Positions 1-64,000 of a stretch of 64,000 nucleotides of DNA are shown here, in pieces. The notes beneath the pieces are model-generated. The model was not told the DNA's origin, ran no database searches, and worked only from the letters and a program-made list of their open reading frames with translations. The stretch is from an uncultured delta proteobacterium. GTDB lineage: Bacteria > Myxococcota > UBA727 > VGSZ01. The DNA is taken from positions 272,616 to 336,615 of the forward strand of contig CAVZJB010000009.1 of assembly GCA_963775425.1 (NCBI GenBank), in the 5' to 3' direction. How positions within the stretch are numbered: the stretch's first letter is position 1; every line of letters begins with the position of its first letter. Both the position numbers and the translations under genes were made by a program.

Positions 1-2
1 CG

Positions 3-1412
3 TGCACCCTGCCGCAGCTCGCCGAGATCGCGCGCAGCGGCGCGTTCCTCAACCGCGTCACCCTGTTCGGGAGCGAGGCGGCGGCGCGCGGCGTGTTCGC
101 CGCCATCCTCCTGCTGTTCGCGGGCGGGCTGCTCTACTACCTCTGGCGCGCCGGGCGCGATCCGCTCCTGCACGCGGCCGCCATCCTCTTCGCGCTCTCC
201 ACGCTCGCCAAGGGCCCCGTCGGCGTCGGCGTCTGCGGCCTCACGCTCCTGTGCACCATCGCCGTGCTCGGCGAGTGGGAGCGGATGCTGCGCCCGGCCG
301 CCGTCTCGTGCACCGCGCTGTTCCTCGCCATCTGCGCGCCGTGGCCCATCGTGATGACGTTCTTCACCGGGCTCGACGAGGAGCGAAAGACCTGGGTGCA
401 GCGCTTCATCTTCTACGACCTCCTCGGCCGCATCGGCCCCGGCGCCCACGGCGACCGCGGCTCGTTCAACTATTATGTGGAATACGCCGGCTTCGGCATG
501 TTCCCGTGGACGGGCCTGGTCCCGCCCGCGCTGTTCTCCGCCGCGGGCGCCCGCGCCGCGCCGCGAAACAAGGGCGAGCGCTTCACGGTGCTCGTCGCGC
601 TGTGGGCGGTGATCACCTTCGCCTTCTTCGCCGCCACGACGACCAAGTTCCACCACTACATCTTCCCGCTGTGCGTCCCCTGCGCGCTGCTCATCGGGCG
701 CTACCTCGACAAGCTGGTGTCCGAGCCCAAGCTGCGGGTGGCGCCGGTGGTGGCGTTCTTCGCGGTGACGCTGGCGGCGCTCATCGGCCGGGATCTCGTC
801 ACGGAGCCCTGGCAGCTCATCGACCTCTTCACCTACCACTACAAGAGCTACAAGCCTGCCTATTACTTCCCTTCAGATGAGGAGTGGCGGGTCGGTCTCA
901 GCATCGCGTGTTTTGGCGCCACCCTCGTCGTGGCCGCCGGCGCGGTGTGGGACATGGTGCGTCCGCCGCCGGAGGGCGAGCACAAGACCTGGCTCGGCTC
1001 GCTGGTCTTTTCCCGTCGCTGCGCCAGCGAGGGCTTCATCACCGCCTATCTCGCGGCTGCGATCTTGTTTGCGGTGTTTGCGGTGCAGGTCCACTTCAAC
1101 CGCGCCTCGCAGCACTGGAGCCAGCGCGAGATCTTCGATACCTACTATTCGATGAGAAAGGGTGACGAGCCCATCATCGCTTTCCAGATGGATTGGAAGG
1201 GTGAGACCTTCTACGGGAAGAACCAGGACATCCAGATCAAGCGCTCCGGCAGCGAGCTGAAGAAGGCCGTCGAGCGCCCGGGGCGCGAATTCGTCCTCGT
1301 CCAGACCGATCGCTACGGCAGCTTGAAGAGCGCGCTCGGCAAGGACTACGAATCACGCATCAAGGTCGTCGATCGAAGCAATCAAAAATGGTACCTGGTG
1401 CTGGTCGAGTGA
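3..1412 (+). CDS. ArnT/PMT-like (GT39-type) membrane glycosyltransferase, 5'-truncated by window edge
   Basis: The frame of ORF 93..1412 stays open back to position 3. Multi-TM hydrophobic N-terminal part plus soluble C-terminal domain. High third-position GC. The last ~15 codons show a GC3 drop. Confidence 0.55.
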   Translation, partial: CTLPQLAEIARSGAFLNRVTLFGSEAAARGVFAAILLLFAGGLLYYLWRAGRDPLLHAAAILFALSTLAKGPVGVGVCGLTLLCTIAVLGEWERMLRPAAVSCTALFLAICAPWPIVMTFFTGLDEERKTWVQRFIFYDLLGRIGPGAHGDRGSFNYYVEYAGFGMFPWTGLVPPALFSAAGARAAPRNKGERFTVLVALWAVITFAFFAATTTKFHHYIFPLCVPCALLIGRYLDKLVSEPKLRVAPVVAFFAVTLAALIGRDLVTEPWQLIDLFTYHYKSYKPAYYFPSDEEWRVGLSIACFGATLVVAAGAVWDMVRPPPEGEHKTWLGSLVFSRRCASEGFITAYLAAAILFAVFAVQVHFNRASQHWSQREIFDTYYSMRKGDEPIIAFQMDWKGETFYGKNQDIQIKRSGSELKKAVERPGREFVLVQTDRYGSLKSALGKDYESRIKVVDRSNQKWYLVLVE

Positions 1413-1422
1413 CGGGCCGCGC

Positions 1423-2106
1423 TCAATACGGCATGGCTTGCGCGTCGGGGTGGCCGGGGGAGAGGAAGCCGGGCGCGCCGGTGCCGTCGTCGCCGTCGTG
1501 CTTCTTCTCGGCGGTGAGGGCGTAGGAGACGGGGACGGCGGCGACGCCGACGGCCGCGACGGCGGCGCCGGCCACGACGAGCCCGTAGAGCGCGGGATCG
1601 CCGGCGCCGCCGCCGCCGCCGCCGGCGAGGAGGGTGTAGAGCGTGGCGGCGCTGACGACGCCTGCGACGGCGGCGACGTACGACGCGACGACGGGCCAGA
1701 GCGCGGGCGCGCGGCTCGGGCCGAGCCGATCGCCGAGGATGGTGGCGGCGTAGCCGCTGGCGGCTGGCAGCAGGCACGCGACGCAGGCGCCGCCGGGCAC
1801 CACGGCGGCGATGATCAGCGCGCAGGGCATGCCGACGACGCTGACGCTGCAGGGCACGAGCGCTTGCAGGCACCCCACGAGGACGGGGTCGAGGGGCGCC
1901 GGCGCTCTCCGCTCGTCCGGCCGCACGGGCCGCGGCCGCGGTGTCGGTGTCGGTGTCGGTGTCGACGCCGGCGGCGGGGCGCGCGCCGCGGGGACGCGCT
2001 CCGAAGACCCATCGAGCAACGGCGGCGGCGGCGGCAGTGGATCGACCGGGGTCGCTCCGACCGGGGCCTGGGCCAACGCGGCGACCGTGACGACCAGCCC
2101 GAGCAC
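1423..2106 (-). CDS. hypothetical membrane/secreted protein with (TP)n proline-rich linker
   Basis: N-terminal signal-like hydrophobic segment, PPPPP and TPTPTPTP linker encoded by a (GTGTCG)n repeat, C-terminal hydrophobic region. Convergent with the upstream gene. Confidence 0.45.
   Translation of the reverse strand: MLGLVVTVAALAQAPVGATPVDPLPPPPPLLDGSSERVPAARAPPPASTPTPTPTPRPRPVRPDERRAPAPLDPVLVGCLQALVPCSVSVVGMPCALIIAAVVPGGACVACLLPAASGYAATILGDRLGPSRAPALWPVVASYVAAVAGVVSAATLYTLLAGGGGGGAGDPALYGLVVAGAAVAAVGVAAVPVSYALTAEKKHDGDDGTGAPGFLSPGHPDAQAMPY
1921..1965. repeat. (GTGTCG)n hexanucleotide tandem repeat (encodes TPTPTP on the minus strand)
   Basis: gtgtcggtgtcggtgtcggtgtcg seen directly. Confidence 0.6.
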
Positions 2107-2198
2107 GGCGCCACTCTACCTGCCTGCGCGCCATGGCGCCCGTCACTACGACCTTCCGACGCCGCGGCTATCATCGAGCGACGTCCGCGAGGTTCTTC

Positions 2199-3140
2199 AT
2201 GAGCGACCAGAGATGTGAAAACTGCGGCTGTGGGCTCGGCGACGCCGCTGCGTGTCCCGCGTGTGGCCTCGCGCGCATCGGCGCCAGCGTCGGCGCCGTC
2301 GCCGAGAGGCGCTACGACGTCGCGCCGCTCCCCGCCGGCCCCTACGAAGTGGAGCTCGGCATCGGCGACACGCTCTCGTGGACGTTCAAGATGTGGTGGG
2401 ACAACCTGCCGCGCCTCATGGCGCTCGGCTTCGTGCCGTACGCCCTCATGTTGCCGTTCGTCATCCTGGGCGGCGGGCTCGCGCTCAGCCCGCGCTGGGC
2501 CGAAGAGCTGTTCAGCCCGCAAAACCTCGTGTGGCTGGTGCCCGCGGGCTGCGTGCTCTTCGTGGTCTTCATCGTCGCCGGCCTGAGCGCGGCGGGGGGC
2601 GTCGTGCACCTGGTCGACGAGCAGCAGCACGGGGTGCGCGTCGGCGCCTTCGCCGCGCTCCTGACGGGGGCCCGCCACGTCGGGTGGCTCGGCCTCGGGT
2701 GGCTGCTCTTCTCGGCGCTCATGATCTTCGCCGTGGCCGGCCCCGCGCTCCCCATCGCCGTCGCCCTGGATCGCTCGGAGGCGCAAACGGCGCTGTTCGC
2801 GCTCCCGGGTCTCGCCACCGTCGTCGTCGCCATGGTGATCGGCGCGCGCCTCGCGCCCGCGTTCCCGGCGATCATCGTCGAGGACATCGGGCTCGGGCAG
2901 GCGATGTCGCGCGCCTGGTCGTTGACGCGCGGCCGCACGCTGACCGTGCTCGGCGCGTCGGTGCTGTTCATGGTGGCCTACTTCGCCATGAGCATGACGG
3001 CCGGCCTGGTGGGCATCGTGCCCATCCTCGGGCTGGTCGCGCAGCTCGCCATCTCGGCGATGATGGCGCCGCTCACCTACGTCTTTCCGTTCGCCGTCTA
3101 CGCCGGCTGCGTCCGCGCCGAGCAGCGCGCTCAGCGGTAG
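2199..3140 (+). CDS. hypothetical polytopic membrane protein with N-terminal zinc-ribbon (CENCGCG...CPACG)
   Basis: ATG at residue 23 of ORF 2133..3140 (MSDQRCENCGCG). Two CxxC pairs, then about 6 TM segments. High GC3. Confidence 0.55.
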   Translation: MSDQRCENCGCGLGDAAACPACGLARIGASVGAVAERRYDVAPLPAGPYEVELGIGDTLSWTFKMWWDNLPRLMALGFVPYALMLPFVILGGGLALSPRWAEELFSPQNLVWLVPAGCVLFVVFIVAGLSAAGGVVHLVDEQQHGVRVGAFAALLTGARHVGWLGLGWLLFSALMIFAVAGPALPIAVALDRSEAQTALFALPGLATVVVAMVIGARLAPAFPAIIVEDIGLGQAMSRAWSLTRGRTLTVLGASVLFMVAYFAMSMTAGLVGIVPILGLVAQLAISAMMAPLTYVFPFAVYAGCVRAEQRAQR

Positions 3141-3562
3141 ATCGCCGCCCAGCCCGCCGGGTCCTTGAACAGCCGCACGCAGCGGATGGTCTTTTTGTCC
3201 GTGAGCTCGAAGCGGTGGTGTTTGCCCTTGGGGACGACGATCAGGTCGCCGGGCTCCACCACCACGCGCATCCACCTGTCGTCGTTGCTGCGGATGTCGA
3301 AGACGCCCTCGCCCTCGAGGACGAAGCGCACCTCGTCATCGTCGTGGTGGTGCTCCGGATCGAACTTGGCGAGCAGGCCCTCGAGGTTCGCCGTGTCGGG
3401 GCGCAGGGCCACCTCGTCCTGCGTGATGTAGCCGCGGCGCTTGGTGAGCTCGTCGAGCGCGGGCTGGTGCGCGCCGAGGGGCAGGTCGCGATAGATGACA
3501 CCGTTTTCCTCGAGGAGGTTCCCGTCGATGGCCTCGTTGGTGTCGCGGAAGAAGGCTCTCAT
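3131..3562 (-). CDS. mtnD: acireductone dioxygenase (1,2-dihydroxy-3-keto-5-methylthiopentene dioxygenase), cupin
   Basis: MRAFFRDTNE...HHHDDDEVRF...KGKHHRF cupin His cluster typical of ARD. The ATG overlaps the mtnB stop (ATGA). Confidence 0.85.
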   Translation of the reverse strand: MRAFFRDTNEAIDGNLLEENGVIYRDLPLGAHQPALDELTKRRGYITQDEVALRPDTANLEGLLAKFDPEHHHDDDEVRFVLEGEGVFDIRSNDDRWMRVVVEPGDLIVVPKGKHHRFELTDKKTIRCVRLFKDPAGWAAIYR

Positions 3563-4242
3563 GGCTGCGTCTCCGAGGGGTGACGTCGCATGTGTACGGC
3601 GACGTCGAAGAGGTAGTCGTAGCACTCGGCGTGGCGCTTGGCTTCGCGCCAGTCCGCGCCCCACACGTAGACCCCGTGGCGGCGCACGAGGACCGCGTGC
3701 GCGTCGGGGTATCCGGCGACGGCGGCGCTCAGGGAGTCCGCCAGGTCGCACTCGCGGGCCGTGTTTTCGATGACGGGCACGCGGTGGACGTCGTCGTAGC
3801 CGACGCCGCGCAGGCCCTTCATCATCTCGAGCTTCGTGAGCACGACCTCGCGATCGAACGCGAGGGTGGCGAAGAGCGCGCGCTTGCTGTGTGTGTGGAT
3901 GACGGCGCCGGCGCCGCGGAGCTTCATGGCCGCGAGGAACAGCGGGCGGCACTGCGAGACGGTGAAGCCCGACGACGCCGGCGGCCCCGCCTTCACCTCA
4001 CCGTCGTCGTCGAGCTCGAAGATGACGTCGGGCGTGAGCAGCTCCTTTTGCACCCCCGACGGCGCCATGAAGGTGCGCCCGTCGTGGCGGATGGAGATGC
4101 CGCCGCCGGTGCCGCTCACCCAGCCCTGCGTATAGAAGCGCCGGCCGAGCGCGCAGATGACGCGCTTGGCGTCGTCCGCGGAGCCGACCGGCTTGTCCTC
4201 GAGGTCCACACGGAGAGCTTGCCCGGCCGCCGCGCGCCCCAC
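3559..4242 (-). CDS. mtnB: methylthioribulose-1-phosphate dehydratase (class II aldolase/adducin family)
   Basis: Class II aldolase fold motifs (GTGGGISIR, HTHS). Translationally coupled to mtnD. Confidence 0.85.
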   Translation of the reverse strand: MGRAAAGQALRVDLEDKPVGSADDAKRVICALGRRFYTQGWVSGTGGGISIRHDGRTFMAPSGVQKELLTPDVIFELDDDGEVKAGPPASSGFTVSQCRPLFLAAMKLRGAGAVIHTHSKRALFATLAFDREVVLTKLEMMKGLRGVGYDDVHRVPVIENTARECDLADSLSAAVAGYPDAHAVLVRRHGVYVWGADWREAKRHAECYDYLFDVAVHMRRHPSETQP

Positions 4243-4259
4243 AAGCCGGCCCGCGGGCC

Positions 4260-6701
4260 CTATTGCACGACGGCGGCGAGGTTGTCGGTGCAGGCGTAGC
4301 TGTCGTCGAAGCTGCTCTGGTCGTAGGTCGGGTTCAGGCCGCCGCCCACCGAGAGGGTGTCGCCGTCGACGGTGATGGTCCCCGAGATCTGGTTGGTGAC
4401 GCCGTCGAGGCTGCCGTTGACGGCGCTCAGGTCGGTGTCGGGGATCTCGATCTCGAAGGTCTTGCCCTGCGCCTCGAGCGTGGCGTGGGCGTTTCGCAGG
4501 TGCACGTTGGAGATGCGCGCCACCGGCGTCGGCACGTCGAAGGTCTGGGTGTCGTCGGCGCGGGCGCCGGTCGCGGGCTCCACCGTCGCCGACAGCGTGC
4601 CGTCGTGGATGGTGAGCTTGCCGATGGGCTCGCTCTCGCCCGCCGCCAACGGATACGTAACGAACTCGTGGAGCGCCGTGTTGTCGAGCCAGATGGTCAC
4701 GCTCTCGTCGTTGCGCGGCTCGATGGCGTCGATGATCAGGAACTGGGTGGTGCGCTCGCCGAGGACGGTGCGCGTGGCGTTCACGTCAGCGGTGCCCTGG
4801 TAGAACGTCGCGCCGCCGCTGCAGTCCTCGCTGAGCGTCTGCAGGTTCGGGTCGCCGACGGTGCAGCCGGAGACGTCCCACGTCATCGAGCCCATGTCTC
4901 CCGGGTTGCCCTGAACGTCGCTCGGGAAGATCAACACGCCGAGCTGGTCCTCGAAGCCGCAGTTGCTGTCGCCGTTCACCATGGTCGCCACCGTGCCCAC
5001 CGTCTGGATCACCAGGCGCGCGGCGCCGTCGGCGATGACCTGGTGGAAGTTGCACTGCGCGTCGCTCGCCGGCACCGCCATGTTGGGCGTGCAGGCGTAG
5101 CTCGCGTTGAACGCGGCGGCGTCGTAGTTGGGGTCGAGGATGGGGGCGCCCTCGAGGGGGATCTGGTAGTCGGTGCCGTTGACGGTGATGTCGCCGGCGA
5201 GCTTGTTCTCCACGCCGTCCTTGTTGCCGTTTTGCGCCGAGAGGCTGCTGCCGTCGATGTCGATGCGCAGCGCGTTGCCCGCGGCGCGCACGATGCCCAC
5301 CGCGCCGGGCTGCCACGCCAGGTCGTCGAACGTGGACACGGGCGTGGGGATGCTGCACGCGCCGGTGAGCGTGTCCTGCGCCATGCGCGGCTCCATCCGT
5401 CCGTCGATGCCGCCCTCGACGACCTCGAGGGATTGGTCGGAGACGCTGTCGGTGACGCGAAAGTTCTGGAAGTCGATGTGGAACGTGAACGACGCAGGGT
5501 CGCGTGACGTCGGGATCACCGGCTGCGACGGGTCGCCGCTCAGGCGGCCGCGCAGGCGCATGGTCCCCGTGATGAGCGCGGTGCCCTCGGCGTAGGTGGT
5601 CTTGCCCGAGCAATCGCGCGCGACCTCGGTGGGCGTGGGGAACACCAGCGCGCAGGGTTGATCGATGCGGAACACGGCCTCGCCGCCCTCGTGGCCGACG
5701 TCGCCGGTGATCTGGGCGTTCGCGATGACGCCGGGGCTCATGAAGCCGCAGCGGGTGTCGGCGGCGGCGACGGAGATCACGTTGCCCACGTTGTTCACCG
5801 TGAGCTTGGCGGCGCCGTCGGCGAGCTGCGGCGTGAGGTCCTTGCAGACGTACTCCACGGGCAGCTTGAGGTCGTCGACGCAGGCGAACGAGTTGGCGAA
5901 CTCGTCGGCCTTGTAGTCCGGGTCGAGCACGTGGTCGTCGTTGAGGTCGACGTCGCTGTCCCAGACCGTGATCTTGCCCTCGAGGTAGTTCTCGAAGTCG
6001 CCGTAGACGCCGAGCTGCGCCTTCTCCTCGAGCGACGGGACGTCGACGTCGAAGATGTGGCCGTCGTCGTCGACGGTGTAGGTGGCGTCCGTGACCTTGA
6101 TGCTGTTGAGCGTGACGTCGCTGGTGGGGACGCCGCAGACGCCGAGCGAGATGTTCTGCGCGAGGTGGATGCTCGCGCTCTCGTCGACGTGGCCCGTATG
6201 CATGGTCAGGCCGGTGGTCTTGTCGCTCAAGCGGATCTGGTAGTCCTGCACGTCGGCGCTGACGGTGATGGCGACGGCGTCCGGGGACGACGGGATCACG
6301 GGGTTTTCGGGGTTGCCGGTGAGGGTGCCGGTGACGGTGCGGGTGGCGCTCAAGGTGACCTTGCCGCTCACCGTGGTCTTCTCCCCGTTGCAGTCTTCGC
6401 TGGGGGCCCCGCCCGGGACCAGCGTGTCGCCGAAGTCCATGACGCAGTTGTCGACGGTCCAGGTGACGGTGCCGGGGCCGCCGAGCTCACCGTCCTCGAC
6501 GTAGTTGTCCTGCACGTGCTTCGAGGAGAAGCCGCAATTCGTGTCGGCGTCGGCGAGCGCGATGAGCTTCACCGCGTTTCGCACCGTGAGGCGCGCGGCG
6601 CCGGCGCCGACGTCCTTGGGAAAGAATTGCTCGATCTCGCACCCGCCGCCGAGCGCCACGGCGGAGAAGGTGAAGACCAGGATGATGCAGCGCGTAAGCA
6701 T
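4260..6701 (-). CDS. large secreted lipoprotein with three ~250-aa internal repeats
   Basis: Start MLTRCIILVFTFSAVALGGGC (lipobox LGGC), preceded by GGGAGGGA about 7 nt upstream. Three repeats each carry ADGAAKL..NCGF..DCSGKTT..GTA. The rest of the 1578-aa ORF upstream of this start is a frame artefact. Confidence 0.7.
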   Translation of the reverse strand: MLTRCIILVFTFSAVALGGGCEIEQFFPKDVGAGAARLTVRNAVKLIALADADTNCGFSSKHVQDNYVEDGELGGPGTVTWTVDNCVMDFGDTLVPGGAPSEDCNGEKTTVSGKVTLSATRTVTGTLTGNPENPVIPSSPDAVAITVSADVQDYQIRLSDKTTGLTMHTGHVDESASIHLAQNISLGVCGVPTSDVTLNSIKVTDATYTVDDDGHIFDVDVPSLEEKAQLGVYGDFENYLEGKITVWDSDVDLNDDHVLDPDYKADEFANSFACVDDLKLPVEYVCKDLTPQLADGAAKLTVNNVGNVISVAAADTRCGFMSPGVIANAQITGDVGHEGGEAVFRIDQPCALVFPTPTEVARDCSGKTTYAEGTALITGTMRLRGRLSGDPSQPVIPTSRDPASFTFHIDFQNFRVTDSVSDQSLEVVEGGIDGRMEPRMAQDTLTGACSIPTPVSTFDDLAWQPGAVGIVRAAGNALRIDIDGSSLSAQNGNKDGVENKLAGDITVNGTDYQIPLEGAPILDPNYDAAAFNASYACTPNMAVPASDAQCNFHQVIADGAARLVIQTVGTVATMVNGDSNCGFEDQLGVLIFPSDVQGNPGDMGSMTWDVSGCTVGDPNLQTLSEDCSGGATFYQGTADVNATRTVLGERTTQFLIIDAIEPRNDESVTIWLDNTALHEFVTYPLAAGESEPIGKLTIHDGTLSATVEPATGARADDTQTFDVPTPVARISNVHLRNAHATLEAQGKTFEIEIPDTDLSAVNGSLDGVTNQISGTITVDGDTLSVGGGLNPTYDQSSFDDSYACTDNLAAVVQ

Positions 6702-6708
6702 GCAGGAA

Positions 6709-6716
6709 TCCCTCCC
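6709..6716 (-). promoter_or_regulatory. Shine-Dalgarno (GGGAGGGA) for the repeat lipoprotein
   Basis: tcccgggaGGGAttcctgcATG on the minus strand. Confidence 0.5.
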
Positions 6717-6749
6717 GGGAACGACTTGGGTCATGTATCGCACCTGCAT

Positions 6750-7934
6750 ATGCGACCGTTGCCTACATGGTCTGACCATCGGGCGTTTGACCGAGATCTG
6801 CGCGAGATCTCGTCGACGACGCAGGGGCGCGCGGCCCCGGCGTCGGGCGCCCCCTCCCCGGCGGGCCGCGGGGTCACGCGCCGCTTCTACTGGGAGCTGG
6901 TCTCGCTGCGGCGATCCGGGGGCCCGCAGGCGGCGGCGGTGCTCGCGGACCGGCGCATGGACGTGGCCCTCTCGGCGCTGCGCGCGGCCCGGCCGGAGGA
7001 GCCGCTGCGCATCGCCTGCGTGCTCGAGCTCGCCGACGAGATGGACGTGGCGCCGCTGTTGCGCGCGCGCGCGGCCCTGGCCCGCCACGAGATCGCGCTC
7101 GATCTCTGGCCGCAGCTCGCCGGCGCCGAGCGCTTCCTGAACACGGGCACCGCCGAGATCTTCCAGCAGCGGTTGCTGCCGCTCCTCGACGTGCTCGCCC
7201 GCAGCGACGATGGCTGCGACATCGGCGTCGCCCTCGACCTCGAGCCCAACGAGGCGCTCGCGCGGGCGGCGTGGGAGATGCGGGCGCCGGGCTCCTCGCT
7301 CTTCGAGCGCGCGCGCGCGCTCGGTCGCATCGCGAGGAGCGTGGGCGGCAGCGTGGCCATGGCGCGCCAGGGGCGCCGGGACCTCGCCGAGCTCGCGCGC
7401 GACCTGCAGGCGCGCGATCTCCCGGTGCACGTCGCGGTGATGCCGCCGCTGTCGTCGTCCACGAGTGACACGCTGCGCGCGTGGGCGCTCGGCTGCCCCG
7501 CCGTCGACGACGACGGCCGGCCGCTCTTCGGCCTTCAGGCCGCCATGTGCTACGCGTCGCTCACCCGGCGGCTGCCGGAGCGCCTGCGCGCCAGGGTGGA
7601 CCCGCGGCCCCTCGACGACGACGACGACGACGCGCGCGACGCGGACCGCCGCCGCGACAAGGACACGCTCGCCTTGTGGGCGGCCCGCCACCGCACCGCC
7701 TTCGACGCCGTCGTCGTCGGCATGACCGCCACCGGCATCCTCGGCGACGAGCCCGTCTACGAAGACCCCGCGGTGCTCGCCGAAGACGTGCGCGCCATGG
7801 AGGCCCTCGGCTTCTCGGACGTCGCCCTCTACGCGCTCGAGGGCCTGTTCTTCGGCCCCGCCGGCCCCGGCGACGACCTTGCGCTCCGCCCCGACGTCGA
7901 GCGCTGGCTCGGCGCCGCGTTCGGCGAGGCCTGA
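6750..7934 (+). CDS. hypothetical protein with poly-Asp tract (start uncertain: ATG 6750 / TTG 6759 / GTG 6939)
   Basis: Codon GC3 becomes coding-like from about 6798. Divergent from the lipoprotein gene. Contains DDDDDARDADRRRD. No recognisable domain. Confidence 0.45.
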   Translation: MRPLPTWSDHRAFDRDLREISSTTQGRAAPASGAPSPAGRGVTRRFYWELVSLRRSGGPQAAAVLADRRMDVALSALRAARPEEPLRIACVLELADEMDVAPLLRARAALARHEIALDLWPQLAGAERFLNTGTAEIFQQRLLPLLDVLARSDDGCDIGVALDLEPNEALARAAWEMRAPGSSLFERARALGRIARSVGGSVAMARQGRRDLAELARDLQARDLPVHVAVMPPLSSSTSDTLRAWALGCPAVDDDGRPLFGLQAAMCYASLTRRLPERLRARVDPRPLDDDDDDARDADRRRDKDTLALWAARHRTAFDAVVVGMTATGILGDEPVYEDPAVLAEDVRAMEALGFSDVALYALEGLFFGPAGPGDDLALRPDVERWLGAAFGEA

Positions 7935-7948
7935 GGAGACGGCCGCAC

Positions 7949-8881
7949 CTACGGGCCGATGGACCAGGCGGCGAACGAGTCGAACGACGTCACCATGCGG
8001 TTGGACCGGAGCACGACGCCGCCGGCGGGCGTGGCGGTGGCGTCGACGACGGTGGCCACGCCCTCGAGCTGGCACTGCAGCGAGCCGTCGAGCACCGCGC
8101 GCAACAAGAGCGTGGGTCCGACGATCTGATCGGGGCTCGCGAGGTCGCTCGACGCGCGGAATTCGCTGGCGTCGTTGTTCACCAGCCCGTCGATGACGAG
8201 CGCCTGCGCGCCGTCGCCGATGACGGGGAAGCACATCACGCCGTCGGCGTCGCCGGTCATGCCGACGCCGATGCCCGCGCTCGCCGTGTTGAACTGGCCG
8301 CCGAGCTCGAAGCTCTCCACGGTGAAGCGGAGCTCGACGACGATGTGGTCGGTGGGGGCGATGTCGGTGCGCCGCAGGATCTCGGCGTCGGCGGTGGCCG
8401 TGTGATGAAGCTGATCGTTCGAGAGGCTCCATGAGCCGGCGCCGGTCCACGCCGACGAGAGCACCACGCCGTCGAACGCGTCGAACGCGATGAGCACGTC
8501 GCCGCCCTGGTCGGGCCGTGGGTCGCACGCGTCGCCGACGCCGTCGCCGTCGCTGTCGGCCTGGGCCGCGTCCGAGGTGGTGGGGCAGTCGTCGCAGCGG
8601 TCGGCGACGCCGTCGTTGTCCTCGTCGTGGGTGCCGCAGGGATCGCCTTCGCCTTCGCCCTCGCCGCCTTCGCCCTCGCCCTCGCCCTCGCCGAAGTCGG
8701 TGATGCAGTGTCCGTCGCGGCAGACGTGGCCTACGAAGCAGTCGCTGTCGGCGTTGCAGATGACGCCGCTGTCGTCGGGCGGGCAGCCGCTCGTCGCCAC
8801 GATCGCCACGAACACGAGCGCGGCGCGCGCGAGCGCCGCTACGGGCGCGGTGGCGAGGCCGGAGACCGGGGGGCGGCGCAT
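7949..8881 (-). CDS. lipoprotein with thrombospondin type-3-like Ca-binding repeats and (GE)n linker
   Basis: MRRPP...LVFVAIVATSGC lipobox; GEGEGEGEGGEGEGEG; DEDNDGVADRCDDC and DSDGDGVGDACD (DxDxDG) repeats. Start placed at residue 100 of ORF 7949..9178. Confidence 0.7.
   Translation of the reverse strand: MRRPPVSGLATAPVAALARAALVFVAIVATSGCPPDDSGVICNADSDCFVGHVCRDGHCITDFGEGEGEGEGGEGEGEGDPCGTHDEDNDGVADRCDDCPTTSDAAQADSDGDGVGDACDPRPDQGGDVLIAFDAFDGVVLSSAWTGAGSWSLSNDQLHHTATADAEILRRTDIAPTDHIVVELRFTVESFELGGQFNTASAGIGVGMTGDADGVMCFPVIGDGAQALVIDGLVNNDASEFRASSDLASPDQIVGPTLLLRAVLDGSLQCQLEGVATVVDATATPAGGVVLRSNRMVTSFDSFAAWSIGP
8641..8692. repeat. (GGCGAG)n-type hexanucleotide repeat encoding a GE linker
   Basis: gccttcgccctcgccgccttcgccctcgccctcgcc seen directly. 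Confidence 0.5.
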
Positions 8882-8946
8882 GCGCCGAGGATAGCGCGCC
8901 GCAGGCGGGGTCGCCGTCTCCGTCGAGAGCCCTACGCGGCCGCGGT

Positions 8947-9300
8947 TCACTTGCAGGCGGCTTCGACCTTGTCGAGCGTCCACGTGTCGGGGCCATAGCG
9001 GCCGAGCACCACGCCGTCGGCGTCGATGAGCCACGCGCCCTTCACGCCGACCTTCACCATGTAGCCGGCCTCGGGCTTCCGGGCGGTCACGGTGGCGCCG
9101 TCGAGCGTGCCCCGCAGGACGCGCGCGACGTCGAGCACCAGCTCCTGTGAGGGGTTCAGCGTCCCCTTGTCGCTCCACGTCGCCGGTTTGTCGGGCGGCG
9201 GCGGCGTCGGCCCCGTGGCGGTGACCTCTTTGACCGTGGCTTCGACGACGAGCGTGGCGAGCGGGATGATCTCGTGGAGGGGCTCGGGGGGCTTGGCCAT
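8947..9300 (-). CDS. small hypothetical protein (117 aa)
   Basis: Uniformly high GC3. Sits between the calpain-like gene and the TSP3 lipoprotein gene on the same strand with short gaps. Confidence 0.5.
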   Translation of the reverse strand: MAKPPEPLHEIIPLATLVVEATVKEVTATGPTPPPPDKPATWSDKGTLNPSQELVLDVARVLRGTLDGATVTARKPEAGYMVKVGVKGAWLIDADGVVLGRYGPDTWTLDKVEAACK

Positions 9301-9319
9301 GCCGGACGTTATCCCGTCG

Positions 9320-11155
9320 TCAGGACACGCTCCACAGGACCGAGTACCACTTGGGCATGTCGTCGAGCTTGAGCTCGAAGATGCCGTCGTTCTTCCCGTT
9401 GCCGCGCGGCTCGGACTCGCCCCAGGGGTTCCTGAGCTTCACCATCTTCACGCCGTTTTTCTCGTAGGCGTCGACGACGGTGTAGGTGTGGTCGCCGTAG
9501 ACGCCGGTGTTGGCGAACAGCGCCTCGTGGCCCGCGTCGTCCTTGGTGCCGAGGCACACCGGGAGCTTGTGCGCGAGCTTGTCCTTGATGATGCGGAAGC
9601 ACGCGTCCTTGTTGCGCGCCGAGAAGTCCTTCTCGAGCGCCGGCCGGCCGAGGACCGCTTCGAAGAGGTCGGCGGAGCTGCCGCCGTCGCCGATGTCGTT
9701 GTAATCGCCGTTGAGCTGCGCCCACGCTTTCTCGAAGAGCGGGAACCACAGCTCCATCTTGTCGCGCGCGGTGGAGTTGGCCGACGAGCCGTACAGCGGG
9801 CCGCCCCAGGAGCGCGTGTAGAGGTCGGCGTCGACGGCCTCAAGGTGCTTCTTCGCGTACCCGTCGCGGTCACGCTTGAGCTCGACGACGTAGAACGTGC
9901 CGTTCGCCGGCAACGGCGGCTCGCCGCGCTTCTTCCTGTCCGCGTTCACGGTCTTCCGGTCGGCGTCGGTGGCCACGCGGATGATCTGCGTGAGCAGGTC
10001 GGGGCGCACGAGCGCGAGCGCCGCCGCCCCCGCCGGCGTGTAGCAGTCGCCGAGGTTGCCCTGCACCACGTCTTCCATGGCGGCGCCGTCCTTGAACAGC
10101 GGCCCCGTGTAGTTCTTGAGGTCGTAGCGCGAGCTGCCGTCGGGCTTGCGATCGTCCTTGTGCGGCTTGGGATCTTCGATCTCCACGGGAGCGCCCGTCG
10201 CGCCGCCCGCGCCGAGCACCGCCGAGGTGCCGGCGATCTCCTTGAAGTCCGTGTTGTTGCGGCCGTCGGTGGCCGCCACCTGGAACGTGTCGCCGGGCTT
10301 GCCGTTCAGCTTGGGGACGCCGGGGAAGCGCCCGGTGTCGTCCATGGTGATGTCGGTCTTTTCGCCGGTGCGCTCATTTTCGAAGCGCAGCACCGCGTAG
10401 GGCTCCGAGATCGGGCGGGAGTTGTTGTTGTTGGCGACGGCGATCTTGCCGCGTCCGGCGTCGGACAGCTCGATGCGCATGAGCGCCACTTCGGCGCCGC
10501 GCTTGTCGGCGCCGAGCTGGTCGGCGCGGATCACCATCCAGGCCGAGGCGTTGCCGTGCGCGTCCCGGGTGCGCACGCGCAGCCAGTCGCCGCCCTTCAG
10601 GTCGGTGGTGCCGGTGAGCCGGCCGGTGGCGTCGGTCTTTCCGAGGACGAAGGTGTCGTCGTCGTGAAGGCGCATCGCGGGGATGGCCGAGAGGTTCAGC
10701 GCCTCCACCGTCACGTTCGGCCCGGCGCTCCCTTCGATCTTCACCTTGCCGCGCACGAGCCTCATGTCGGTGATGTTGACGGGGCCGCTTTGCGGGTTCA
10801 CCGGCGCGCGGCCGACGAGCTGCTCGAGGAAGCGCTGCGCGTCGTCGGCGAGGGGGACGGCGCCGCCGTCGAGGATGGCCTCGACGTCCTTCTTCTCACG
10901 CTTGCTCAAGCCCTCGCGCACGATGGACATGAGCTCCTGCTTGGACACCGCGTTGTCGAGCTGGTCCCGCGCGCTCGTCATCGCGAGGCCGCTGCGGTCG
11001 GCGATGTCGGCGAGGAGGGCCTTCAGATCGTCGAGGCCGGCCTTCTTCGAGCCCGTGAAGGCGCGCGCGAGCTTGTCGACCTCGGCGCGGATGGAGCGGT
11101 CGCGGATGGTGACGGGCATCGGGACTCCCGGACGAGATGCCCCGTTATCGGTCAC
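9320..11155 (-). CDS. calpain-like cysteine protease (peptidase family C2) with unknown N-terminal domain
   Basis: Catalytic-triad motifs: Cys in VQGNLGDCY, His in GDHTYTVVDAY, Asn in KLRNPWGESE. No signal peptide. 4-nt overlap with the upstream gene. Confidence 0.8.
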   Translation of the reverse strand: MTDNGASRPGVPMPVTIRDRSIRAEVDKLARAFTGSKKAGLDDLKALLADIADRSGLAMTSARDQLDNAVSKQELMSIVREGLSKREKKDVEAILDGGAVPLADDAQRFLEQLVGRAPVNPQSGPVNITDMRLVRGKVKIEGSAGPNVTVEALNLSAIPAMRLHDDDTFVLGKTDATGRLTGTTDLKGGDWLRVRTRDAHGNASAWMVIRADQLGADKRGAEVALMRIELSDAGRGKIAVANNNNSRPISEPYAVLRFENERTGEKTDITMDDTGRFPGVPKLNGKPGDTFQVAATDGRNNTDFKEIAGTSAVLGAGGATGAPVEIEDPKPHKDDRKPDGSSRYDLKNYTGPLFKDGAAMEDVVQGNLGDCYTPAGAAALALVRPDLLTQIIRVATDADRKTVNADRKKRGEPPLPANGTFYVVELKRDRDGYAKKHLEAVDADLYTRSWGGPLYGSSANSTARDKMELWFPLFEKAWAQLNGDYNDIGDGGSSADLFEAVLGRPALEKDFSARNKDACFRIIKDKLAHKLPVCLGTKDDAGHEALFANTGVYGDHTYTVVDAYEKNGVKMVKLRNPWGESEPRGNGKNDGIFELKLDDMPKWYSVLWSVS

Positions 11156-12372
11156 ATGTGGGATACGGTGCTACATCCCCGCGCGGCCCGCGCCGCGGGG
11201 AGCACCTTGGCGCCAACCGCGCGGATCTCCGCGACTTCCGCGCTGTGACCGGCCTCCCACGCCAGGAAGCGGGTGCGGATCGCGGCGGCGCGATCGGGGC
11301 CGGCGACCCAGGCCGCGGCGGCGGCGTCGCCGCGCAGGAGCGCATCGAGCACGCGCTCCCCGAGCAGCGCCTTGGCGTGAGACGACTCCCACCACGAGCC
11401 TGCGTCGGGCGCCTCGTCGAAGGCGAGGCCCTGGAAGTCGAGCAGCACGACGTCGAGGCCCTCGCGGCGCTCTTTGTCGACGATGCGCTCGATGGTGGCC
11501 TTCCACCGATCCTGCGCGTCGAGCAGCCCGGCCTGCTCGATGACCTCGAGGTGACGCGCGTGCACCGGCGAGAAGTAGAGGCGCACGCGGGTGTGTCCGC
11601 GCCGCGCGAGCTCGAGCAGGCGCGCGAGGTCGCGGAGCCCGCGCGTGTCCTCGACGGGCTCGCCGTGGATGGCGAGCGGGTTCGCGCAGGAGTAGTTGCC
11701 GAAGTAGTCCTTCTCCGACGCGCGGAAGTACGCGAGCGGGCCGCCGGCGCGCGCGCGATCGCGCTCCTGGAAGCGCGGGTCGCGTTGGCCGAGCTGCGTG
11801 AAGTAGCTCGGGTCGTGGCGGCGCCGGAGGGTGGACAGCGACGAGCGCAGCGCGTCTTCGGACAGGACGGTGGAGCCGAAGTCGCTCCAGGCGGACCAGC
11901 GCTGCGGCGCGCCGCTGCTGTCCACGGCGTAGCGGGCCTCGTCGAGCGTGGCGGGGATCTTGGCGGCGGCGTCGAACGCCAGGAGATCGAGGCCGACGAC
12001 GATGAGCTTCTGCGGGACGAGGGCGTTCGCGTGTTGGTACAGGCGCACCCAGTCGTAGGGCTGCGAGCCGTTGACGGCGGCGTTCACCACGTGGAGGCCG
12101 CCGAACGCGGGGCTCTGTGGATCGAGCATCACCTGCGCGCGCGACGTCCCGAGGATGATCCCCTCGGGCTTCTCGCTGCGCACCAGGTGGACCTTGAAGA
12201 GGCGATCGTGTCCCTCCTGCGCCGGGCGGTTGGGGAGCCAGGGCGTGTGAACGATGCGCAGGACGTCGTAGGGATCGATGACGACGTTGATGCCGGCGAC
12301 GACGCCGACGCCGAAGAGCAGCAGCGCGACGAACGCGAGCAGGAAGCGCTCCGGCTGGTGCAGGCGAATCAC
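11152..12372 (-). CDS. membrane-anchored hypothetical protein (N-terminal TM, large extracytoplasmic/cytoplasmic domain)
   Basis: MIRLHQPERFLLAFVALLLFGVGVVAG TM anchor. High GC3. ATGA overlap with the calpain-like gene. Confidence 0.6.
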   Translation of the reverse strand: MIRLHQPERFLLAFVALLLFGVGVVAGINVVIDPYDVLRIVHTPWLPNRPAQEGHDRLFKVHLVRSEKPEGIILGTSRAQVMLDPQSPAFGGLHVVNAAVNGSQPYDWVRLYQHANALVPQKLIVVGLDLLAFDAAAKIPATLDEARYAVDSSGAPQRWSAWSDFGSTVLSEDALRSSLSTLRRRHDPSYFTQLGQRDPRFQERDRARAGGPLAYFRASEKDYFGNYSCANPLAIHGEPVEDTRGLRDLARLLELARRGHTRVRLYFSPVHARHLEVIEQAGLLDAQDRWKATIERIVDKERREGLDVVLLDFQGLAFDEAPDAGSWWESSHAKALLGERVLDALLRGDAAAAAWVAGPDRAAAIRTRFLAWEAGHSAEVAEIRAVGAKVLPAARAARGCSTVSHM

Positions 12373-12635
12373 GCGGCCAGCGTAGCCCGCCTCCGCCGCG
12401 GACGACGAGCGCTTCCGGCACGGGATCGTCTCGAGTCACGACGTCTGTGCGCGCCCACGCGAGCGCGCCGGCGTCCGCACCGCGCGCGCCATGTTCGTGC
12501 CGTGACCGTGCGAGGGCACCTGGCCCCGTTCGCCGCGCTGCTCCTGTGCGGCTGCCCGCTCGACGTGTCCCTGCAGGGGAAGCCGTGCGACGCCGGCCAC
12601 GCCTGCGCCGGCGGCTTCCGCCTGGCGCCGTAGGG

Positions 12636-14304
<1,669 letters not shown>

Positions 14305-14482
14305 GGCGGCGCTTTTACTGCGATTCGCACGGCGTGACGACCGGCTGCTGCGGCGCCGGCGCGCGAGGCATGAGCGAGAAGGCGCTGTGCGAAATCGCCG
14401 GCTGTCTCACGACGATGAGGTGGGTTTCTGCGTGCTACTGCCGAGATGAACGACCGCGCGCATCGCGCGCCACGAGGATTCG

Positions 14483-15691
<1,209 letters not shown>

Positions 15692-15839
15692 AAGGCTGAC
15701 GAAAAGCAAGGCTCGTAGCAGCACTCGGCGAAGCCGCCCACAAGGTGGCTCGCCGCGCGGAGTACGTGGCGAGGCACGTCGGCGCGCAAGAACCGCTTCG
15801 CGCCGCTTGTGTCACGCGCCTTCGCGGCGCGGGCCGCGT

Positions 15840-16171
15840 GCGCCGCATCGGAGATCTCCGGATTGTCGGCATCGGCGAGCACCGCGAGGACATCGGTGAG
15901 GAGCTTGTCGAACGCGGCGCGGTGATCGACGCGGAACCTGGCGAGGACGTCATGACTCGGGCGCAGATCGCCGACGATAAAACGGAAGGCGTCGTCGTTC
16001 GTCGTCAGCCGCGCGATCTCCCGGCCGCTCCCGATCCCTTGGCCTATCGCGTACAGCCACAGCGTCAGGAGCATCCGCGGGCTCGTCATCGGGCGCCCAC
16101 GTGAACCCGTCGAGGTCGAGCACACGGTCGATCAGGCGAGCCGGGTGCTCGGGGCCGATGAGGTCGTCCAC
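15840..16171 (-). mobile_element. IS5/IS1182-family transposase N-terminal remnant (frameshifted, DDE domain missing)
   Basis: Two overlapping frames read LIGPEHPARLIDRVLDLDGF and PRMLLTLWLYAIGQGIGSGREIARLTTNDDAFRFIVGDLRPSHDVLARFR, matching the InsH-type N-terminal region. No catalytic domain follows. Confidence 0.6.
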
Positions 16172-16413
16172 GGCCTGGGTCTTCAGCTTGGGCGCTCGGA
16201 ATCAGCGAAGGCGAGACAACGTCGCCACCGCCGGAGCTCCTTTCCGCTCCGCCGTGTGGCCGTAGCACCGGCCCCTTCCGGGTGGCTCGGATCAACACGT
16301 TACGCGTCAGCCCTGAGCCGAGCGGCGCTACGACATCCGGTGCGCCCGGATCGACCGGCGGTCCACGGCGGGGTGAGACGCCAGGCTTGCGTTGTTCCGC
16401 AACGGGAGCTCGC

Positions 16414-17763
16414 ATGCGCACGCGCGTCGTCGCAGTCGTCTTCGCCACCGTCGTCGTCGCCGGTGTCACGCTCGGCGCCACCGATCCGCCGCCGACGCGG
16501 ATCGCGCCGCACGGCGCGCAGGTCATGGCCGATCAGATCGCGGCGTTCGACGCGCTGAAGACCGACGTCACGGGCGAGGTGATCCCCACCGACCGGGCCT
16601 ACTGGAACACGCTCGTCCCCGAGGACAACGCCGCCACGCCCGCGCGCATCGCCCTCGGCAAGAAGCTCTACTTCGACCCGCGGCTGTCGCGCGACGGCAC
16701 CGTCGCGTGCGCGACCTGCCACGACGTCAGCCGCGGCTTCACCGACCGGCGCCCCGCGTCCGAGGGCATCGGCGGGCGCATCGGACGCAGAAACGCGCCC
16801 ACCACGTTGAACGCGGCGTTCTTCTCGTCGCAGTTCTGGGACGGGCGCGCCAAGACCCTGGAGGACCAGGCGAGGCTGCCGCCGCTGAACCCCGTCGAGA
16901 TGGGACAGCCCAACGGGGACGCGGTCGTCGCCGTGCTCACAGCGGACGCCGACTACCCGCGGCTGTTCCACGAGGCCTACGGACACCCGCCCAACTACGA
17001 AGACTTCGGCCGCGCCATCGGCGCCTTCGAAAGGACGCTCATCTTCCTCGACGCGCCCTTCGACCGCTTCATGAACGGACAGGTGGACGCCATCGACGAC
17101 GACGCCAAGGCCGGCATGGTGCTCTTCTTCGGCAAGGCGCGCTGCGCCTCGTGCCACACCCTGAGCGCCGTGAACCCCGTCGGCACCGACAACCGCTTCC
17201 ACAACATCGGCGTCAGCGCGCGGCACCAGGACTTCGAGAAGCTCGCGCGGCAGGCGGTGGCGGCGCTCGACAAGACGGGCGGCGGGGACCGCGCCGTCGA
17301 CGAGCTCGCGCTCTCCAGCGATCTCGCCGAGCTCGGCCGCTTCGTCGTCACCAAGCACCGAAGCGACATCGGGGCGTTCAAGACGGAGCAGTTGCGCAAC
17401 GTCGGGCTCACGCCGCCGTACATGCACGACGGCTCCATGCAGACGCTCTGGGACGTCGTCGACCACTACAACAAGGGCGGCGAGGCGAACCCGTACCTCG
17501 ACGGCGGCATCGAGCCCCTCGACCTGAGCGAGCAGGAGGTGAACCAGCTCGTCGCCTTCATGTTCACGCTCACCGACGCGCGCTTCGCCGATGACAACCG
17601 CACGCAATTCAATGAGCAGCGGGCGAAGGCGCAGAAGTCGCGCCCGTTCCGCGACGACGAGCTCGCGCACAGGACAGTGCTGCCGTTTCAGCAACGCCTG
17701 GCACGCGAGGACCGCGCGGCGGGCTCCGTCGACGGCGGGACGCGAGGGAAGGGGGCGCCATGA
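16414..17763 (+). CDS. ccpA: di-haem cytochrome c peroxidase (CcpA/MauG family)
   Basis: Signal peptide MRTRVVAVVFATVVVAG. Two CxxCH motifs (CATCHD, CASCHT). GGGAG about 7 nt upstream of the ATG. The low-GC3 upstream part of the ORF is rejected. Confidence 0.85.
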   Translation: MRTRVVAVVFATVVVAGVTLGATDPPPTRIAPHGAQVMADQIAAFDALKTDVTGEVIPTDRAYWNTLVPEDNAATPARIALGKKLYFDPRLSRDGTVACATCHDVSRGFTDRRPASEGIGGRIGRRNAPTTLNAAFFSSQFWDGRAKTLEDQARLPPLNPVEMGQPNGDAVVAVLTADADYPRLFHEAYGHPPNYEDFGRAIGAFERTLIFLDAPFDRFMNGQVDAIDDDAKAGMVLFFGKARCASCHTLSAVNPVGTDNRFHNIGVSARHQDFEKLARQAVAALDKTGGGDRAVDELALSSDLAELGRFVVTKHRSDIGAFKTEQLRNVGLTPPYMHDGSMQTLWDVVDHYNKGGEANPYLDGGIEPLDLSEQEVNQLVAFMFTLTDARFADDNRTQFNEQRAKAQKSRPFRDDELAHRTVLPFQQRLAREDRAAGSVDGGTRGKGAP

Positions 17764-18872
17764 AGGGCTGGAAGAGCGTTGAGACCAGGTACCTCGAGAA
17801 GCGCGAGCGCGCGTTGCGCGCGCTGGCCGGCCTAAACCGCCGCGGCTTCCTCAAAGCGTCGGCCGCGGCGGCCGCGGCGGCGGCGGGGCTCGTGTACCCG
17901 CGCAGCTTCCAGCCCATCGCCATCGCGCGCGCCGCGGAGCTCGACGGTGCGCCCTTCCGAATCGCGTACATCTCGGACTCGCACCTGTACGAGACCAGCC
18001 TCAACCCGCGCTTCGTCAACGCCATCATGCGCGCCGTCGACGACGTCAACGCGCTCGATCCGCAGCCGGACTTCGTCATCTTCGGCGGCGACCTGGCGCA
18101 GCTCGGCCAGGCCAAAGAGCTCGAGCTGGGCGCGCAGATCTTGAAGGAGCTGAAGGCGCCGCTGCACGTCATGGTGGGCGAGCACGACTGGTACTTCGAC
18201 CTGGGCGAGAAGTGGCGCGACCTGTTCGGCGAGCCCACCTACTCGTTCGACCACCGCGGCGTGCACTTCGTGGTGCTCAACAGCGTCATCGAGGACGACT
18301 TCTGGACCGCGCGCAAGCTCACGCCCATGGAGCGGATGCGCACCGTGGCCGGGCTCGACGACAAGATCCAGTCGCGTTTCCAGGTCGGCGCGAAGCAACG
18401 CGCGTGGCTCGAGAAGGACCTGGCCCACCTGCCGGCGTCGACGCCGCTCGTCGTCTTCTCGCATTCGCCGCTCTACAAGCTCTACCGCCCCTGGAACTTC
18501 TGGACGGAGGACGCCGAAGAGGTGCAGGCGCTCCTCAAGCGCTTCTCGCACGTGAGCGTCATCCACGGGCACACGCACCAACTTCTCTTGAATCACGTCG
18601 ACAACATCAACTTCTACGGGATGCTGTCGACGGCGTGGCCCTGGCCGTACGCGCCCGAGGGGCTGCCGCCGCTCACCGTGCAGATGGGCCGCGCCGATCC
18701 ATTCGATCCGCAGGACGGCTGCGGCGACGGCACGTTCTCCCTGTCCGACGACGGCGTGGTCGAGAGCATCTACGACCTCTGGAATCGGAACCCGATCACC
18801 GTGCGCGCGAGCTACCTGTCGTCGAACGGCAAGGTCGACGTCCCGCCCGCGCCTGCTCTCGTCAGCTACTGA
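17760..18872 (+). CDS. Tat-exported calcineurin-like metallophosphoesterase
   Basis: Twin-arginine motif NRRGFLKASAAAAAAAAG. Phosphoesterase motifs DSHL, GGDL, GEHD, GHTH. ATGA overlap with ccpA. Confidence 0.8.
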   Translation: MKGWKSVETRYLEKRERALRALAGLNRRGFLKASAAAAAAAAGLVYPRSFQPIAIARAAELDGAPFRIAYISDSHLYETSLNPRFVNAIMRAVDDVNALDPQPDFVIFGGDLAQLGQAKELELGAQILKELKAPLHVMVGEHDWYFDLGEKWRDLFGEPTYSFDHRGVHFVVLNSVIEDDFWTARKLTPMERMRTVAGLDDKIQSRFQVGAKQRAWLEKDLAHLPASTPLVVFSHSPLYKLYRPWNFWTEDAEEVQALLKRFSHVSVIHGHTHQLLLNHVDNINFYGMLSTAWPWPYAPEGLPPLTVQMGRADPFDPQDGCGDGTFSLSDDGVVESIYDLWNRNPITVRASYLSSNGKVDVPPAPALVSY

Positions 18873-18897
18873 ACGTCGCGCCGCGCAGGGGGTCTTC

Positions 18898-19557
18898 ATG
18901 TCGCGTCAGCGTCTCTTCATCGTCACCGCGCTCGCCGGCGCCGTCTCCGTCTGCGCCACGCTCGCGGGTTGCCGCGCGCCCCCGCCGCCGCCGCCGGCCG
19001 GCAAGGAGGGCGTCGAGGTGCTCCTGTGCGACGGAAAGACGAAGACCGTGATGCCCACGGGTACGCCCGGCACGGCCATCGCGGGCGCGCTGATGAGCCA
19101 GTGGCTGCGCAATAACCCCACGAAGGACTGGGACGTGGCGGAGGCCGACGCGCACACCCTCGTGCCCGCGTACGACAACGCGTCGCTCGTCGGCGATCCG
19201 CAGGGCGCGACGTACGGCGGCGTCACCAAGGACGACGTCGCCCTGTGGAAGAGCGAGAGCGAACGCTTCGCGCGCGCCGGCTCACGCGTGTTCCACAGCG
19301 CCGATGAGCTCGGCAGCACCATCGGCGTCTCCTGCGACATGTGTCACCCGAACGGATCGAACACGCACCCGGAGACCTTCCCGAAGTACGAGCCGCAGGT
19401 CGGCCGCGTCACCCTGCTGCGCGACATGATCAACTGGTGCATCGAGCACCCGGTGAAGGGCAAGGCGCTCGCGGGCGACGACCCGCGCATGCGCGCCCTC
19501 GAGGCGTACATCCTCGCGCAGCGCTCCGGCGTGCCGCTCGCCTACGGCAAGCGCTGA
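18898..19557 (+). CDS. c-type cytochrome lipoprotein (single CxxCH)
   Basis: Lipobox TLAGC, poly-Pro linker, haem motif VSCDMCHPNG. Confidence 0.7.
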   Translation: MSRQRLFIVTALAGAVSVCATLAGCRAPPPPPPAGKEGVEVLLCDGKTKTVMPTGTPGTAIAGALMSQWLRNNPTKDWDVAEADAHTLVPAYDNASLVGDPQGATYGGVTKDDVALWKSESERFARAGSRVFHSADELGSTIGVSCDMCHPNGSNTHPETFPKYEPQVGRVTLLRDMINWCIEHPVKGKALAGDDPRMRALEAYILAQRSGVPLAYGKR

Positions 19558-19598
19558 TCGCGCCGCGCGGTCGCGGCGCTCGTCGGCGCCGCGCGTCT

Positions 19599-20090
19599 TC
19601 AGTTGAGGTCGATGTCGGGGACGGGGATCTTGGCGAACGGCACGCCCTCGTCGACGAGGCGCTGCTCTTCCTCGGCGGTGGACGTGCCGTGGATGGGCCG
19701 CGCCTCCTCCTCGCCGTGGTGGATGGCCAAGGCGCGGCTGGCGAACGTGTCGCCGACGTCCTCGGCGTGGGTCCGCACGGCGCGGAGCAGGCGGGAGAGC
19801 GCGCGCTGCACCTCCAGCGGCATCGTCGCGTCGGGCACCGGCCGCTGCGCGTCGGGCGCCGGCCGCGGCGCGTCGGGGGCCGGCGCGGGGGTCTTGTCCG
19901 GCGCCGTCGAGCCCCGCGTGGCGATGCCGCGGAAGCTCGGGCGCTGCGCGACGTCGCCGCTGCCACACGTGGGGCAACAGAGCTCACCGCCGTCGCGCGC
20001 GCCTTCGAAGGCGGCGGCGTTGTCGTACCACCCCTCGTAGAGGTGTCCGGCGGCGCAGGCGAGGTCCACGACGAACATCGGTACGAGCAT
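19599..20090 (-). CDS. DUF1178-like zinc-ribbon protein
   Basis: MFVVDLACAAGHLYEGWYDN...LCCPTCGS arrangement typical of DUF1178. Confidence 0.55.
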   Translation of the reverse strand: MLVPMFVVDLACAAGHLYEGWYDNAAAFEGARDGGELCCPTCGSGDVAQRPSFRGIATRGSTAPDKTPAPAPDAPRPAPDAQRPVPDATMPLEVQRALSRLLRAVRTHAEDVGDTFASRALAIHHGEEEARPIHGTSTAEEEQRLVDEGVPFAKIPVPDIDLN

Positions 20091-20124
20091 ACGGTTCGCG
20101 ACCCCGGCGCGACCACCGGGGGCG

Positions 20125-21036
20125 TCACAGCATGCGGCGCCACAGCACGTTGCCGGCGTGCACGTCGACGGCGAGGACCCCCGCGCCCGCCGCCTCGCGC
20201 GCGACGACGAGGATCAGGCTGTCGCCCTCGAGGTGCGCGGCGGCGAGCGCCGCGCCCGGCAGGTCGGGTGCCAGGACCACGTCCCACAGCCGCGCGCCGT
20301 CGGCGGTGCGCACGCCGGCCACGGCCTGCTGCGAGGCGTGGCCCTTGCGGTCCATCTTGTCGTCGTGCCGGAAGAACGCGATGGCGCCGTCGTCCGCCGT
20401 GAGCTGCGCGCTGCTCGCGGCGTCGCCGACGACCTTGGCGTGGATGTACTCCTCGTCGCCGTAGGGCTTCTCCTCGCCCCCGGGCCCGCGCAACAGCCGC
20501 GCGCGCGCCTCGTGACCGGGCTCCACGAGCTCGCCGCCGGGCATCTCGAGGGAGTCGCGGTCAAAGCGCGGCGGCGCCCGGGTCACCCGCACCGCCGACG
20601 TCCGCACCTGCTCGGCGCGTCCGGTGCCGTCCACGCGCCAAGAGGTGCCGCCGGTGGTGGCGTAGTACGCGGCGCCGGTGTCGTCGTCGACGATCGGCGC
20701 GTGGTCCATGAGGTCCTCGAGGTGCACGCCGCGCTGCGCGAGGGTGTCGTCGTCGACGGCGACGGCGCGGGTGGCCGTGGAGAGCGCGTACACCGCGTCC
20801 TTGCGATCCTTGCACCACACGAGCCCGCGCGCCGGGCGGCTGCACTTGAGCGCCGCGGGGATGACGACGGCCACAGGCGCGCTTCGCCCGTCGAGCGGCA
20901 CGAACGATACGCGCGTGGCGTTGCGGCCGGAGCGGCCGAAAGGCTGGTCGCCGGAGCGAACGTGCTCGACGACCGTCGCGAGCGGCGGGTCCTCGGTGAA
21001 CCAGACCGCCTGGACGCGTCCGTGCAGGTGGAACAC
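20125..21036 (-). CDS. hypothetical protein (start unresolved; frame stays open upstream through a TM-like segment)
   Basis: High GC3. The upstream in-frame sequence reads GGPALLLLGIVAAAAWNFAPFGW with no ATG/GTG/TTG, so the true start may be a non-canonical codon or hidden by a sequence error. Confidence 0.45.
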   Translation of the reverse strand: MFHLHGRVQAVWFTEDPPLATVVEHVRSGDQPFGRSGRNATRVSFVPLDGRSAPVAVVIPAALKCSRPARGLVWCKDRKDAVYALSTATRAVAVDDDTLAQRGVHLEDLMDHAPIVDDDTGAAYYATTGGTSWRVDGTGRAEQVRTSAVRVTRAPPRFDRDSLEMPGGELVEPGHEARARLLRGPGGEEKPYGDEEYIHAKVVGDAASSAQLTADDGAIAFFRHDDKMDRKGHASQQAVAGVRTADGARLWDVVLAPDLPGAALAAAHLEGDSLILVVAREAAGAGVLAVDVHAGNVLWRRML

Positions 21037-21154
21037 GCGCGTCTCCCAGCCGAACGGCGCGAAGTTCCACGCGGCGGCGGCGACGATGCCGAGCAGCAGC
21101 AGCGCCGGACCGCCAATCGCAGCTTGTCGGCGAGATCCCCGCGTCCCGCGTTGC

Positions 21155-22690
21155 TCACGGGCCGACCTCGACGGCGCCCGCGGTGCACGACGACGCCTCG
21201 CGCGGGTGCCCGAGCGCGTCCGCCGCGGGGCAGTCCGCGCCCGCGCCGACGGCGGGGGAGCCCGCGGCGGGCGCGCGCACGGGGACGACGCCGCTGTCGT
21301 CGATGTCGCTGAGGGTGACGTCCTTTACCGTGACGTCCGGTGCGCACAGCGCGTCGGGGTCGTCGCTGCCGCCGCCGCTGCGCTCGACGGGGAACTGGAA
21401 GCTGCCGGCGCCGCCGTCGAGGGCGGTGGTGCAGCTCACGGGGTTGAAGCCGTTGCCCGCGACCGAGTCGAGGACGAGCGTGTTCCTCATCGTCACGCCG
21501 GCGCCGTTGCCGACGATGGCGCCGCCGAACGCGACGTCGCCGGGTGCGGCGTTGCCGGCGAAGGTGCAGTTGACCACGGCGCCGCCGAGGACGCCGTCGA
21601 GGAAGACGCCGCCGCCAAGGCCGGCGCTGGCGGTGTCGTCGAGGAAGCTCGTGTTTTCGAGGTTCACCGTGGCGCCCGGGCCGAAGTACGCGCCGCCGGC
21701 GGCGCGCGCGGTGCAGCCGACGACGGTGGAGGCGCTCATGGTGACGACGGTGCCCTGCAGGTAGAGGCCGCCGGCCATGGAGGGGTCGTGGTCGTCGATG
21801 ACGGCGCCATCGACGACGGTGCGGTCGATGTCGGTGGGCTCGGTGAAGTCGTACGCGACGCGAAAGACGGCACCGCCGAAGGCGTTTGCCCTGGAGCGCG
21901 TGATGTGGACGCCGCAGAGCGTGACGCTGCGGCCCTCGCCGTCGATGGAGAGGGTGCCGCCGTTGCCGCCGTCGCCGGGGTTTCCGCCGGTGCCGGTGGC
22001 CTGGTTGTCGTCGAAGTCGGAATTGACGACGACGAGGTCGTTGCCGAGGTTGCCGAGCGCCCCGCCGTTGCTGCAGCGGTTGCCCGAGAAGGTGGTACCG
22101 ACCACGGTGGTGAAGCCGCCGCCCTCGGAGAAGATGGCGCCGCCCGCGGTGTCCTGGCCGTCGACGTTGCCGACGTCGTCGACGAAGGAGCAGGCGATGA
22201 CGTCGAGGGTGCCGCCGACGCGGGCGATGGCCGCGCCGCCGCCGCCGAGGTCGGTGCCGGACGCGCTGCCGTCGGCGAAGCCGAGGCGCTGGACGACGAC
22301 GTGGGGCGTGTCGCGGTCGAAGGTGGAGTCGATGCGCAGGATGCGCGTGCTGCCGCCGCCGGAGAGCGTGACGGTGCCGCCGCCGTCGATGACGACGTCC
22401 TCGGTGAGGACCTTCTCGGCGGTGACGGTGACGGTGACGGGGGCGGGGCCGCAGTCGAAGCGGATCTTGGCGGCGTGCTGCCCGAGGGCGGCGTCGAGGG
22501 CGGCCTCGGTGCAGGAGGCTGCGCCGCCGTCGCCGACGACGACGGCGTCGCCGACCTCGACGGGCTCGAGCGGGGCGGGACAGACGACGGCGGCCCCCGC
22601 GCCCGGCGAAGGCGGAGGCGAAGGCGCCGGCCCGCAGGCGATTGCGAGGGCGGTGGCGAGCAGGCCGGCGGCGGAGCGGGCGAGCGGCAT
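21155..22690 (-). CDS. secreted lipoprotein with right-handed parallel beta-helix repeats
   Basis: Lipobox LATALAIAC. Repeated G-rich beta-helix turns (GGAIF.., NCTFAGN.., VVNSDFDDN..). Confidence 0.7.
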   Translation of the reverse strand: MPLARSAAGLLATALAIACGPAPSPPPSPGAGAAVVCPAPLEPVEVGDAVVVGDGGAASCTEAALDAALGQHAAKIRFDCGPAPVTVTVTAEKVLTEDVVIDGGGTVTLSGGGSTRILRIDSTFDRDTPHVVVQRLGFADGSASGTDLGGGGAAIARVGGTLDVIACSFVDDVGNVDGQDTAGGAIFSEGGGFTTVVGTTFSGNRCSNGGALGNLGNDLVVVNSDFDDNQATGTGGNPGDGGNGGTLSIDGEGRSVTLCGVHITRSRANAFGGAVFRVAYDFTEPTDIDRTVVDGAVIDDHDPSMAGGLYLQGTVVTMSASTVVGCTARAAGGAYFGPGATVNLENTSFLDDTASAGLGGGVFLDGVLGGAVVNCTFAGNAAPGDVAFGGAIVGNGAGVTMRNTLVLDSVAGNGFNPVSCTTALDGGAGSFQFPVERSGGGSDDPDALCAPDVTVKDVTLSDIDDSGVVPVRAPAAGSPAVGAGADCPAADALGHPREASSCTAGAVEVGP

Positions 22691-22825
22691 GGGACGACGC
22701 TACTGCGCGGCCGGGGCGACCGGGATCACAGGCCGGACCCGGCCGACACGGATCCGGGCGGGTGGCGCCAAGCCCCGGGCAAGTCCGCGCGGCAGCCCCG
22801 CGCCAACCCCCATGAGGTCCTTTCC

Positions 22826-23614
22826 ATGTCCATGAACGTCCTCGGCCAAAGCGAACGCCCGGCAGGCGCCCTGGCGCTCCCGCTGGCCATCACCGCCCTG
22901 CTCGCGCTCGCCGCTTTGTCGGCCCCCGGCTGCATCGTCTACGACGACCGCGGCGGCGGCAACGACTGGAGCTGGAACGGCGGCGACTGCGGCGCGTGCA
23001 CCGCGAGCGACGACGCCGACGGCGACGGCCTGCCGGACGCCGACGAGCCCGGGTGCAACCTCGACCCCAACAACCCCGACACCGACGGCGACGGCGTCCT
23101 CGACGGCGACGAGGACCTCGACGGCGACGGCTTCACCACGTCGCAGGAGCTGGCCTTCGGCTCCAACTGCGCCGACGGCAGCGACTTCCCCGGCAGCGCC
23201 GGCGAAGGCGAGGGCGAGGGCGATGTCGACGGAGACGTCGACCAGGACGGCGACGGCATGACGGCGAGCGAAGAGGACGAGTGCGGCACGAGCGACTGGT
23301 TCTCGGACAGCGACAACGACGGCGTGCTCGACGTCGACGAGGACCTCGACGGCGACGGCTACAGCAACGCCTGGGAGATCGCGGCCGGGACGAGCTGCTG
23401 GGATCCGACGAGCCACCCGCCGGCGGGCAGCCAGCCCCCCGACGGCGTCGACCCGCCGCCCGCGGACAGCGACCAGGACGGCGTGTCCGACGCCGACGAG
23501 GCCGCCCGCGGCACCGACCCCAACAACCCCGACACCGACGGCGACGGCCAGTGCGACGCCGCCGAGATCGAGTGCGGCAGCTCTCCGCTCGACCCGTTCA
23601 TCACCTGCACCTGA
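22826..23614 (+). CDS. lipoprotein with thrombospondin type-3 (DxDxDG) calcium-binding repeats
   Basis: MSMNVLG...LAALSAPGC lipobox. Multiple DADGDG/DTDGDG/DLDGDG/DSDNDG repeats. gagg SD about 8 nt upstream. Start is residue 717 of ORF 20678..23614 (coordinate arithmetic checked). Confidence 0.75.
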   Translation: MSMNVLGQSERPAGALALPLAITALLALAALSAPGCIVYDDRGGGNDWSWNGGDCGACTASDDADGDGLPDADEPGCNLDPNNPDTDGDGVLDGDEDLDGDGFTTSQELAFGSNCADGSDFPGSAGEGEGEGDVDGDVDQDGDGMTASEEDECGTSDWFSDSDNDGVLDVDEDLDGDGYSNAWEIAAGTSCWDPTSHPPAGSQPPDGVDPPPADSDQDGVSDADEAARGTDPNNPDTDGDGQCDAAEIECGSSPLDPFITCT

Positions 23615-23680
23615 CCCGGGCGGGCCGCGCCCCGCGAACAGACCGAGCGCCAGCCGCCAGCCGCCAGCCGTCAGCCGTCG

Positions 23681-24023
23681 TCACCGGCGGCGGCGGCGGC
23701 GGCGCATGGCGTCGACGTCGCGCAGGGCGGCGGCGAGGACCTCGGGATCGCCGGCGACGAGCCGCAGCCGGCGGGCCCGATCGAGCTTCTTCAGGGCGAC
23801 CTCGAGGCGGCGCGCCTTGGTCTCCGAGCGCAGCGGGTGCGCGAACGCGAGGGCGACCGGCCGCCGGCACCGCGTGTACGAGCCGCCGCGCCCCGCGTTG
23901 TGGGTGGCGAGGCGCTTGTCGAGAATCGTTGGTGACGCCGACGTAGAGCGAGTCGTCGGCGCAGCGTACGAGGTAGACGGTCCACACGCGCGCGGCGCTA
24001 GCGTCCTCGTCCCCGGCCCACAA
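23681..24023 (-). CDS. GIY-YIG (UPF0213/YhbQ-like) nuclease-family protein, frameshifted
   Basis: Frame 1 reads VWTVYLVRCADDSLYVGVTND. Frame 2 continues (I)LDKRLATHNAGRGGSYTRCRRPVALAF...KARRLEVALKKL. Junction at gat|t|ctc, about 23924. Confidence 0.6.
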
Positions 24024-24056
24024 GGCACGCCGCGCGGTTCACGCAAGAGACGGGCG

Positions 24057-27000
24057 TCAGGCCGCGGAGACGTCGACGCGGCTCTTGCCGCCGCCGAGCG
24101 GGACCACGCGGACCTGCGCGCCGATGCGCTCGGCGAGCGCGGGCAGGTGCGAGATGACGCCGATCTGCCGGCCGGTGGCGCGCAGCGCCTCGAGCGCCGC
24201 CAGCGCCGCCTCGAGGGTCTCCGGGTCGAGGCTCGAGAAACCCTCGTCGATGAACAGGGACTCCACCGGCGTCCGCGCCGCCGACAGCGCCGACAACCCC
24301 AGCGCCAAGGACAGCGACACCAAGAAGGTCTCTCCGCCCGACAGCGAGCCCACCGCGCGCGGCTCGTCGCCGCTTTCGCAATCGACGACGACGAGATCGA
24401 GGTCGAAGCGCGCGCGCTTGTCGCCGCCGCCGGCGCGCTCGAGGCGGTAGCGCGGCGCGAGCATCGCGAGCTGCGCGTTGGCGTGCACGAGCAGCGCGTC
24501 GAGCGTGAGGCTCTGCGCGAACACGCGGAAGCGCGCGCCGTCGGCGGAGCCAATCACGTCGCTCAAGCGCTCCCAGGTGAGCGCCCGTGCGCGCTGCGCC
24601 TCGAGCCTCGGGAGGAGCAGCCCCGCGCGCCGCCGCGCATCGTCGTCGCGCGCGAGCGCCGCGCGGGCGCCGGCCCAGCGCTCGGTCGCGACGGCGAGCG
24701 CCGCCCGCGCGTCGTCGACGGTGTCCGGCGCCTGCGCCGGCGCGCCCTCGCCGTGCGCCTGCGCCGCCGACGCGCGCTCCGCGAGCACGGCCTCCGCGCG
24801 GGCGACGGCGTCGTCGAGCGCGCGCACCGCGGCGCGGGCGCGCTCGAGGGCGCCGTCGTCGAGAGCGCAGGCGCGGGCGAGCGCGTGATCGTCGTCGACG
24901 TCGCTGACGTCGCTGACGTCGCTGACGCGCGGCCCGGCGGCGCCGAGGCCCCCGTCGGGGACGGCGGGCCCCCCTCGGGCGAGCCGCCCACCGGGGCGCG
25001 CCGCGCGGCGGGCCGCCTCGAGCGCGGCGCGGGCGTCGTCGTGCGCGCGGCGGGCGCGCTCGTCGCCGTCGAGGGCGCCGGCGCGCCCGGCCTCGGCCTG
25101 GCCGCAGCGCACCTCGGCGGCGGCCAGGGCGACGGCGGCCTCGGCCGCGGCGGCGCGCGCCTCGTCGAGGGCGGCGGTCAGGCGCCCGCGGACCTCGGCG
25201 ACCGACGCGCCGTCGAACAGCGCCGCGCGGGCCCGCAACAGCTCCGCCTCGTGCGCCCGCGCCTCCGCCGCGCGTGACGCCAGCGACGCCTCGCGCTCGG
25301 CGGCGGCGGCGCGGCGCTGCTCGAGCGCGCGCAGGGCGGGCTCGCTGTGCGCGAGCGCGGCCCGGGCGCGCAGCGCGATCTGCTGTTGCGCGCGCAGCCC
25401 CTCGACGCGCGGCTGCAGCGCGCGCAGCAAGGCGCGCGGCGAGGCGAGCGCATCGGCGGACGCGGCGCGCGCGTCCCCCTCCGCGCCGCCGTGCGGATCC
25501 AGGCGCGCGCGCAGAGACGCCGCGCGCTCGTCGCGGGCGACGACGCGGCCCTCGACGTCGTGCACGCGCAGGGCGAGGGCCTGCTCGTCCGCGGCGACCG
25601 CGGCCCCGGCGTCTGCCAACGCGCGCTCCATCGATCGGACGCGCTCGTCCGCGGCGCGCGCCCGGGCGAGCGCCGCGCGGCCGCGGGCGAGGGCGTCTTC
25701 GTCGAGGGCCGGCCCGCGCCGCTCGGCTTCGAGCCGCGCGACGTCCTCGTCGACGCGCGCCTGCTCGCCCGCCGCGTGCGCCAGCGCGCGCTCGATCTCG
25801 GCGGCGCGCGCCCGGGCCGCCGCGGCGCGCTCGCCCTGCCCACGCGCCGCGTCCTCGAGCGCCTCCAGCGGCGCGGCGGGCGCGTCGACCGCGGCGTCGT
25901 CCATCGGCGCGCCGTCGACGGCGGGGTGCGCGCGGCTCCCGCACAGCGGACACGGCTCGCCGTCGCGCAGCCGCGCGCGCCGCGCGCACGAGAGCGCCTC
26001 GCTCGCGCGGGCGCGCGCCTCGTCCGCGGCGCGCGCCTCGTCGACGGCGGCCGCGCGATCTGCGCGCAAGGCCGCGGCGCGGCTGAGCACACGCGCCCGC
26101 TCGGCGTCGAGCGCGCGGCGGTGCATCAAATCGGCCGCGGCCCCGGCGAGGATGCCGGCGGCGTCGTCGACGTCGCCGTCGCCCACCACCGCCGCGAGCG
26201 CCGCGCGCGCCTGGCCCAGCTCCGCGCCGGCGGCCGCGAGGCTCGCCGCCGCTTCGTCGCGCGCCGCGCGGGCCTCGTCCCGGTTGCGGGCCGCCGCGGC
26301 GGCGAACGCGCGCGCGCCCTCGAGCTCGGTGTCGAAGCGCGCGAGCTTGTCGAGGTCTGCCGCCAGCGCCTCCCACGACGGGATCAGCGCCACCAACGAC
26401 GGCTCGCGGGCGAGCACCTCTTCGGCGCGGTGGAGATCGCCGGCCGCCACCGCGCGGCTGACGGTCAGCTCGGCGAGCTCGCGCTCCACGCCGGCGAGCT
26501 CGTCCGCGGCGCGCGCGTGCGCGTCGACGGCGGCGGCGGTGCCGGCGCGCACGATCTGTTCGTCGAGCCGCAGCGCGCGCTCGAGCTCCGGCTCCGCGTC
26601 GGCGAGCACGCGGGCATGGTGGACGAACGCCTCGTCGGCGCGTGCGCGCCGCTCGCGCGCGCTGGCGACGTCGCCGCGCGCCCGTCGCTCGTCGTCACGC
26701 GCGCGCTCCGCCGCCCGCGCCGCACGCTCCGCCGCCGCCCGCGCCGCGCGCTCCGCCGCCGCGGGCGCCCGCAGCGGCCACACCCGCTCGAGCTCCGCGA
26801 GCTCCTGCGCCGCGGGGGCGCTCGCGCGGGCGCGCCGGGCGGCGTCGACGTCGACGGCCGCGGCTGCGGCGGCGCGCTCGAGCTCCAGCGCGCGCTCGTC
26901 GTGCCGCCGGCGCGCCTCGGCCGCCTCGAGCGCCCCTGCGGCGGCGGCGCGCGCGGCGTCGGCGTCGGCGTCGGCGCTCTCGAGGCACCGGCGCTCGTCG

Positions 27001-27687
27001 TCGCCGGCCGGCGGCATGGCGCGCAGCTCGTCCTCGAGGGAGCGCAGCGCGCGCGCCTCCTCCTTGCTGCGCTCGTGGGCCTGCACGGAGAGCGTCGAGT
27101 ACAGATCCGTGCCCGTGATCTTTTCGAGGAGCGCCGCGCGGTCGTCGGCGCGCGCCTTCAAGAAGCTCGCGAAGCCGCCCTGGGCGAGCAGCACCGAGCG
27201 GCAGCACTCGTCGAAGGTGAGGCCGAGGCGGGCGCGGATGTGCTCGAGCGTGTCCTCCTTGCCGTCGCCGGCGCGCTCGCCGGTGACGACGTCATGAAGC
27301 GTGAGCACCTCTTCCTGCAGGCGGCCGAAGGCCTGGCCGCGGGCGCGCCGCACCGTCCAGCGCGCGCGCCACACGCGCCCGTCGACGCCGCTGAAGTCCA
27401 CCTCGGCGAACGCGGTGGCGGCCATCCGGCGCACGAGGCTCTTGGGATCGTTGGCGCGCAGCGACGCGCCGTCCTTCTTGAGCGGAGATCCGCCGCGCCC
27501 CGACAGCCGCGGCGTGCGGTTGAAGAGCGCGAGGCACATCGCGTCGAGGAGCGTGGACTTGCCCGAGCCGACGGGGCCGGCGATGGCGAACAGGCCGAGG
27601 TGGCACAGCGGCGGCTGCGCGAGAATCGACGGCGAAGCCGCCCTTGAGCGACGCGAGGTTGGCGCCGCGGATGGCGAGGATCCTCAC
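24057..27687 (-). CDS. sbcC: SbcC (Rad50-like) ATPase subunit of the SbcCD nuclease, with 1-nt insertion frameshift about 20 codons after the start
   Basis: N-terminus VRILAIRGANLASLKGGFAVD, then after the shift LAQPPLCHLGLFAIAGPVGSGKSTLLDAMCLALF (Walker A). Long coiled coil with CPLCGS zinc hook. C-terminus has SLSGGETFLVSLSLALGL and DEGFSSLD (signature/Walker B). GTGA overlap with sbcD. Confidence 0.85.
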
Positions 27688-28973
27688 GGCCGCTCCCCCT
27701 CGTCGGCGGCCCTCGCCGGCACGGTGGACGGCGGCACCGTGGACGGCGGCACCGTCGACGACGGCGCGACGGCCTCCATCAGCTCGAAGAAGGCGCCGCG
27801 GATGTCGTCCGGGACGGCGCCGCCGTAGGTGCGCTCGTAGAGCCGCTCGAGCACGTGAACGGGCTCGATGTCCTGCAGCGAGGCGGCGGCGGCGACGTCG
27901 GCGAGGGGGCCGCCGTCGCCGGCGAGCGCCCGGTGCACGCGCACGAGCCGCACCGGCTTCCCCTCGAGCGCCGCCTCCACGCGCGCGCGCAGGTCGGGGC
28001 ACGGGGCGTCGAGCTTGACGCGCACCTCGAGGAGCGGCCGCGCGTCGACGGGGGCGTCCGGGAGATCGAGCGCGCGCAGGCGGGCGAGGACGTCGTCGAC
28101 GCCGGCGGCGGCCTCGGGGACGCGCAGCAGGTCGACGGCGCGCGGGACGAAGAGCGGGCGGACGCGGGCCTCGGGGAGGTCGACGACGAGCACCTGGTGG
28201 CGGTAGGCGCGCTCGGTCATCGACAGCGGGATGGGCGAGCCGCTGTAGCGGACGTTGTCGCGGCCGGCGACGTCCTGCGCGAGGTGGAGGTGGCCGAGCG
28301 CGACGTAGTCGACGTCGTCGGGGAAGATGTCGGCGGGGAGCGCGTGGACGTTGCCGAACACGGGGCGCTCGCTGTCCTCCGTGAGGCGCCCGCCCTGCAT
28401 GTGGCAGTGCCCGAGCGCGACGAGCGACTGCCCGGGGTGGCGCCGCGCGCGCGCGTGGTCCAGCACGCGGGCGTAGGCGTCGGCGACGCCGGCGACGACG
28501 GCGTCGCTGACGTCGGCGGGCTGGGGCGCGAGGTCCGCCATGCGCAGGAAGGGCAAGGCGGCGCACCACGCCTCGACGTCGCCGCCGTCACCGGTGAGCG
28601 GAACGACGCAAGACGCCGCGTCCACCTCGCCGGACGCGCGGGGCAGGGCCCCAACGACGTGCACGTCGAGCTCGCGCAGGATGGGGCCGGGCGCATCGAG
28701 GCGCGGCGCGGCGTCGTGGTTTCCGCCGATGACGACGATGTCGAGCCGCGGGAAGCGGCGCCGCGCCTCGGCGAGCCAGCGGTAGTACTGCGACTGCGCG
28801 GACGCGGGGGCGTTGCCGGTGTCGAAGACGTCGCCGCAGACGACGACGGCGTCGGCGCGCTCGTCCTCGATGCGATCGAGCAGCCACGCCATGAAGCGCT
28901 GGTGCTCCACGGCCCGCGAGAAGCCGCCGAGGGTCTGCCCCAGGTGCCAGTCGCCGGTGTGGATCAGCCGCAA
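27684..28973 (-). CDS. sbcD: SbcD (Mre11-like) nuclease subunit
   Basis: MRLIHTGDWHLG, GNHD, GHxH phosphoesterase motifs. C-terminal STVPPSTVPPSTVP repeat. Confidence 0.85.
   Translation of the reverse strand: MRLIHTGDWHLGQTLGGFSRAVEHQRFMAWLLDRIEDERADAVVVCGDVFDTGNAPASAQSQYYRWLAEARRRFPRLDIVVIGGNHDAAPRLDAPGPILRELDVHVVGALPRASGEVDAASCVVPLTGDGGDVEAWCAALPFLRMADLAPQPADVSDAVVAGVADAYARVLDHARARRHPGQSLVALGHCHMQGGRLTEDSERPVFGNVHALPADIFPDDVDYVALGHLHLAQDVAGRDNVRYSGSPIPLSMTERAYRHQVLVVDLPEARVRPLFVPRAVDLLRVPEAAAGVDDVLARLRALDLPDAPVDARPLLEVRVKLDAPCPDLRARVEAALEGKPVRLVRVHRALAGDGGPLADVAAAASLQDIEPVHVLERLYERTYGGAVPDDIRGAFFELMEAVAPSSTVPPSTVPPSTVPARAADEGERP
27711..27755. repeat. 3 x 15-nt tandem repeat (accgtggacggcggc) within the sbcD 3' end
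   Basis: Seen directly; encodes (STVPP)3. Confidence 0.6.
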
Positions 28974-29106
28974 CGCGCCCTCCTATGAGGACATCCGCGC
29001 GACCCCCTCGAAATTTGCGCCGGATCCGCCACAGCGCCTGTAAATCTGATCCACGCCGCTCATTTTTGGAAGCGTGAAAGTGACCGGCGGGCTACCGGCG
29101 CCCGGC

Positions 29107-30258
29107 TCACCGCTCGTTCCAGTCCTTGGTGCCGTCGTCGGCGACGGCCCAGGTGCCGACCCAGCGCTTGCGCGCCTCGTCGATGACGCTCAGGTACTGC
29201 TCCGACTCTTCCTCCACCTGCCGCAGCACGGCGACGCTGCCGCTTTGGCGATCGCGGACGACGGTGAGGAGGCCCTTGTTGTCGAGCCGCGTGATGCTCG
29301 AGCCGGAGTTGTCGCGCACGGCGTGCAGCAGGGTCTTGGCGCCCGGGATGGAGCGGAGCTCGGCCACCGAGAGCTTCTCGAGGGAGCCGTCCTTGAGGCC
29401 CTTGTCGAGGTCAAAGGCGCCGTCGGCCCTCGAGAAGCGCTTGCCCCACGCGCTGCGGACCGCCTTGGTCTTGGTCGACGGCTGCTTGCCCGCGTCGCCG
29501 TAGTCGTTGACCTCGTCGAGGGTGACGTCGAGGGTGAGGAAGGGCTTTCGGGCGTTGCCCTTGACGAGCCCGATCTTCTCCGTACCCGCGCGCAACAGCG
29601 AGCCCGCGTCCGCCGACGAAAAGCCGCTCATCCCGTTGTCTCGTTGGATCCACGTGTCCGCGGGGAGCTTGCCCTCGCGCGGCGAGACCACGAGCCAGTA
29701 GGGCGGCAGGTCGGGGCGCGCGAGCGGCGGATCGAGGCGCGACGCGGTGATCATCACCTTGTCGGTGAGCGCGAGGACGACGTCCTTGGCGGTGGCGCCG
29801 GCGAGCGCCTCCTTGAAGTCGATGTCGACGGCGACGTGCCCGCGCGACTCCTTCACCGTCACGCCGGACACCGCCGTGCCCGCCTTCGACGGGATCTTGA
29901 GGCCCGTGATGCGCTCGTAGTCCGCGCGAAAGGCCTGCGGCAGGAAGCGGGCGGACTGCGGCGTCAAGACGCCGCCCGTCGCCTTGGCCGCCTGCTCCGC
30001 CGCCTCCGTCGCCAGCGCCGCGTCGGTGTCGTACGCCTTCGACAGCGGGAGCGCGCCGCGCGCGGTGTCCTCGATGGCCTTGAGGTTGTCGAAGATGAGC
30101 GCGACGTCGGGATCGCGCTGCTTCGCCGACGCCTCGAAGTGCAGCTTGCTCGACAGCGATCGCGCGCCGACGCCCTGCGCGAGCGGCCCGACGATGCCTT
30201 CGAAGAGCTGCCGGTGGGCCTGGCCGAACGCGGAAGGGGAGAGAGACTTCAGACCCAT
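29107..30258 (-). CDS. hypothetical cytoplasmic protein (383 aa)
   Basis: Uniform high GC3. Start MGLKSL chosen because ccggaGGcacattccATG gives a good SD. No signal peptide or recognisable domain. Confidence 0.5.
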   Translation of the reverse strand: MGLKSLSPSAFGQAHRQLFEGIVGPLAQGVGARSLSSKLHFEASAKQRDPDVALIFDNLKAIEDTARGALPLSKAYDTDAALATEAAEQAAKATGGVLTPQSARFLPQAFRADYERITGLKIPSKAGTAVSGVTVKESRGHVAVDIDFKEALAGATAKDVVLALTDKVMITASRLDPPLARPDLPPYWLVVSPREGKLPADTWIQRDNGMSGFSSADAGSLLRAGTEKIGLVKGNARKPFLTLDVTLDEVNDYGDAGKQPSTKTKAVRSAWGKRFSRADGAFDLDKGLKDGSLEKLSVAELRSIPGAKTLLHAVRDNSGSSITRLDNKGLLTVVRDRQSGSVAVLRQVEEESEQYLSVIDEARKRWVGTWAVADDGTKDWNER

Positions 30259-30382
30259 GGAATGTGCCTCCGGGACGTACATGTAGGTCTTCGGAGCAAA
30301 TCTTCCGAAGTTGCGCGATCCCGGGGATTTCCCCTGCTGCGTCGGACGCTTGGACGATGTCTTGCCCGCCGGCGCCGCCTGG

Positions 30383-31381
30383 TCAGATGCGGTAGCCGAA
30401 CGCCCGCAGGACGTCGACGTGGTAGGTGTGCCGCGACTCGGCGGCGCCCTTCTTCACGACGTAGCGGCCGCCGTCGGCGGGGTCCCAGCGCACGCTGTCG
30501 ATGTCGTGGCCGCCGCGCTTGAGCGCGTTTTCGATGAGGAATGCCGCGAGGACGTCGGGCTTGTCGTAGTGCTGCACGCTGCCGCCGACGTCGAGCTTGT
30601 AGCGTCCCGCGTCGAACGACACCGGCCACGGCAGGCTCAAGGTCTCCCGGGAAAAGAGGTTGAGCACGTGCGAGCCGCGCAGCGTGCAGGGGCGGCCGCG
30701 GTTGAGCTCGAGGTCTTCCTTGTAGTGCACGCCGACGTGGCGATAGGTCTCCTCGGCCGCCGCCTGCATCGCCTCGAAGCCGCCCGCCGCGTAGTCGGAG
30801 CGCTTGGTGGTCTGGGCCCAGTAGCTGAGCTGGTAGGTGTCGTAGGGGTGGTCGCCGGCGCCGACCTTGAGCGCGCGCACCTCGTCGGCGGTGACGTTGC
30901 CGCGGCGGAGCAGCTCGCGCATGGCGTGGTCGATGTCGATGCTGCGGTTCGTCGAGAAATTCGCGAGCGCGGCCTTGGCGTCAGGCGTGGTCCTGGCCGC
31001 GAGCAGCGCGGCGAAGACGCTCACGCGCTGCTTGCCCGAGACCCCGCTGCCCTTGCCCACCTCGCTCAGCACGGCGAGCGCGTCCTTGAGGTCGACGATG
31101 CCGTCGTCCTTCTCGAGCTTGTCGAGGAGCTTGGCGGGCTTGCCGCGCAGCGCGGTGAGGAACACCTCGAGCGCCTCCTTGTCCTTGGGCGCGCCCGCCT
31201 GCGTCTTCACGCCCTCGAACGTGTCGAACAGGTCCTTGCGATCGGTGTCGCTCAAACGGCCGATGTCGCCGACGAGCCCGGCGACCTCGGACGTGCTGTT
31301 CTTCCCGTCGGCGACCATCTCGCGCGCGCGGCGCAAAACGTCGACCACAGGCGGGCTCAGCGAAGAAGGGATCTGGGACAC
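30383..31381 (-). CDS. hypothetical cytoplasmic protein (332 aa)
   Basis: GTG start 5 nt after a GGAGG. High GC3. The Ser/Arg-rich ORF N-terminal extension is rejected. Confidence 0.5.
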   Translation of the reverse strand: MSQIPSSLSPPVVDVLRRAREMVADGKNSTSEVAGLVGDIGRLSDTDRKDLFDTFEGVKTQAGAPKDKEALEVFLTALRGKPAKLLDKLEKDDGIVDLKDALAVLSEVGKGSGVSGKQRVSVFAALLAARTTPDAKAALANFSTNRSIDIDHAMRELLRRGNVTADEVRALKVGAGDHPYDTYQLSYWAQTTKRSDYAAGGFEAMQAAAEETYRHVGVHYKEDLELNRGRPCTLRGSHVLNLFSRETLSLPWPVSFDAGRYKLDVGGSVQHYDKPDVLAAFLIENALKRGGHDIDSVRWDPADGGRYVVKKGAAESRHTYHVDVLRAFGYRI

Positions 31382-31433
31382 ATCTACCTCCGGGGCTCGA
31401 GCGTAGGTCGCGTGGCCGCGCCCCGTCGACGGG

Positions 31434-32897
31434 TCAATACGAGCACGCGTCACCTTCGGCGACGAGCAGCGTGGAGCCGCCGATGTCGGCGCTCGCGTCG
31501 AAGTGCACGGTGCAGCCGACGATGGCCGAGACGCCCGGCTCGACGGGGACGCAGCGGTCGCCGTCGAGCGTGCACACCAGCGCGTCGTTCGGCGTGCACG
31601 CCGGCACAAAGACCTCGTCGAGCGGCTGCAGGATGCGCGCGGCGACGGCGGCGAGGACGTCGCCGCGGCCGGCGAAGTCGCATATGGAGCCGGACACGCC
31701 GAAGTTGGCGTCGACCACCGACTGCACGGCGCCGTCGACGCCGGAGGGAGAGCAGTCCTCGTTGGGGCCGGCGTTGGCGAGGGCGTGGACGCGGACCGAG
31801 AGCGTGCGCCCGTCGACGACGAGCTGGTCGAGCGCCGTCTGCGCCTGCGACGGCGTGAGGTTCGGGGTCTGGTCGGGGCTGTCACCGATGTACACGATGT
31901 GCAGTTGCGCGTCGGGCCGCAGGAACTCCCCGGTGTCGGTGGGGTACGCGGGCGCCGAGAAGTAGCCCGTCATGGAGCCGAGCGGCGTCTCGGTGCCGGA
32001 GCCGGCGAAGCTGCCGGCGTCCCAGAGCTGGCTCACGGCGCAGTCGAGATCCGTGCGAGCGTCGCTGGAGGTCTCGTCGACGAAGGGGGTGTTGCACAGC
32101 CGCGGGTCGCCGAAGGGGCCGACGGCGGCGTTGTTGAAGTCGTCGGTGTCGGTGACGGCGAAGCGCAGGTCGGCGCTGCGGGCGAAGACCGCGTCGAAGT
32201 GCGCGCCGATGGTGCCGATGATGTTGCCCTTGTCCGACATGGAGCCGGAGGCGTCGAGCACGTACAGCACGTCGTGACGCGCGCTGGGCGGCACGTTGAT
32301 CAGCACCGACGACGACGTGCTCACGCTGAAGTGGACGGGGATGGCGAAGTTGCCGCCGCCGACGTTGTCGTGGACGAGGACGCTGCCGGTGACGCCGGGC
32401 GGCGCGCCGACCTCCCAGGTGACGTTGAGCGTGGCGCCGCCCCCCTGGGCCAGCGCGAGGGTGGCGGGGGACACGCCGAGCACGGCGCGTGACGTCGTCA
32501 ACGTGAGGTCGACGTCGGCGAGCGCGGTGACGGCGACGCCGACCGAGAACGTGTGGCCCGCGCACATCGCGGGCTGCGCGGCGGCGGTGATCTCGGCGAC
32601 CGTGTCGATGAGGTCGACGGGCGGCTCGCCCTCTCCCTCGCCCTCGCCCTCGCCCTCGCCCTCTCCCTCGCCCTCGCCCTCGCCCTCGCCCTCGCCCGGC
32701 TCGCCCTCTCCCTCGCCGGGCTCGCCCTCCCCCTCGGCGCGGTCGCGGCACAGGCCGCCGTGGCAGATGCCGAAGCCTACGCAGTCGCCGTCGTCGGCGC
32801 ACTCGACCTGGCCGCGCAGCAGGCGGCACCCGGCGCCGCCGGCGACCAAGCACGCCAGGAGCAGGAGCGCGACCCCGGGGAGCAGCTCGCGGGTCAC
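31434..32897 (-). CDS. lipoprotein with (GE)n linker and von Willebrand factor A (MIDAS DxSGS) domain
   Basis: VTRELLPGVALLLLACLVAGGAGC lipobox. AEGEGEPGEGEGEPGEGEGEGEGE... linker. VLYVLDASGSMSDKGN MIDAS motif. GTGA overlap with the upstream gene. Confidence 0.7.
   Translation of the reverse strand: MTRELLPGVALLLLACLVAGGAGCRLLRGQVECADDGDCVGFGICHGGLCRDRAEGEGEPGEGEGEPGEGEGEGEGEGEGEGEGEGEGEGEPPVDLIDTVAEITAAAQPAMCAGHTFSVGVAVTALADVDLTLTTSRAVLGVSPATLALAQGGGATLNVTWEVGAPPGVTGSVLVHDNVGGGNFAIPVHFSVSTSSSVLINVPPSARHDVLYVLDASGSMSDKGNIIGTIGAHFDAVFARSADLRFAVTDTDDFNNAAVGPFGDPRLCNTPFVDETSSDARTDLDCAVSQLWDAGSFAGSGTETPLGSMTGYFSAPAYPTDTGEFLRPDAQLHIVYIGDSPDQTPNLTPSQAQTALDQLVVDGRTLSVRVHALANAGPNEDCSPSGVDGAVQSVVDANFGVSGSICDFAGRGDVLAAVAARILQPLDEVFVPACTPNDALVCTLDGDRCVPVEPGVSAIVGCTVHFDASADIGGSTLLVAEGDACSY
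32619..32738. repeat. (GGCGAG)n-type repeat array (GE linker coding, minus strand)
   Basis: ctcgccctcgccctcgccctctccctcgccctcgcc... seen directly. Confidence 0.55.
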
Positions 32898-33718
32898 GAT
32901 CCCCCCAGCAGCGCGCCGGCGCCGGCGAGCGCGAGGCCGACGACGGCGGCGCCGCCCGCGACGGCGGCGGTGAAGACGACGGGCGGGCCGATGTCGAGCG
33001 CCTGGCGCTTGTCGCTCGGCGTGGCGCCGCTCCCCGCGGCGAGGCGGTCGTCGAGGACGAGGGCGAAGACGCCGGCGCCGACGGCGGCGAGGCCGGCCAC
33101 CCCGGCGAGGCCGCCGCCGCCGACGAGGAGCACGCCGGGGAGCACCGGCGCGTCGCCGCCGGCCGGCTTGGCGGGCGCGGCGCTCGAGGCCACCGACGCC
33201 GGCACCAGCGGGTGGAGCACGCGGGCGGCGAGCTCTCCCAGGCGCGGCGTGAGCGCGCCCGCCGAGGGCGCCGTGACGCTCGCGCGCTCCAGCGTCTGGC
33301 TGCCGCCGACGTCGAAGAGCCACACCTGCAAGACGCGCTCGTCGCCGAGCTTGCCGAGCGTGCCGGTGACGACGTAGTGAGCGCCGAACGCACCGGCGAT
33401 CTCGGCGAGGCAGCCGGCGTCGTTGCAGCCGGCGGCGGCCTTGTTGGCCTCGAGCGTGATGAGCGTGCGGATGTCGTTGCCGGTGGCGACCTTCGGGCGC
33501 GCCGCCGCCGGCCACCCCTTCACCGCCGTGCCCACCGCCTCGGCGAACAGCCCGTCGACGACGCGCGCCTCGTCCTCGTCGACGCCGACCGGCTTGAGGT
33601 CGAGCACGAGCAGGTCCGCCGCGCCGGCGCTCTCCGCGCCGGCGCTCTCCGCGACGACGGGCGACCCGGGGCCGGGGGCGCCGGCGGCGAGCAGGGCGGC
33701 GAAAGTGGCGGGCAGCAT
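32894..33718 (-). CDS. secreted hypothetical protein with C-terminal hydrophobic/Gly-Ala-rich anchor
   Basis: Signal peptide MLPATFAALLAAGAPG, ESAGAESAGA repeat, C-terminal GGGGLAGVAGLAAVGAGVFALVL. Translationally coupled to the VWA lipoprotein gene. Confidence 0.5.
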   Translation of the reverse strand: MLPATFAALLAAGAPGPGSPVVAESAGAESAGAADLLVLDLKPVGVDEDEARVVDGLFAEAVGTAVKGWPAAARPKVATGNDIRTLITLEANKAAAGCNDAGCLAEIAGAFGAHYVVTGTLGKLGDERVLQVWLFDVGGSQTLERASVTAPSAGALTPRLGELAARVLHPLVPASVASSAAPAKPAGGDAPVLPGVLLVGGGGLAGVAGLAAVGAGVFALVLDDRLAAGSGATPSDKRQALDIGPPVVFTAAVAGGAAVVGLALAGAGALLGGS

Positions 33719-33802
33719 CGGGGCGACCTTAGCGCGGCACCGTGGGTCTTCCTGCAACCTTGATCACAGCGGCGTGCCCGACGACGACGGCGGCGCGGCG
33801 GA

Positions 33803-34126
33803 TCACGAGCCGCGGTAGGTGGAGTAGCCGAAGGGCGACAGCAGGAGCGGCACGTGGAAGTGCTGGGCTGCGTCCTTCACCACGAACGTGATCTGGGCGT
33901 GGGGATAGAACGTGTCCTGCCCGCTCTTTGCGTAGTGCGCGCCGACATCGAACGTCAGGCGGTGCGTCCCGGCGCCGACCTCGGCGAACGTCTTCACGCG
34001 GCCGTCGTCGTCGGTGACGGCGCTCTGCCTGTCCCCGAGCGTTGCGCCGCTCTCCAGCGTGACGGCGACGCCGGCGGCGGGCTGGCCGCGCGAGATGTCG
34101 AGGACGTGGGTGGTGATGCGGGCCAT
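33803..34126 (-). CDS. hiuH: 5-hydroxyisourate hydrolase (transthyretin-like)
   Basis: MARITTHVLDISRG...C-terminal YRGS signature. 107 aa. Confidence 0.85.
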   Translation of the reverse strand: MARITTHVLDISRGQPAAGVAVTLESGATLGDRQSAVTDDDGRVKTFAEVGAGTHRLTFDVGAHYAKSGQDTFYPHAQITFVVKDAAQHFHVPLLLSPFGYSTYRGS

Positions 34127-34247
34127 GCGTCGTCTCCGGTCCGTGGTGATGGTGCCGACAAGAGTGCCTCGACGGGACGATAGCGCGCCGGCAAGCTCGA
34201 GCGGACGGTCCGGCGTCGCGCGCGTCCCCCTCGTTGGCCTCGAGGCG

Positions 34248-34930
34248 ATGCGAGGCGCGTGCGCCGCACCCTGCGTGCTCAAGCAGCGCACCGCGCTCAT
34301 CGGCGTGGCCGCCTGGTGCATCGCCGCGTGGTGCGGGTGCGACCGCCCCGCGCACGGGGGCGCCTGCAACGAGGACTCGGATTGCGCGGGCGCCTCCTGC
34401 GTCCTCGGCGCGTGCGTGGTCCCGGCCGTGGTGTGCGGAGACGGCAAGCTCGACGCGGGCGAGCAGTGCGACGACGGCGCGCGCGCAGCCGGTGACGGCT
34501 GCGACGCCCGCTGCCTGATCGAGGCGGGCTGGGACTGCGGCGGCGCGCCGAGCGTCTGCCAGCGCTGTGGCGACGGGGTGCAACAGGGCACCGAGGCGTG
34601 CGACGACGGCGGGCTCGCGCCCGGCGACGGCTGCACCGCGGCGTGCTCCGTCGAGAGCGGCTACGCCTGCGCCGGCGCGCCGAGCGCGTGCGCCCCGGTG
34701 TGCGACGACGGCACGGCGACGCCGGCGACGGCTGCGACGAGAGCTGCGCGGTCGAGACGGGCTTTGCCTGCGACGACGGCGAGCCCTCGACGTGCATGGC
34801 CGTCTGTGGCGACGGGCTCGTGCGCGGCGCCGAGGGCTGCGACGACGCCAACGCCGCCGCCGGCTGCGACGCCGGCTGCACCCCGACCGTCGGCTTCGCG
34901 TGCGACGCCTCCGAGCCGTCGGTCTGCCGG
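34248..34930 (+). CDS. secreted Cys-rich repeat protein (Myxococcus-type CGDG..GExCDDG..GDGC repeats); frameshifted, 3' end unresolved
   Basis: Signal/lipobox IAAWCGC. Repeats CGDGKLDAGEQCDDGARAAGDGCDARC and CGDGVQQGTEACDDGGLAPGDGCTAAC. The third repeat breaks frame at about 34722 (G-run ccggcg vs expected ccgggcg) and continues in another frame as GDGCDESCAVETGFACDDGEPSTC.... Confidence 0.55.
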
Positions 34931-35131
34931 ACCTTGCAACGGGCGCGACCGCCTTGCACGGCGTCGACGCGAGCGAGCTTGTGCTCACGCCGACGGGCGC
35001 AACGCGATCCCCCCTCCCCGCGGTGGTCGCCGCCGCCGGTGCGCACGAGAGCCCTCCACACCGCTGCGAAGTCGCCACAGCGACACCGCTCCCAATTCCG
35101 TTTCGACTATTCCGCTATGCGGATCACTTCT

Positions 35132-36652
35132 CTAGGCGAGCCTGGCCAACCGAAGCGCGGTGATCCTCTTCTGCTCCTCGGCCGCGTTCTTGATCTCGGC
35201 GTCGCGGTCGTTCTTCACGCGCTCCTCGAGGATGGCGAGCATCTCCGCCGCCGACTTCCCCGACGCCATCACGATGAAGATGAAGCCGTGCTTGGCGAAA
35301 TACGCGTCGTTTTGCGCGGCGAGGCGCGCCTTGACGTCGTCGACGGCGCCGCCGACGGCGCGCTGCTCGTCGTCGGACCACGCGCGGGACGCTGCCGTCG
35401 CTGCCGCGGCCGCTCCGCCGCCGATGCGCGGGTGCGCCGCGAAAGCCTCGAGCCAGTCGTCGGTGACGAGGGCGTTGAACGCGGCGCGCACCGACTCGTC
35501 CAAGGCGCTCGGCGCGAGGAACGGCCGCGCCGCCAGCATCTTCTTCGCCCACGTGCATGAGCCGCAGCAGGAGAGGAACGCCGCCTCCGCCTCGGCGGGC
35601 GGCATGGCGTTCAGGCGCTTGACGCGCAGGGCCGCGCGCTCGTCGTCGTCGACGCGGGCGAACACGCGGAAGCGCGCGACGCCGCCGTCGGGGTGGACGC
35701 GGAGGCGAACGTGCGACACCGCCGGTTGCGCGCCCGACAAGGGGAACACGTGCCGCGTGTGCGGCCGCAGTTGCGTGCGCGGGAACAGCTCGCGCCACTC
35801 GCCGTCTGCGGAGCTGCCGGCGTCGACCGCGAAGCTCTCGGGGCAGTTGCCCTTGAAGTGCGACGTGTCGACGACGAGCCGCGTGGGCGTCGACCGCGCG
35901 CCGAGCTTCACGACGGCCCAGTCGTAGCCCGCGCGGCGCGCGCGGCGGGTCTCCCACCCGTCGTGCATGCCGCCGCTGTGCCCGGGGAAGAGCAGGTTGT
36001 GGCGGGAGCCGAAGAACATGTCGCTGCAGGCGAGGACGACGCCACCGAGCTCGGCGCCGGACACCTCGAGCTCGCCGTCGAGGCCGCCGTGGAGACGGAA
36101 GTCGGGCAGGGGCTCGCCGTACACACGCAGCCGCGCGACGCCGCCGTCGGGGAAGATGCGCAGGCGCACGTGGGTGAAGCGGTACGGCGACGACACCGCG
36201 AAGTCGTTCTTGGCGTTGCCGAGGAGGGGCGAGCGCGGCAACAGCGGGAACCACTCCGCGTGCTTGGCGATCTCTTGCGCGCTCGGGTAGCCGTCCACGC
36301 TCGTGCCCTCGAGCGCGCAGTGCGACGGGAAGTTGCCGCGGAAGAACGCGGTGTCGACGACGACGCCGCGGATGACGCCCGGTGCCCCGAGCCGCACCAC
36401 GCAGAAGTCCTCGTGCCACTCACCGTCGCGCGCGCCGCTGTTCTCGCGGTGGCTGCGCCGGCTCTCCCAGCCGTCCATCCACTTGCCGCGGTCGGTGTAC
36501 GCGTCCTCGTCCCAGACGGGCTCCTTGGCCTTCACGAGGTTTTCCATGCCGGCGAAGAAGTCGTCGCTGCACACCACGGCGGCGCCGCCGAGCCGCTCGT
36601 TGGCCAGGTCGACGAGGTCCTCGAACGAAGCGATGGCGTGCGTCGTCGTCAT
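35132..36652 (-). CDS. alc: bifunctional allantoicase (two allantoicase repeats) / OHCU decarboxylase (UraD-like C-terminal domain)
   Basis: Duplicated allantoicase repeat (FFAGMENLV.., VDTAFFRGNFP / VDTSHFKGNCP). C-terminal HPRIGG...FIFIVMASGKSAAEMLAILEERVKND matches the OHCU decarboxylase signature. Confidence 0.8.
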   Translation of the reverse strand: MTTTHAIASFEDLVDLANERLGGAAVVCSDDFFAGMENLVKAKEPVWDEDAYTDRGKWMDGWESRRSHRENSGARDGEWHEDFCVVRLGAPGVIRGVVVDTAFFRGNFPSHCALEGTSVDGYPSAQEIAKHAEWFPLLPRSPLLGNAKNDFAVSSPYRFTHVRLRIFPDGGVARLRVYGEPLPDFRLHGGLDGELEVSGAELGGVVLACSDMFFGSRHNLLFPGHSGGMHDGWETRRARRAGYDWAVVKLGARSTPTRLVVDTSHFKGNCPESFAVDAGSSADGEWRELFPRTQLRPHTRHVFPLSGAQPAVSHVRLRVHPDGGVARFRVFARVDDDERAALRVKRLNAMPPAEAEAAFLSCCGSCTWAKKMLAARPFLAPSALDESVRAAFNALVTDDWLEAFAAHPRIGGGAAAAATAASRAWSDDEQRAVGGAVDDVKARLAAQNDAYFAKHGFIFIVMASGKSAAEMLAILEERVKNDRDAEIKNAAEEQKRITALRLARLA

Positions 36653-36709
36653 GGCCGGGTTGTCGGCCGCGCCGGGGGAAATGACAAGGCACTATCGCGT
36701 GCGGACGGG

Positions 36710-38164
36710 TCAACCGCGGCCGAGGATCAGCCGGCCGTCGCGCGCGGTGACGTCGTCGCCGCGGCGAAAGACCTGTTGCCCGCGCAGCCACGTGGAGCGC
36801 ACCACGCCGAACAGCTCGCGGCCGTGGTACGGCGTGAGCTTGTTCTTGTGCGCGAGCTTCTCCTGGTCGACGACGAAGGTCGCGTCGGGGTCGATGACGG
36901 CGAAGTCGGCGTCCTTGCCCTTGGCGATGCTCCCCTTGCGAGAGAGCCCCGCGAGGAGCGCGGGCTCTTCGCTCATCCAGCGCGCCACGTCGACGAGCGT
37001 CCGTCCGCGGGCGCGCGCGCCGGTCCACGTGGCGGGCAGCGTGAGCTGGAGCGAGGAGATGCCGCCCCACGCGGCGTCGAAGTCGCCGCGCTCGACCTGC
37101 TTGAGAGCGACGGTGCACGGCGAGTGGTCGCTGACCACGCTGTCGAGGACGCCGCGGGCGAGCGCGTCCCAGAGGGCGTCCTGGTTTTCGCGCTCGCGGA
37201 TGGGCGGCGTGCACTTGAACCAGGTGGCGCCGTCGTCGATCTCCTCGGCGCAAAACGACAGGTAGTGCGGGCAGGTCTCGACGGTGAGCGGCAGGCCGTC
37301 GTCGCGCGCGTCCTCCAGCAGGGCCAGGGCCTCCGACGACGAGTGATGCACGATGTGCACGGGCCCACCGCGGGCGCGACACATGCGGACCATGAGCTCG
37401 ACGGCGGCGTTCTCCGACGCCTTGGGCCGGCTCTCGAGGTGGAAGCGATAGCTCCGCCGCGACAAGGCGCCGGAGGCGAGGGCGGCCTCGAGCGCGTGCG
37501 CGGCCTCGTCGATGGGCCCCTGCAATTCGGCGTGGGCGAGCAACGGGGCGCGCGCGTCCCGCAGGATCCCGAGGGAGCGATCCAGGTCCGCCTCGGAGAC
37601 GTTCTTGAACTCGGGGACGCCCGAGTCGATGAGGAAGCACTTGAAGCCGAGCACGCCGCGCTCGACCAGCGGGACCAGGTCCTCGTGGTTCCCCGGCACC
37701 ACGCCGCCCCAGAAGCCGACGTCGACGGCGAGCTGGTTCTTGGCGGCGTCGAGCTTGTCCTCGAACGCGGCGACGCTCGTGGTGGGCGGCAGGGAATTGA
37801 GCGGCATGTCGACGAGGGTGGTGACGCCGCCGCGCGAGGCCGCTTGCGTGGCGGTGGCGAACCCCTCCCACGCCGTGCGCCCGGGCTCGTTCACGTGCAC
37901 GTGGCTGTCGACGAGGCCGGGCATCACGAGCGAATCGAGGAAGTCCACGACGTCGACGCCGACGGGCACGCGGCCGCGCTCAACGACGTCTACGATCGCG
38001 CCGCCGTCGTCGACGAGCACCGCCGCCGGCCGCACGGCGCCGCCGGTGACCACGCGCGTCGACGTGAACGCCCGCGCGATCCCCCCGGCGGGCGCGCCGC
38101 CGCGCCACGCCGAGCGACCCTCGTCGTGGCGTGGGGGCTTGTTGTCGCTCGCCCCCGTCGTCAC
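36710..38164 (-). CDS. allB: allantoinase (cyclic amidohydrolase)
   Basis: VDSHVHVNEPGRT, FKCF, HAE, DHSP metal-ligand motifs. The GTG start at 38164 overlaps the puuD stop (GTGA) and the 37-codon extension has coding-like GC3. Alternative GTG at 38053. Confidence 0.8.
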   Translation of the reverse strand: MTTGASDNKPPRHDEGRSAWRGGAPAGGIARAFTSTRVVTGGAVRPAAVLVDDGGAIVDVVERGRVPVGVDVVDFLDSLVMPGLVDSHVHVNEPGRTAWEGFATATQAASRGGVTTLVDMPLNSLPPTTSVAAFEDKLDAAKNQLAVDVGFWGGVVPGNHEDLVPLVERGVLGFKCFLIDSGVPEFKNVSEADLDRSLGILRDARAPLLAHAELQGPIDEAAHALEAALASGALSRRSYRFHLESRPKASENAAVELMVRMCRARGGPVHIVHHSSSEALALLEDARDDGLPLTVETCPHYLSFCAEEIDDGATWFKCTPPIRERENQDALWDALARGVLDSVVSDHSPCTVALKQVERGDFDAAWGGISSLQLTLPATWTGARARGRTLVDVARWMSEEPALLAGLSRKGSIAKGKDADFAVIDPDATFVVDQEKLAHKNKLTPYHGRELFGVVRSTWLRGQQVFRRGDDVTARDGRLILGRG

Positions 38165-39807
38165 GGCGCCCCCGCGGCCGCGGGGCCGAAGGCGAAGTCG
38201 GCGGTGACCTCGCCGCCGGCGGGCACCGTCACGTGCACCGTCTTCTTGCCGCCGGCGTCGCTCCACGCGGTGAGCTCGACGTCGCCGGCGGGGACGCCGT
38301 CGAGGACGAAGGCCCCGTCGTCCTTGGTGACGGCGAACCACGGGTCGTCGACGACGCCGATGTGGTTGATCATCCACGGGTGGATGTCGCAGCGCGTCTC
38401 CACCATCAGCTCGGGCGCACGGAACACCTTGGTGTCCCGCTGCCCCTGCGCGGGCTGGTTGATGCTGAAGGTGTCGTTGTTTTGCGCCACCGAGCGGATG
38501 TTGTGAAAGACCGGGTCGGTGTTCACGAAGGTGACGGGCTGTCCCACGCGCACGCCGCTCACGCGCGGCTGGTAGAGGCACCCCTTCTGCTCGACGGTGA
38601 CCTCGCCCTGCGGCGCGGGGATGGCGTACTTGTCGACGCCGCCGGTGACGGCGACGAACGCCTCCGCGAGCTTTCCGTCATGAACGACCGCGGCGGGGAT
38701 GGACAGCGGCCCGTCGTGGCCGGCCTCACAGCCGCCGTAGAGCGCCACCTCGCGTGGCGCGGGGACGTCCCCCTGCCATGTGACGCTGCCGCGGATGCGG
38801 CCGGTGGCCGTGATGGGCGTGCCCGTCTTGGCTGCGTTCACGACGGGCGCGGCGCGGTCGTGGTCCGAGGCCAGCGTGCCCGCGACGGACGCGACGATGG
38901 TGACGACGACGAGCGTGCCGAGGAAGCCGAGCATGACCGTGGCCGGCGGGTCCACCTTGTTCATCCACCACTTCACGCCGGCGCCGGCGCAGCAGACCAC
39001 GACGAGGATCACCCAGTTCCACCCGATGGTGGTGCCGGCCACGTGGGCGGCGGCGCCGTAGGTGAACGGGAAGTGGTTGGAGATCATGATGAAGATGACC
39101 GGGTAGGTCATGTAGTGGTTGTGCTTGCTGCGGCGCTTGGCCGAGTACGCCTTGGCCGCGTCGGGCTCCTTGCCCGTCTTCACGCTCTCGACGAGGTTTC
39201 GCTGCGCCGGGATGATGCGCATCCAGACGTTGGCCACCATGCACGTGCCCATCACCGCCGCGGTGTGGATGTACGCCGCGCGGCCCGACAGGAGGTGCGT
39301 GAACGCGAAGGCGATGGCCGCGAGGCCGATGACCGAGATGGCCACCGTGAGCGGCGGGTTCTGCGACGCGGCGCCGGCGAGCCGGGAGGACCACAGGAGG
39401 TCGTAGGCGACCCAAGCGACGACGAGCGTGCCCATGCAGATGGCGGTGGCCACCTGATGCGAGACCACCGGGTGAGCGGCGTCGACGAGGAGGACGCCGC
39501 CGCCGAGGTGGTAGAGCACGATGAGGAGGAAGAAGCCGGTCATCCAGGTGAACGCGGCCTCCCACTTGAACCAGTGAAGCGTCGACGGCAGCGCGCTCGG
39601 CGCCACCAGCTTCTTTTCGACCTCGTAGAAGCCGCCGGAGTGCACCATCCACAGGACTCCCTCGAGCCCCTCCCGCTTCTCCTTGGGCTTCTCCATGTGG
39701 CTGTCGAGCCAATGGAAGAAGATGGACGAGCCGATCCACATGATGCCGGCGATGAGGTGCGCCCAACGCAGGACGAGGTTCAAGCCTTCACTGACGAGCG
39801 GATTCAT
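38161..39807 (-). CDS. puuD: PuuD-like membrane urate hydroxylase N-terminal domain fused to a C-terminal cupredoxin (type-1 copper) domain
   Basis: About 300-aa polytopic membrane domain matching the urate-oxidase N-terminal family. C-terminus has a His...Cys-x2-His-x2-Met blue-copper ligand pattern (VFHNIRS...RCDIHPWM) instead of a cytochrome c. Confidence 0.7.
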   Translation of the reverse strand: MNPLVSEGLNLVLRWAHLIAGIMWIGSSIFFHWLDSHMEKPKEKREGLEGVLWMVHSGGFYEVEKKLVAPSALPSTLHWFKWEAAFTWMTGFFLLIVLYHLGGGVLLVDAAHPVVSHQVATAICMGTLVVAWVAYDLLWSSRLAGAASQNPPLTVAISVIGLAAIAFAFTHLLSGRAAYIHTAAVMGTCMVANVWMRIIPAQRNLVESVKTGKEPDAAKAYSAKRRSKHNHYMTYPVIFIMISNHFPFTYGAAAHVAGTTIGWNWVILVVVCCAGAGVKWWMNKVDPPATVMLGFLGTLVVVTIVASVAGTLASDHDRAAPVVNAAKTGTPITATGRIRGSVTWQGDVPAPREVALYGGCEAGHDGPLSIPAAVVHDGKLAEAFVAVTGGVDKYAIPAPQGEVTVEQKGCLYQPRVSGVRVGQPVTFVNTDPVFHNIRSVAQNNDTFSINQPAQGQRDTKVFRAPELMVETRCDIHPWMINHIGVVDDPWFAVTKDDGAFVLDGVPAGDVELTAWSDAGGKKTVHVTVPAGGEVTADFAFGPAAAGAP

Positions 39808-40495
39808 CGACGATCTCTTTCGCGCTGAAGGTGTTGTCTGCCCAGGTATGCACGGGCACGCGGCGCGCGTCGAGGAGCGCGGTGCGCACCGGGTGGGCGA
39901 TGGCGCCGTCGGCGCCCGCGACGCCGTAGACGTTGAAGAGCGACGCGAACGCCTCCACCACGTCGGGCGCGCCCGTGGCGAGGGTGAACCCCGCGTCGCC
40001 GGCGACCGCGAAGCGCGCCGCGTACGCGCGCAGCGCCGCCGGCGTGTCCCGCGCCGGATCGAGCGTGACGACGAGGACGCGGGCGCCGTCGCGGCGTGCC
40101 TCGGCGAGCTTCTTCATGGTGAGCGGACACATGGTCTCGACGGGGCAGTGCGTATAGACAAAGCCCACGGCGACGGGCCCGGCGACGTCACCAAGCTCGA
40201 ACGCTTGCCCGTCCTGGTCGACGAGCGGAAACGACGGCACCGGTTGTCCGGGCCGCCACGCGGCGACGTCGGCGCGCCAGGCGTCGTGGCTGCGACAGGA
40301 CGTGAGCGCGAGCGCGGCGCCGAGGAGCGCGGCGCACACCGTCGGCCACGAGGCACGTTCGTCAGGGCGCACCTGGGGGCCAATAGCGGCGATGACGGCG
40401 GGTGCCAACGGCGGGGGCGCGCGGCGCCGTGAGGTCGGAGGCAACACGAGCGCGCCCACGCTGTGACGGTAGCGCGCCCGAGCGGGCGTGGGCAT
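39788..40495 (-). CDS. SCO1/SenC-family copper chaperone (thioredoxin-like), probable lipoprotein
   Basis: YTHCPVETMCP (CxxxC) motif. LALTSC lipobox. 20-nt overlap with the puuD start. Upstream start uncertain. Confidence 0.6.
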   Translation of the reverse strand: MPTPARARYRHSVGALVLPPTSRRRAPPPLAPAVIAAIGPQVRPDERASWPTVCAALLGAALALTSCRSHDAWRADVAAWRPGQPVPSFPLVDQDGQAFELGDVAGPVAVGFVYTHCPVETMCPLTMKKLAEARRDGARVLVVTLDPARDTPAALRAYAARFAVAGDAGFTLATGAPDVVEAFASLFNVYGVAGADGAIAHPVRTALLDARRVPVHTWADNTFSAKEIVDESARQ

Positions 40496-40560
40496 TGACG
40501 GTCCGTCCGGCGGGAAGGAAACGGGCTGATGATCCTCTGCACGCCTTCCCCGGTCGGCCC

Positions 40561-41922
40561 ATGAGCAACACGTCGCTGCCCCCCACGTTCCTCGCCGAGA
40601 CCACCGCGCGCCTGCGGGCCGCCAACGAGCCCGTCACCCGTCGCTTCGTCGGCGAGAGCGCCTCACGCCAGCCGGTGCACACGGTCTACGGCGGGGCGCA
40701 GCTCTTCAAGAAGGACGCGGCGTGGAAGCTCGGCCGCGGCGCGCTCAAGGCGCTCGACGAGTACGCGCCCTCGGCGGACGTGTTCGCGCGCGCCGCGGGC
40801 ATCCGCGCCGACGTCGCCGGCGTCGTGTACGAGCGCGTGCGCGAGAAGCTCGTGCGCGAGCCCGTCGAGGACATGCGCATCGACTTCGAGGACGGCTACG
40901 GCAACCGCCCCGACGACGAAGAAGACGCCGAGGCGGTGCGCTGCGCGCACGAGGTGGCCGCCGGCATGAAGGATCCGCGCGCGCCGGGCAGCGGGCTGCC
41001 GCCGTTCATCGGCATTCGCATCAAGACCTTCTCGGACGAGCTGTTCGCGCGCGCGGTGCGCACCCTCGACCTTTTCGTGAGCGCGCTCGTCAAAGACACC
41101 GGCGGTAAGCTGCCGGACGGCTTCGTCATCACGCAGCCGAAGATCACCACGGCCGAGCACGTCGCCGTCCTCGCCGACGTCCTCGAAGCGCTGGAGGAGC
41201 GCCTCGGCCTGTCGTCGGGGGCGTTGCAGCTCGAGGTGATGATCGAGGCGACGCAGTCCATCCTGGACATCGACGGCAGGATCGCCCTGCCCAGGATCCT
41301 CGACGCCGCGCGCGGCCGCTGCGTGGCCGCGCACTTCGGGACCTACGACTACACCGCGTCCAACAACATCACCGCCGCGTACCAGTCCATGGAGCACGCG
41401 GTCTGCGACTTCGCCCGCACCTTCATGTTGCAGGCGTACGCGGGCACGGGCGTGTGGCTCAGCGACGGAGCCACCAACGTGATGCCGGTGCCGGTGCACC
41501 GCGCGGCCGACGGCCACGCGCTCACCGCCGCGCAGGTCGCCGAGAACGTGTCGGTGGTGCACGCGGCGTGGGCGCTGCACGTGCGCCACATCCGCCACTC
41601 GCTGGAAAACGGCTACTACCAGGGCTGGGACCTCCACCCCGCGCAGCTCCCCACGCGCTACGGCGCGCTCTACGCGTTCTTCCTCGAGGCGCTCCCCGCG
41701 GCGAGCGAGCGCCTGAAGAACTTCGTGCAGAAGGCCGCGCAGGCCACGCTCGTGGGCGACGTCTTCGACGACGCCGCCACGGGCCAGGGCCTGTTGAACT
41801 TCTTCCTGCGCGGCATCAACTGCGGCGCCCTCAAGGAGGACGAGGCCCTCGCCACGGGCCTCACCCTCGACGAGCTGCGCGGCCGCAGCTTCGTCAAGAT
41901 CTTGAAGAACCGTCGGGGTTGA
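40561..41922 (+). CDS. HpcH/HpaI aldolase - citrate lyase beta (CitE)/malyl-CoA lyase-like family protein
   Basis: IDFEDGYG, FVITQPKITTAEHV, LQLEVMIEATQSILDIDGRIALPRI...HFGTYDYTASNNI parallel the CitE-fold DLEDAV / LPKVES / IRLWAMIET...GTNDL blocks. Confidence 0.55.
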   Translation: MSNTSLPPTFLAETTARLRAANEPVTRRFVGESASRQPVHTVYGGAQLFKKDAAWKLGRGALKALDEYAPSADVFARAAGIRADVAGVVYERVREKLVREPVEDMRIDFEDGYGNRPDDEEDAEAVRCAHEVAAGMKDPRAPGSGLPPFIGIRIKTFSDELFARAVRTLDLFVSALVKDTGGKLPDGFVITQPKITTAEHVAVLADVLEALEERLGLSSGALQLEVMIEATQSILDIDGRIALPRILDAARGRCVAAHFGTYDYTASNNITAAYQSMEHAVCDFARTFMLQAYAGTGVWLSDGATNVMPVPVHRAADGHALTAAQVAENVSVVHAAWALHVRHIRHSLENGYYQGWDLHPAQLPTRYGALYAFFLEALPAASERLKNFVQKAAQATLVGDVFDDAATGQGLLNFFLRGINCGALKEDEALATGLTLDELRGRSFVKILKNRRG

Positions 41923-41932
41923 AGGCAGCGGC

Positions 41933-42943
41933 ATGCCCGTCGCCAATCCGGTCCAGTTCGCCGTGGTGCGCGAGGATCCCGTCGTCGAGCTCTCGCTCCT
42001 CGCGGACGTCCGGCGCGGCGCTTCGACCGCGGCGCTGCTCATCGCCTCGGGCGGCTGCACGGCGCTCACGGTCGCGGCGGCGCGCCCCGACGTGGCGCTC
42101 ACGCTGCTCGATGCGAACCCCGCCCAGCTCGCCCTCGTCGAGCGAAAGCGCGCCGCGCTCGCCGCGCACGCGCCGGGGTCGGCCGCGCGGCGGCGCACCT
42201 TCGGCGTCGACGCGGACGACGCGGCGTCCCTGTCGGGGTGCGGCAACTTCGAGTCGCTGTTTCGCGGGCTGCGCGCCGTGCTCGATGACCTGGTGATGCC
42301 GGCGGCCGAGCGGCGCGCGCTCCTCGCGGGCGACGGCGGCGCGGGCGCGCTCACCGGCAACAGGTACTGGCCGGTGGCGTTCGAGATGTTCTTCTCCGAC
42401 GCCATGCTCGAGGCCATGTTCGGGCCCGAGGCCACGCAGCACGCGGACAAGGGCTCGTACCCGGCGTACTTCCGCCGCGTCGTCGAGCGCGCCCTCGCCG
42501 GCGGCGCGGGGGGAGCGCCGGCGCGCGCGAACCCGTATCTTCACCACGTGTTGCTCGGCCACTACCTCGACGGCGCTCTGCCGGCGTTCCTGGAGCGCAT
42601 GACATGCGCGCAGGCGGAGGGCGCGCGCTTCAATCTCGTCGAGGGGAGCGTGACGCGGGGGCCGTCCTTCTCGGCGTTCGACCTCGTGTCGCTGTCGAAC
42701 CTCTTCGACTGGATGAGCGACGACGACGTGGCCGCGACGTGCGCGCGCCTCGCCGCCGAGTCCAAGCCCGGCGCCGTCGTGGTCTTGCGCCAGCTCAACA
42801 ACCGCGCTCCGGTCGAGCGCTTCTTCGGCGACGCGTTCCGCTTCGACGACGCACGCGCCGCGGCGCTCCTCGCCCGCGACCGCAGCATGTTCTACGAGCG
42901 CCTCGTGGTCGGCACGCGGGTCGCCGGCGGGGGTGGCGCATGA
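41933..42943 (+). CDS. DUF3419 (BtaA-like) protein with SAM-binding Rossmann motif
   Basis: IASGGCTALTVAAARPDVALTLLD (GxGxG plus acidic residue) and LSNLFDWM resemble the BtaA N-terminal/DUF3419 family. 4-nt overlap with the next gene. Confidence 0.5.
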   Translation: MPVANPVQFAVVREDPVVELSLLADVRRGASTAALLIASGGCTALTVAAARPDVALTLLDANPAQLALVERKRAALAAHAPGSAARRRTFGVDADDAASLSGCGNFESLFRGLRAVLDDLVMPAAERRALLAGDGGAGALTGNRYWPVAFEMFFSDAMLEAMFGPEATQHADKGSYPAYFRRVVERALAGGAGGAPARANPYLHHVLLGHYLDGALPAFLERMTCAQAEGARFNLVEGSVTRGPSFSAFDLVSLSNLFDWMSDDDVAATCARLAAESKPGAVVVLRQLNNRAPVERFFGDAFRFDDARAAALLARDRSMFYERLVVGTRVAGGGGA

Positions 42944-43689
42944 GCGCGGCGGCGCCCCCGGAGAGCGCGGGTCGCTCGGCTGCCTCGCCGGAGCTCGTGC
43001 GGCTCATCGACGACGTGCTCGCCGACGTCGACTACGCCGAGAACCCCTACTTCACCGCGCTGCGCGACGGGAGCTTTTCGCGCGAGGACTTCCTCGAGAC
43101 GCAGCTCCAATTCCACGCGGCGGTGACGTTCTTCTCGCGGCCCATGGCGGCGCTGGCGGCCAAGATCCCGTCCGCGGAGCTGCGCGTGGAGATCGTGCGC
43201 AACGTGTGGGAGGAGCACGGCGAGGGCGATCCCGCGCGCATGCACGGCGCCACCTTCGTCGAGCTCCTGGCGCGCCTCACCGGCGGCGCCGCCGACGAGG
43301 TGCGGCGGGAGATCGAGCGCCGCCCCCTCTGGCCGGAGGTGCGCGCGTTCAACACCCTCCTCGCCGGCGTCTGCGTGCTCGACGAGTACCTCGTGGGCGT
43401 CGGCTGTATGGGCATCGTCGAGCGGATGTTCGCCGAGATCTCCGGCTGGATCGGAAACGCCATCGTCGCCCGCGGGTTCCTGCCCGCCGACCGGATGATC
43501 CACTACAGCCTTCACGAGTCCCTCGACGTCAAGCACGCGTCCGACTTCTTCGCCGTGCTCGACGCCGCCTGGGGCGCCGCCGACGAGCGCTACCGCATCG
43601 AGCAAGGCCTGCGCATGGGCGCCATCGCGTTCGACCAGCTCTACGCGCGCCTGTACCGCTGCCGCGACCGCCGCTGGGTGCGCCCGTGA
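42940..43689 (+). CDS. haem-oxygenase-like di-iron oxidase/oxygenase (HDO; PqqC/CADD-like 'iron-containing redox enzyme' family)
   Basis: ENPYFTALRDGSFSREDFLETQLQFHAAVTFF...IVRNVWEEHGEG...HYSLHESLDVKHA: the E/H-rich helices typical of this family. Confidence 0.6.
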   Translation: MSAAAPPESAGRSAASPELVRLIDDVLADVDYAENPYFTALRDGSFSREDFLETQLQFHAAVTFFSRPMAALAAKIPSAELRVEIVRNVWEEHGEGDPARMHGATFVELLARLTGGAADEVRREIERRPLWPEVRAFNTLLAGVCVLDEYLVGVGCMGIVERMFAEISGWIGNAIVARGFLPADRMIHYSLHESLDVKHASDFFAVLDAAWGAADERYRIEQGLRMGAIAFDQLYARLYRCRDRRWVRP

Positions 43690-44846
43690 CGCGCCCGCGT
43701 CGTCGACCGCGCGCGGGGCGCCCGCCCACGGGCCGGTGGGCCGCCGCGCCCGTCACCGCCCTCGTCCTCGCCGTCACCGGCGCGCTCGCGGGCTGCCCCG
43801 CGCCGGCGAGCGAGGATCCGTTCGAGCTCGTCATCGCCGCCAAGAAGGCGGCCGCCGACGTGCGCGCCGACGGCGCCCGCGTCGCCTACACCGACGGCCT
43901 GGAGGCGAGCAGCGACGGCCAGGGGGTCGGGGTCGACGTCGTCGTCGCCGAGCGCGGCGAGGAGATCCTGCGCGCGCCGGCCGACGTCGCCGTGCGCGGG
44001 ATGGCGCTCGGCAAGACCTCCGTGGCCACGCTCGAGCTCGCCGAGGCCGCCGCCGTCAATCAGCACGTGGTCATCCGTCCCCTCGACGGCGGCGACGCCA
44101 TCGATGTCCCTCGCACGGACGCGCCCCTCGCCCTCGCCGCCGTCGACGACGGCGCCGGCTACCTCTGGATCGAAGCGCGCCTCGACGGCACCGACGACAC
44201 CGGCGGCGGCGTCGACGGCCTCTATGTGCTCACGCTCGTCGAGGCCGGCGAGGACGGTGTGGTGACCAGGCGCACGCCCTTCGACGCCGGAGAGATCCGC
44301 GCCCCCGCCGCCGTCCTCGAGCTGTTCCCGCGCCCCTTCGGCGTGCTCGTCGCCGGTGACGACGTCTACTTCGGCTGGGACTCCGACCTCTGCCGCGGCG
44401 GCTCCGTGCTCTACCGCGTGAGCCGCGCCGACGGCCACGGCGTCGCGGAGTGGCGCGGGCGCGTCGCCGCCGTCGGCCCCGTCGACGGCACGACGTGCGA
44501 GTGCGACACCACCGTCGCCGACAACGTCACGGACCGCGGCCAGGCCGTCGCGCTGGACGCGGGGACACCGGTGGTGGTGGGCGGTGTCTTCGACTGCGCC
44601 TCCGTGAGCGCGGAGCGCGGCTTCGTGCGTGACGGCGAGGACAGCGCCGAGGTCGAAGACGCGCTCCGCTTCGCGGGCTTCTCGTCGAGCGGCGTCACGG
44701 CCACCACGCCCACGGGAGTGGTGAAGCTCGTCGGCGTCGGCGAGGGCGCCGTCGTGAACGCCCACTCGCGCGTGACCGGCCTCGCGGTGGACGGCGGCGA
44801 CGTGTTCTTCAGCCTCGAGGACGGCGTCTACCGCCTCACGCCGTGA
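43686..44846 (+). CDS. lipoprotein of unknown function
   Basis: GTG start overlapping the upstream stop (GTGA). RPRRRPRAGR n-region, VTALVLAVTGALAGC lipobox. High GC3. Confidence 0.55.
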   Translation: MTRPRRRPRAGRPPTGRWAAAPVTALVLAVTGALAGCPAPASEDPFELVIAAKKAAADVRADGARVAYTDGLEASSDGQGVGVDVVVAERGEEILRAPADVAVRGMALGKTSVATLELAEAAAVNQHVVIRPLDGGDAIDVPRTDAPLALAAVDDGAGYLWIEARLDGTDDTGGGVDGLYVLTLVEAGEDGVVTRRTPFDAGEIRAPAAVLELFPRPFGVLVAGDDVYFGWDSDLCRGGSVLYRVSRADGHGVAEWRGRVAAVGPVDGTTCECDTTVADNVTDRGQAVALDAGTPVVVGGVFDCASVSAERGFVRDGEDSAEVEDALRFAGFSSSGVTATTPTGVVKLVGVGEGAVVNAHSRVTGLAVDGGDVFFSLEDGVYRLTP

Positions 44847-44906
44847 CGCGGCGGTCCGGCCGCCGTTGACCGCGAGCGCCCGGCGCGGTCTCACTGCACC
44901 CAGGGC

Positions 44907-45707
44907 ATGCGCTTCTTCAAGATCACCCGCGAGATCCTGCCGCGCTGGCAGGAGAAGCTCGAGGCGCTCGAGCAACTGAGCGTCTATCCCCTCGGCGCCG
45001 ACGCCTTTCGCCTCACGCACGGCGCGGACTACTTCGCGTTCTTCGAGCGCATGGGCGAGGTCCACTACTACGCGATCGAGGAGGGCGGCGCGCTCGCCGC
45101 GGTCGCTTGCGGCGTGTTGCGGCCGGCGTCGGTGCGGGCGCCGCGTCGCTGGTACGCCGCGGACCTGAAGGTGCACCCGGCCTTTCGTGGGAGACACCTG
45201 CCGATCACGCTGCTCCGCCGCGCGTTCCTCCAAAACTGGCTCCGCTGCGGGCGCGGGTACGCGGTGGCGATGGACCCGTCCGACGGGCGCGTGCCTCCGG
45301 GGGTGCGGCTGATGGCGCACTTCAAGTGGATCCCGATGTCATTGATGGCGCTCGCCAAGATCGACGTCTACGCCGCCGACGAGCACGGGATGAAGCGCGC
45401 CGCGCCGCTCATCGCGCGTGGAGGCGTGCGGCCTCGATACGTATCGCTCGCAGGGGTCAAGGACCTCGTGCTCGAGAGCTCCAAGGCGCCGCTCGATCTT
45501 CTTCACGTGTCGTTTGCGCCCACCGGCGACGACCGGGTCTACGAGGCGCCGCAACGCGGGGCCACGCACATGTGGTGCGTGCCACGTGAGCACGCGCTGG
45601 CCGGCGCGCTCGCCGCCGAGGGCTTCACGCCCACGGCGAGCGCGACGCTCTTGCACCACCGGCTCGCGCGTATGGATTGGGCGACGCTCGAGACCTGCGA
45701 GATCTGA
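44907..45707 (+). CDS. GNAT-fold acyl-CoA N-acyltransferase-like protein
   Basis: YAADLKVHPAFRGRHL resembles GNAT motif A. 266 aa. Confidence 0.45.
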   Translation: MRFFKITREILPRWQEKLEALEQLSVYPLGADAFRLTHGADYFAFFERMGEVHYYAIEEGGALAAVACGVLRPASVRAPRRWYAADLKVHPAFRGRHLPITLLRRAFLQNWLRCGRGYAVAMDPSDGRVPPGVRLMAHFKWIPMSLMALAKIDVYAADEHGMKRAAPLIARGGVRPRYVSLAGVKDLVLESSKAPLDLLHVSFAPTGDDRVYEAPQRGATHMWCVPREHALAGALAAEGFTPTASATLLHHRLARMDWATLETCEI

Positions 45708-45709
45708 AC

Positions 45710-47662
45710 GTGTGCGGCATCGTCGCCGTCCTGCGCCTCGGCGAGCGTCCGCTGCCCGGGGACGACGCGGTACGCGCGATGACCCGAGCCATCGCTCACC
45801 GCGGCCCCGACGGCGAAGGCTTCCATCGCGACGACGACGTCGCGCTCGGCGTGGTGCGGCTGGCGGTCGTCGACGTCGGGCACGGGCGGCAGCCGGCGCG
45901 CGGCTGCCGCGGCGCCGGGCCCGTGTCCGTCGTGAACGGCGAGCTCTACGAGCACCGCCCGCTGCGCGCGGAGCTCGCCGCGCGGCACGAGATCGTCGAC
46001 GCGTGCGACGCCACGCTGCTGCCGCATTTGTACGAGGACCACGGCGCCAACATGGTGCTGCACATGCACGGCATGTTCGCCTTTGCGCTGTGGGACCGGC
46101 GCGAGCGCACGCTGCTCCTCGGCCGCGACCGCCTCGGCATCAAACCGCTCTTCTTCGCCGTCACGCCCGACTTCCTCGTTGCTGCGTCGGAGGCAAAGGC
46201 GATCTTCGCCTCCGGCCTCGTCCAGCCGCGCATCGATCGCGACGCCGTCGACGACCTCTTCTCCCTGGGGTACCCGTGCCCGCCGCGCACGATGTTCGCC
46301 GGCGTCACTGCGGTGCCCCCGGGGCACACGGTGACGGCTCGCGCGGGCGGCGGCGCACAGCGAGGCCGCGTCGACGCCGCTCGCCGCTACTGGCGCGCGC
46401 CGCTGTCTCCGCCGGCGCACACCGGCCAACGAGGGTCGCCCGCGGGGTCGGCCGCCGACGTCCACGACGCCCTCGCCGCCGCCTTGCGCACGCACCTCGA
46501 CGCCGACGTCCCCGTGGCCACGTGGCTGTCCGGAGGGCTCGACTCGTCCGCGGTCTCGGCGCTCGCGCGCGAGGCCGCCGGCGCGCCGCTCCCCGCGTTC
46601 GCGCTCACGTTCCCGGGAGACCCCGAGGGGCTCGACGAGAGCGCACCCGCGCGCGCCGTCGCCCGCTTCCTCGGCGCGGACCTGGACGAGGTGCCCATGG
46701 GAGCTCCGGCGGCTTCGTTGCTCGAGCGCATGACGTGGCACCTCGAGCTCCCGCTCCTCGTCCCCGGCGCGCTCGGCGGCCTCCTGCTCTCCGAGCGGCA
46801 GCGCGCGCGAGGCTTCAAGGTCACGCTCACCGGCGACGGTGCCGATGAGGTGCTCGGCGGCTACGACGTGTTTCGCGCGAGCCGCGCGCGCCGGCTCCTC
46901 GGGGCGCGCGCGTTCTCCGCCGCCGTCGTCGCGGGCGACGCGCTCGGCCTCCTCTCGCCGCGCGGCATCGGTGCGTTCCTCGCGCAAAACGCCCGCGCGC
47001 CACGGACGGACATCGTCGCCCGCGCGTACGGCGGCGTGCGCCCACCCTGGCTCGAGCAGTGGGCGCTCCTCGACGTCGAGCGCGCGGCGCTCCTGTCGCC
47101 CGACGGCAGGCGCGTGCGCCCGATCGAAGAGGCGCCCGCGGGCTTCGCCGCTTTGGTGCGCGAGGACGCCGTCGCGCTCGATCCGCTCGACGCCGAGATC
47201 GCGCTGGAGCTGGAGACGCGCCTGCCCGCGTGGATCCTGGTCATCGGTGATCGCTCATCGATGGCCCACGGGGTCGAGGCCCGCTTGCCGTTCCTCGACG
47301 ACGACGTCGTGCGCACGCTCCTCGCCGTCCGGCCGGCGCTGAAGATGCGCGGGATGCGCGAGAAGGCCGTGCTGCGCGACGCCGTCGCGGGGCTGCTGCC
47401 GCGCGCCATCGTGCGGCGCAGGAAGCAGCCGTTCATGACGCCGATCGCGCCGTGGTTCTTCCCGCCGGGAGCTACGCCGCCCGCCCTGACGCGCGCGCGG
47501 CTCGAGGACGCCGGGCTGTTCGACGCCGCCGTCGTCGCGCGGCTCCTCACGCGTCTGCACACCTCGCGCCCCGGGACGCTCGAGCGCGTCCGGCTGGAGA
47601 TGGTGCTGATGCTCGTCCTCGGGACGCAGCTCCTGCACGCGTCTTTCGTGGCCAGGGCTTAG
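45710..47662 (+). CDS. asnB: asparagine synthetase (glutamine-hydrolysing), AsnB family
   Basis: GTG-Cys start (V/MCGIVAV) for the N-terminal nucleophile. SGGLDSS PP-loop. Conserved C-terminal synthetase domain. Confidence 0.85.
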   Translation: MCGIVAVLRLGERPLPGDDAVRAMTRAIAHRGPDGEGFHRDDDVALGVVRLAVVDVGHGRQPARGCRGAGPVSVVNGELYEHRPLRAELAARHEIVDACDATLLPHLYEDHGANMVLHMHGMFAFALWDRRERTLLLGRDRLGIKPLFFAVTPDFLVAASEAKAIFASGLVQPRIDRDAVDDLFSLGYPCPPRTMFAGVTAVPPGHTVTARAGGGAQRGRVDAARRYWRAPLSPPAHTGQRGSPAGSAADVHDALAAALRTHLDADVPVATWLSGGLDSSAVSALAREAAGAPLPAFALTFPGDPEGLDESAPARAVARFLGADLDEVPMGAPAASLLERMTWHLELPLLVPGALGGLLLSERQRARGFKVTLTGDGADEVLGGYDVFRASRARRLLGARAFSAAVVAGDALGLLSPRGIGAFLAQNARAPRTDIVARAYGGVRPPWLEQWALLDVERAALLSPDGRRVRPIEEAPAGFAALVREDAVALDPLDAEIALELETRLPAWILVIGDRSSMAHGVEARLPFLDDDVVRTLLAVRPALKMRGMREKAVLRDAVAGLLPRAIVRRRKQPFMTPIAPWFFPPGATPPALTRARLEDAGLFDAAVVARLLTRLHTSRPGTLERVRLEMVLMLVLGTQLLHASFVARA

Positions 47663-47820
47663 GGCCCCCGAATGAACAACTCGATCGCCCTCGCGGCCGA
47701 TCCATCGCCGCTGGCTTCGTTGCTCGTCGGTCACGTGGCGACGGCCACGCTCCCTCCTCGCGCCTCGCCATCGGCGCGCCTCGACCGCGATCATCGACCG
47801 ACTTGTTCATTCGAGGGCCC
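47663..47820. mobile_element. MITE-like non-autonomous element: about 158 bp, 17-18-bp terminal inverted repeats (GGCCCCCGAATGAACAA / TTGTTCATTCGAGGGCCC) flanked by direct TTAG
   Basis: Seen directly between the convergent asnB and NRPS stops. The interior is also partly self-complementary. A TTAG (YTAR) duplication would fit an IS5-family target. Confidence 0.5.
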
Positions 47821-47828
47821 TTAGCCCT

Positions 47829-50800
47829 CTAGATCGCGTCGGCCGCGCCGACGTCGGCCTGCGGGGCGGCGGCGAGGGAGCGCGGACGCGCGGGGCGCTT
47901 GTCGACGACCTCGTCGATGAGGCCCGTGATGCACGTGGCCATGCGCTCGATGTTCTCGCTCCGAAACAGCTCGAGGTGCGAGCCCTTCACCGTGACGACG
48001 TCGATGCGACCCTTGACCCAGCGGCGCCAGCCGTTGGTGGGATCGTCCATGCGCGTGGCCGGCCAGCGGAAGGGATGCTCGGCGACAAAGAGCAGGAGCG
48101 GCGCCGTCTCTCCGTTCTGTTTGGGCATGTACGCGAGCTGGGCCTGCGTGAGGATGGCCCAGATCTGCTTCATGCGATCTTCGCGCTCACGGTCGGCGCC
48201 GTCGACGGCGGGCGCGAGCAGCTCGCCGAGGCCGAGCTTGAAGAGCAAGCGGCGGCGCACGTTGTCGATGCGATCCTTCACGTAGTTGAAGCGGCCCAAG
48301 GCGTCACGCCTGCGCAGCTCCTCGACATGCGCGAGCGCGCGCTCCATGCGCGGAAGCTTCTCGGGATAGCCGGGCGCGAAGGCGTCGAACGCGACGATGG
48401 CGCCGACGTTCTTCCCGCGCCGGCGCAGCCGGTGCGCGAGCTCGTAGGCGACCATGGCCCCGAAGCTGTAGCCGCCGACGACGAGCTGCTGCCCCGACAG
48501 CCCGCGCGCGTCGAGCTCGCGCTCGTAGGCCGCGGCGATCTCCTCGACCGACTCGCGTGGCAGGTCTTCGCCGTCGGCGCCGATGGCGGTGAAGGCGTAG
48601 ACGGGTTGATCGGGCCCGAGCCGCTGCGCGAGCTCGCGAAAGATGAACACCTGGCCGCCCGCGCCGGACACGATGAGCAGCGGCGGGCGCGTCCCGTGCG
48701 CGTTCAACACGACGAGGTGGCTCTGCGGCTCGGACGTCGCGCGCTCGCCGTCGCCGAGGCTCTGCGCGAGCGCGGCGATGGTGGGCTTCGCCAGGATGCG
48801 CGACAGCGGGACGTTGATGCCCAGCTCCTTCTTCAGCCGCGACACCACCACGACCGCGAGCAGCGAGTGGCCGCCCATGTCGTCGAAGAAGTCGTCGTGA
48901 ACACCCACCGGCGCGCGCAAGACGTCGCTCCACAGGGCGACGAGCTTCTCCTCGAGCGGGGTGCGCGGTGGGGACAGCGCGCGCCGCTCGAGGACGAGCG
49001 CCGGATCAGGGAGCGCCGCGCGGTCGAGCTTGCCGTTGGAGGTGACCGGCAGGCGGTCGAGCCGCACCAGGGCCGAAGGCACCATGAAGTCCGGCAGCGC
49101 CGCAGCCACCGCCGCCTTCAACGACGGCGCGTCGAAGGGCTGCGCCGCATGGAGCGGCACGACGTACGCCACCACGGCCTTCGCGCCGGAGGCGTCGGGG
49201 CGCGCGACGCACACGACGTCGCGCACGCCGGGCTGCTTGCGCAGCACGGCTTCGATCTCGCCGAGCTCGACGCGGAAGCCGCGCACCTTCACCTGGAAGT
49301 CGGCGCGCCCGAGGAACTCCATGGTGCCGTCGTCCCAGAAGCGCGCGAGGTCGCCCGTCTTGTAGATGCGCTCGCCCGGGAGGAACGGATCGGGGAGGAA
49401 CCGCTCGGCGGTGAGCTCCTCGCGGTTGAGGTAGCCGTCGGCGAGGCAGAGGCCGCCGATGTAGAGGTCGCCGGCGATGCCGGTGGGCGCCGGGCGCATG
49501 TGGCGATCGAGGATGTAGTAGCGGGCGTTGTCGATGGGACGGCCGTAGGGGATGGAGCGCCACGACGGGTCTACGTGGCCGATGCGGTGGAAGTTCGACC
49601 AGATGGCGGCCTCGGTGGCGCCGCCGAACGACACGGGTTCCACACCCTCGAACACCTCGCGCAGGTGGTCGGGCAGCTTGACCGGGATCCAGTCGCCGGA
49701 CATGAGCGCGAGCCGCAGCGTCGACGACGGCGCGCGCGCCGGAAAGAACGGCGCGAGCCGCGCCAGCGCCGGCGGCGCGGAGTCCCAGATGGTGATGCCG
49801 GGCGCGGTGAGCTTCTTCACCAGGAGCTCCGGCTCGCGCAGCGTCTCCACCGAAGCGATCTCGACGACGGCGCCGGCGCCGAGCGCGCCGAAGACGTCGT
49901 AGACGGACAGGTCGAAGCTCGGGGACGTGACGAACAAGAGCTTGTCGCGCGGGCCGACGCTGAAGGTGCGGTTCACCCACTGCAGCGTGTTCGTCACCGC
50001 GCGGTGCGTGAGCACCACGCCCTTGGGCCTGCCGGTGCTGCCCGACGTGTAGATGGCGTAGCTCACGTCCCTCGAGGCGGCGACGCGCGCGGGCCGGGTG
50101 TCGGGAGCGCCCTGCACGTCCGCGCCGTCGACGCCCAGGATGGGGATGCCCGGCGGCGGCGCGCCGTCGCCGTGGCCCCACGGCAGCGACGACGACGTCA
50201 CCACCGCCACCGCTCGCGCGTCTTCGACCATGAAGCGCGCGCGCTCTTCGGGGTAGCCCGGGTCCACGGGCACATATGCCGCACCGGACTTGGCGATGCC
50301 GATCATCGTGGTGACGAGGTCGAAGTTGCGGTCGAGCAGGAACGCCACGTATTGGCCGGGCTTCACCCCGCGGGCGCGCAGCGCGTGGGCGAGGCGGTTG
50401 GCGCGCCGCTCCACCTCGGCGAAGGTGAGCGTCTCTCCCTCGAATTCCAGGGCGACGTCGTCAGGCCGCGCGTCCACCTGCTCCTCGAAGAGCGTGTGGA
50501 TGAGGATCTCGTCTGAAAACGGCGCGGCCGTGTCGTTCCAGCCGAAGACCTGCCGCTTGCGGGTCTCGTCGTCGAGGAGGTCGACGCGCGCGAGGGGCTT
50601 TTCGGGATCCGCCGCGACCTGCGCGCACACCGCGGAGATCTGCTCCACCAGCGCGCGCACGCGGGGCGTGTCGACCGCGCCTTCGTCGACGACGAGCGAC
50701 GCCTGTCCGCCGCTCAGGCGCAGCGCCAGGACCGCGCCCGGCGGGAGGGCCTCGCCGTCGTCGAGCAGGACGGCCACGCACGACAGCGCGCTCGTCTGGA

Positions 50801-52202
50801 GCGCGCGGCTGGGGGAGAGCACAGGGGTACGCGCGACGAGGTCGACGAGGTAGCCGCCGCGGCGGCGGAGCTCGTCGAGGTCCTTTCGCACCGCGCGCAC
50901 CAGCTCCGCGAAGCCGCGCCCCGCGTCCAGGCCGACGAACAACGGGACGGTGGGCGCCAACAAGGCCGAGGCGGCTTCGAAGCGCTTGCGCACGGGGCCG
51001 TCTACGAGGGCGACGCACAGCTCGTCGCGGTCGCACAGCGTGGCCATGGCGAAGGAGAACGCGGCGGTGGCTGCGGCCTCGATGTCATCGGCGAAGCGCG
51101 AGCGCAGCTCGGGCAGGGGGAGCGAGTGCACCGACGTTTGTCCCGGCGGCCCCGCCGCCGACAAGAACGGCACCGCCGGCGACTCCGCGCGCGCGAGGCG
51201 CTTGACGAAGAACGGCTCGGCCTCGGCGATCTCGCGGGTGATCGCCGCGCGGCCCTCGCGTCCGGGATCGACGATCTGTCCACCGGGCTTGAGTCCCAGG
51301 TAGTGCAGCGCCTCCTCGACGGAGATCTCGACTCCGCTCAGGAGCGACGTCCGCTCCACGCGCAGCGCCCCCTGGGCGCACGCCACCACGAAGGAGCGGG
51401 CGTCGGCCTCGAGGACGGTGCCCGGGCCCCCGCCCGCGCCGGACACCGACGCCTCACGCACGACCACCGCGCGCTCCCCCGCCGACGTCTTGTGCACGAG
51501 CTTGGCGAGGGCGAAGCGGTTGATGTACGGGCCCCAGTCGCAGGCGCGCACGAGCCGGTCGAGCTCGGCGGCCGTCTGGCTCCAGTCGAGAGTGGCCAGG
51601 GCCGCGGGGCGATCGTGACGCGAGAAGATCAGCCGCTCGCCGCCGGGGTTCGTCCCCTTCGGCTGGGGGATGCCCGGCGGCGCGCCGTGCTCGAGCTTCT
51701 CGACGAGAGACTTGAAGGCGTCGAGCGCGAGCGCGGCGTTCTTGATGTTGAGGGAGACGGAGCTCTCGCGCTCCTCGATGTCGACGTCGCGGCGCTCGAG
51801 GATGTCGCCGGTGTCGATGCCGTCGGCGAGGCGATGCCACACCACGGCGTGCGTGCGCTCGCCGCGCAGGAGCGCCCACGCCGAGCCGTGAATGCCCGCG
51901 TAGCGGGGCAGCGGTCCGTCGTGGAAATTGACGGCGTCGATGCGCGCCTTGGTGAAGTGCTCGGCCTTGAGGATGGCGGGGTACGTGATGGACAAGAGGA
52001 CGTCGATGTCGCCGGCGGCCATGAGCTCACCGATGCGCGCGCGCCCGTAGACCGGCACGTCCTTGCCCCGCGCCCACTCGGCGAGGGCCGGGTTGAGCGT
52101 GACGAGGCCGGCGAGGGCGTGCCCCCGCTCCAGGAGGAGCTCGCCGCACGAGACGGCGAGCGGCTCTTCTCCGAGGACGAGGCAGCGAAGGTGCGCGGGC
52201 AC
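47829..52202 (-). CDS. single-module non-ribosomal peptide synthetase: formyltransferase (F) - degenerate C-like region - A - T(PCP) - TE
   Basis: N-terminus Fmt-like (NFHDGPLPRYAGIHGSAWALLRGERTHAVVWHRLADGIDTGDIL). A-domain cores (YTSGSTGRPKGV, FDLSVYD, YKTGDL, GRADFQVKVRGFRVELGEIE, LPVTSNGKLDR). PCP FFDDMGGHSLLAV. TE GYSFGAMVAYE. Confidence 0.9.
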   Translation of the reverse strand: MPAHLRCLVLGEEPLAVSCGELLLERGHALAGLVTLNPALAEWARGKDVPVYGRARIGELMAAGDIDVLLSITYPAILKAEHFTKARIDAVNFHDGPLPRYAGIHGSAWALLRGERTHAVVWHRLADGIDTGDILERRDVDIEERESSVSLNIKNAALALDAFKSLVEKLEHGAPPGIPQPKGTNPGGERLIFSRHDRPAALATLDWSQTAAELDRLVRACDWGPYINRFALAKLVHKTSAGERAVVVREASVSGAGGGPGTVLEADARSFVVACAQGALRVERTSLLSGVEISVEEALHYLGLKPGGQIVDPGREGRAAITREIAEAEPFFVKRLARAESPAVPFLSAAGPPGQTSVHSLPLPELRSRFADDIEAAATAAFSFAMATLCDRDELCVALVDGPVRKRFEAASALLAPTVPLFVGLDAGRGFAELVRAVRKDLDELRRRGGYLVDLVARTPVLSPSRALQTSALSCVAVLLDDGEALPPGAVLALRLSGGQASLVVDEGAVDTPRVRALVEQISAVCAQVAADPEKPLARVDLLDDETRKRQVFGWNDTAAPFSDEILIHTLFEEQVDARPDDVALEFEGETLTFAEVERRANRLAHALRARGVKPGQYVAFLLDRNFDLVTTMIGIAKSGAAYVPVDPGYPEERARFMVEDARAVAVVTSSSLPWGHGDGAPPPGIPILGVDGADVQGAPDTRPARVAASRDVSYAIYTSGSTGRPKGVVLTHRAVTNTLQWVNRTFSVGPRDKLLFVTSPSFDLSVYDVFGALGAGAVVEIASVETLREPELLVKKLTAPGITIWDSAPPALARLAPFFPARAPSSTLRLALMSGDWIPVKLPDHLREVFEGVEPVSFGGATEAAIWSNFHRIGHVDPSWRSIPYGRPIDNARYYILDRHMRPAPTGIAGDLYIGGLCLADGYLNREELTAERFLPDPFLPGERIYKTGDLARFWDDGTMEFLGRADFQVKVRGFRVELGEIEAVLRKQPGVRDVVCVARPDASGAKAVVAYVVPLHAAQPFDAPSLKAAVAAALPDFMVPSALVRLDRLPVTSNGKLDRAALPDPALVLERRALSPPRTPLEEKLVALWSDVLRAPVGVHDDFFDDMGGHSLLAVVVVSRLKKELGINVPLSRILAKPTIAALAQSLGDGERATSEPQSHLVVLNAHGTRPPLLIVSGAGGQVFIFRELAQRLGPDQPVYAFTAIGADGEDLPRESVEEIAAAYERELDARGLSGQQLVVGGYSFGAMVAYELAHRLRRRGKNVGAIVAFDAFAPGYPEKLPRMERALAHVEELRRRDALGRFNYVKDRIDNVRRRLLFKLGLGELLAPAVDGADREREDRMKQIWAILTQAQLAYMPKQNGETAPLLLFVAEHPFRWPATRMDDPTNGWRRWVKGRIDVVTVKGSHLELFRSENIERMATCITGLIDEVVDKRPARPRSLAAAPQADVGAADAI

Positions 52203-52237
52203 GTCGTCGGATTATCACGACCTGCGGCGCCCGCGCA

Positions 52238-54094
52238 TTATCGGTAGCCACGTGCCTGCAGATCGAACATCTCGGCGTAACGACCGCGCTTGCTCATGAG
52301 CGTGTCGTGCGTGCCGCGCTCGACGACCCGGCCCCTCTCGAGCACGACAATCTGATCTGCCGTGCGCACCGTGGAGAACCTGTGCGAAATCACGATGCCG
52401 ATTCGCCCGCGCAACAGACCGCGCAGCTCGGCGAAGATTTCTGCCTCCGCGGCCGGGTCGAGGTTCGCCGTGGGCTCGTCGAGGACCCACACGTCGGCGT
52501 CGCGGTAGATGAGGCGTGCGAGCGCGAGGCGTTGCCATTGGCCCCCGCTCAAGTCGTGCCCTCCCTCGAACAAGCGGCCGACGACGGACCCCAGTCCGTG
52601 CCCGATCTCGTCGACGATGCCGTCCGCGCGCGCGGACGCGAGCGCGCGTTCCGCCCGCTCCCGGTCGAACGGCAAGGAGATCCGGCCGAAGCGCAAGACG
52701 TCCTGCACCTCGAGCTCGTAGGCGCCGTAGTCTTGGAACAGCACCCCGATCCTGTCGCGCAGGCGCTCGGGGTCGGCGGCGCGCGCGTCGACGGCGACGT
52801 CGACGCCGTCGACGGGGCCCGAGAAGACGATCCGCCCCTCGTCGGGATCGAAGAAGCGGCACAGGAGCTTCACCAGGGTGCTCTTGCCGGCGCCGTTTTC
52901 GCCCACCAGCGCGAGGATCTCGCCGGCGCGCACCTCGAGGTCGACGCCGGCGAGCGCGCCCCGCTCCTCGTCGTGGCCCGGGTACCGGAACGACACGTTC
53001 TCGAGCGCCACCCGCGTGATGCGCTCGGGGAGGGCCTTCGCGACGGCCGGGGCGCGAACGGTGGGCTCGATGGCGAGGAAGCTGAAGTAGTCGTCGATGA
53101 ACTGCGCGTGCTCGTCGACGGTGACCAGCGAGCCGAGCGTGGCGCCGAGGTTGCTCGTCAGGGCGGTGAAGGCGCCGAAGATCGCGGCGACGTCGCCGAT
53201 GCTGAGGGTGCCGCGGGTGCCGGCGCCGGCGATGAAGATGTAGGCGACCAACAAGAGCGAGGCGGAGCCGGCGCCGCCGAGGAGGTCGAGGACGTTGGCG
53301 TCGCGGTAGAGCCGCCGCTTTTGCTCGAGCCGATCGAGCGACATGGCCTTGGCCCGGTCGACCACGTGCTGCGCCAGGCCGAACGCGCGCACGTCCTTGG
53401 CGAAGTGCGGCTCCGACGCCACCTGCACCATGTAGTCGTGCTCGCGCTCGCGGCGGGTGGTGCGCCAGAAGAGCTCGTAGAAGCGGCGGTTGGTGCGGAG
53501 CTTCATCAACGCCACCGGCAGCACGGAGAGCACGCCGAGGGGGACGAGCCGCGCGTCCAGGACGAACAGCGCGGAGCACAGGGTGACGAGCGTGATCGTC
53601 GACGAGAAGATGTGGATGAGCGTGAGCGTGAGGTTGTACGGGCGCCAGCCCACGTCGGCGCGGGCGCGCTGCAGCCTGTCGTGCCACGCGGGGTCGTCGA
53701 GGAGCGCGAGGTCGGCGGTGGCGACGTGCAGGAGGAACTTCTTGTGGGCGGACATCCAGACGCGGTCGGAGAACACGTCGTGGACGCGCCCGGTGAACGC
53801 CTGCAGCGATTGATTGAGGACGGCGAGGCCGCCGAGCGCGAGCACCGGGAAGAGCACCCGGTGATCCCGCCACGACGACGGGTGCGCCGCGATGCCGTCG
53901 ATGAGCCTGCCCGTGGCGAGGAGCGTCAGCGGCGTCAGCACGGCGCTCACCACGGTGAGCGCGAGGACGGTGCCCATCTGCCGCGGCGCCGCCTCCCAGG
54001 CGAGCGCCAGCGTGGCGCGCACGTTCCGCCAGATGCGCGCGGGTCGCGGCAGCATCTTGCGCACGGGCGGCGTCTCCTGGGCAGGCGCGGTCAT
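52238..54094 (-). CDS. ABC transporter, fused permease/ATP-binding exporter (MsbA/ABCB-type)
   Basis: Six-TM N-terminal half. Walker A GENGAGKST, signature LSGGQWQRLALAR, Walker B VWVLDEPT. The upstream Arg-rich part of the 951-aa ORF is rejected. Confidence 0.85.
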   Translation of the reverse strand: MTAPAQETPPVRKMLPRPARIWRNVRATLALAWEAAPRQMGTVLALTVVSAVLTPLTLLATGRLIDGIAAHPSSWRDHRVLFPVLALGGLAVLNQSLQAFTGRVHDVFSDRVWMSAHKKFLLHVATADLALLDDPAWHDRLQRARADVGWRPYNLTLTLIHIFSSTITLVTLCSALFVLDARLVPLGVLSVLPVALMKLRTNRRFYELFWRTTRREREHDYMVQVASEPHFAKDVRAFGLAQHVVDRAKAMSLDRLEQKRRLYRDANVLDLLGGAGSASLLLVAYIFIAGAGTRGTLSIGDVAAIFGAFTALTSNLGATLGSLVTVDEHAQFIDDYFSFLAIEPTVRAPAVAKALPERITRVALENVSFRYPGHDEERGALAGVDLEVRAGEILALVGENGAGKSTLVKLLCRFFDPDEGRIVFSGPVDGVDVAVDARAADPERLRDRIGVLFQDYGAYELEVQDVLRFGRISLPFDRERAERALASARADGIVDEIGHGLGSVVGRLFEGGHDLSGGQWQRLALARLIYRDADVWVLDEPTANLDPAAEAEIFAELRGLLRGRIGIVISHRFSTVRTADQIVVLERGRVVERGTHDTLMSKRGRYAEMFDLQARGYR

Positions 54095-55056
54095 CAATAT
54101 CCCGCGGCGACGTCGACCACGCCGAGGAGCGGCTCCCGCGCGGCGTAGCGGCGGACGTTGTCGCGCACGCGCTCCTTCAGGAGCGGCACCGCCATCTCGG
54201 GCGTGTTCCCGACGTGCGGCGTGATGACGCAGCGCTCGCTGCGCCACAGGGGGTGATCCTCCGGGAGCGGCTCGGGATCGGTGACGTCGAGCGCGGCGCC
54301 GCCGATGACGCCGCGCGCGAGCGCGTCGACGAGGGCGCCGGTGTCGACGAGGGCGCCGCGCGCGACGTTCACGAGCCAGGCGTGCCGGGGCATGCACGCG
54401 AGCTCCGCGGCGCCGATCATCCCCCGCGTCTCCGGCGTCAGCGCCGCGGCGAGGAACACGACGTCCGCCCCGGCGAACGCCTCGCGCCGCGCTTCGAACG
54501 TCACCGTCCGCACCAGACCGTCGCCGCCGGCGAACGGGACGCTCCGGCGCCTGACGACGGTGAGCGCGCAGCGAAACGGCGCCAGCAGCGCGACCAGGCT
54601 CCGGGCGATGCCGCCGGCGCCGACGATGACGACCTTCCCGCCGAGGAGCGAGAGCCCATCCGCGGGCCCGCCGTTCGGCCGCACCCAGGAGCGCGCGAGC
54701 GCGCGTGCCTTCAGGTTGCGCAGCCCGGCGAGCGCCAGGGCGAGCGCGTGCTCGGCGACGGGGGCGGCGTACACGCCCTGTCCCGCGGTGAAGCGGTGGT
54801 TGTCGTCGAGGACGCTGAGGAACGGCTCGATGCCCGCCCACGGCAACTGCACCCAGCGGATGTTGTCGTGCAGATCGAGGAGGGCGCGCAGGTCGGCGGC
54901 CCCCGTCGAGCTCGCCCAGACGAGACCCTCGGCGTCCTCGGGGGAAGCGAGCGCGGCGCCGCCTTCGACGACGGCGTCCTCGAGGAACGGGCGCACGCCC
55001 TTCGGCGCCACGCAGACCTTCAGCGCGCTCACGGCGCCGATGATGCACGGCGCCAC
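54094..55056 (-). CDS. D-isomer-specific 2-hydroxyacid dehydrogenase (NAD-binding)
   Basis: VGAGGIARSLV dinucleotide fold. Catalytic R..E..H pattern (ARG..VD, PHVGNTPE). 1-nt stop/start overlap (TGATG) with the ABC gene. Confidence 0.8.
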   Translation of the reverse strand: MAPCIIGAVSALKVCVAPKGVRPFLEDAVVEGGAALASPEDAEGLVWASSTGAADLRALLDLHDNIRWVQLPWAGIEPFLSVLDDNHRFTAGQGVYAAPVAEHALALALAGLRNLKARALARSWVRPNGGPADGLSLLGGKVVIVGAGGIARSLVALLAPFRCALTVVRRRSVPFAGGDGLVRTVTFEARREAFAGADVVFLAAALTPETRGMIGAAELACMPRHAWLVNVARGALVDTGALVDALARGVIGGAALDVTDPEPLPEDHPLWRSERCVITPHVGNTPEMAVPLLKERVRDNVRRYAAREPLLGVVDVAAGY

Positions 55057-55138
55057 CGGCCGCGGGAAGCGCGGAAGCGAAAGCGCGCCCCACGGGGGGC
55101 GCGCGCAGATCAGCGACCGGAGGGAGCGGCCGCGCAGA

Positions 55139-57064
55139 TCACAGGGTCTTGAGGAACGCGACGAGGTCGGCCTTGTCCTGGAAGGACAGGTTGGAGCCGT
55201 GGCCCATCTTGTCGGTGGCCACCAGGCGCTCGACGACGTCCTCGAGCGTGGCCGCGGAGCCGTCGTGCAGGTACGGCGCGCTCTCGATGAGCCCGTGCAG
55301 CACCGGCGTGGCGAACTCCGAGGACCAATCGAGGTTGTCGCCGCCGGTGCCGACGCTGTGGGTGAGGTTGTCGGTGAAGGCGTCGCCGGCGTGGCACTGG
55401 CCGCAGCCGGCGCTGCCGTAGAACAGCTCCTCGCCGTGGGCGACGGCCTGCGCGTCGAGGCCGCTCGGCGGCATGGGTGCCGGGATCTGGTCGAGGAATT
55501 TGCCGACCTTGTTCATGGCGGTGGCGTCGAGGCCGTTGCCGCCCATGCGGCCCACGATGGTGACGTCGCTGATGCCGGCCATGTTCGGCACGCTCTGATC
55601 CCAGTGGAAGGGCTCGGTGCCGAGGATGCCGCCCCACAGCGCGGGCGCGTTGCGCGGGCCCTCGGCGAAGTGCCAGGTGGTGCCGTCGGGGCCGCCGCCC
55701 GGGTGGCAGGAGTCGCAGGAGATGGCGCCGAACTTCGTGAGGTCGTCGTTGACGCTGTAGAAGAGCACGCGGCCCTCACGCACGTCGGCGGGCAGCACGG
55801 GCGCCGCAACGGTGAACGTGTTGTCGACGGAGATCTTCTTGAGCGCGCCGGCGCTGCCCCCGGCGTAGCGAGACTTGGCCGAGGCGTCGGCCGGCACCGC
55901 GAAGCTCGAGATGGTGTCGTCGAAGGCGTTGTAGACGTACGCCGTGGTCCCGTCGGGGGAGACCTGGATGGACTCGACGCCGACCTTCAGCGGCACCACC
56001 GCGACGATGGACGGCTCGCCCTCGCCGATCACCGGCCGGCGCACGATGACGTTGCCCGAGCCGCGCGCGACCACGAGCTGGAGCTTGCCGCCGTCGACGG
56101 TGGCGATCTCCTGCGGCCCGTTGAAGGTCTCGTCGTGCAGGAGGTTGCGGTTGAGCGCGTCGACCACGGGCGCGGCGTCACCGGCGTGCTCGGGGGCGCT
56201 GCCGTTGGCCTCCTCGAGGGGCCGGTTCTCGTCGGACAAGAGCGAGCCCGACGCCGGGTCCACGCGGCTGACGGCCGGGTTCACCGCCGGGTAGCCCGTG
56301 GGGCCGTCGACGTAATACGTGACCGAGGGCTGACCGGCGAAGTTGGTGCCGCCGAGGAACTGGGCCGGGTCGTTGTTGCACTCGACGTGGGGGACGACGA
56401 CGCCGTCGCCGTCCGCGCTCGCGGTGATGCTCCCCATCTGGTTGGGGAAGAAGAACTGCTTGGAGGGCAGGTGCATGTCGACGTCGGCCGCGACGTTGTC
56501 GCCGTCGATGATGGACACGTAGCCCGCGGTGAAGTGGGTGACGGCGACGCGGCCGTCCTCGAGGCGCACGATGCCGCGCGGGTCGCCGTGGTGGAGCGTG
56601 ATGCGCGAAGCGACGCGCGTCGGATCCGCGAGGTCGATGCGCGCGAGGTCGCCCTCGCCGGCGACGGCGACGAGCACGGCGTGACCGACCTGAACGAGGC
56701 CGAAGGGATCGCTGCCGACGTCGGCGGTGCCGTCCACGGTGCCCTTCTCGACGTTCACCACCGAGACGGTGCCGGCGTAGCGCGCGCTCACGGCGACGCG
56801 GCCGTCGTCGAGGACGGTGAGGCGGTGGGGATACCCGGGCACCGCGACCTCGCCGAGCTTGGCGCCGCTGTGGGCGTCGACGGCGCGCACCAGGTCATGG
56901 TCGGCGAGGGCGACGTAGAGAGTCTTTCCGTCCTTGGAGATCTGCATGCGGCCGGTCTGCGGCGCGCTCGCCGGACCGATCTTCACGTCGGGCTCGCAGC
57001 CCGATGCCAGCGAGAGGGAGAGCAGCGCGATGGGTACGGCGACGGCGAGGTGTCGAACGAGCAT
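55139..57064 (-). CDS. lipoprotein: beta-propeller (YVTN-type repeats) fused to C-terminal di-haem cytochrome c peroxidase-like domain
   Basis: Lipobox LSLASGC. Repeated LYVA / VAVS / VSVVNV beta-propeller strands. Two CxxCH motifs (CDSCHPG, CGQCHAG) about 90 aa apart. Confidence 0.7.
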   Translation of the reverse strand: MLVRHLAVAVPIALLSLSLASGCEPDVKIGPASAPQTGRMQISKDGKTLYVALADHDLVRAVDAHSGAKLGEVAVPGYPHRLTVLDDGRVAVSARYAGTVSVVNVEKGTVDGTADVGSDPFGLVQVGHAVLVAVAGEGDLARIDLADPTRVASRITLHHGDPRGIVRLEDGRVAVTHFTAGYVSIIDGDNVAADVDMHLPSKQFFFPNQMGSITASADGDGVVVPHVECNNDPAQFLGGTNFAGQPSVTYYVDGPTGYPAVNPAVSRVDPASGSLLSDENRPLEEANGSAPEHAGDAAPVVDALNRNLLHDETFNGPQEIATVDGGKLQLVVARGSGNVIVRRPVIGEGEPSIVAVVPLKVGVESIQVSPDGTTAYVYNAFDDTISSFAVPADASAKSRYAGGSAGALKKISVDNTFTVAAPVLPADVREGRVLFYSVNDDLTKFGAISCDSCHPGGGPDGTTWHFAEGPRNAPALWGGILGTEPFHWDQSVPNMAGISDVTIVGRMGGNGLDATAMNKVGKFLDQIPAPMPPSGLDAQAVAHGEELFYGSAGCGQCHAGDAFTDNLTHSVGTGGDNLDWSSEFATPVLHGLIESAPYLHDGSAATLEDVVERLVATDKMGHGSNLSFQDKADLVAFLKTL

Positions 57065-57331
57065 GGTGTGAAGTCTCCCCAGATGACGAACGTCGGACGA
57101 ACAGAAGCCGGCAAGGCGCGCTCAGAGAACCAAAACACGTGCCATGCGCTCGTGTGCTGTGCCACCGCGCACGGACGCGATCCTGGATCACCCCCCGGCG
57201 TGTGGGGCGAAATCCATGTGTGACAATTGTGTCGTGCGACGAAGATCTGTGGCGCGGATTCAATGGGTCGCGGGAGTGTCAGGTGCCGGTTCCCGGACGA
57301 GCTGCACGCAACCGTCGGGCGGCCGGTCGAA

Positions 57332-58552
57332 TCAGTCCGCCTGCGGCGGTTCCTCTTCGCTCGCCCGCCGCGTGCGCACCCAGGCGTCGGAGCGCTTCCA
57401 GGGACGGGCGACCACGAGCTTCCACAAGACGTACGCCGGCGCCGTCAGCAGAGCGAAGAGGCCGGCGACGCCGGTGCCGGAGAACGCCACGCCGCGCAGG
57501 ACGTAGGCCGCGAGCGACAGCGTCGACAGCGCCCACAGCGGCCACGCCGGCGACGGCCCGCCGGCGACGAAGACGTGGGCGCCCTCGACGGCGAGGCCGG
57601 CGACGACGACGAGCGCGGGGTACGAGATCGGCGGGACCATGAGGTCGCAGGCGAGATTGAAGAGCAGCAGCGAGCGCTGCGCCACCGCCGCCTTCAGCAC
57701 GCGCGGGAGGAGCGTGCGCATCAGGCCGAAGCGGCCGCCCTCCCAGCGGCGCCGCTGCGACAGCGCGGTCCCGGCGCTCACCGGCGCGTCGGAGCGGATC
57801 CACGTCTCCGGAGCGAACGCCACGCGGACGCCGTTCATCCCGAGCCGCACGCCGTACTCGACGTCCTCGACGACGCCGTACACCTCGTGCGGCACGCGCT
57901 CGAGGCACTCCCGTGAAAAGGCCATGCCCGTGCCGCGCAGCCCGACCGAGAGGCCGAGCCGCTCGCGCCCGAGCGAGCGCACGCCGTTGATCATCGCCAT
58001 CGCGATGGCCTGCAGGCGCGGCCGCCAGCCCGCGCCCGGGTTCTTCACGGCGTTTTCGACCTGCATCGCGAGGTCGCCGGCGACCACGCGGGCGCCCACC
58101 GCGCGCCAGAGGTTGCCGGCGACGATGGTGTCGGCGTCGACGACGATGACGCCCTCGACGCGCTCGTCGCCCTCGAGCGCCAGCGCGTGCGCGAACGCGG
58201 CCTCGAGCGCGTAGCCCTTGCCGCGGCGCACGTCGTCCCTGCGCTCGAGCACGCGGGCGCCGGCCTCGCGGGCGAGGGTGGCGGTGTCGTCGGTGCAGTT
58301 GTCGGCGACGACGAGGACGATCTTCTTGTCCGCGGGCGCGTCCGCGGCGAGCAGGCTCTTCACCGTGGCCGCGATGCCGTCCTTCTCGTTGTGCGCCGGC
58401 ACCACGCAGACGAGGCGCGGCGTGTCTGCGTCGGCGGGGGCCGGCGGAGGCCGCTTGCGCCACGACAGGAGCGTGAGGAACCCGAGGTACAGCCACACCG
58501 GCAACACGGCGACGGCGAGCACCCACGAGAGGACCTCGAGCGCCGCCGGCAT
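57332..58552 (-). CDS. family 2 glycosyltransferase, membrane-integrated (processive GT2-like)
   Basis: CVVPAHNE, VVADNCTDDT, VVDADT (DxD) motifs. N- and C-terminal TM segments. Start MPAAL is residue 19 of ORF 57332..58606. Confidence 0.75.
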   Translation of the reverse strand: MPAALEVLSWVLAVAVLPVWLYLGFLTLLSWRKRPPPAPADADTPRLVCVVPAHNEKDGIAATVKSLLAADAPADKKIVLVVADNCTDDTATLAREAGARVLERRDDVRRGKGYALEAAFAHALALEGDERVEGVIVVDADTIVAGNLWRAVGARVVAGDLAMQVENAVKNPGAGWRPRLQAIAMAMINGVRSLGRERLGLSVGLRGTGMAFSRECLERVPHEVYGVVEDVEYGVRLGMNGVRVAFAPETWIRSDAPVSAGTALSQRRRWEGGRFGLMRTLLPRVLKAAVAQRSLLLFNLACDLMVPPISYPALVVVAGLAVEGAHVFVAGGPSPAWPLWALSTLSLAAYVLRGVAFSGTGVAGLFALLTAPAYVLWKLVVARPWKRSDAWVRTRRASEEEPPQAD

Positions 58553-58599
58553 CACCGCACGTTCTCGTCGAGGCCGTGTGCGCGCCGCATGGCGGGAGC

Positions 58600-59721
58600 A
58601 TGCCATCGGCCGGCGCGGCGCGGAAACGAGAAGCGCGCGGTGTCCGCGACGGCGGCGGGGCGTCGGGCACGGCGTGGTACGCTCGCGCGGTGGGGCACGG
58701 CACCGTCGTCGCGATCGTGGCCGTCGTCGTCGCCGGCGAGGGCTGCGCGGGCTGCAACGGCACGTTCACCCTGTCGTGCGCCGCCTCCACCGACTGCCCC
58801 GACGGCCTGTCCTGCGCCCCCGACGACATCTGCCGCCCCCATGACGCCGGCTCCGGCGACGGCGGCCCCCCCGTCGACACAGGCCCCACGGGCGACGGCG
58901 GCTCCCCCGGCGACGGCGGCCCCGTCGACGGCGGGCCCCCCGTCGACGGCGGCGAGGGCGAGGGAGAAGGAGAGGGCGAGGGGGAAGGCGAGCAGAGCGC
59001 CGCGAGCTGCGCCGCCGCGCTCGCCGCCGACCCGGCCGCGCCGAGCGGCATCTATCGCATCGGCGGCGCCGGCGTCGAGTGCGACATGACCACAGCGGGC
59101 GGCGGCTGGGCGCTCTTGTTCCGCTTCGACGCGCAGACGGACGACTGCCCCGCGGGGCTCGTCCGCGACGCCGCCAGCGGGGGCTGCGGACGCCCGCTGG
59201 ACGCGGCGCAGACGTCGCTGTTCCTGCCCGCGCCCGAGCCCTTCACGGAGCTGCGCGGCGAGGTCCGCGCGCTCGGCTTCGGCTCGCCCGACGCGTTCTT
59301 CGACACCGCGCCCACCATCGACGGCAACTACGGCGACGGCATCAGCTTCACCGTGGACTCGCCGCGCGTCCACGTCTTCACCCTCGCCCACGCCATCGCC
59401 GACGGCGCGAGCGGGTTCACCGTCCATCGCTGTCCGTGCGCGGGCGGAGATCCCCCGCCGGGCTTCGTCGGCACCGCCTACCTCTGCGAGGCGGCCACCA
59501 CCGCGTTCGTCGGCGGCGCGCGCACGCTCGACACCACCGACGTCCTGTGGGACGGGGCCGATCTCTTCCCGGGATGCGAAGGCGCGCCCGAGTCCGCGCC
59601 CGACTTCCAGGTCGCGCTCGCGGCCGAGGACCCCGGCCCCGTCGAGTTGCGCATCCTCCACAACGAGGTGAGCAGCGACGAGGACACGTACATCACCCGC
59701 GCGGAGCTCTGGGTGCGCTGA
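58600..59721 (+). CDS. secreted protein with (GE)n linker and fibrinogen-related-like domain
   Basis: Signal VVAIVAVVVAGEGCAGC. GGEGEGEGEGEGEGEQ linker. IYRIGGAGVECDMTTAGGGWALLFRF resembles the FReD core (YCDM.TDGGGWTV). Start ambiguous (58576/58600/58693). Confidence 0.55.
   Translation: MPSAGAARKREARGVRDGGGASGTAWYARAVGHGTVVAIVAVVVAGEGCAGCNGTFTLSCAASTDCPDGLSCAPDDICRPHDAGSGDGGPPVDTGPTGDGGSPGDGGPVDGGPPVDGGEGEGEGEGEGEGEQSAASCAAALAADPAAPSGIYRIGGAGVECDMTTAGGGWALLFRFDAQTDDCPAGLVRDAASGGCGRPLDAAQTSLFLPAPEPFTELRGEVRALGFGSPDAFFDTAPTIDGNYGDGISFTVDSPRVHVFTLAHAIADGASGFTVHRCPCAGGDPPPGFVGTAYLCEAATTAFVGGARTLDTTDVLWDGADLFPGCEGAPESAPDFQVALAAEDPGPVELRILHNEVSSDEDTYITRAELWVR
58951..58992. repeat. (GGCGAG)n repeat encoding a GE linker
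   Basis: ggcgagggcgagggagaaggagagggcgagggggaaggcgag seen directly. Confidence 0.5.
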
Positions 59722-59989
59722 CATACGCGCGCTGCGCGGCCTGCGCCGACGACGCGCGGCCGAGCTGCTCCCGCAGCGTCCGCTCCGCCGCGCCGGCGGC
59801 GACGGTGCACGCGTGGACGAGCCGGAGCAGCACCGTCCGGTCCTCGAGCGTGAGGCGGCAGAGGCCGGCCTGCGCGCACGCGGTGGTCGCGGCCTCGAGC
59901 GCTTCGCCCGCACCGACGACGTCGCCCTCGGCGAGCTTCTGCTGTGCGTGCGCGAGCCGATCGCGCAGGTGCTCCTCGACGCGCGTCAT
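59693..59989 (-). CDS. small helical hypothetical protein in the fliT position of the flagellar operon
   Basis: ATGA overlap with the fliS stop. 98 aa, Ala/Leu-rich. High GC3. Confidence 0.4.
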   Translation of the reverse strand: MTRVEEHLRDRLAHAQQKLAEGDVVGAGEALEAATTACAQAGLCRLTLEDRTVLLRLVHACTVAAGAAERTLREQLGRASSAQAAQRAYVSAPRAPRG

Positions 59990-60366
59990 GGTTGCGGTCG
60001 CCCGGCGCGCGCGACCGCCTCTTCGAACGCCTCGGCGATCGGGTTGAAGGTGCGACGCGCGTCGTCGAGGGCGGCGCGGTCGCCGCGCAACGAGACGTAG
60101 AGCCGGGTGAGAACGAAGCCGTAGACGTCGTCGAGCATGGTGCACAGCTCGGGGGCCTTCGACGGATCGAGCGTGGACCGGAGCTCGTGCACGATGTCGA
60201 TGGCCTTGCGCACCGGCGTCGCCGCCTGCGCGGCGCGACCGAGGGCGAGCTCGCCGTCGGCGAGGAACATCTGCTTGCGCGCACCCGCGAGCAAGAGGAG
60301 CAGCACGCGCTCCTTCGACGCAGTGGCCGTCTGAGTTTCTTGATAGCGCGCCGACGGCAACATCAC
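59986..60366 (-). CDS. fliS: flagellar export chaperone FliS
   Basis: RYQETQTATASKERVLLLLLAGARKQMFLADGELALGRAAQAA...IDIVHELRSTLD matches FliS. ATGA overlap with fliD. Confidence 0.8.
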   Translation of the reverse strand: MMLPSARYQETQTATASKERVLLLLLAGARKQMFLADGELALGRAAQAATPVRKAIDIVHELRSTLDPSKAPELCTMLDDVYGFVLTRLYVSLRGDRAALDDARRTFNPIAEAFEEAVARAGRPQP

Positions 60367-61700
60367 CCACCTCCGTTGTTCTTGCTCGCGGTCTCCTGGC
60401 TGGTGAGGAAGTTGCCGATGGCCTTCAGGCCGCTCAGCACCTTCTCCATCGCCGCGAACTGCGCGACGAGTCGCGCGCGGTACTGATCCGCGCGGTCCTG
60501 CAGTTGCGTGATCTGATCGCCGACGCGCTTCTTCTTGTCCGCGAGGCCCTGGCTGCGCACCGTGAGCGCGCCGTTGACCGAGTCGGTGAACGCGTTGACG
60601 AGGTCGTCGGCGGCGGGCTTGAGCCCGGCGAGGATGCGATCGGCGGCGCCGGGATCCGACGCGACCGCCTTGTCGAACGCCGCGTCGTCGATGGTGACCT
60701 TGCCGTCGCGGTCGCTCTTGAGCCCCAGGTCCGCGAGCGTACGCATCCCGGTCGAGCCCACCGCCGTCGTCAACAGCGCCTGCATGCGCGCCTGCACCAG
60801 GCGCATGGTGGGGTCGCCGCCGAGGGTCTTCGTGCGGTCCGTGTTGGCGTGGATGTCGAGCTCACCCTGCACCGCGCCGACGATGGTGTTGTAGGCGTCG
60901 ACGAGCTTCTGCAGCGAGGCTTTGGTCTGGTCGCCGTCGTCGGCGATGACGATGTCCTCGGGACCGGTGCTGACCTGTTTGAGCGAAAGCGTGGCGCCGG
61001 GGAGGGCGTCGTCGATCTCGTTGGTGCGGCGCTCGAAGGCGAGGCCGTCGAGGGTGAGCTTGGCGTTTTGCGCCGTCACCACCGTCGAGAAGCCGAGCGC
61101 GTCGGCGGTGGTCCCCGAGAGCGTGAGGGCGCTGTCGGGCGTGGAGCCGACCTCGAAGCCCGACGTCGTGCGCGCCACGCTCAGGTAGTCGCTGGTGCCG
61201 TCGTTGAGGACGTTGGCGGTGACGGGCGCGCCGCTCGCGCGGATGGCGGAGGCGAGGTCACCGAGGCTCATGCCGTCGGTCACGTCGATGTCGTAGCCGG
61301 TGCCGTCGGCGTCGATGTGCAGCGTGCCTGCCGACAGGAGGGCCGACGTGCTCTGCGCCGCGCTCCGGCTCTTGGCCGCTTGCGCGAGCTGCGAGACCTC
61401 GAGGGTGGTGCGGCCGGCGCTCGCGCCGGGGGACGCGGTGACGTCGGCGGCGGCGGGCGCCTGCGCGACGCGCGCGCCGTGCGCGCCGGTGTCGACGAGA
61501 CCGTGGAGCGCGGTCTGGAAGGCGAGGAGGTTCGAGCGGAGCGACCCGATCGACGAGATCTGCACGTCGATGGCGGTCTGGCTCTGCTGGAGGGTGGCGA
61601 TCGGCTTGCTTTGCAGAGAGACGAGCTGATCCACGATGGACGCGGTGTCGATCCCGGACGCGAGGCCGCTCGCTTGGAATGACGGAATCGTCGTGGACAT
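60363..61700 (-). CDS. fliD: flagellar filament cap protein FliD (hook-associated protein 2)
   Basis: MSTTIPSFQASGLASGIDTASIVDQLVSLQ N-terminus and C-terminal coiled-coil segments typical of FliD. Confidence 0.85.
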   Translation of the reverse strand: MSTTIPSFQASGLASGIDTASIVDQLVSLQSKPIATLQQSQTAIDVQISSIGSLRSNLLAFQTALHGLVDTGAHGARVAQAPAAADVTASPGASAGRTTLEVSQLAQAAKSRSAAQSTSALLSAGTLHIDADGTGYDIDVTDGMSLGDLASAIRASGAPVTANVLNDGTSDYLSVARTTSGFEVGSTPDSALTLSGTTADALGFSTVVTAQNAKLTLDGLAFERRTNEIDDALPGATLSLKQVSTGPEDIVIADDGDQTKASLQKLVDAYNTIVGAVQGELDIHANTDRTKTLGGDPTMRLVQARMQALLTTAVGSTGMRTLADLGLKSDRDGKVTIDDAAFDKAVASDPGAADRILAGLKPAADDLVNAFTDSVNGALTVRSQGLADKKKRVGDQITQLQDRADQYRARLVAQFAAMEKVLSGLKAIGNFLTSQETASKNNGGG

Positions 61701-61778
61701 GGCGCTCTCCAAGAGGGGTGAACGAGGACGAAGCCGCCGCACGGATCACCCGGGTCCGTGCGGCGGCTTCAGGAGCGC

Positions 61779-62645
61779 TCAGCCGAGGAGCTTGAGGGCG
61801 AGCTGGGGCGCCTGGTTCGCCTGGGCGAGCACCGAGACGCCGGCCTGCACGAGGATCTGCGCGCGGCTCATCTCCGCCGTCTCCGAGGCGACGTCGACGT
61901 CGCGGATGCGGCTGTTGGCGGCGGACACCGACTCGGACGCGCTGGCGATGGTCGACAGCGCGCTCGTGAGGTGGTTGGCGGAGGCGCCGAGGTCGGCGCG
62001 GAAGCCGGAGACCTCGTTGATGGCCTGGTCGATGACCGCGAGCGCGGACTGCGACTGCGTCGCGCTGGTGGCGAGGTCGGCCGCGCCGCCCGTCTTCAGG
62101 GTCGCGATCGCCGAGCCGCCGCCGCCGGTGCCGAGGGCCGCCGTGGTGACCGCCATGCCGGTGGTGTCCACCTTGATGACGTCGTTGGCGGTGCCGCGGA
62201 TGCCGACCTGGAACTGGAACGCCGCCGCGGCGCCGTAGACCTTCACGCCGTTGAACTCGGTGGTGGCGCCGATGCGGTCCACCTCGGCGAGCAGCGAGTC
62301 CGCCTCGCTCTGGATGTAGCCCCGCTCGGTGGTGCCGATGCCGTCCGAGGCCGACTGCATGGCGAGCTCGCGGACGCGGGTGAGGATGTTGGTCACCTCG
62401 TTGAGCCCTGCCTCGGCGGTCTGCGTGACCGAGATGCCGTCGTTGGCGTTGCGCGAAGCCTGGTCATAGCTCTTGAGCTGCGCGGTCATGTTCGCGCTCA
62501 CGCCGAGGCCGGCTGCGTCGTCGGACGCCTTGGTGATGCGGTAGCCGGAGGAGAGCTTGGCGAGCGAGGAATCGAGCGAGCTCTGATTCATCATCAAGCT
62601 GTGCTGCGCGGCGAGGGACGAGAGGTTGCTGCGGATGGACATCAT
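61779..62645 (-). CDS. fliC: flagellin
   Basis: Conserved flagellin N- (MMSIRSNLSSLAAQ...LSSGYRI) and C-terminal (SRAQILVQAGVSVLAQANQAPQLALKLLG) helices. gaaggag SD about 8 nt upstream. Confidence 0.9.
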   Translation of the reverse strand: MMSIRSNLSSLAAQHSLMMNQSSLDSSLAKLSSGYRITKASDDAAGLGVSANMTAQLKSYDQASRNANDGISVTQTAEAGLNEVTNILTRVRELAMQSASDGIGTTERGYIQSEADSLLAEVDRIGATTEFNGVKVYGAAAAFQFQVGIRGTANDVIKVDTTGMAVTTAALGTGGGGSAIATLKTGGAADLATSATQSQSALAVIDQAINEVSGFRADLGASANHLTSALSTIASASESVSAANSRIRDVDVASETAEMSRAQILVQAGVSVLAQANQAPQLALKLLG

Positions 62646-62831
62646 GGCGGGGCTCCTTCTTTCTGCTGAGCATTTCGTTCGTGTGTGCTCACGGAGAGGT
62701 TCGTCACGGCGCGGGCCCTGATTAAGATCTGCGTCGCCGGATCAACCCGCGCGGACGAATTCGCCGCACAAAAGAGCGCAAGGACGGAGCGAGCCCCGTC
62801 CTCATCACCGCGGCGCGGACCCGCGGGGTCA

Positions 62832-63708
62832 CAGCTTGTCGAGGATGGTGAGCTGGAAGCTCTTGGCGCTCACGGTCAGCGCGGCGTCGAGCGAGCGCTC
62901 GGCGAACGCGAGAATCCGTCGCCGCCTTCGCGATGTCGGCGTCGGTCAGGCCGGCGCGCCTGCCGTCGGCCGCGTCCGCCACGTCGCCCGCGGCGGTCTG
63001 CGCGGCGTCCAGGCCGAGCTCGATGCCGCCGGCGTCGGCGCGGCCGGCGCCGACCTGCGCGATGCCCGAGCGCAGCGTGTCGATGCTCGCGCGCAGCCCC
63101 GTGGTGTCGTTGGTGGACAGCGCGGTGGCCAGGTCGCCGAGGGCCTGGAGGACGTCGACGCCGCCGCCGGCGCCCTTGATGACGACGTCGGCGCGCACGG
63201 ACACGCCCTGCACCACGCCGGGCGCGACCTCGATCTGCCGGACGCCGGCGTCGCCGGTGTAGCTGCCGTCGGCCTGGAACGGGGCCGCGTTGTCGACGGT
63301 GCCGCCCATGACGAAGCGGCCGCCGACGTCGATGTTCAACGCGCTCACGGCTTCGGCCAGCATCTGCGTCGCCTGGCTCGCGGCGCTCGCGCGATCCGCG
63401 CTGTTGTAGGTGCCGTTCGACATCTGGATCGCGAGCTGCTGCGCGCGCGAGAGCGTGTTGATCACCGACGACAGCGCGCCGTCGGCGGCGTTGACGTCGT
63501 CAAGCGCCCGTGACGTCGTGGTCGAGATGCCCGAAGCGCGCACCGCGGCGAAGCGCTCGCGCGCGATCTGCCCCGCGGAGTCCGTCTCCCAGGGGTGCCG
63601 CACGGAGACGCCGGTGGAGGCGCGGTCGGTGGCCTTCTCGTAGCGCTCGCGCGCGGTCTGCGTCGCGGCGTTCGCGTTGGCGAAGATGGAGCTATCAGTG
63701 ACGCGCAC
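62832..63708 (-). CDS. flgL: flagellar hook-associated protein 3 FlgL, disrupted by 1-nt insertion near the 3' end
   Basis: N-terminus MRVTDSSIFANANAATQTAR. After ...AKAATD the listed ORF reads junk (SRVRRALARRR...), but removing one T at gat|t|ctc gives the canonical C-terminus LAFAERSLDAALTVSAKSFQLTILDKL* ending at about 62832. Confidence 0.8.
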
Positions 63709-63711
63709 GGG

Positions 63712-64000
63712 CTACCTCAACTCCAGGAGGCCTTTGAGCATGTCGTCCGCCGTGGACAACACCTTGCCCACGGCGTCGAACACGCGCTGCGCCTTCGTCA
63801 TCTCGATCATCTCTTCGTCGATGGAGACACCCGACGCCGACTCGCGCAGGGACAACAGTTGATCGCGCGCGGCCGCCGACGCGTCGCGCTCGCTGAGCGC
63901 GCTCCTGGCGACGGCGCCGAAGTCGTCGATGGCGGAGGCGACCGTGCTCACGGTGGCGTCCTCGCCGGCGAGGAGCGCGAGCGCCTGGCTGCCGTCGCCT
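63712..64000 (-). CDS. flgK: flagellar hook-associated protein 1 FlgK, C-terminal part (gene continues beyond window end)
   Basis: C-terminus ...EEMIEMTKAQRVFDAVGKVLSTADDMLKGLLELR* is FlgK-like. The frame is open to the window edge. Confidence 0.6.
   Translation of the reverse strand, partial: GDGSQALALLAGEDATVSTVASAIDDFGAVARSALSERDASAAARDQLLSLRESASGVSIDEEMIEMTKAQRVFDAVGKVLSTADDMLKGLLELR

Follow-up and report, generated by a model that had tools for sequence, protein, structure and literature searches.

A calpain-like cysteine protease and a 117-residue protein are encoded by a two-gene unit in Myxococcota, which is probably co-transcribed. The small protein represents an undescribed family. 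We propose, with a probability of roughly one half, that it is the cognate, co-encoded inhibitor of its protease, which it would bind and plug with a free N-terminal tail. This reading draws on the linkage and co-divergence of the two genes, the conservation of the catalytic residues, the fold and N-terminal motif of the partner, a fusion to a serpin, and precedents in other bacteria. The pair lies in a window of 64,000 nt (the whole stretch of DNA that was analysed), in a region at 7949–12372 that a preliminary description had interpreted as a Ca-responsive cassette of four genes, encoding a membrane protein, the protease, the small protein and a Ca-binding TSP3 lipoprotein. Comparison across genomes dissolves this cassette: among the three proposed partners, the 117-aa gene, which had been treated as filler, is the only conserved neighbour of the calpain.

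Gene organization of the region

The four open reading frames share one strand, as previously described, namely the minus strand (Table 1), and the reported gaps of 19 nt between the calpain stop and the start of the 117-aa gene and of 65 nt between the stop of the latter and the lipoprotein ATG at 8881 are both correct. The supposed ATGA overlap between the first two genes is absent, since the sequence reads CAC ATG TGA; initiation at the GTG of position 11155 would instead produce a GTGA overlap. In an alignment of 27 calpain homologues (A1), however, all begin at the equivalent of Met 11119, which is preceded by a GGGAG Shine-Dalgarno sequence 6–7 nt upstream. The true start is therefore at 11119, so that the first two genes do not overlap but are separated by 32 nt. 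The tight packing of the genes is real, yet provides no evidence of a conserved cassette. A 599-aa protein identical to the resulting calpain exists in public data (P0001).

Table 1. Features of the region, with positions in the 64,000-nt window.
Feature	Position	Strand	Basis and remarks
Gene for membrane-anchored SGNH-like protein	11152..12372	-	ORF; neighbour, outside the module
Gene for calpain-like cysteine protease, 599 aa	9320..11119	-	Pfam Peptidase_C2, homologue starts, Shine-Dalgarno; ORF reaches GTG 11155
Calpain N-terminal all-helical domain, residues 1-101	10817..11119	-	AF2 model; family-conserved columns
Two Ig-like beta-sandwich domains of calpain, residues 114-200 and 216-300	10220..10780	-	Model
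Calpain protease core CysPc, residues ~330-599	9323..10132	-	Key catalytic codons included
Calpain codons Gln353; Cys359; His544; Asn564; Trp566	10061-10063; 10043-10045; 9488-9490; 9428-9430; 9422-9424	-	
Gene for 117-aa partner protein	8947..9300	-	Undescribed family, predicted TIMP/NTR-like OB fold; candidate cognate inhibitor
Codons of partner N-terminal motif Met-Ala-Lys-Pro-Pro-Glu-Pro	9280..9300	-	Near-invariant; proposed active-site-binding tail
Gene for lipoprotein with (GE)n linker and two TSP3-like repeats	7949..8881	-	Neighbour, outside the module

A bacterial calpain with an intact catalytic triad

The identification of the protease as a bacterial calpain homologue is well founded. 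With E = 4.8e-23 and a score of 82.1 bits, the protein is far above the Pfam cut-off of 23.8 for Peptidase_C2 (PF00648; MEROPS C2), and a profile of its family retrieves calpains from the PDB with E-values down to 7.7e-23. It carries the motifs QGNLGDCY, GDHTYT and LRNPWG; in alignments with calpain-1 and calpain-8, QGNLGDC corresponds to QGALGDC, GDHTY to RGHAY and RNPWG to RNPWG, and the Cys/His/Asn triad is aligned with C115, H272 and N296 of calpain-1. The triad residues C359, H544 and N564, the oxyanion residue Q353 and W566, the Trp after the Asn, show no variation in any of 111 relatives. The protease has the two-lobed CysPc fold that defines the calpain family, and shares both this fold and the Gln/Cys/His/Asn/Trp set with the core of eukaryotic calpains.

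What had been described as a single N-terminal domain of 300 aa of unknown function is divided into three parts in an AF2 model (m43f211bc35c4): a helical domain, with helices at residues 8–101, followed by two Ig-like domains. The Ig-like region has weak similarity to Big_6. The helical domain is conserved within the calpain family, has no match in Pfam or NCBIfam, and is missing from the “short” calpains of two loci (L109 and L140). As previously suggested, the protease appears to be cytoplasmic, with neither a signal peptide nor a hydrophobic segment; the Kyte-Doolittle maximum is 1.23, compared with 1.24 for the likewise segment-free 117-aa protein. Several genomes encode two to three calpain paralogues. 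The remark that prokaryotic calpain-like proteins are little studied agrees with their uncharacterised status in PMC4631099; no conserved partner gene is mentioned in the parts of that paper considered here.

The calpain and the 117-aa gene are linked and co-diverge

The 117-aa gene adjoins the calpain gene in 86 of 111 full-length loci, directly downstream in 83 and directly upstream in three. In the reverse direction, 51 of the 54 testable metagenome loci that carry the small gene have an adjacent calpain in either order, including four with reversed order beside a shorter calpain. Gaps between the two genes range from 1 to 129 nt across loci. Pairwise distances between calpains correlate with those between their partners (r = 0.86, a value reached by none of 500 permutations), with similar mean divergences. 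The pair displays the adjacency, common strand and tight spacing across genomes that characterise co-encoded cytoplasmic inhibitors of bacterial cysteine proteases. The 25 full-length loci without an adjacent small gene comprise three clades and one single locus, a distribution that agrees with an ancestral pair from which the small gene was lost. Since the calpains at these loci have intact catalytic residues, the partner is not obligatory in cis.

Predicted fold and N-terminus of the partner protein

The 117-aa protein matches no Pfam or NCBIfam family. Its structural model (pLDDT 87.8) resembles TIMP/NTR proteins, with an OB barrel and the flanking N- and C-terminal helices typical of TIMP-like folds. 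NtA, NTR and TIMP structures were the top Foldseek matches of the model at TM-scores of 0.55–0.60, with a best E-value of 1.8e-3 that is modest. The predicted resemblance has no counterpart at the sequence level: 46 family members gave no link to the Pfam TIMP, NTR or NtA families at E-values up to 10, and a phmmer search of the PDB with the partner protein gave no TIMP, NTR or NtA match. The protein also lacks the cysteine pattern of TIMPs, as it holds one Cys, forms no disulfides and has no N-terminal Cys. In further contrast to TIMPs, it is cytoplasmic and bacterial, and is encoded beside a cysteine rather than a zinc protease.

The N-terminal motif of the family is located outside the folded core. 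M1, A2, P4, P5 and E6 do not vary among 46 sequences, in which K3 and P7 reach a conservation of at least 90%; in the model, residues 1–7 protrude from the core and residues 1–3 have a pLDDT below 50. Excision of the initiator Met is to be expected with an invariant Ala2, which would result in a mature tail starting with Ala-Lys-Pro-Pro. A start of the form M-[AGSV]-x-P-P is found in 90 of 147 representatives. In seven secreted relatives, the motif directly follows an AxA-type site that ends a leader resembling a signal peptide (e.g., AHA|ALPPD and ASA|ALPPQ). The occurrence of the motif both at the start and behind a leader suggests that it forms the mature N-terminus in both compartments, much like Cys1 of TIMPs. 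Such a pattern would fit the processed, free N-terminus on which TIMP function depends. In one distant relative (P0294), present on one contig only, a partner-like domain and a serpin are fused in a single ORF. Solo and secreted family members also occur without a neighbouring protease.

A proposed inhibitory mechanism and competing roles

In the mechanism that we put forward, the first gene would encode an active calpain-type cysteine protease composed of the helical domain, the two Ig-like domains and the CysPc core, and the second gene, 19 nt downstream, a cytoplasmic, disulfide-free protein with a predicted TIMP/NTR-like OB barrel. Cleavage of the initiator Met, which is always followed by Ala, would expose the flexible, proline-rich tail Ala-Lys-Pro-Pro-Glu-Pro. 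Together with the conserved connector between β3 and β4 (K75-P76...Y80) and a G-R-Y-G-P-D loop, this tail may dock on the protease and fill its active-site cleft, thereby silencing the enzyme in the producer cell for as long as the partner stays in place. The logic would be that of the staphopain/staphostatin and PopC/PopD systems, realised on a TIMP-like scaffold. TIMPs block metalloproteases by zinc chelation; because the neighbouring protease is a cysteine enzyme, zinc chelation is inapplicable and the inhibition chemistry would have to differ. Not all proteins with an NTR fold are protease inhibitors, agrin NtA and AceES-2 being examples that we count against an inhibitory role, as we do the 25 of 111 calpains without a partner, the solo and secreted family members, and the restriction of the serpin fusion to a single contig.

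Precedents for such an arrangement exist. Bacterial papain-fold cysteine proteases have co-transcribed cytoplasmic inhibitors (PMC3462683), and in Listeria a metzincin gene is paired with a gene for a TIMP-like protein (PMC8235301). In the staphopain–staphostatin, SpeB–Spi and Bacteroides Bfp–Bfi systems, a gene for a papain-superfamily protease likewise adjoins a gene for a small protein, in either order; these partners, like the 117-aa protein, are mostly β-structured, comprise ca. 110–140 residues and have no signal peptide, and the presumed role of staphostatin-type inhibitors is to silence the protease in the cytoplasm (PMC3462683). The 117-aa protein could nevertheless not be tied by homology or fold to staphostatin (I57), Spi or chagasin/ICP (I42): the fold matches listed for it include neither a staphostatin nor a chagasin structure, and it has no match to a Pfam inhibitor family. 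It also differs from the eukaryotic calpain inhibitor calpastatin, which is intrinsically disordered, by its predicted folded OB domain. A myxobacterial parallel is provided by Myxococcus xanthus, where the protease PopC, also without a signal peptide, is encoded with its partner PopD, which complexes and restrains it until a signal removes PopD (PMC6434023). PopC, however, belongs to the subtilisins, and the 117-aa family has no relation to PopD.

The same linkage and co-divergence would fit any specific relation between an enzyme and its partner, such as cleavage of the 117-aa protein, or trimming of its tail, by the calpain to free an active fragment. A precedent is found in Listeria, where a metzincin (Mtz) and a structurally TIMP-like lipoprotein (Tim) are also encoded as a pair and Tim is a substrate rather than an inhibitor of Mtz, which cleaves it (PMC8235301), an observation that also weighs against inhibition in our case. 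That system differs, though, in comprising a metalloprotease, in the export of both proteins and in its phage origin. The flexible tail could provide a cleavage site, but with the conserved, Pro-rich A-K-P-P-E-P peptide at the extreme N-terminus, cleavage would liberate only few residues. As this mature N-terminus is also retained in secreted and solo relatives that have no protease gene beside them, and the serpin fusion points to inhibition, we regard a substrate or pro-factor role as unlikely.

Linkage and co-divergence would fit equally well with a positive cofactor that, in a role comparable to that of the calpain small subunit, helps the protease to fold, stabilises it or recruits its substrates. 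OB and NTR folds are generic binding modules, as illustrated by the binding of agrin NtA to laminin, and staphostatin, too, has been suggested to act as a chaperone (PMC3462683). Such a cofactor is nonetheless an improbable explanation, given that 25 paralogous or orthologous calpains maintain all catalytic residues without an adjacent partner and that one would rather expect an inhibitor to show an invariant free peptide at its N-terminus and a fusion to a serpin.

Inhibition could also serve a different end if the leaderless protease were exported non-classically to attack other cells, with the small protein acting as immunity factor. The adjacency of two genes whose products both lack signal peptides, the Ig-like domains, which are usual in extracellular proteins, the two to three paralogues in several genomes, and the secretion of PopC without a signal peptide (PMC6434023) would agree with this scenario. 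We nevertheless consider it quite improbable. Neither a trafficking domain such as PAAR, Rhs, LXG or MIX nor a toxin or defence family was matched: Pfam and NCBIfam returned only Peptidase_C2 and a weak Big_6, and PADLOC had no hits among the four proteins. Beyond the pair, neighbourhoods are ordinary and syntenic rather than secretion-system loci, and the partner, far from hypervariable, shows a degree of conservation similar to that of the protease. Inhibition within the producer cell remains our preferred reading of the pair.

Calcium sites of the protease core

The calpain core retains the acidic ligands of Ca site 1 (D350 in 110 and E463 in all of the 111 relatives). Site 2 is truncated, with ca. 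19 residues gone between the equivalents of E302 and D331, and the R104–E333 switch is absent: across the 111 relatives, the equivalent of R104 is never Arg and that of E333 is always hydrophobic or His. The residue identities of the Ca sites follow PMC4631099 and the numbering of μ-calpain. No EF-hand/PEF or C2-like domain was detected by Pfam in the window calpain, which ends with the CysPc core. It thus departs from classical, Ca-switched calpains, which combine both Ca sites and the R104–E333 switch with C2-like and penta-EF-hand domains. In this respect it resembles the other bacterial homologues catalogued by Rawlings (2015; PMC4631099), which likewise have no more than Ca site 1 and lack EF-hand domains.

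The lipoprotein and the membrane protein are lineage-specific neighbours

The fourth gene product, designated a Ca-binding TSP3 lipoprotein, does contain a lipobox (ATSG|C) and a pair of DxDxDGxxD repeats, but its TSP_3 Pfam score of 22 bits is below the gathering score of 25. No homologue is encoded beside a calpain in any of 116 related loci, and in three relatives (L143, L154 and L155) the small gene is followed by the next conserved gene without a lipoprotein gene in between. TSP3-like motifs are not enriched near calpain genes, with 0.18 per 10 kb within 3 kb versus 0.15 farther away. Only L142 and L143, two close relatives, have the membrane protein beside the calpain; it is absent from this position in L154, L155 and 80 genome loci. 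Synteny with L143, L154 and L155 indicates that the membrane protein and lipoprotein genes are both lineage-specific insertions. Co-occurrence, proposed earlier as a check of the cassette, thus fails for two of the three partners and holds for the 117-aa gene.

A four-gene operon whose products act together in a Ca-responsive manner is therefore extremely improbable. Its genes share a strand and short gaps in the window, TSP3-like repeats are present, a different TSP3_bac protein is encoded upstream of the calpain, in divergent orientation, in the relative L155, and the site-1 ligands are conserved. Against it stand the absence of the lipoprotein from all other calpain loci, the insertions, and the predicted compartments, as the lipoprotein is exported and the protease has no export signal. 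In addition, the conserved partner of the membrane protein is an MBOAT acyltransferase, whose gene lies directly upstream of its homologue in L144 and L146. Lipoproteins with TSP3 repeats or GE linkers are, moreover, common in the window and genome. In our view, the comparative data largely refute the four-gene model.

The membrane protein is N-terminally anchored, as described, with a Kyte-Doolittle value of 2.78 at residues 10–28. It belongs to a rare SGNH-like family with only 11 clusters among 5.8 billion proteins, matches Lipase_GDSL_2 and DUF1574 weakly, and has invariant residues G75, S77 and R78 together with a nearly invariant T76.

Gene layout and the calpain-type protease

The calpain homologue named in the preliminary description is borne out by a Pfam Peptidase_C2 match whose score, 82.1 bits, exceeds the cut-off of 23.8, and the motif strings QGNLGDCY, GDHTYT and LRNPWG are present in it as described. 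PDB sequences matched by phmmer and by the family profile are calpains only. QGNLGDC, GDHTY and RNPWG align with the motifs that contain the catalytic Cys, His and Asn in calpain-1 and calpain-8, and Gln353, Cys359, His544, Asn564 and Trp566 are invariant among 111 full-length relatives. An AlphaFold model built from 27 homologues (pLDDT 84.8) places a helical domain (residues 1-101) and two beta-sandwiches (114-200 and 216-300) ahead of the protease core, termed CysPc. A scan of GTDB species representatives yielded 172 calpain relatives; the matches found come from Myxococcota-type metagenome-assembled genomes only, several genomes carrying two or three paralogues. The window calpain and its homologues P0004, P0021 and P0023 contain a ~25-residue, partly helical insertion (VATDADRKTVNADRKKRGEPPLPAN...) in the first lobe of the core that is absent from most family members.

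In the window (G+C ~71%), the 19-nt and 65-nt gaps reported on either side of the gene for a 117-aa small protein are correct. The ATGA overlap said to join the calpain gene to the preceding gene, which encodes a membrane protein (memb), gave way to a different junction: it reads CAC-ATG-TGA, and a GTG start would give a GTGA overlap. The Met encoded at 11119 is the first residue in every homologue and is preceded by a GGGAG Shine-Dalgarno sequence 6-7 nt upstream; the protease is therefore 599 aa long and starts 32 nt past the memb stop. Memb has a single strongly hydrophobic segment, located N-terminally, and the TSP3-type lipoprotein (lipo) has a signal peptide and a lipobox, while no hydrophobic segment was found in the protease or the small protein. 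A scan of 7.7-12.7 kb for terminators and promoters returned none exceeding shuffled expectation, and none on the minus strand.

Features of the window and of related loci (L, related locus or contig; P, homologous protein)
Feature	Position	Strand	Details
lipo ORF	7949-9178	minus	310 aa from plausible start ATG 8881
Small protein	8947-9300	minus	117 aa
Calpain ORF	9320-11155	minus	611 aa counted from GTG start
First-lobe insertion	9932-10069		calpain core; residues ~351-396 region, insertion ~383-430
memb	11152-12372	minus	406 aa
AMP-binding ligase gene	12436-14304	minus	inserted segment
GE-linker lipoprotein	14483-15691	plus	inserted segment
DUF772 transposase fragment	15559-16125	minus	inserted segment
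511-aa lipoprotein gene	21155-22690	minus	
Second, stronger TSP3-repeat lipoprotein	22850-23614	plus	Pfam TSP3_bac, 69.7 bits
sbcC homologue	24057-28973	minus	1160 aa, then sbcD
(Gly-Glu)n run	8669-8692	minus	four different genes
(Gly-Glu)n run	14726-14767	plus	
(Gly-Glu)n run	32625-32696	minus	
(Gly-Glu)n run	58951-58992	plus	
Shorter calpain type	L109 138-2071; L140 114-1475; also L107, L133		448-453 aa
memb relatives with MBOAT	L144 1225-3988; L146 4464-7338		
P0294	L148 4814-6478		divergent small-family part 1-124 (MALPSEP...), full serpin domain 174-542
Secreted/lipoprotein small-family members	L116 5743-6336; L124 421-981		also P0313, P0325, P0309, P0276, P0282

Linkage of the calpain and small-protein genes

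When 80 loci around protease relatives were searched with the memb, small and lipo proteins, the small-protein gene was found immediately downstream of the calpain gene in most of them. Across 111 loci with a full-length calpain, comprising genome and metagenome scans, the memb-context loci L142 and L143 and the window, it lies directly downstream in 83 and directly upstream in 3, and is missing from 25. Since these 25 loci form only three clades and one isolated locus in a neighbour-joining tree, the association appears to be ancestral and to have been lost a few times. Calpains without an adjacent small protein keep intact catalytic residues, so a partner in cis is dispensable; that it serves the protease as a positive cofactor is unlikely in our judgement.

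In the reverse test, metagenome contigs were searched with the small protein, and 54 loci had sufficient flanking DNA: a calpain gene lies just upstream in 47, the order is reversed in 4, and 3 have no calpain. The neighbour in the four reverse-order loci is a shorter calpain without the helical domain, consisting of one Ig-like domain and CysPc (~31% identical), with the small-protein gene upstream and overlapping by 4 nt. Its partners in L107 and L109 have Leu, not Lys, at position 3 (A-L-P-P-E-P), and that in L133 begins with M-A-E-R-P-E-P. Pairwise distances of adjacent calpains and small proteins are correlated (r = 0.86; none of 500 permutations was as high), and the mean divergence of the two is similar (0.40 and 0.43). 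Clustering of all ORFs within 7 kb revealed no other neighbour shared with the window.

The membrane protein, the lipoprotein and calcium

A four-gene, Ca-responsive cassette of memb, calpain, small protein and a Ca-binding lipo, as proposed in the preliminary description, was rejected on the basis of tblastn (80 genome and 61 metagenome loci), TSP3 density and synteny. Memb and lipo occur in none of the 80 genome loci, and only the small protein is conserved. TSP3-like motifs are indeed present in lipo, but its TSP_3 Pfam match falls under the threshold. The density of such motifs is no higher within 3 kb of calpain genes (0.18 per 10 kb) than farther off (0.15 per 10 kb). The window itself encodes a further TSP3_bac protein, and (GE)n linkers occur in four of its genes. 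Loci L143, L154 and L155 share a frame of a 511-aa lipoprotein gene, calpain, small protein, a ~385-aa gene on the opposite strand and a ~810-aa gene, with the small-protein gene lost in L143; lipo is missing from all three loci and memb from L154 and L155. We regard this synteny as decisive ground for treating memb and lipo as apparent passengers.

The memb family comprises 11 clusters, of which members precede a calpain in two close relatives only (L142 and L143); in L144 and L146, an MBOAT acyltransferase gene directly precedes memb. G75, S77, R78, D312 and H332 are invariant in the family and T76 is nearly so, Pfam similarity to GDSL/SGNH and DUF1574 is weak, and a profile search of the PDB returned no known structure. 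Given the MBOAT adjacency, the weak SGNH similarity and the invariant residues, memb looks like a periplasmic MBOAT partner and no protease component, probably an SGNH-type partner in O-acylation of an envelope polymer.

The E302, D331, E333 and R104 equivalents of the calpain are named by mu-calpain numbering. Core site 1 keeps its acidic ligands (D350 in 110 of 111 relatives, E463 in all 111), site 2 is truncated, with ~19 residues absent between the equivalents of E302 and D331, and none of the 111 has an acidic residue at the E333 equivalent or Arg at the R104 equivalent (ligands as listed by Rawlings, PMC4631099). Pfam detected no EF-hand or C2-like domain in the protease. Together, these losses mean that the canonical two-site calcium switch is absent; site 1 of the core may still bind metal.

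The small protein and its relatives

The small protein has no sequence match in Pfam, NCBIfam, PADLOC or the PDB, and only 155 relatives turned up when 1.84 billion representatives were searched exhaustively by HMM. In an alignment of 46 sequences, the N-terminus M-A-K-P-P-E-P is invariant or near-invariant, with further conservation at K75-P76...Y80 and G100-R-Y-G-P-D105. In the AlphaFold model (pLDDT 87.8), a floppy tail at the N-terminus leads into a short helix, followed by a barrel of five strands and a helix at the C-terminus. For this fold, Foldseek returned the TIMP, NTR and NtA families of animal OB-fold domains at TM 0.55-0.60 with weak E-values. A Roadblock/LC7 identity, suggested by a weak Pfam match (E 0.01, 5 of 46 members), clashes with the predicted OB barrel and was dismissed as spurious. 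Also set aside were P0187, an apparent calpain-small "Rosetta stone" fusion whose parts are separated by an out-of-frame stretch (frameshift or gene-call artefact), and the putative family members P0307 (888 aa, DUF7507/DUF11 repeats) and P0314 (sigma-70), judged compositional or gene-call artefacts.

In a census of 147 family representatives, 90 start with M-[AGSV]-x-P-P and most of the remainder with close variants such as MA-x-R-P-E-P, while seven carry a signal-peptide-like leader with an AxA-type site immediately before the motif (AHA/ALPPD, ASA/ALPPQ, ALA/ALPPT, the slash marking the site). Residue 2 of the small protein is always Ala, a context in which methionine aminopeptidase removes the initiator Met, so this Met should be excised. 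By Met excision or leader cleavage, the mature N-terminus would therefore be Ala-x-Pro-Pro in both compartments, mirroring the processed, functionally critical N-terminus of TIMP.

No calpain lies beside the secreted or lipoprotein members, and no recognisable protease neighbours P0313 or P0276. Actinobacteria-like lipoprotein versions have a ~40-residue, Cys-containing extension ahead of the A-L-P-P motif. In the distant relative P0294, a single 554-aa ORF fuses a small-type domain to a serpin; its gene adjoins a BTAD/AAA_16 regulator gene, so it probably stems from a different phylum.

A putative protease-inhibitor pair

The preliminary description was right about the calpain, and the noteworthy find is an undescribed, tightly linked pair of calpain and TIMP-like protein, which would follow the known theme of a protease with a co-encoded inhibitor. 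A protease with its cognate inhibitor is the most economical reading, to which we assign a probability of about 0.5; we infer binding and inhibition from linkage and fold. The small protein would bind the CysPc core, with its proline-rich N-terminal tail laid in the protease cleft. In calpastatin, too, a stretch with Pro-Pro occupies the primed side of the cleft in calpain. Each element has a precedent: cytoplasmic inhibitors are co-transcribed with bacterial papain-fold proteases (PMC3462683), PopC and PopD form a complex in M. xanthus in which the protease is leaderless (PMC6434023), and a TIMP-like protein is encoded beside a bacterial protease (PMC8235301). More tentatively, the family might constitute a new inhibitor class, namely a disulfide-free, bacterial cytoplasmic TIMP/NTR fold whose processed Ala-x-Pro-Pro-Glu-Pro tail blocks a calpain-type active-site cleft. 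That the small protein is instead a substrate of the protease, for which a Listeria pair offers a parallel, is as improbable to us as the cofactor role. An effector-immunity module seems slightly less probable still. Anti-phage defence was rejected, as PADLOC gave no match.

Hardly any bacterial calpain has been characterised (PMC4631099). With a partner gene linked in ~77% of loci, a scaffold of recognisable inhibitor type and an N-terminal peptide that does not vary, the pair makes their regulation directly testable. The result also does away with the attractive notion of a Ca-sensing operon of four genes, which lacks support. If the inhibitor reading is true, bacterial calpains would gain their first known endogenous regulator in the small protein. 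It would also bring a new family to the inhibitors of papain-superfamily proteases and provide a bacterial case of the TIMP/NTR fold turned against a protease, with N-terminal-wedge inhibition on a TIMP scaffold occurring in bacteria and reaching beyond one protease class. Through the secreted and serpin-fused relatives, inhibition would extend to extracytoplasmic targets, and the pair would offer a way to study what the protease family does, which in many Myxococcota has grown to 2-3 paralogues.

Surroundings in the window

Compared with L143 and L154, where the 511-aa lipoprotein gene directly abuts memb or calpain, the window has ~8.8 kb inserted between them (12436-21150). In the AMP-binding ORF of this segment, the AMP-binding_C match stops at residue 531 of 622 and the last ~90 residues are Arg/Pro/Ala-rich, which suggests an out-of-frame tail and a frameshift near the 3' end (pseudogene or sequencing error). 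The (GE)n runs are visible in the DNA as GGCGAG/CTCGCC tandem repeats and, in the two ORFs read (7949-8881 and 14483-15691), follow shortly after the lipoprotein signal peptide; they appear to be an acidic lipoprotein linker specific to the lineage.

The second TSP3-repeat lipoprotein is likely an orthologue of a 179-aa TSP3_bac protein encoded divergently upstream of the L155 calpain; TSP3 proteins are therefore frequent here, and it is local synteny alone that puts them close to the calpain. A stretch of 79-81% G+C corresponds to the Ala/Arg/Glu-rich coiled coil of the sbcC homologue and is ordinary, and an sbcC gene likewise lies near the calpain locus in L155.

Follow-up and report, generated by a model that had tools for sequence, protein, structure and literature searches.

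A blue-copper module in place of cytochrome c on a predicted PuuD-type membrane urate oxidase

Introduction

The purine-degradation cluster described here raises the question as to how electrons would leave a PuuD-type membrane urate oxidase that ends in a blue-copper domain. The characterised enzyme, PuuD of Agrobacterium fabrum, is a membrane urate oxidase that contains cytochrome c (Doniselli et al. 2015, PMC4562309), and PuuD as defined in that paper has a C-terminal cytochrome c domain bearing a CxxCH motif and an axial methionine. The present cluster lies within a stretch of 64,000 nucleotides, the whole of which is called the window below; the host genome is myxobacterium-like. The explanation that we favour, and regard as probable when taken as a whole with its copper-based electron exit, is that these genes form an operon for the aerobic breakdown of urate to ureidoglycolate and urea, with the PuuD-type enzyme as its oxidising step.

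Organization of the Cluster

All the genes named in a preliminary description of this DNA are present where it had placed them, with high-scoring family matches (Table 1). The route that it had read from them (urate, 5-hydroxyisourate, OHCU, allantoin, allantoate, ureidoglycolate) holds, the family matches of the five pathway enzymes exceeding curated cut-offs. The 20-nt overlap between the SCO1-like gene and puuD is likewise there (39788-39807, as read from the sequence); the SCO1-like gene, which had been said to come after puuD, is however upstream of it in transcription. At the other end of puuD, the allantoinase gene starts with a GTG codon at 38164 that overlaps the puuD stop codon as GTGA. 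The cluster is broken by the plus-strand DUF4215 gene, whose product is outside the pathway. The DUF6986 protein recurs in purine-catabolic clusters as a conserved component, according to a neighbourhood comparison of related loci; its AF2 model (pLDDT 86.6) is matched by Foldseek to CitE-like lyases and malate synthases (E 5e-7).

Table 1. Features of the cluster and of its PuuD, with positions in the window
Feature	Position	Strand	Evidence and remarks
HIU hydrolase (5-hydroxyisourate hydrolase), 107 aa	33803-34126	-	PF00576 117 bits; TIGR02962 119.7 bits, cut-off 87.5 (equivalog-level)
Cys-rich DUF4215 repeat lipoprotein	about 34248-35135	+	PF13948 29.1 bits; ORF with signal-like N-terminus
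Allantoicase/OHCU-decarboxylase fusion, 506 aa	35132-36652	-	PF03561 twice and PF09349 once
Allantoicase part, two repeats, residues 1-335	35648-36652	-	PF03561 307.8 bits in two stretches; TIGR02961 408 bits, cut-off 278
OHCU decarboxylase part, residues 341-506	35135-35632	-	PF09349 142 bits, residues 348-503; TIGR03180 145 bits, cut-off 139.4
Allantoinase (AllB)	36710-38164	-	TIGR03178 535 bits, cut-off 358 (equivalog-level)
puuD, predicted membrane urate hydroxylase/oxidase with C-terminal copper module, 548 aa	38161-39807	-	PF06181 319 bits, residues 6-305
PuuD transmembrane domain DUF989/Urate_ox_N, residues 1-318, eight helices	38854-39807	-	PF06181 and AF2 model
CupMod, periplasmic copper module of PuuD, residues 335-548	38164-38805	-	Cupredoxin core ~400-486 within carboxypeptidase-regulatory-like β-sandwich
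Segment with the four predicted type-1 copper ligands of PuuD	38371-38505	-	H435 38503-38505; C473 38389-38391; H476 38380-38382; M479 38371-38373
SCO1/SenC-like lipoprotein, first gene of the operon	39788-40495	-	PF02630 62.6 bits, cut-off 22.8
DUF6986, malate-synthase/CitE-like TIM-barrel protein	40558-41922	+	PF22484 599 bits; divergent from the SCO1-puuD operon

The fusion of allantoicase to OHCU decarboxylase had been singled out as unusual, a view that has to be dropped: NCBIfam NF010371 (521 positions) covers this ordinary architecture end to end, its positions 11-517 aligning with residues 9-505 of the fusion. The score of 535 bits falls short of the 814 that this model sets as its equivalog cut-off, and the window protein therefore represents a different lineage with the same architecture. 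The fusion was found in all 15 of the Myxococcota-type loci examined and in locus L092 of another lineage, and the His-Pro catalytic motif of OHCU decarboxylase (AHPRIG) is present in the window protein. NF010371 (PRK13797) is presumably the family titled “putative bifunctional allantoicase/OHCU decarboxylase” in CDD.

The Membrane Domain and Its Substrate

PuuD matches PF06181 (DUF989/Urate_ox_N; cut-off 26.9) at 319 bits and from position 4 to 290 of the 295 of the profile, which amounts to a full-length match. The AF2 model of the protein (pLDDT 91.8, pTM 0.88) contains eight long transmembrane helices between residues 3 and 318; the invariant residues of the domain, as seen by comparison of homologues, include R14, H17, H56, E83, R176, and H245, and fold searches returned no solved structure resembling it. 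The charges of the K/R-rich loops agree with an N-out/C-out topology, as proposed for PuuD in PMC4562309, and this arrangement, with a periplasmic C-terminus, fits the sequence of the window protein. Because the copper module comes after the eighth helix and the loop charges fit this topology, the module is placed in the periplasm.

Is urate the substrate? Short DUF989 proteins, as well as some genes encoding PuuD with the copper module, such as that of locus L027, have no purine genes nearby, and DUF989 relatives have been linked to PQQ clusters; L027 thus implies that urate may not be the substrate of all family members. The window protein could accordingly be a DUF989 oxidoreductase for another heterocycle, found in this cluster by chance. 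This is very improbable in view of its full-length family match, of the translational coupling of puuD to the allantoinase gene, and of the purine genes that adjoin puuD in sixteen related loci as they do in the window. The cluster moreover contains no urate oxidase other than PuuD, and in two loci (L091 and L092), a classical uricase (PF01014) occupies PuuD’s slot of the same cluster. With urate as the presumed substrate, the DUF989 transmembrane domain would be the site of oxidation, and the reaction would probably take place on its cytoplasmic side.

The C-Terminal Copper Module

The preliminary description had assigned to the C-terminus of PuuD a blue-copper domain in place of cytochrome c, and this is borne out: the domain is a type-1 cupredoxin by profile and fold comparison, and its H..C-x2-H-x2-M motif is present as H435 ... 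C473-D-I-H476-P-W-M479. It is, however, not a bare cupredoxin domain: it belongs to a module in two parts (CupMod in Table 1), about 210 residues long, half of which is a non-redox β-sandwich. The Pfam cupredoxin models (Copper-bind, Cupredoxin_1) find no match in the PuuD C-terminus at E ≤ 0.01; the cupredoxin identity is assigned because three lines of comparison agree, namely sequence matches to solved cupredoxins in the PDB (5fc9, E 9e-6; amicyanins, E about 0.1), profile comparison by hhalign with amicyanin (94%, E 1e-7), and fold searches. The four ligands, which align with H53, C92, H95, and M98 of amicyanin, lie on a confident cupredoxin fold, the geometry of the site being derived from alignments and rmsd.

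Haem c is absent. No CxxCH motif occurs in the window PuuD, no cytochrome c Pfam domain is found in it or among its 120 best homologues, and the neighbourhood of puuD, examined to a distance of 3 kb in 27 related loci, shows no credible cytochrome c gene in any of them. The predicted copper ligands are almost invariant: among 118 homologues, H435, C473, and M479 are kept in all and H476 in 117. Such conservation would be expected only if the copper were functional, and CupMod is predicted to bind it. Further invariant residues of the module are Q407, Q423, N429, D431, W478, and the pair C360/C410, which fits a periplasmic disulfide. A triad formed by H488, H516, and E517 is present in 112 of the 118 homologues and missing from the window PuuD; should this triad be functionally needed, the window copy could be impaired.

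The Proposed Electron Path

We conjecture that the two electrons taken from urate cross the membrane domain to the type-1 (blue) copper domain that is joined to it covalently on the periplasmic side. From the cupredoxin, they would most likely pass to a haem-copper terminal oxidase, and in that case no H2O2 would be made. The settings in which CupMod occurs elsewhere point to such a role as a cytochrome-c-like carrier. In four Omnitrophota loci, the module is fused N-terminal to a cytochrome oxidase subunit II with a CuA motif; in other settings, its gene lies between genes for cytochrome b and multihaem cytochrome c and those for CtaA/CtaB, followed by COX2 in L060 and, further downstream, by an SCO1-like gene in L015. 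Among the 57 loci where CupMod is not fused to PuuD, ten have it at most 330 bp from short or mid-length DUF989 genes.

These settings also bear on the possibility that the module is an appendage with a structural, docking, or copper-sensing function, urate electrons reaching the quinone pool or O2 through the membrane domain. A classical respiratory inhibitor gave no specific inhibition in the work of Doniselli et al. (PMC4562309), and the non-redox half of the module and its being missed by the Pfam cupredoxin models would suit an appendage. This is nevertheless unlikely: each type-1 ligand is retained in at least 117 of the 118 homologues, the module stands at the exact position of the cytochrome c domain in characterised PuuD, and elsewhere it takes over from the cytochrome c found in caa3-type subunit II fusions or sits between bc-type and oxidase genes.

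Clustered at 50% identity, CupMod counts about 10,000 representatives. It may be a class of cupredoxin electron carriers, periplasmic or tethered to the membrane, that is very widespread but has gone unrecognised, and that acts in the place of cytochrome c in Myxococcota, Bdellovibrionota, Omnitrophota, Acidobacteriota, Planctomycetota, and further phyla. Both bc-type complexes and DUF989 membrane oxidoreductases, PuuD among the latter, would then be connected through it to haem-copper oxidases; the long and short forms of DUF989 would together be one family, relaying electrons across the membrane with CupMod as dedicated partner, and a clade of SCO proteins with a Cx5C motif would serve as maturation factor in some lineages. 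This generalization, taken with all its parts, is offered as a tentative one.

The SCO1-Like Gene

The SCO1-like protein resembles SCO proteins of the PDB (4bpy, E 2.5e-9; 4wbj, E 1e-7). Its reading frame is open from an ATG at 40495; the alternative GTG at 40372, which gives a lipoprotein signal ending in LTSC, is the more likely start as judged from the sequence. The canonical CxxxC motif is absent and the protein has CPVETMC (Cx5C) instead, a spacing common to the whole clade of PuuD-linked SCO proteins, whereas more distant SCOs have CxxxC; these PuuD-linked proteins form a single clade (100-164 bits, against at most 42 for other SCOs). A downstream histidine, a candidate for the distal ligand of SCO proteins, is found in the context DGAIAHPV in the window and DGTLDHT in relatives, as read from the sequences.

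Type-1 copper sites are not known to require SCO proteins. The SCO1-like gene had been taken as a sign of copper dependence, a claim that finds weak support: the pairing with puuD is missing in most PuuD-cupredoxin loci, but the closest relatives (L081-L084) share the identical 20-nt overlap. In this sub-clade, it is possible, although we would not call it probable, that the co-translated lipoprotein helps to metallate or reduce the copper domain; this is the least certain step of the proposal. A reading with close to an even chance is that the protein is the general SCO-type protein of the lineage, used in the CuA assembly of cytochrome oxidase or as a thiol-disulfide oxidoreductase and placed upstream of puuD by chance in one sub-clade, the cupredoxin loading its copper unaided. 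Roughly 20 PuuD-cupredoxin loci of Polyangia and Bdellovibrionota have no SCO gene within 10 kb, SCOs of the same Cx5C clade are found away from puuD in unrelated contexts (L087, L089, L090), and canonical CxxxC SCOs occur in oxidase clusters near stand-alone CupMod. Against a chance placement, the overlap is kept between orthologues whose PuuD proteins are only 65-69% identical, L027 and L088 show a second arrangement of SCO and puuD that is independent of the first, and the haem version offers a precedent in that ccmC mutants lose purine use (PMC4562309). For the copper-based electron exit itself, the other contexts of CupMod are better evidence than the SCO1 link.

Comparison with Known Systems

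The window PuuD shares with the Agrobacterium enzyme the eight-helix DUF989/Urate_ox_N N-terminus, the purine-catabolic neighbours, a periplasmic one-electron carrier domain fused behind the last helix, and the presumed conversion of urate to 5-hydroxyisourate without H2O2. The two differ in the carrier, which in the window is a type-1 cupredoxin with a β-sandwich (about 210 aa) and in Agrobacterium a CxxCH cytochrome c (about 80 aa). A copper variant is not mentioned in the main text of PMC4562309 or in one of its supplementary files, in which Myxococcota and Bdellovibrionota are not named either, and we found no publication on a PuuD-cupredoxin variant. PuuD with a blue-copper domain is a widespread form for which we found no description, the only studied relative being the one with cytochrome c.

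In comparison with amicyanin, plastocyanin, pseudoazurin, and the Nitrosopumilus Nmar cupredoxin (5fc9), which are free and soluble, the cupredoxin of CupMod sits within a carboxypeptidase-regulatory-like sandwich and is anchored by fusion to an enzyme of the membrane; its identity to them is only about 20-29%, and it has extra invariant residues.

Haem c and cupredoxin carriers are interchangeable in other systems, as with cytochrome c6 and plastocyanin, and the subunit II of caa3-type oxidases is a fusion with cytochrome c. The fusion of CupMod to CoxII in Omnitrophota resembles the CoxII-cytochrome c of caa3 oxidases, except that CupMod is N-terminal to CoxII.

The SCO1-like protein shares with SCO1/SenC/ScoI proteins (Bradyrhizobium Blr1131, 4wbj; Streptomyces Sco, 4bpy) the thioredoxin-like SCO signature, the lipoprotein anchor, and the YTHCP...CP context, and its downstream histidine, conserved in relatives, may correspond to theirs. 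It departs from them in its Cx5C motif and in that its gene is coupled to that of a predicted type-1 copper protein and not of a CuA subunit.

Lastly, the cluster resembles those of the uricase type in L091 (a Thermoanaerobaculia MAG) and L092 (an unassigned JGI metagenome contig), both of which contain xanthine dehydrogenase, DUF6986, HIUase, and allantoinase; Pfam confirms the allantoicase/OHCU-decarboxylase fusion in just one of them, L092, and no Pfam match is recorded for the 497-aa gene that takes its place in L091. In these two clusters, the urate-oxidising gene encodes a soluble, cofactor-less uricase, whereas that of the window encodes PuuD with a copper module. The alternation of PuuD-CupMod and uricase in the same cluster is a case of non-orthologous displacement.

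Organization of the Urate Degradation Cluster

The purine-catabolic genes that a preliminary description had placed at 33803-40495 of the window (~72% G+C) are confirmed by the ORF list and by profile searches, every score of the five cluster genes exceeding its curated cut-off. Base composition and nearest relatives both point to Myxococcota/Polyangia as the source. As the cluster is read on the minus strand, the SCO1-like gene is the first of the unit and does not "follow" puuD as had been stated; the 20-nt overlap described between the two genes is present in the DNA, where it joins the SCO1 stop to the puuD ATG, and the puuD stop in turn overlaps the GTG start of the allantoinase gene (GTGA). 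By virtue of these two overlaps, SCO1, puuD and the allantoinase gene look translationally coupled. Between 33.5 and 41 kb, no promoter or terminator signal scored above shuffles. The HIU hydrolase gene is set apart from the allantoicase fusion gene by a plus-strand gene for a cysteine-rich DUF4215 repeat lipoprotein; this insertion is absent from the relatives L081-L084. Other features of the window are included in the table.

Features of the window and of loci from other genomes or metagenomes
Sequence	Positions	Strand	Feature	Match or remark
Window	24001-28000		G+C-rich segment	G+C up to 0.79-0.81 (~0.71 in rest of window)
Window	29107-30282		ORF, neighbor of repeat ORF	no family match
Window	31434-33515	-	Long ORF with GEGEPGEGEGE repeat run	no Pfam match
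Window	32894-33757		ORF, neighbor of repeat ORF	no family match
Window	33803-34126	-	HIU hydrolase	TIGR02962 119.7 bits
Window	~34248-35135	+	DUF4215 repeat lipoprotein
Window	35132-36652	-	Two allantoicase repeats then OHCU decarboxylase, 506 aa	TIGR02961 408 bits, TIGR03180 145 bits
Window	36710-38164	-	Allantoinase	TIGR03178 535 bits
Window	38161-39807	-	PuuD, 548 aa	PF06181 319 bits, residues 6-305
Window	39788-40495	-	SCO1/SenC-like protein	PF02630 62.6 bits
Window	40558-41922	+	DUF6986	PF22484 599 bits
Window	41933-43689 and 44907-45707	+	Genes downstream of DUF6986	DUF3419 (SAM-dependent, BtaA-like), Haem_oxygenas_2 iron-containing redox enzyme, weak GNAT match
L053	9794-10624	+	One of a pair of stand-alone copper module and short or mid-length DUF989 genes
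L053	10719-11363	-	The other gene of this pair
L083	9632-9945		52-aa ORF(s) directly 3' of puuD
L084	9632-9790		52-aa ORF(s) directly 3' of puuD
L014	11158-12744		Module-subunit II fusion	Omnitrophota
L041	9707-11335		Module-subunit II fusion	Omnitrophota
L048	944-2455		Module-subunit II fusion	Omnitrophota
L070	5400-6980		Module-subunit II fusion	Omnitrophota

Two features had been singled out as unusual, namely the PuuD-cupredoxin protein, which stands, and the fusion of allantoicase to OHCU decarboxylase, which is already known and unremarkable. Of the preliminary interpretation, only part is supported. The curated NCBIfam model NF010371 (521 positions) aligns to the fusion protein over model positions 11-517, so this architecture already has a model of its own; as the score of 535 bits is below the equivalog cut-off of 814, the window protein represents another lineage with the same fusion. 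Of the loci fetched from related genomes, all 15 of Myxococcota type encode the two enzymes in one ORF, as does L092, a locus of a different lineage, while five Bdellovibrionota loci carry them as separate, adjacent and overlapping genes in the same order. The decarboxylase domain of the window protein retains the AHPRIG motif, and other fusions between enzymes of this pathway are on record (PMC3646786).

Divergent from this unit lies a DUF6986 gene, conserved in purine-catabolic clusters of several phyla (the window, L003, L081-L085, L091 and L092) and located directly after the xanthine dehydrogenase genes in L091 and L092. The nearest folds to its AF2 model (pLDDT 86.6) are CitE-like lyases and malate synthases A and G. 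Since the window cluster contains no ureidoglycolate lyase, DUF6986 could be the enzyme that carries out the glyoxylate or ureidoglycolate step. We found no paper mentioning DUF6986, nor the source paper of the NCBI name "phosphoenolpyruvate kinase" carried by some of these proteins. For the DUF3419, Haem_oxygenas_2 and GNAT-like genes further downstream, a link to purine catabolism is not evident.

The assignment of PuuD as the urate oxidase of the cluster is supported by L091 (Thermoanaerobaculia) and L092, where the place of PuuD is taken by a classical uricase (PF01014). Both clusters include xanthine dehydrogenase, DUF6986, HIUase and allantoinase, and the allantoicase/OHCU-decarboxylase fusion of L092 is confirmed by Pfam; this exchange of enzymes is a non-orthologous displacement.

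A Cupredoxin Module at the C-Terminus of PuuD

The C-terminal region of PuuD (residues 335-548), hereafter the copper module, gives just a weak carboxypeptidase-regulatory-like match in Pfam (residues 492-539). A sequence search of the PDB retrieves 5fc9, a blue copper protein of Nitrosopumilus, at E 9e-6 and amicyanins at E ~0.1, a profile of 20 PuuD homologues matches amicyanin with 94% probability (E 1e-7), and the AlphaFold model built with 118 homologues (pLDDT 91.8, pTM 0.88) displays eight transmembrane helices and then an all-β region. Taken together, these results establish that the module, placed after the eighth helix, is a cupredoxin core (~400-486) within a carboxypeptidase-regulatory-like sandwich, as the preliminary description had proposed for the cupredoxin. 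Amicyanin H53, C92, H95 and M98 align with PuuD H435, C473, H476 and M479, which are present in 118, 118, 117 and 118 of the 118 homologues, respectively, and we infer a type-1 copper ligand geometry for this predicted site.

C360 and C410 are likewise invariant (n = 118) and may form a disulfide. At residues 488, 516 and 517, the window protein has D, S and D where 112 of the 118 homologues have H, H and E (HPxF ... WHE); this triad may be a second conserved site, lost in the window copy. The close relative P0003 has N, S and D at these positions. Directly 3' of puuD, L083 and L084 harbor one or two 52-aa ORFs that resemble the final β-strands of the module (weak CarboxypepD_reg match; 28-36 bits to the module HMM); a short stretch of the puuD 3' end appears to have been duplicated in tandem.

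The window PuuD contains no CxxCH motif. It had been argued that a cytochrome c encoded beside puuD in related genomes would make the cupredoxin incidental; no CxxCH ORF is conserved at a distance of 3 kb or less from puuD, either in the window or among 27 related loci. The scan of the 27 loci returned just two shadow ORFs overlapping puuD and one non-conserved dihaem gene ~3 kb off (L081), and an adjacent cytochrome c partner is rejected for these loci.

Nearly all of the best 120 PuuD homologues in a collection of 5.8 billion proteins are 518-589 aa long with a query coverage of 96-100%, and none of these 120 has a cytochrome c Pfam domain. Their automatic names are "uncharacterized membrane protein/plastocyanin" (JGI) and "urate hydroxylase PuuD" (NCBI). 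Copper is absent from the main text and one supplementary file of the study that characterized the haem PuuD (Doniselli et al. 2015, PMC4562309), and that file names neither Myxococcota nor Bdellovibrionota. Searches of full-text literature turned up no account of a copper-bearing PuuD and nothing relevant on DUF989 or on the combination of cupredoxin with carboxypeptidase-regulatory-like domains; where PuuD and cupredoxin occur in one paper, the passages are unrelated. The PuuD-cupredoxin protein is thus real and widespread in sequence data, yet, as far as we searched, undescribed in the searchable literature.

A Proposed Electron Exit and the SCO1-Like Protein

In the mechanism that we favor, the DUF989 domain would oxidize urate (at the cytoplasmic face in the 2015 proposal), the type-1 copper site in the periplasm would receive the electrons, a terminal oxidase would be their next acceptor, and, in the sub-clade of the window, the SCO-like protein would help in copper loading or thiol reduction. 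We regard an electron exit through the copper site as fairly probable.

The part played by the SCO-like protein is less settled. A GTG start at 40372 would give it a lipoprotein signal peptide ending in LTSC and matches the relatives more closely than ATG 40495 does. The closest relatives (L081-L084; PuuD 65-69% identical) share the order DUF6986 (divergent), SCO, puuD, allantoinase and fusion gene, together with an identical 20-nt SCO/puuD overlap; SCO lies 9 nt upstream of puuD in L027, a locus without purine genes, and one gene away from it in L088. PuuD-linked SCOs form one clade, scoring 100-164 bits against the window protein compared with at most 42 for SCOs outside it. In all clade members, Cx5C replaces CxxxC (CPVETMC, CPDAAAC, CAVAEAC and similar, in the window, P0123-P0132, L027 and L081-L084), and all are apparently lipoproteins; some adjoin puuD and others come after a Pterin_bind gene. 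A generic or redox role would agree with the location of three clade members away from puuD and with the absence of SCO near puuD in L085 (PuuD 50% identical), in the Labilithrix and Polyangiaceae loci and in the Bdellovibrionota operons. Haem export (ccmC) is required for purine use in the haem PuuD system (PMC4562309), which makes a maturation role plausible. A SCO-like protein dedicated to PuuD is a tentative proposal, backed by partial evidence, and the likelihood of a generic or redox role is about the same.

The Copper Module in Other Contexts

A scan with the most conserved peptide of the module, one genome per species, hit at least 589 genomes, from which 80 loci were fetched and their ORFs sorted by HMM. 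A full-length PuuD domain and the module form one protein in 21 of the 80 loci and occupy adjacent ORFs in 2 further loci (L001, L020); most of these PuuD-module loci come from Myxococcota or Bdellovibrionota, and 16 of them also carry purine-catabolic genes alongside. In another 10 of the 80 (L017, L022, L030, L042, L044, L050, L053, L068, L071, L072; Omnitrophota, Planctomycetota, Acidobacteriota and "Deltaproteobacteria" MAGs), the module lies within 330 bp of a Pfam-confirmed short or mid-length DUF989 gene, usually in convergent orientation, and none of these 10 pairs has purine genes nearby. These arrangements indicate what would be a recurrent partnership between the module and DUF989 membrane domains, with the PuuD fusion as its covalent form. 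According to a partial alignment (hmmalign), the short DUF989 proteins retain R14, W15, H17, M190, N193, P200, N230 and H245; missing from them are H78, E83, H229 and the cytoplasmic hairpin that bears H56. This pattern suggests that long and short forms may share a relay core, to which urate-specific elements are added. H17 and H245, present in both forms, are candidate ligands of a putative haem b.

Four Omnitrophota loci encode the module fused N-terminally to cytochrome oxidase subunit II, recognized by COX2_TM, COX2 and the CuA motif CAEFCGLGHYRM. In L015 and L060, a stand-alone module gene lies between cytochrome b and multihaem cytochrome c genes and CtaA/CtaB; COX2 comes next in L060, and a SCO1-like gene is found further downstream in L015. 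In the other loci of the 80, the module is a protein on its own, carrying a signal or lipoprotein sequence. The window contains neither a second module copy nor a CoxII gene. The contexts seen in the 80 loci are as expected of a periplasmic carrier that would pass electrons to a haem-copper oxidase. A full HMMER search covering 1.84 billion cluster representatives gave 10,376 sequences related to the module at E <= 1e-3, of which 4,659 passed the stricter E <= 1e-10; lengths of 240-300 aa predominate in the 150 best-scoring of the 10,376. The fusion to subunit II and the pairing with short DUF989 proteins point to a putative large, uncharacterized family of cupredoxin carriers, and these links provide a functional clue to the whole DUF989 family.

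PuuD is the least understood urate oxidase; the questions of which cofactor its membrane domain uses, what accepts its electrons and how it connects to respiration date from 2015, and its haem form has resisted overexpression. A blue copper exit domain would offer an optical and EPR handle (~600-nm band) on electrons leaving urate, and copper-dependent use of purine nitrogen is predicted in soil and predatory bacteria. The carrier domain of PuuD is modular, haem c or copper; in caa3 oxidases, a cytochrome c is fused to subunit II, and the module-subunit II fusion of Omnitrophota is the copper counterpart.

Follow-up and report, generated by a model that had tools for sequence, protein, structure and literature searches.

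A conserved gene triad encoding a DUF3419 protein, a di-iron oxidase, and a tandem GNAT within a six-gene run of an uncultured Myxococcota genome

The locus raises the question of which of six closely spaced genes in an uncultured delta proteobacterium (Myxococcota) work together, and to what end. The window, which is the whole 64,000-nucleotide stretch of DNA analyzed, had been predicted to hold a six-gene cassette that, with an adjacent NRPS locus, makes a modified amino acid or small-molecule building block. GC3 frame analysis identified six coding stretches on the plus strand across positions 40531-47662, confirming that all six predicted genes are real, and minus-strand genes border the run at both ends. 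Public records include proteins identical to those of g1 (453 aa), g3 (249 aa), and g5 (266 aa), under P0001, P0121, and P0241, respectively. The features are as follows:

g1, 40561-41922, plus strand: DUF6986 protein of 453 aa, malate-synthase/CitE TIM-barrel superfamily
g2, 41933-42943, plus strand: DUF3419/BtaA-family SAM-binding protein of 336 aa; first triad gene
g3, 42940-43689, plus strand: haem-oxygenase-like di-iron oxidase (HDO) of 249 aa; second triad gene
g4, 43686-44846, plus strand: predicted lipoprotein of 386 aa, between the HDO and GNAT genes
g5, 44907-45707, plus strand: GNAT acyltransferase of 266 aa, second GNAT-like half degenerate; third triad gene
g6, 45710-47662, plus strand: AsnB-type glutamine amidotransferase of 650 aa
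Inverted repeat, 47654-47828, no strand assigned: arms of 34 nt, 88% complementary, spacing of 107 nt

Junctions are tight throughout. The stop codon of g1 and the ATG of g2 are 10 nt apart (11 nt had been predicted), and the expected overlaps are present: ATGA between g2 and g3 (42940-42943) and, provided that g4 starts at that GTG, GTGA between g3 and g4 (43686-43689). The GNAT-like and AsnB genes were confirmed to follow on the same strand, with gaps of 60 nt between g4 and g5 and 2 nt between g5 and g6. Neither promoter-like nor terminator-like sites are predicted between the six genes. Since the genes share a strand, have short or absent gaps, and lack a predicted terminator between them, co-transcription in this genome is probable. 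The predicted family or fold was right for all six products, except that g1 falls below the cut-off of HpcH_HpaI and belongs to DUF6986.

About 85 loci of other organisms were compared, and a smaller set of genes emerged, as only g2, g3, and g5 recur together. A DUF3419 gene is beside the HDO gene in 48 of 49 testable loci (those with enough upstream sequence) and a GNAT gene is beside it in 46 of 51. The usual order is g2-g3-g5 with stop and start codons overlapping or abutting; hence this part of the predicted gene order is conserved and the full six-gene order is found in no other genome. The predicted tight coupling likewise holds for g2 and g3, which are a conserved pair. The DUF6986, lipoprotein, AsnB, and NRPS genes are beside the triad in none of these other loci, so the lipoprotein and AsnB genes do not qualify as members of a cassette. 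In the closest triads (loci L091 and L088), the GNAT gene directly follows the HDO gene. The five loci without a GNAT gene are Legionella L089, L100, L111, and L123 and that of a lone HDO in Streptomyces (L171). We suggest, with about even confidence, that the functional unit is a three-gene operon encoding the DUF3419 protein, HDO, and tandem GNAT, rather than six genes, and that its product arises by a three-step mechanism.

The triad occurs in bacteria of several phyla, and its surroundings vary among loci. Clustering of ORFs up to 7 kb from the HDO gene revealed no further conserved partner, with no other family present in more than three of 27 long loci, and no theme emerged among 20 Pfam-annotated flanking genes, which include those for PAPS reductase, beta-propellers, a hydrolase, DegT aminotransferase, SelO, and an LCAT-like protein. 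The LCAT-like lipase is near the triad in L119, and ECF sigma factors are near it in L088 and L090. Amino-acid decarboxylases adjoin the triad in L089 and L090; a polyamine role was dropped because the decarboxylases do not recur. The triad also occurs on a plasmid of Mycobacterium riyadhense, where the HDO is 39% identical and its partners are a DUF3419 protein (hhalign probability of 99.9) and a GNAT (99.3). These orthologues were found by profile comparison only, as a tblastn search of plasmids with g2 and g5 gave no match. An MMPL (MmpL) transporter gene directly follows the plasmid triad, a single case. No gene fusion that could reveal a substrate was found among 150 listed g2 representatives or 120 listed g3 homologues, and no PADLOC model for anti-phage defense matches any of the six proteins. 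The combination of genes was originally not recognized as a described pathway, and our literature search agreed, finding no description of the triad and only general background on HDOs (PMC13133933).

The HDO scores above gathering on PF14518 (Haem_oxygenas_2; 62.7 bits vs. a cut-off of 28.9, E 5e-17), and the haem-oxygenase-like helical fold was confirmed. All six metal ligands are intact in the pattern Glu...His, Glu, His-x3-Asp-x2-His; 20 homologues share residues E92, H102, E161, H192, D196, and H199 without exception, and these line up with the CT610/CADD motifs containing its published ligands E81, H88, E142, H174, D178, and H181. A candidate seventh carboxylate ligand, E53, was not used to assign a reaction class because its alignment to BesC and CADD is ambiguous. 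The best sequence match in PDB is HrmI (1.7e-8). HrmI is a lysine N6-oxygenase and CADD is a 4-aminobenzoate synthase. However, g3 is only 13-22% identical to HrmI, CADD, BesC, and UndA, is minimal in size (about 240 aa, with no extra domain), and, in contrast to them, belongs to a clade fixed beside DUF3419 and GNAT genes; we know of no characterized HDO with this gene context. About 990 homologues were found for the clade, identity is 59-77% among the 120 closest homologues listed, and the closest relatives include Myxococcota, Legionella, and bacteria from metagenomes. Thus defined, g3 is a member of a new HDO clade. HDOs have often proved to carry out unexpected chemistry, such as N-nitrosation, the formation of nitriles, alkenes, and nitro groups, and self-sacrificing pABA synthesis. 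The g3 clade is large and unusually conserved, and its genes are tied to those for a BtaA-like SAM enzyme and a tandem GNAT. Because the three genes are locked together and no other dedicated genes are needed, the triad is a compact and directly testable three-gene system.

The SAM enzyme g2 is above the gathering score of PF11899 (75.3 bits vs. a cut-off of 28.2, E 6.6e-21). Its best stretch spans model positions 184-384 of 385, and another, shorter one passes as well. The motifs QFAVVREDP, SGGCTA, DxNPAQ, GNFESLFR, LSNIFDWM, RQLNN, and DRSLFY are conserved. At 50% identity, the subfamily falls into 130 clusters (E <= 1e-30), with full-length listed members of about 300-380 aa, none with an added domain. 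BtaA, the S-adenosylmethionine:diacylglycerol 3-amino-3-carboxypropyl transferase that acts in betaine-lipid synthesis, belongs to this Pfam family too, and g2 resembles it in its class I SAM-binding core and a comparable set of motifs. But typical BtaA proteins are about 60-80 residues longer than g2, the best stretch of g2 is confined to the C-terminal half of the model, and its partners are an HDO and a GNAT, whereas the partner of BtaA is the methyltransferase BtaB. In btaAB operons, a btaB-type N-methyltransferase gene adjoins btaA; such a partner does not recur within 7 kb in the 27 long triad loci. To our knowledge, BtaA is the only characterized member of DUF3419 (PF11899), so a second function for the family would be new.

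The third member, g5, has a confirmed GNAT fold and is marginal on Acetyltransf_1 (21.3 bits vs. a cut-off of 20.7, E 3.5e-4), which is matched by 31 of 41 orthologues (best 2.9e-9). Its structural neighbors are mostly acetyltransferases for soluble amines. It is 8-13% identical to the tandem GNATs glucosamine N-acetyltransferase (4zm6/5kf1), clavulanic-acid ORF14 (2wpw), and MAB_4324 (7q3a), but differs from them in having its own N-terminal signature (YPLGxDxFxIDHGxDYFAFF) and a reduced pyrophosphate loop. Only RG of the CoA pyrophosphate motif R/Q-x-x-G-x-G/A is conserved, within DLKVxPxxRG.

Family membership suggests how the three enzymes could act in sequence. Transcription of the triad would probably be by read-through from g1. 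In the first step, g2 would move the 3-amino-3-carboxypropyl group from SAM to a common cellular nucleophile, yielding a homoserine-type alpha-amino-acid moiety and releasing methylthioadenosine; this transfer is proposed because the only characterized PF11899 member is BtaA. In the second step, g3 would oxidize the homoserine-type moiety with O2 at its di-iron center. N-oxygenation is favored because HrmI is the closest characterized relative; the alternative would be desaturation or C-C cleavage of the kind that BesC and UndA catalyze. In the third step, g5 would N-acylate the amine or hydroxylamine from an acyl-CoA, giving a modified homoserine-type head group or metabolite. As no gene that supplies a substrate or acts as partner recurs around the triad, an ordinary metabolite or a membrane lipid is the expected acceptor. 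We slightly prefer a lipid head group to a soluble product, based on the lipid substrate of BtaA, the MMPL gene after the Mycobacterium triad, the LCAT-like lipase, and the ECF sigma factors. In this genome, the co-transcribed AsnB may also amidate a carboxylate and the lipoprotein would be a passenger. We counted against the mechanism the partial match of g2, the missing btaB, the identity of g3 of at most 22% to any characterized enzyme, the soluble amines used by neighbors of g5, the five GNAT-less loci, and the single occurrence of the MMPL adjacency. More tentatively than for the three-gene unit, we propose that the triad makes an undescribed class of compound in Myxococcota, Legionella, Planctomycetota, Poribacteria, and Mycobacterium, with enzymes that are coupled and possibly complexed. 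The compound could be an oxidized, N-acylated homoserine-ether phosphorus-free aminolipid or a SAM-derived N-oxygenated or hydroxamate metabolite.

The product could instead be a soluble toxic or signaling amino acid, such as an O-substituted vinylglycine-type or N-oxygenated homoserine derivative, or a hydroxamate chelator, in which case the GNAT would be a hydroxamate-forming acylase or a self-protection acetyltransferase. The closest characterized HDOs (HrmI, BesC, and CADD) use free amino acids or amino-acid side chains, N-hydroxylation followed by a GNAT is an established route to hydroxamates (e.g., IucD/IucB and MbtG/MbtK), and MMPL proteins, such as the one encoded after the Mycobacterium triad, export siderophores too. 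However, no exporter, receptor, or regulator recurs in the 27 long loci, which is unusual for toxins and siderophores, and the 25 families that g5 orthologues match most often include no hydroxamate-type acyltransferase. The level of identity among the closest listed HDO relatives also suits a housekeeping-type role better than a specialized toxin. We therefore regard a dedicated soluble toxin, signal, or chelator as somewhat unlikely.

A different first step is conceivable. The short length of g2, its partial match to PF11899, and weak methyltransferase matches make methyl transfer possible. In that case the substrate would be an existing amine, which the triad would methylate, N-oxygenate, and acetylate by the logic of SznE/SznF. 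Methyltransf_12 is matched weakly by 21 of 41 g2 orthologues, the g2 profile finds only distant methyltransferases in PDB (E about 0.4), and part of the BtaA-length architecture is absent from g2. But any class I SAM fold is expected to give weak methyltransferase matches and DUF3419 is far better in all 41 orthologues (best 2.9e-29 vs. 9e-6), which makes methylation of an existing amine improbable relative to 3-amino-3-carboxypropyl transfer.

The preferred three-gene unit leaves g1, g4, and g6 to be accounted for. The g1 protein matches DUF6986 (PF22484) at 3e-180. It only just exceeds the cut-off of MS_TIM-barrel (26.7 vs. 26.4 bits) and scores 22.3 bits on HpcH_HpaI (PF03328), below the cut-off of 25. 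Over the stretch with the Mg ligands, its profile matches malate synthase G (1.4e-3), and E229 and D263 are invariant. These weak Pfam and PDB-profile matches over the Mg-ligand strand are its likeness to malate synthase and the CitE-HpcH TIM-barrel lyases; in contrast to those, g1 is in a separate family whose partners are urate/allantoin catabolic genes. Of 60 loci spanning several phyla, 42 have such genes within 4 kb of the DUF6986 gene. No relatives of g2 or g3 are near the DUF6986 gene in any of 80 loci from other genomes, and in relatives with a DUF6986 protein 76-84% identical the gene is alone at this site, without g2-g6. Thus, the CitE-like gene drops out of the proposed cassette: g1 belongs with urate/allantoin (uric-acid) catabolism and not with the triad. 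More than 8000 DUF6986 homologues were found, so this link offers a testable role for a very widespread family. NCBI names g1 homologues "phosphoenolpyruvate kinase", a name that nothing in our literature search explains.

Coding of g4 is supported by GC3 and its product has a signal peptide with the lipobox LAGC. It has no match in Pfam, NCBIfam, or PADLOC, and a tblastn comparison found it in none of 170 loci; it is a lineage-specific insertion between the HDO and GNAT genes. BLASTP found no match between g4 and the beta-propeller proteins near other triads, and a relationship to these was rejected. The g6 protein has GATase_7 (PF13537) and Asn_synthase (PF00733) domains, scores 374.6 bits on TIGR01536 asparagine synthase (cut-off of 267), and from its GTG start has the usual N-terminal Cys (V-CGIVAV). 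A triad with AsnB alongside was found in this genome only. The minus-strand block of NRPS, ABC, 2-hydroxyacid dehydrogenase, and glycosyltransferase genes is kept in relatives that lack g2-g6 here, and no NRPS family recurs near other triads. A single pathway of six genes plus NRPS is therefore very improbable, despite the probable co-transcription of the six and the start of AsnB so close to g5, because g1, g4, g6, and the NRPS are never with the triad elsewhere, g1 occurs among purine-catabolism genes without g2 or g3, and the NRPS block persists without g2-g6.

The segment that varies among relatives is 41923-47828, between the conserved DUF6986 gene and the conserved minus-strand NRPS block. 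GC3 is not deviant, and g2-g6 may have been inserted at this site or lost in relatives. At its downstream edge, the variable segment is marked by the inverted repeat at 47654-47828. This repeat fills the gap between the convergent g6 and NRPS genes, is present in two copies (0.03 expected), and folds as RNA at -101 kcal/mol (z -6.1).

Six genes on the plus strand fill 40561-47662 of the window, and minus-strand genes flank them on both sides. The G+C content of the window is ∼72% and genes were therefore called from third-position GC. Family matches bear out the domain assignments that had been proposed from the sequence for the six products (g1-g6).

40561-41922, plus strand, g1, DUF6986 protein (3e-180)
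41933-42943, plus strand, g2, DUF3419 protein (6.6e-21)
42940-43689, plus strand, g3, haem-oxygenase-like di-iron oxidase (HDO; Haem_oxygenas_2, 5e-17)
43686-44846, plus strand, g4, lipoprotein with lipobox LAGC and no family match
44907-45707, plus strand, g5, GNAT protein (3.5e-4, marginal)
45710-47662, plus strand, g6, AsnB (TIGR01536, 374.6 bits against a cut-off of 267)
47654-47828, inverted repeat, two 34-nt arms with 88% complementarity, separated by 107 nt
47829-52202, minus strand, single-module NRPS (FT-A-T-TE, formyltransferase domain first)

Upstream is a urate/allantoin operon encoding SCO1, a PuuD-type urate oxidase, an amidohydrolase, and an allantoicase fused to OHCU decarboxylase. 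The downstream genes, convergent with g1-g6, encode the formyltransferase-A-T-TE NRPS, an ABC transporter, a 2-hydroxyacid dehydrogenase, a di-haem peroxidase-like protein, and a GT2 glycosyltransferase. At the g2/g3 and g3/g4 junctions the overlaps described, ATGA and GTGA respectively, are confirmed, but the gap between g1 and g2 is 10 nt, not 11. Gaps of 60 nt and 2 nt separate g4 from g5 and g5 from g6, respectively, and a search between g1-g6 for promoter-like or terminator-like sites revealed none.

Comparisons across genomes point to g2, g3, and g5 (the triad) as the functional unit. The HDO has ∼990 detectable homologues, the best 120 of which are 59-77% identical to it. Contexts were compared in five loci from exact-protein look-ups, 80 metagenome loci, and two plasmid records. 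According to tblastn, a relative of g2 precedes the HDO gene and a relative of g5 follows it in nearly all sufficiently long loci; HMMs built from the three alignments detect g2 in 48 of the 49 loci that can be tested for it, and g5 in 46 of 51. The order is g2-g3-g5, or g2-g5-g3 in a few loci, with frequent stop/start overlaps. The exceptions are one Legionella locus, three short loci from metagenomes, and a solitary HDO gene on a Streptomyces plasmid. Annotated flanks are heterogeneous, and among 27 long loci at most 3 share any further gene family within 7 kb of the HDO gene.

The same tblastn comparisons found no counterpart of g1, g4, g6, or the NRPS beside any other triad. The original prediction, a six-gene pathway in which a CitE-like lyase feeds the NRPS, is thus not supported and had the boundaries and context wrong. 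In the closest triads (L088 and L091), the GNAT gene abuts the HDO gene. Lacking counterparts elsewhere, the g4 lipoprotein is a lineage-specific insertion inside the operon, and AsnB is just a local neighbour.

g1 lies outside the unit, and positive evidence places it with the urate/allantoin genes. DUF6986 is a very large, highly conserved family (>8000 homologues, the best 120 at ≥62% identity), and none of 80 DUF6986 loci from other genomes has relatives of g2 or g3 nearby. We counted genes within 4 kb of DUF6986 in 60 loci, each ≥9 kb long and together representing several phyla. A urate/allantoin gene is present in 42 of these, frequently on the same strand as DUF6986: allantoicase in 32, an allantoinase-like amidohydrolase in 24, HIU hydrolase in 23, PuuD-type urate oxidase in 18, and uricase in 13. 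The upstream neighbourhood of g1 in the window spans 35132-40495. Matches of g1 to malate synthase and HpcH are marginal. The DUF6986 profile weakly matches malate synthase G over its Mg-ligand stretch (E 1.4e-3), and the corresponding residues of g1, E229 and D263, are invariant. We infer that DUF6986 may be a glyoxylate-handling enzyme at the terminal stage of the ureide pathway. Some homologues carry the NCBI name "phosphoenolpyruvate kinase," for which a literature search found no basis. An additional family of ∼215 aa without a Pfam match also recurs in 23 DUF6986 loci (loci compared, L001-L080).

The three closest available relatives, with g1 76-84% identical, have g1 at the same site and divergent from the purine operon. 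In one, g1 is followed by a block of 2-hydroxyacid dehydrogenase, peroxidase-like, and GT2 genes, in another by an NRPS, ABC, dehydrogenase, and GT2 block, and in the third by unrelated genes. The sequence after g1 differs in each and g2-g6 are absent from the site, which makes 41923-47828 a variable segment. Because GC3 is not deviant, gain of g2-g6 here and loss in the relatives are indistinguishable.

The inverted repeat fills the gap between the convergent g6 and NRPS genes and includes both stop codons. It occurs once in the window, has a predicted fold of -101 kcal/mol (z -6.1), and may represent either a terminator acting in both directions or what is left of a small mobile element. The syntenic NRPS of a relative (L085, 11310-15359) is C-A-T-TE, with a condensation domain first, and its similarity to that of the window begins only at residue 418, which looks like an N-terminal domain swap.

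The triad also occurs in Actinomycetota. Mycobacterium riyadhense plasmid NZ_OY970457 (record 413165-418826, with the triad at 416109-418826; L172) encodes DUF3419, HDO (39% identical), and GNAT proteins, with an MMPL-family transporter gene directly after the triad. Profile comparison confirms the orthology of its DUF3419 and GNAT proteins (probabilities 99.9 and 99.3). PE/PPE genes and three tyrosine recombinase genes lie on opposite sides of this locus. The start annotated for its DUF3419 protein (MTASGGCTA...) appears truncated relative to other family members. A variant without GNAT in Legionella sp. CNM-4043-24 (JBNVZR010000026.1) has a group II PLP decarboxylase gene, then DUF3419 and HDO, with SDR and copper amine oxidase genes downstream. 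Its HDO is 59% identical, whereas its DUF3419 protein is far more divergent, at 25% identity. On the Streptomyces sp. NBC_00257 plasmid, IS6 and IS5 transposase genes flank the lone HDO gene; this plasmid and five other Streptomyces plasmids have such an HDO homologue, ∼40% identical, without DUF3419 or GNAT.

The triad is a compact HDO-containing biosynthetic operon whose parts all fall within known superfamilies, g3 and g5 being recognizable HDO and GNAT members. The g2 protein carries the DUF3419 motif set, and 41 of 41 orthologues match DUF3419. It resembles BtaA, the SAM:diacylglycerol 3-amino-3-carboxypropyl transferase of betaine-lipid synthesis, at the family level, but it seems to lack the full-length architecture, and the methyltransferase partner, btaB, is missing. 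The g2 subfamily comprises 130 clusters at 50% identity (E ≤ 1e-30); the full-length members listed are short (∼300-380 aa) and have no added domains. Searches found no solved structure related to g2 and no published description of the DUF3419-HDO-GNAT combination. We consider the triad a real, conserved, and uncharacterised three-gene system with a new HDO clade, and it is directly testable, with 3 kb of DNA to express.

By homology to BtaA, to our knowledge the only characterised DUF3419 member, g2 would transfer the 3-amino-3-carboxypropyl group from SAM. The HDO would then oxidise the new amino-acid moiety with O2; N-oxygenation is favoured because of similarity to HrmI, and desaturation or C-C cleavage is possible. 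Last, g5 would N-acylate the product in an acyl-CoA-dependent reaction. Translational coupling of the genes would predict that g2, g3, and g5 form a complex. Since the triad travels alone, its acceptor is expected to be either a lipid or some common metabolite. We give this general logic of transfer, oxidation, and N-acylation an even chance of being correct, and within it a lipid and a soluble product are about equally likely. Hints that lean toward a lipid head group are the lipid substrate of BtaA, the MMPL gene of the Mycobacterium locus, and, near the triad in a few loci, an LCAT-like gene and ECF sigma factors. A soluble compound is hinted at by the amino-acid substrates of the characterised HDO relatives and by the soluble amines that serve as substrates for proteins structurally close to g5. 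That g2 is instead a methyltransferase is a minority alternative to the transfer predicted from BtaA.

Elsewhere in the window, 24001-28000 reaches a G+C content of 79-81%, compared to ∼71% for the remainder, and a 1209-codon minus-strand ORF there is overlapped by a 790-codon plus-strand ORF.

Follow-up and report, generated by a model that had tools for sequence, protein, structure and literature searches.

Within a 64-kb stretch of DNA (here called the window, meaning the whole stretch that was analysed), an asnB-like gene on the plus strand and an NRPS-like gene on the minus strand converge on a short and strongly self-complementary sequence. The initial annotation took this sequence for a miniature inverted-repeat transposable element (MITE) with TTAG on both sides, which would fit IS5-family targeting and, if transcribed, would act as a strong bidirectional terminator or insulator. 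The locus raises the questions of whether the sequence is mobile DNA, which transposase would have moved it, and whether its hairpin has a role of its own. The parts of the locus, numbered from the first letter of the window, are as follows:

45710..47662, plus strand: asnB-like asparagine synthase gene (GTG start, MCGIV...; Pfam Asn_synthase and GATase_7)
47659..47661, no strand: left copy of the target-site duplication (TSD), TTA on the plus strand and TAA in the canonical orientation; read off the sequence
47662..47820, minus strand: MITE of 159 bp; its canonical orientation is the minus strand of the window, GGGCCCTCGAATGAACAAGTCGGTCGATGATCGCGG...
47662..47687, minus strand: 3' terminal inverted repeat (canonical orientation), which reads GGGCCCCCGAATGAACAACTCGATCG on the plus strand
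47692..47790, minus strand: interior hairpin module (model R2, 90.8 bits, E = 8e-13, minus strand only)
47735..47748, minus strand: apical stem-loop, GTGGCCGTCGCCAC on the minus strand; the variable tip of the family
47795..47820, minus strand: 5' terminal inverted repeat (canonical orientation), GGGCCCTCGAATGAACAAGTCGGTCG
47821..47823, no strand: right copy of the TSD, TTA; read off the sequence
47829..52202, minus strand: single-module NRPS-like gene (formyltransferase-like, A, PCP and TE by Pfam; the start given is the ORF limit only)

The flanking genes were as initially annotated, with Asn_synthase and GATase domains on the plus strand and an NRPS on the minus strand. The 650-aa asnB-like product was a 100% match to the protein P0001, and its best AsnB homolog apart from P0001 was 62% identical. 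Between the two genes, a repeat finder located arms of 34 nt (47654-47687 and 47795-47828; 88% complementary, spacing of 107 nt), and 17 of the 18 terminal nucleotides of the element itself were complementary, so that the annotated inverted repeat was borne out at its place; these termini were kept across the family described below. The 18-nt end GGGCCCCCGAATGAACAA has its first base at 47662, and the last base of its near-complement TTGTTCATTCGAGGGCCC is 47820. With up to 3 mismatches allowed, GGGCCCCCGAATGAACAA had exactly two matches in the 64-kb window, one per strand at the ends of the element, compared to a chance expectation of 0.03. RNA folding gave -97.3 kcal/mol for the plus strand (z = -6.7) and -126.9 kcal/mol for the minus strand (z = -10.8), in line with the claim that the interior is self-complementary. 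Given the complementarity of its arms, the rarity of the 18-mer and the z-scores of the folds, the hairpin is a genuine feature that chance would hardly produce.

The edges of the element (GGGCCC...GGGCCC) were fixed by comparison within the family, and its canonical orientation was defined by a family alignment (A1) of the window copy and 15 copies from other genomes. By these boundaries, the right edge at 47820 was retained from the original description, while the element starts at 47662 rather than 47663 and measures 159 bp rather than 158 bp. The TTAG flanks dissolved likewise: the duplication is the 3-bp TTA, the left G is base 1 of the element, and the right G belongs to the flank. Since the inverted repeat of the window extends 5 to 6 nt past the TSD (AGGGC at 47654-47658 and GCCCT at 47824-47828), these outermost nucleotides represent a palindromic target site and not element sequence. 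The palindrome AGGGC-TTA-GCCCT is probably due to chance or to a small preexisting hairpin; a preference for palindromic targets was considered and discarded, as 40 reconstructed targets (see below) had only background complementarity beyond the S-TWA-S consensus. No transposase gene is present in the 159-bp element, and tblastn with the partner transposase described below gave no match in the window. One reading frame runs through the element without a stop, as part of a mechanical 87-aa ORF (47547-47810, minus strand) antisense to the 3' end of the asnB-like gene. This is the only ORF that touches the element, and its start is an ATG included in the terminal repeat (GAATGAACAAG, read as M N K...). 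At another locus (L033, 2920-3267), an MscS-like ORF takes its start codon from the ATG in what remains of a terminal repeat.

Elsewhere in the window, a perfect hairpin with a 17-bp stem (AAGCCGCCGCACGGATC ACCCG GGTCCGTGCGGCGGCTT, 61731-61769) adjoins the end of an ORF at 60363-61742; scored as a candidate family copy, it turned out to be an unrelated short hairpin (20 bits, E = 0.14), and a further candidate at 63441-63543 was noise (E of ~0.6). The segment 24001-28000 has a G+C content of 0.79 to 0.81, compared to ~0.71 elsewhere, and contains very long overlapping ORFs on both strands. An ORF at 14483-15691 (plus strand) has N-terminal GEGEGE/GEGDVT repeats, which are mirrored as SPSPSP in a frame of the opposite strand.

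To what extent the sequence is dispersed was assessed with its end sequence GGGCCCNCGAATGAACAA, which was scanned against one genome per species. The scan returned 39 loci, of which ~25 were family members on reading, nearly all from Myxococcota-type metagenome-assembled genomes (MAGs), and the others were lone chance matches in unrelated taxa. Carriers included Kofleriaceae JAGPCY01 (10 contigs), "Myxococcales" JAHFDT01 (4), Baikal SHYY01 (3), JADZDP01 (2) and Haliangiales; the NCBI taxonomy places Kofleriaceae within Polyangia/Haliangiales. The Kofleriaceae MAG contained four identical copies of 159 bp. Copies in bins outside the Myxococcota were an interrupted one assigned to Thiohalocapsa (L031) and a truncated one assigned to Acidimicrobiia (L028), on short contigs. 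A scan of metagenomes with the end sequence yielded at least 120 stretches. Among the matches listed, homologous copies of 157 to 196 bp occupied 64 distinct flanked sites in Myxococcota MAGs and metagenomes. In the units of this family, the match to the end sequence starts the unit, the inverted end sequence closes it, and the whole aligns over its full length to the minus strand of the window. With a covariance model built on 16 copies (R1; the model R2 was built from the interior only), the minus strand of the window copy scored 157.7 bits (E = 9e-27) and its plus strand 59.4 bits. Neither R1 nor the end-sequence search found a second copy in the 64-kb window. The window copy was 81 to 85% identical to its nearest relatives, and in view of this divergence it may be old and immobile. 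Many of the fetched copies lay at contig ends, as expected of repeats. Composite arrangements were also seen: at two loci (L002, 2363-2617; L133, 4217-4575), two elements have one TTA in common, and at a third (L073, 2215-2523) the interior is duplicated within a unit of 309 bp. Being dispersed over 64 sites listed elsewhere, with TSDs and conserved inverted termini but without a transposase gene, the family corresponds to the MITE initially proposed.

The flanks of these copies also revealed the length of the duplication. Perfect 3-bp direct repeats were present at 40 of the 64 unique sites among the matches listed (TTA, 26; TAA, 13; TAT, 1), and where both flanks were TTA or TAA, they matched at 39 sites and differed at 6. 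The 40 sites gave the target consensus S-TWA-S, with C or G before TWA in 37 cases and G or C after it in 33. The family thus shows a 3-bp TWA duplication, and not the 4-bp YTAR/TTAG duplication that had been suggested.

A candidate for the enzyme was found between the same ends. Locus L063 carries a complete 1,333-bp element, TTA/GGGCCCGCGAATGAACAAGTCGATCGAT...GATTTGTTCATTCGCGGGCCC/TAA, with a 404-aa ORF that belongs to PF07592 (DDE_Tnp_ISAZ013; E = 2e-132). Together with those in L085 and L067, full ISAzo13-type insertion sequences of 1,331 to 1,339 bp have the same terminal repeats as the MITE; the transposases of L085, L067 and L108 are 78 to 80% identical and are bounded by the same ends. 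In L005, the end sequence follows ~45 nt after the C terminus of an ORF truncated at the contig end, which resembles thousands of PF07592 proteins (ISAzo13, "Rhodopirellula transposase"). Diverged remnants retrieved by exact protein look-up end ...CCATTCGAGGGCCC, ...GATTCCCAGGCCC/TTA and ...CCCATTCGCGAGCCC/TTA just past the stop codon, with the common pattern ...CATTCG.G.GCCC/TTA. The left end of the insertion sequence equals the consensus 5' end of the MITE family over 28 nt (copies in L019 and L029) and is unrelated beyond; the 5' end of the window copy is identical to the left end of the L063 element at 22 of the first 24 nt. The three full-length myxobacterial insertion sequences are flanked by TTA...TAA in two cases and by TTG...TTA in one, without clean direct repeats, and a distant ISAzo13 element in Mesorhizobium plasmids has TAA...TAA flanks at two different sites. 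No ISAzo13 transposase was detected by tblastn within the 64-kb window. The MITE is thus allied to the ISAzo13 family (PF07592) by ends of ~24 to 28 bp that match 1.33-kb elements at five loci (L063, L085, L067, L108 and L005), whose flanks are compatible with a TWA target, but unlike these elements it lacks a transposase gene and has an interior dissimilar to the insertion sequence beyond ~28 nt per end. The best explanation of the locus, to which we assign a probability of roughly 0.85 on the basis of sequence comparison, is that of a MITE of Polyangia/Haliangiales-type Myxococcota that bears ISAzo13 ends, would have been moved in trans and would have landed on the TTA at the stop codon of the asnB-like gene. 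An ISAzo13-family DDE transposase would cut the S-TWA-S target and duplicate the 3-bp TWA. In the literature searched, we found neither a myxobacterial or Sorangium MITE of this kind nor an ISAzo13-derived MITE.

The position of the element relative to its neighbors is consistent with this route. The TAG stop of the asnB-like gene (47660-47662) is composed of the TA of the duplication and the first G of the element, as the original description of an element exactly between two stop codons would have it on this side; on the other side, the stop of the NRPS-like gene (47829-47831, CTA on the plus strand) lies 8 nt past the element and 5 nt past the duplication. The NRPS-like gene is codirectional with the canonical strand of the element. 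When the element and one TTA are removed, the window reads GGCCAGGGCTTAGCCCTCTAGATC, in which the TAG of the asnB-like gene is intact and 4 nt from the NRPS stop; the empty site expected at the asnB-NRPS junction is GGGCTTAGCCCTCTAG, with a single TTA. The window copy would thus have inserted at a TTA overlapping the asnB-like TAG, in a 4-nt gap between convergent stops. Because the element begins with G, TAG would be restored after insertion, and more generally a start with G combined with a TWA duplication would restore TAA or TAG. Both flanking proteins would remain unchanged.

A similar placement recurred across the family. Long open frames with high GC3 and GC1 exceeding GC2 were used to call gene context, a procedure that misses genes in a MAG of 62 to 65% G+C; GC3 alone had been given up, as it does not separate sense from antisense frames. 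At ~21 to 24 of the 64 sites (about a third), a long coding-like ORF with GC frame bias had its stop in the junction. Of these junction stops, 15 use the duplicated TAA, 6, including that of the asnB-like gene in the window, use a TAG formed by TA and the first G of the element, and at a few sites the ORF stops at a TGA inside the terminal repeat (positions 12-14 or 28-30). Orientation relative to adjacent genes was unbiased (~20 codirectional versus 16 antisense), and copies also occurred between divergent genes (L004 and L032). In a genome of ~70 to 72% G+C, TTA or TAA sites that tolerate an insertion would largely be stop codons and their immediate surroundings.

What the hairpin itself contributes is a separate question. 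RNAalifold of 16 copies predicted one long hairpin with 53 consensus pairs, and compensatory double changes occurred in 13 of these. From the outside in, the interior begins with a stem, followed by a 2x2 purine internal loop that is conserved (CGA-GG-CGC / UG-GA-UCG), then by purine-rich tracts of the GAGGAG type and finally by the apical stem-loop, whose pairing is kept by compensatory changes across the family; one G:U pair (columns 44/166) is invariant in 16 of 16 copies. The canonical strand, which in the window is the sense strand of the NRPS-like gene, formed the more stable fold in 57 of the 58 unique copies, with a mean advantage of 21 kcal/mol. A MAFFT localpair alignment of 56 unique copies was gappy (346 columns) and was used for counts of pair types only. 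Its paired cells comprised 237 G:U versus 7 A:C, and 9 paired columns had at least 3 G:U, compared to none with at least 3 A:C, while singleton (recent) changes were balanced (~8 G:U versus 6 A:C). Neutral change of double-stranded DNA should produce the two mismatches at equal frequency, so that the older variants, common to several copies, seem to have been retained according to whether they pair on one strand.

As to termination, no terminator-like site was found between 47400 and 48100 on either strand. The sequences next to the hairpin are TAAGCCCTGG and TTAGCCCTCT, and since the stem lacks a trailing T-run in both directions, the strong bidirectional terminator of the initial annotation is not supported as a classical intrinsic terminator. 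Both convergent read-through transcripts would carry a hairpin of ~160 nt at their end, clearly more stable in the NRPS sense, which may protect or delimit transcript 3' ends. Searches of Rfam 15 gave only noise in the window region (MIR839, 17 bits, E = 1), and those of eight related loci gave only an artifactual match to the plant family MIR1437 (RF04159; 116 bits) in L047, caused by a perfect palindrome of ~2.2 kb (~1180-3400) that is an assembly artifact.

The interior proved not to be tied to one kind of terminus. R1, and R2 as well, detected elements with the shared interior between other ends at five loci:

L019, 4949-5104: terminal repeat GAGCCTGTGAGTGAATCCC, flanks TCA
L027, 4719-4879: terminal repeat GACCGACCTCACGTTAAGTTGA
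L047, 920-1079: terminal repeat AAGTACAGCTCCCCGTAAG
L023, 6374-6527: shared interior
L162, 1671-1827: terminal repeat GGCGCGTCCTCAAAATC, flanks CTAG

In all five, the same strand was the more stable one, by 11 to 21 kcal/mol. Conversely, GGGCCC-type ends enclosed other interiors at L003, L030, L034, L098 and L106. At L162 (~52-240), a chimera combines a GGGCCC-type left end with a GGCGCGCC-type right end, so that recombination within the shared interior is directly visible. This modularity of ends and interiors suggests recombination together with possible selection on the interior. At L027 (4719-5058), a GGGCCC-type copy and one bounded by other ends lie directly side by side.

One copy has itself been a target. 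In L031, the repeat is split after ...GGGCAAG by a segment of 1.7 kb and resumes at GCGCGAAC, with AG at both junctions (near 2148 and 425). The insert encodes a 456-aa protein (766-2136, minus strand) with DEDD_Tnp_IS110 and Transposase_20 domains. The break falls inside a conserved interior motif (GGCAAG/GCGCGA), and in two further copies (L028 and L035) a truncation or deletion lies at almost the same point. About 340 nt of noncoding DNA follow the IS110 ORF, and the flanks of the whole repeat themselves form a further inverted repeat of more than 45 nt. IS110-family elements are known to target REP sequences, as does IS621 in the REPs of Escherichia coli. The splitting of a repeat by an IS110-family element in L031 is a likeness to that system based on one clear case only; unlike the REP targets of IS621, the target here is the interior of a 160-bp MITE.

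Several other origins were weighed against an ISAzo13-derived MITE. An origin in the IS5 family, with TTAG (YTAR) as a 4-bp duplication and kinship to the IS5/IS1182 remnant of the window, would account for the TTAG legible on both sides and for an IS5/IS1182-type N-terminal transposase fragment at ~15.56-16.17 kb on the minus strand. A TWA duplication as such would also be compatible with it, since IS5 relatives (PIF/Harbinger and the IS1031 group) also make TNA/TWA duplications. The window family further resembles the Tourist/PIF-Harbinger MITEs of plants and the IS5-family groups with TNA/TWA duplications in its 3-bp TWA duplication and its G/C-rich termini starting GG(G)CC, and Tourist/PIF-Harbinger MITEs likewise outnumber their autonomous element; unlike in those, the transposase between the ends of the window family is of the ISAzo13 type, so that the likeness is behavioral only. 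The left G lies inside the element, the TSD is of 3 bp at 40 of 64 sites, and all transposases found between these ends were ISAzo13 (PF07592) and never DDE_Tnp_1/IS5; no IS5-type gene was found between GGGCCCGCGAATGAACAAG ends among 165 loci. The remnant (15559-16171) is a frameshifted N-terminal fragment with two stops in its joined frame and has no copy of the end sequence nearby, so that the supposed link to it falls away together with the IS5-family origin, which we consider very unlikely. An intergenic hairpin that evolved locally, for example as a bidirectional terminator, and has no mobile history would fit the very stable fold between convergent genes and the single copy within the window, but it is extremely improbable in the face of homologs at 64 unrelated sites among the matches listed, with different flanks and TSDs and partly between divergent genes, and of the absence of T-runs and terminator-like sites. 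Selection on a single-stranded DNA intermediate would produce the strand asymmetry in pairing, as in a REP/RAYT-like or HUH element transposed as a single strand. However, IS200/IS605 and REP elements have neither 3-bp TSDs nor long terminal inverted repeats in common with a DDE element, ~160 bp far exceeds a REP unit, and a Y1/HUH transposase was not noticed beside the copies examined, so that we give such an origin very little credence. The readings as attC, retron msd or REP/RAYT were dropped, as the copies are single and dispersed, with TSDs and DDE-type ends, and neither an integrase nor a reverse transcriptase was noticed next to those examined.

A further possibility adds to the ISAzo13-derived MITE rather than replacing it: the interior hairpin may be a selected, strand-specific single-strand module that rides on transposon ends, most likely as an RNA acting as a 3'-end stabilizer, an insulator or a protein-binding element. 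The near-uniform advantage of the canonical strand, the excess of G:U over A:C among older but not singleton changes, the invariant G:U pair and the conserved purine loop all speak for it, as do the chimera with two end types and the recurrence of an interior of ~100 nt, with the same strand favored, between at least five unrelated terminal repeats. Against it, the copies have no preferred orientation toward flanking genes, which makes a simple strand-specific function in the mRNA of a neighbor less plausible, and no promoter or terminator consensus and no match to an Rfam family was found. Moreover, owing to the common descent of the copies, few independent events underlie the asymmetry; the module's own purine-rich loops contribute part of the energy gap, and intrastrand repair or gene conversion can also yield compensatory changes in palindromes. 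On balance, selection of this kind is possible, but we think it rather unlikely. The extended version, in which a portable module selected at the single-strand, probably RNA, level sits on at least six sets of ends, serves as a specific landing site for an IS110-family recombinase of the bridge-RNA type and, as a functional RNA element of 3' ends, uses MITEs as its vehicles, is an even more tentative proposal from sequence comparison.

With the ISAzo13-derived MITE as the preferred reading, the family can be placed among known elements. Correia/NEMIS (Neisseria), ERIC/IRU (enterobacteria and Yersinia), RUP (pneumococcus) and bcr1 (Bacillus cereus group) are transcribed MITEs that form long hairpins, and it is reported for bcr1 that G:U pairs along with compensatory changes point to structure at the RNA level. 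Like the window family, Correia, ERIC, RUP and bcr1 are 100 to 200 bp in length, end in inverted repeats and have short duplications rich in A/T, and they occur in many copies at gene ends or in intergenic regions, with the whole element forming one hairpin. The window family differs in its Myxococcota host, its sequence, its ISAzo13 partner and its 3-bp TWA duplication (versus TA in that group), and also in having an interior in common with elements that have unrelated ends. Its closest counterparts in working are hairpin MITEs of the Correia, ERIC, RUP and bcr1 type, and the closest in lineage is ISAzo13.

The attribution links a MITE to the little-studied ISAzo13 family, for which the present data define the ends and the S-TWA-S target. 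The family, and probably its sister families too, would account for many assembly breaks in Myxococcota MAGs and in biosynthetic gene clusters, and it would also explain many of the "orphan" hairpins at gene ends in Myxococcota. If the interior is indeed a selected RNA, it would represent functional cargo common to unrelated MITE families. In a genome of ~70% G+C, an element specific for TWA would be funneled to stop codons, which would provide a simple path to harmless insertion even in tight gaps between genes.
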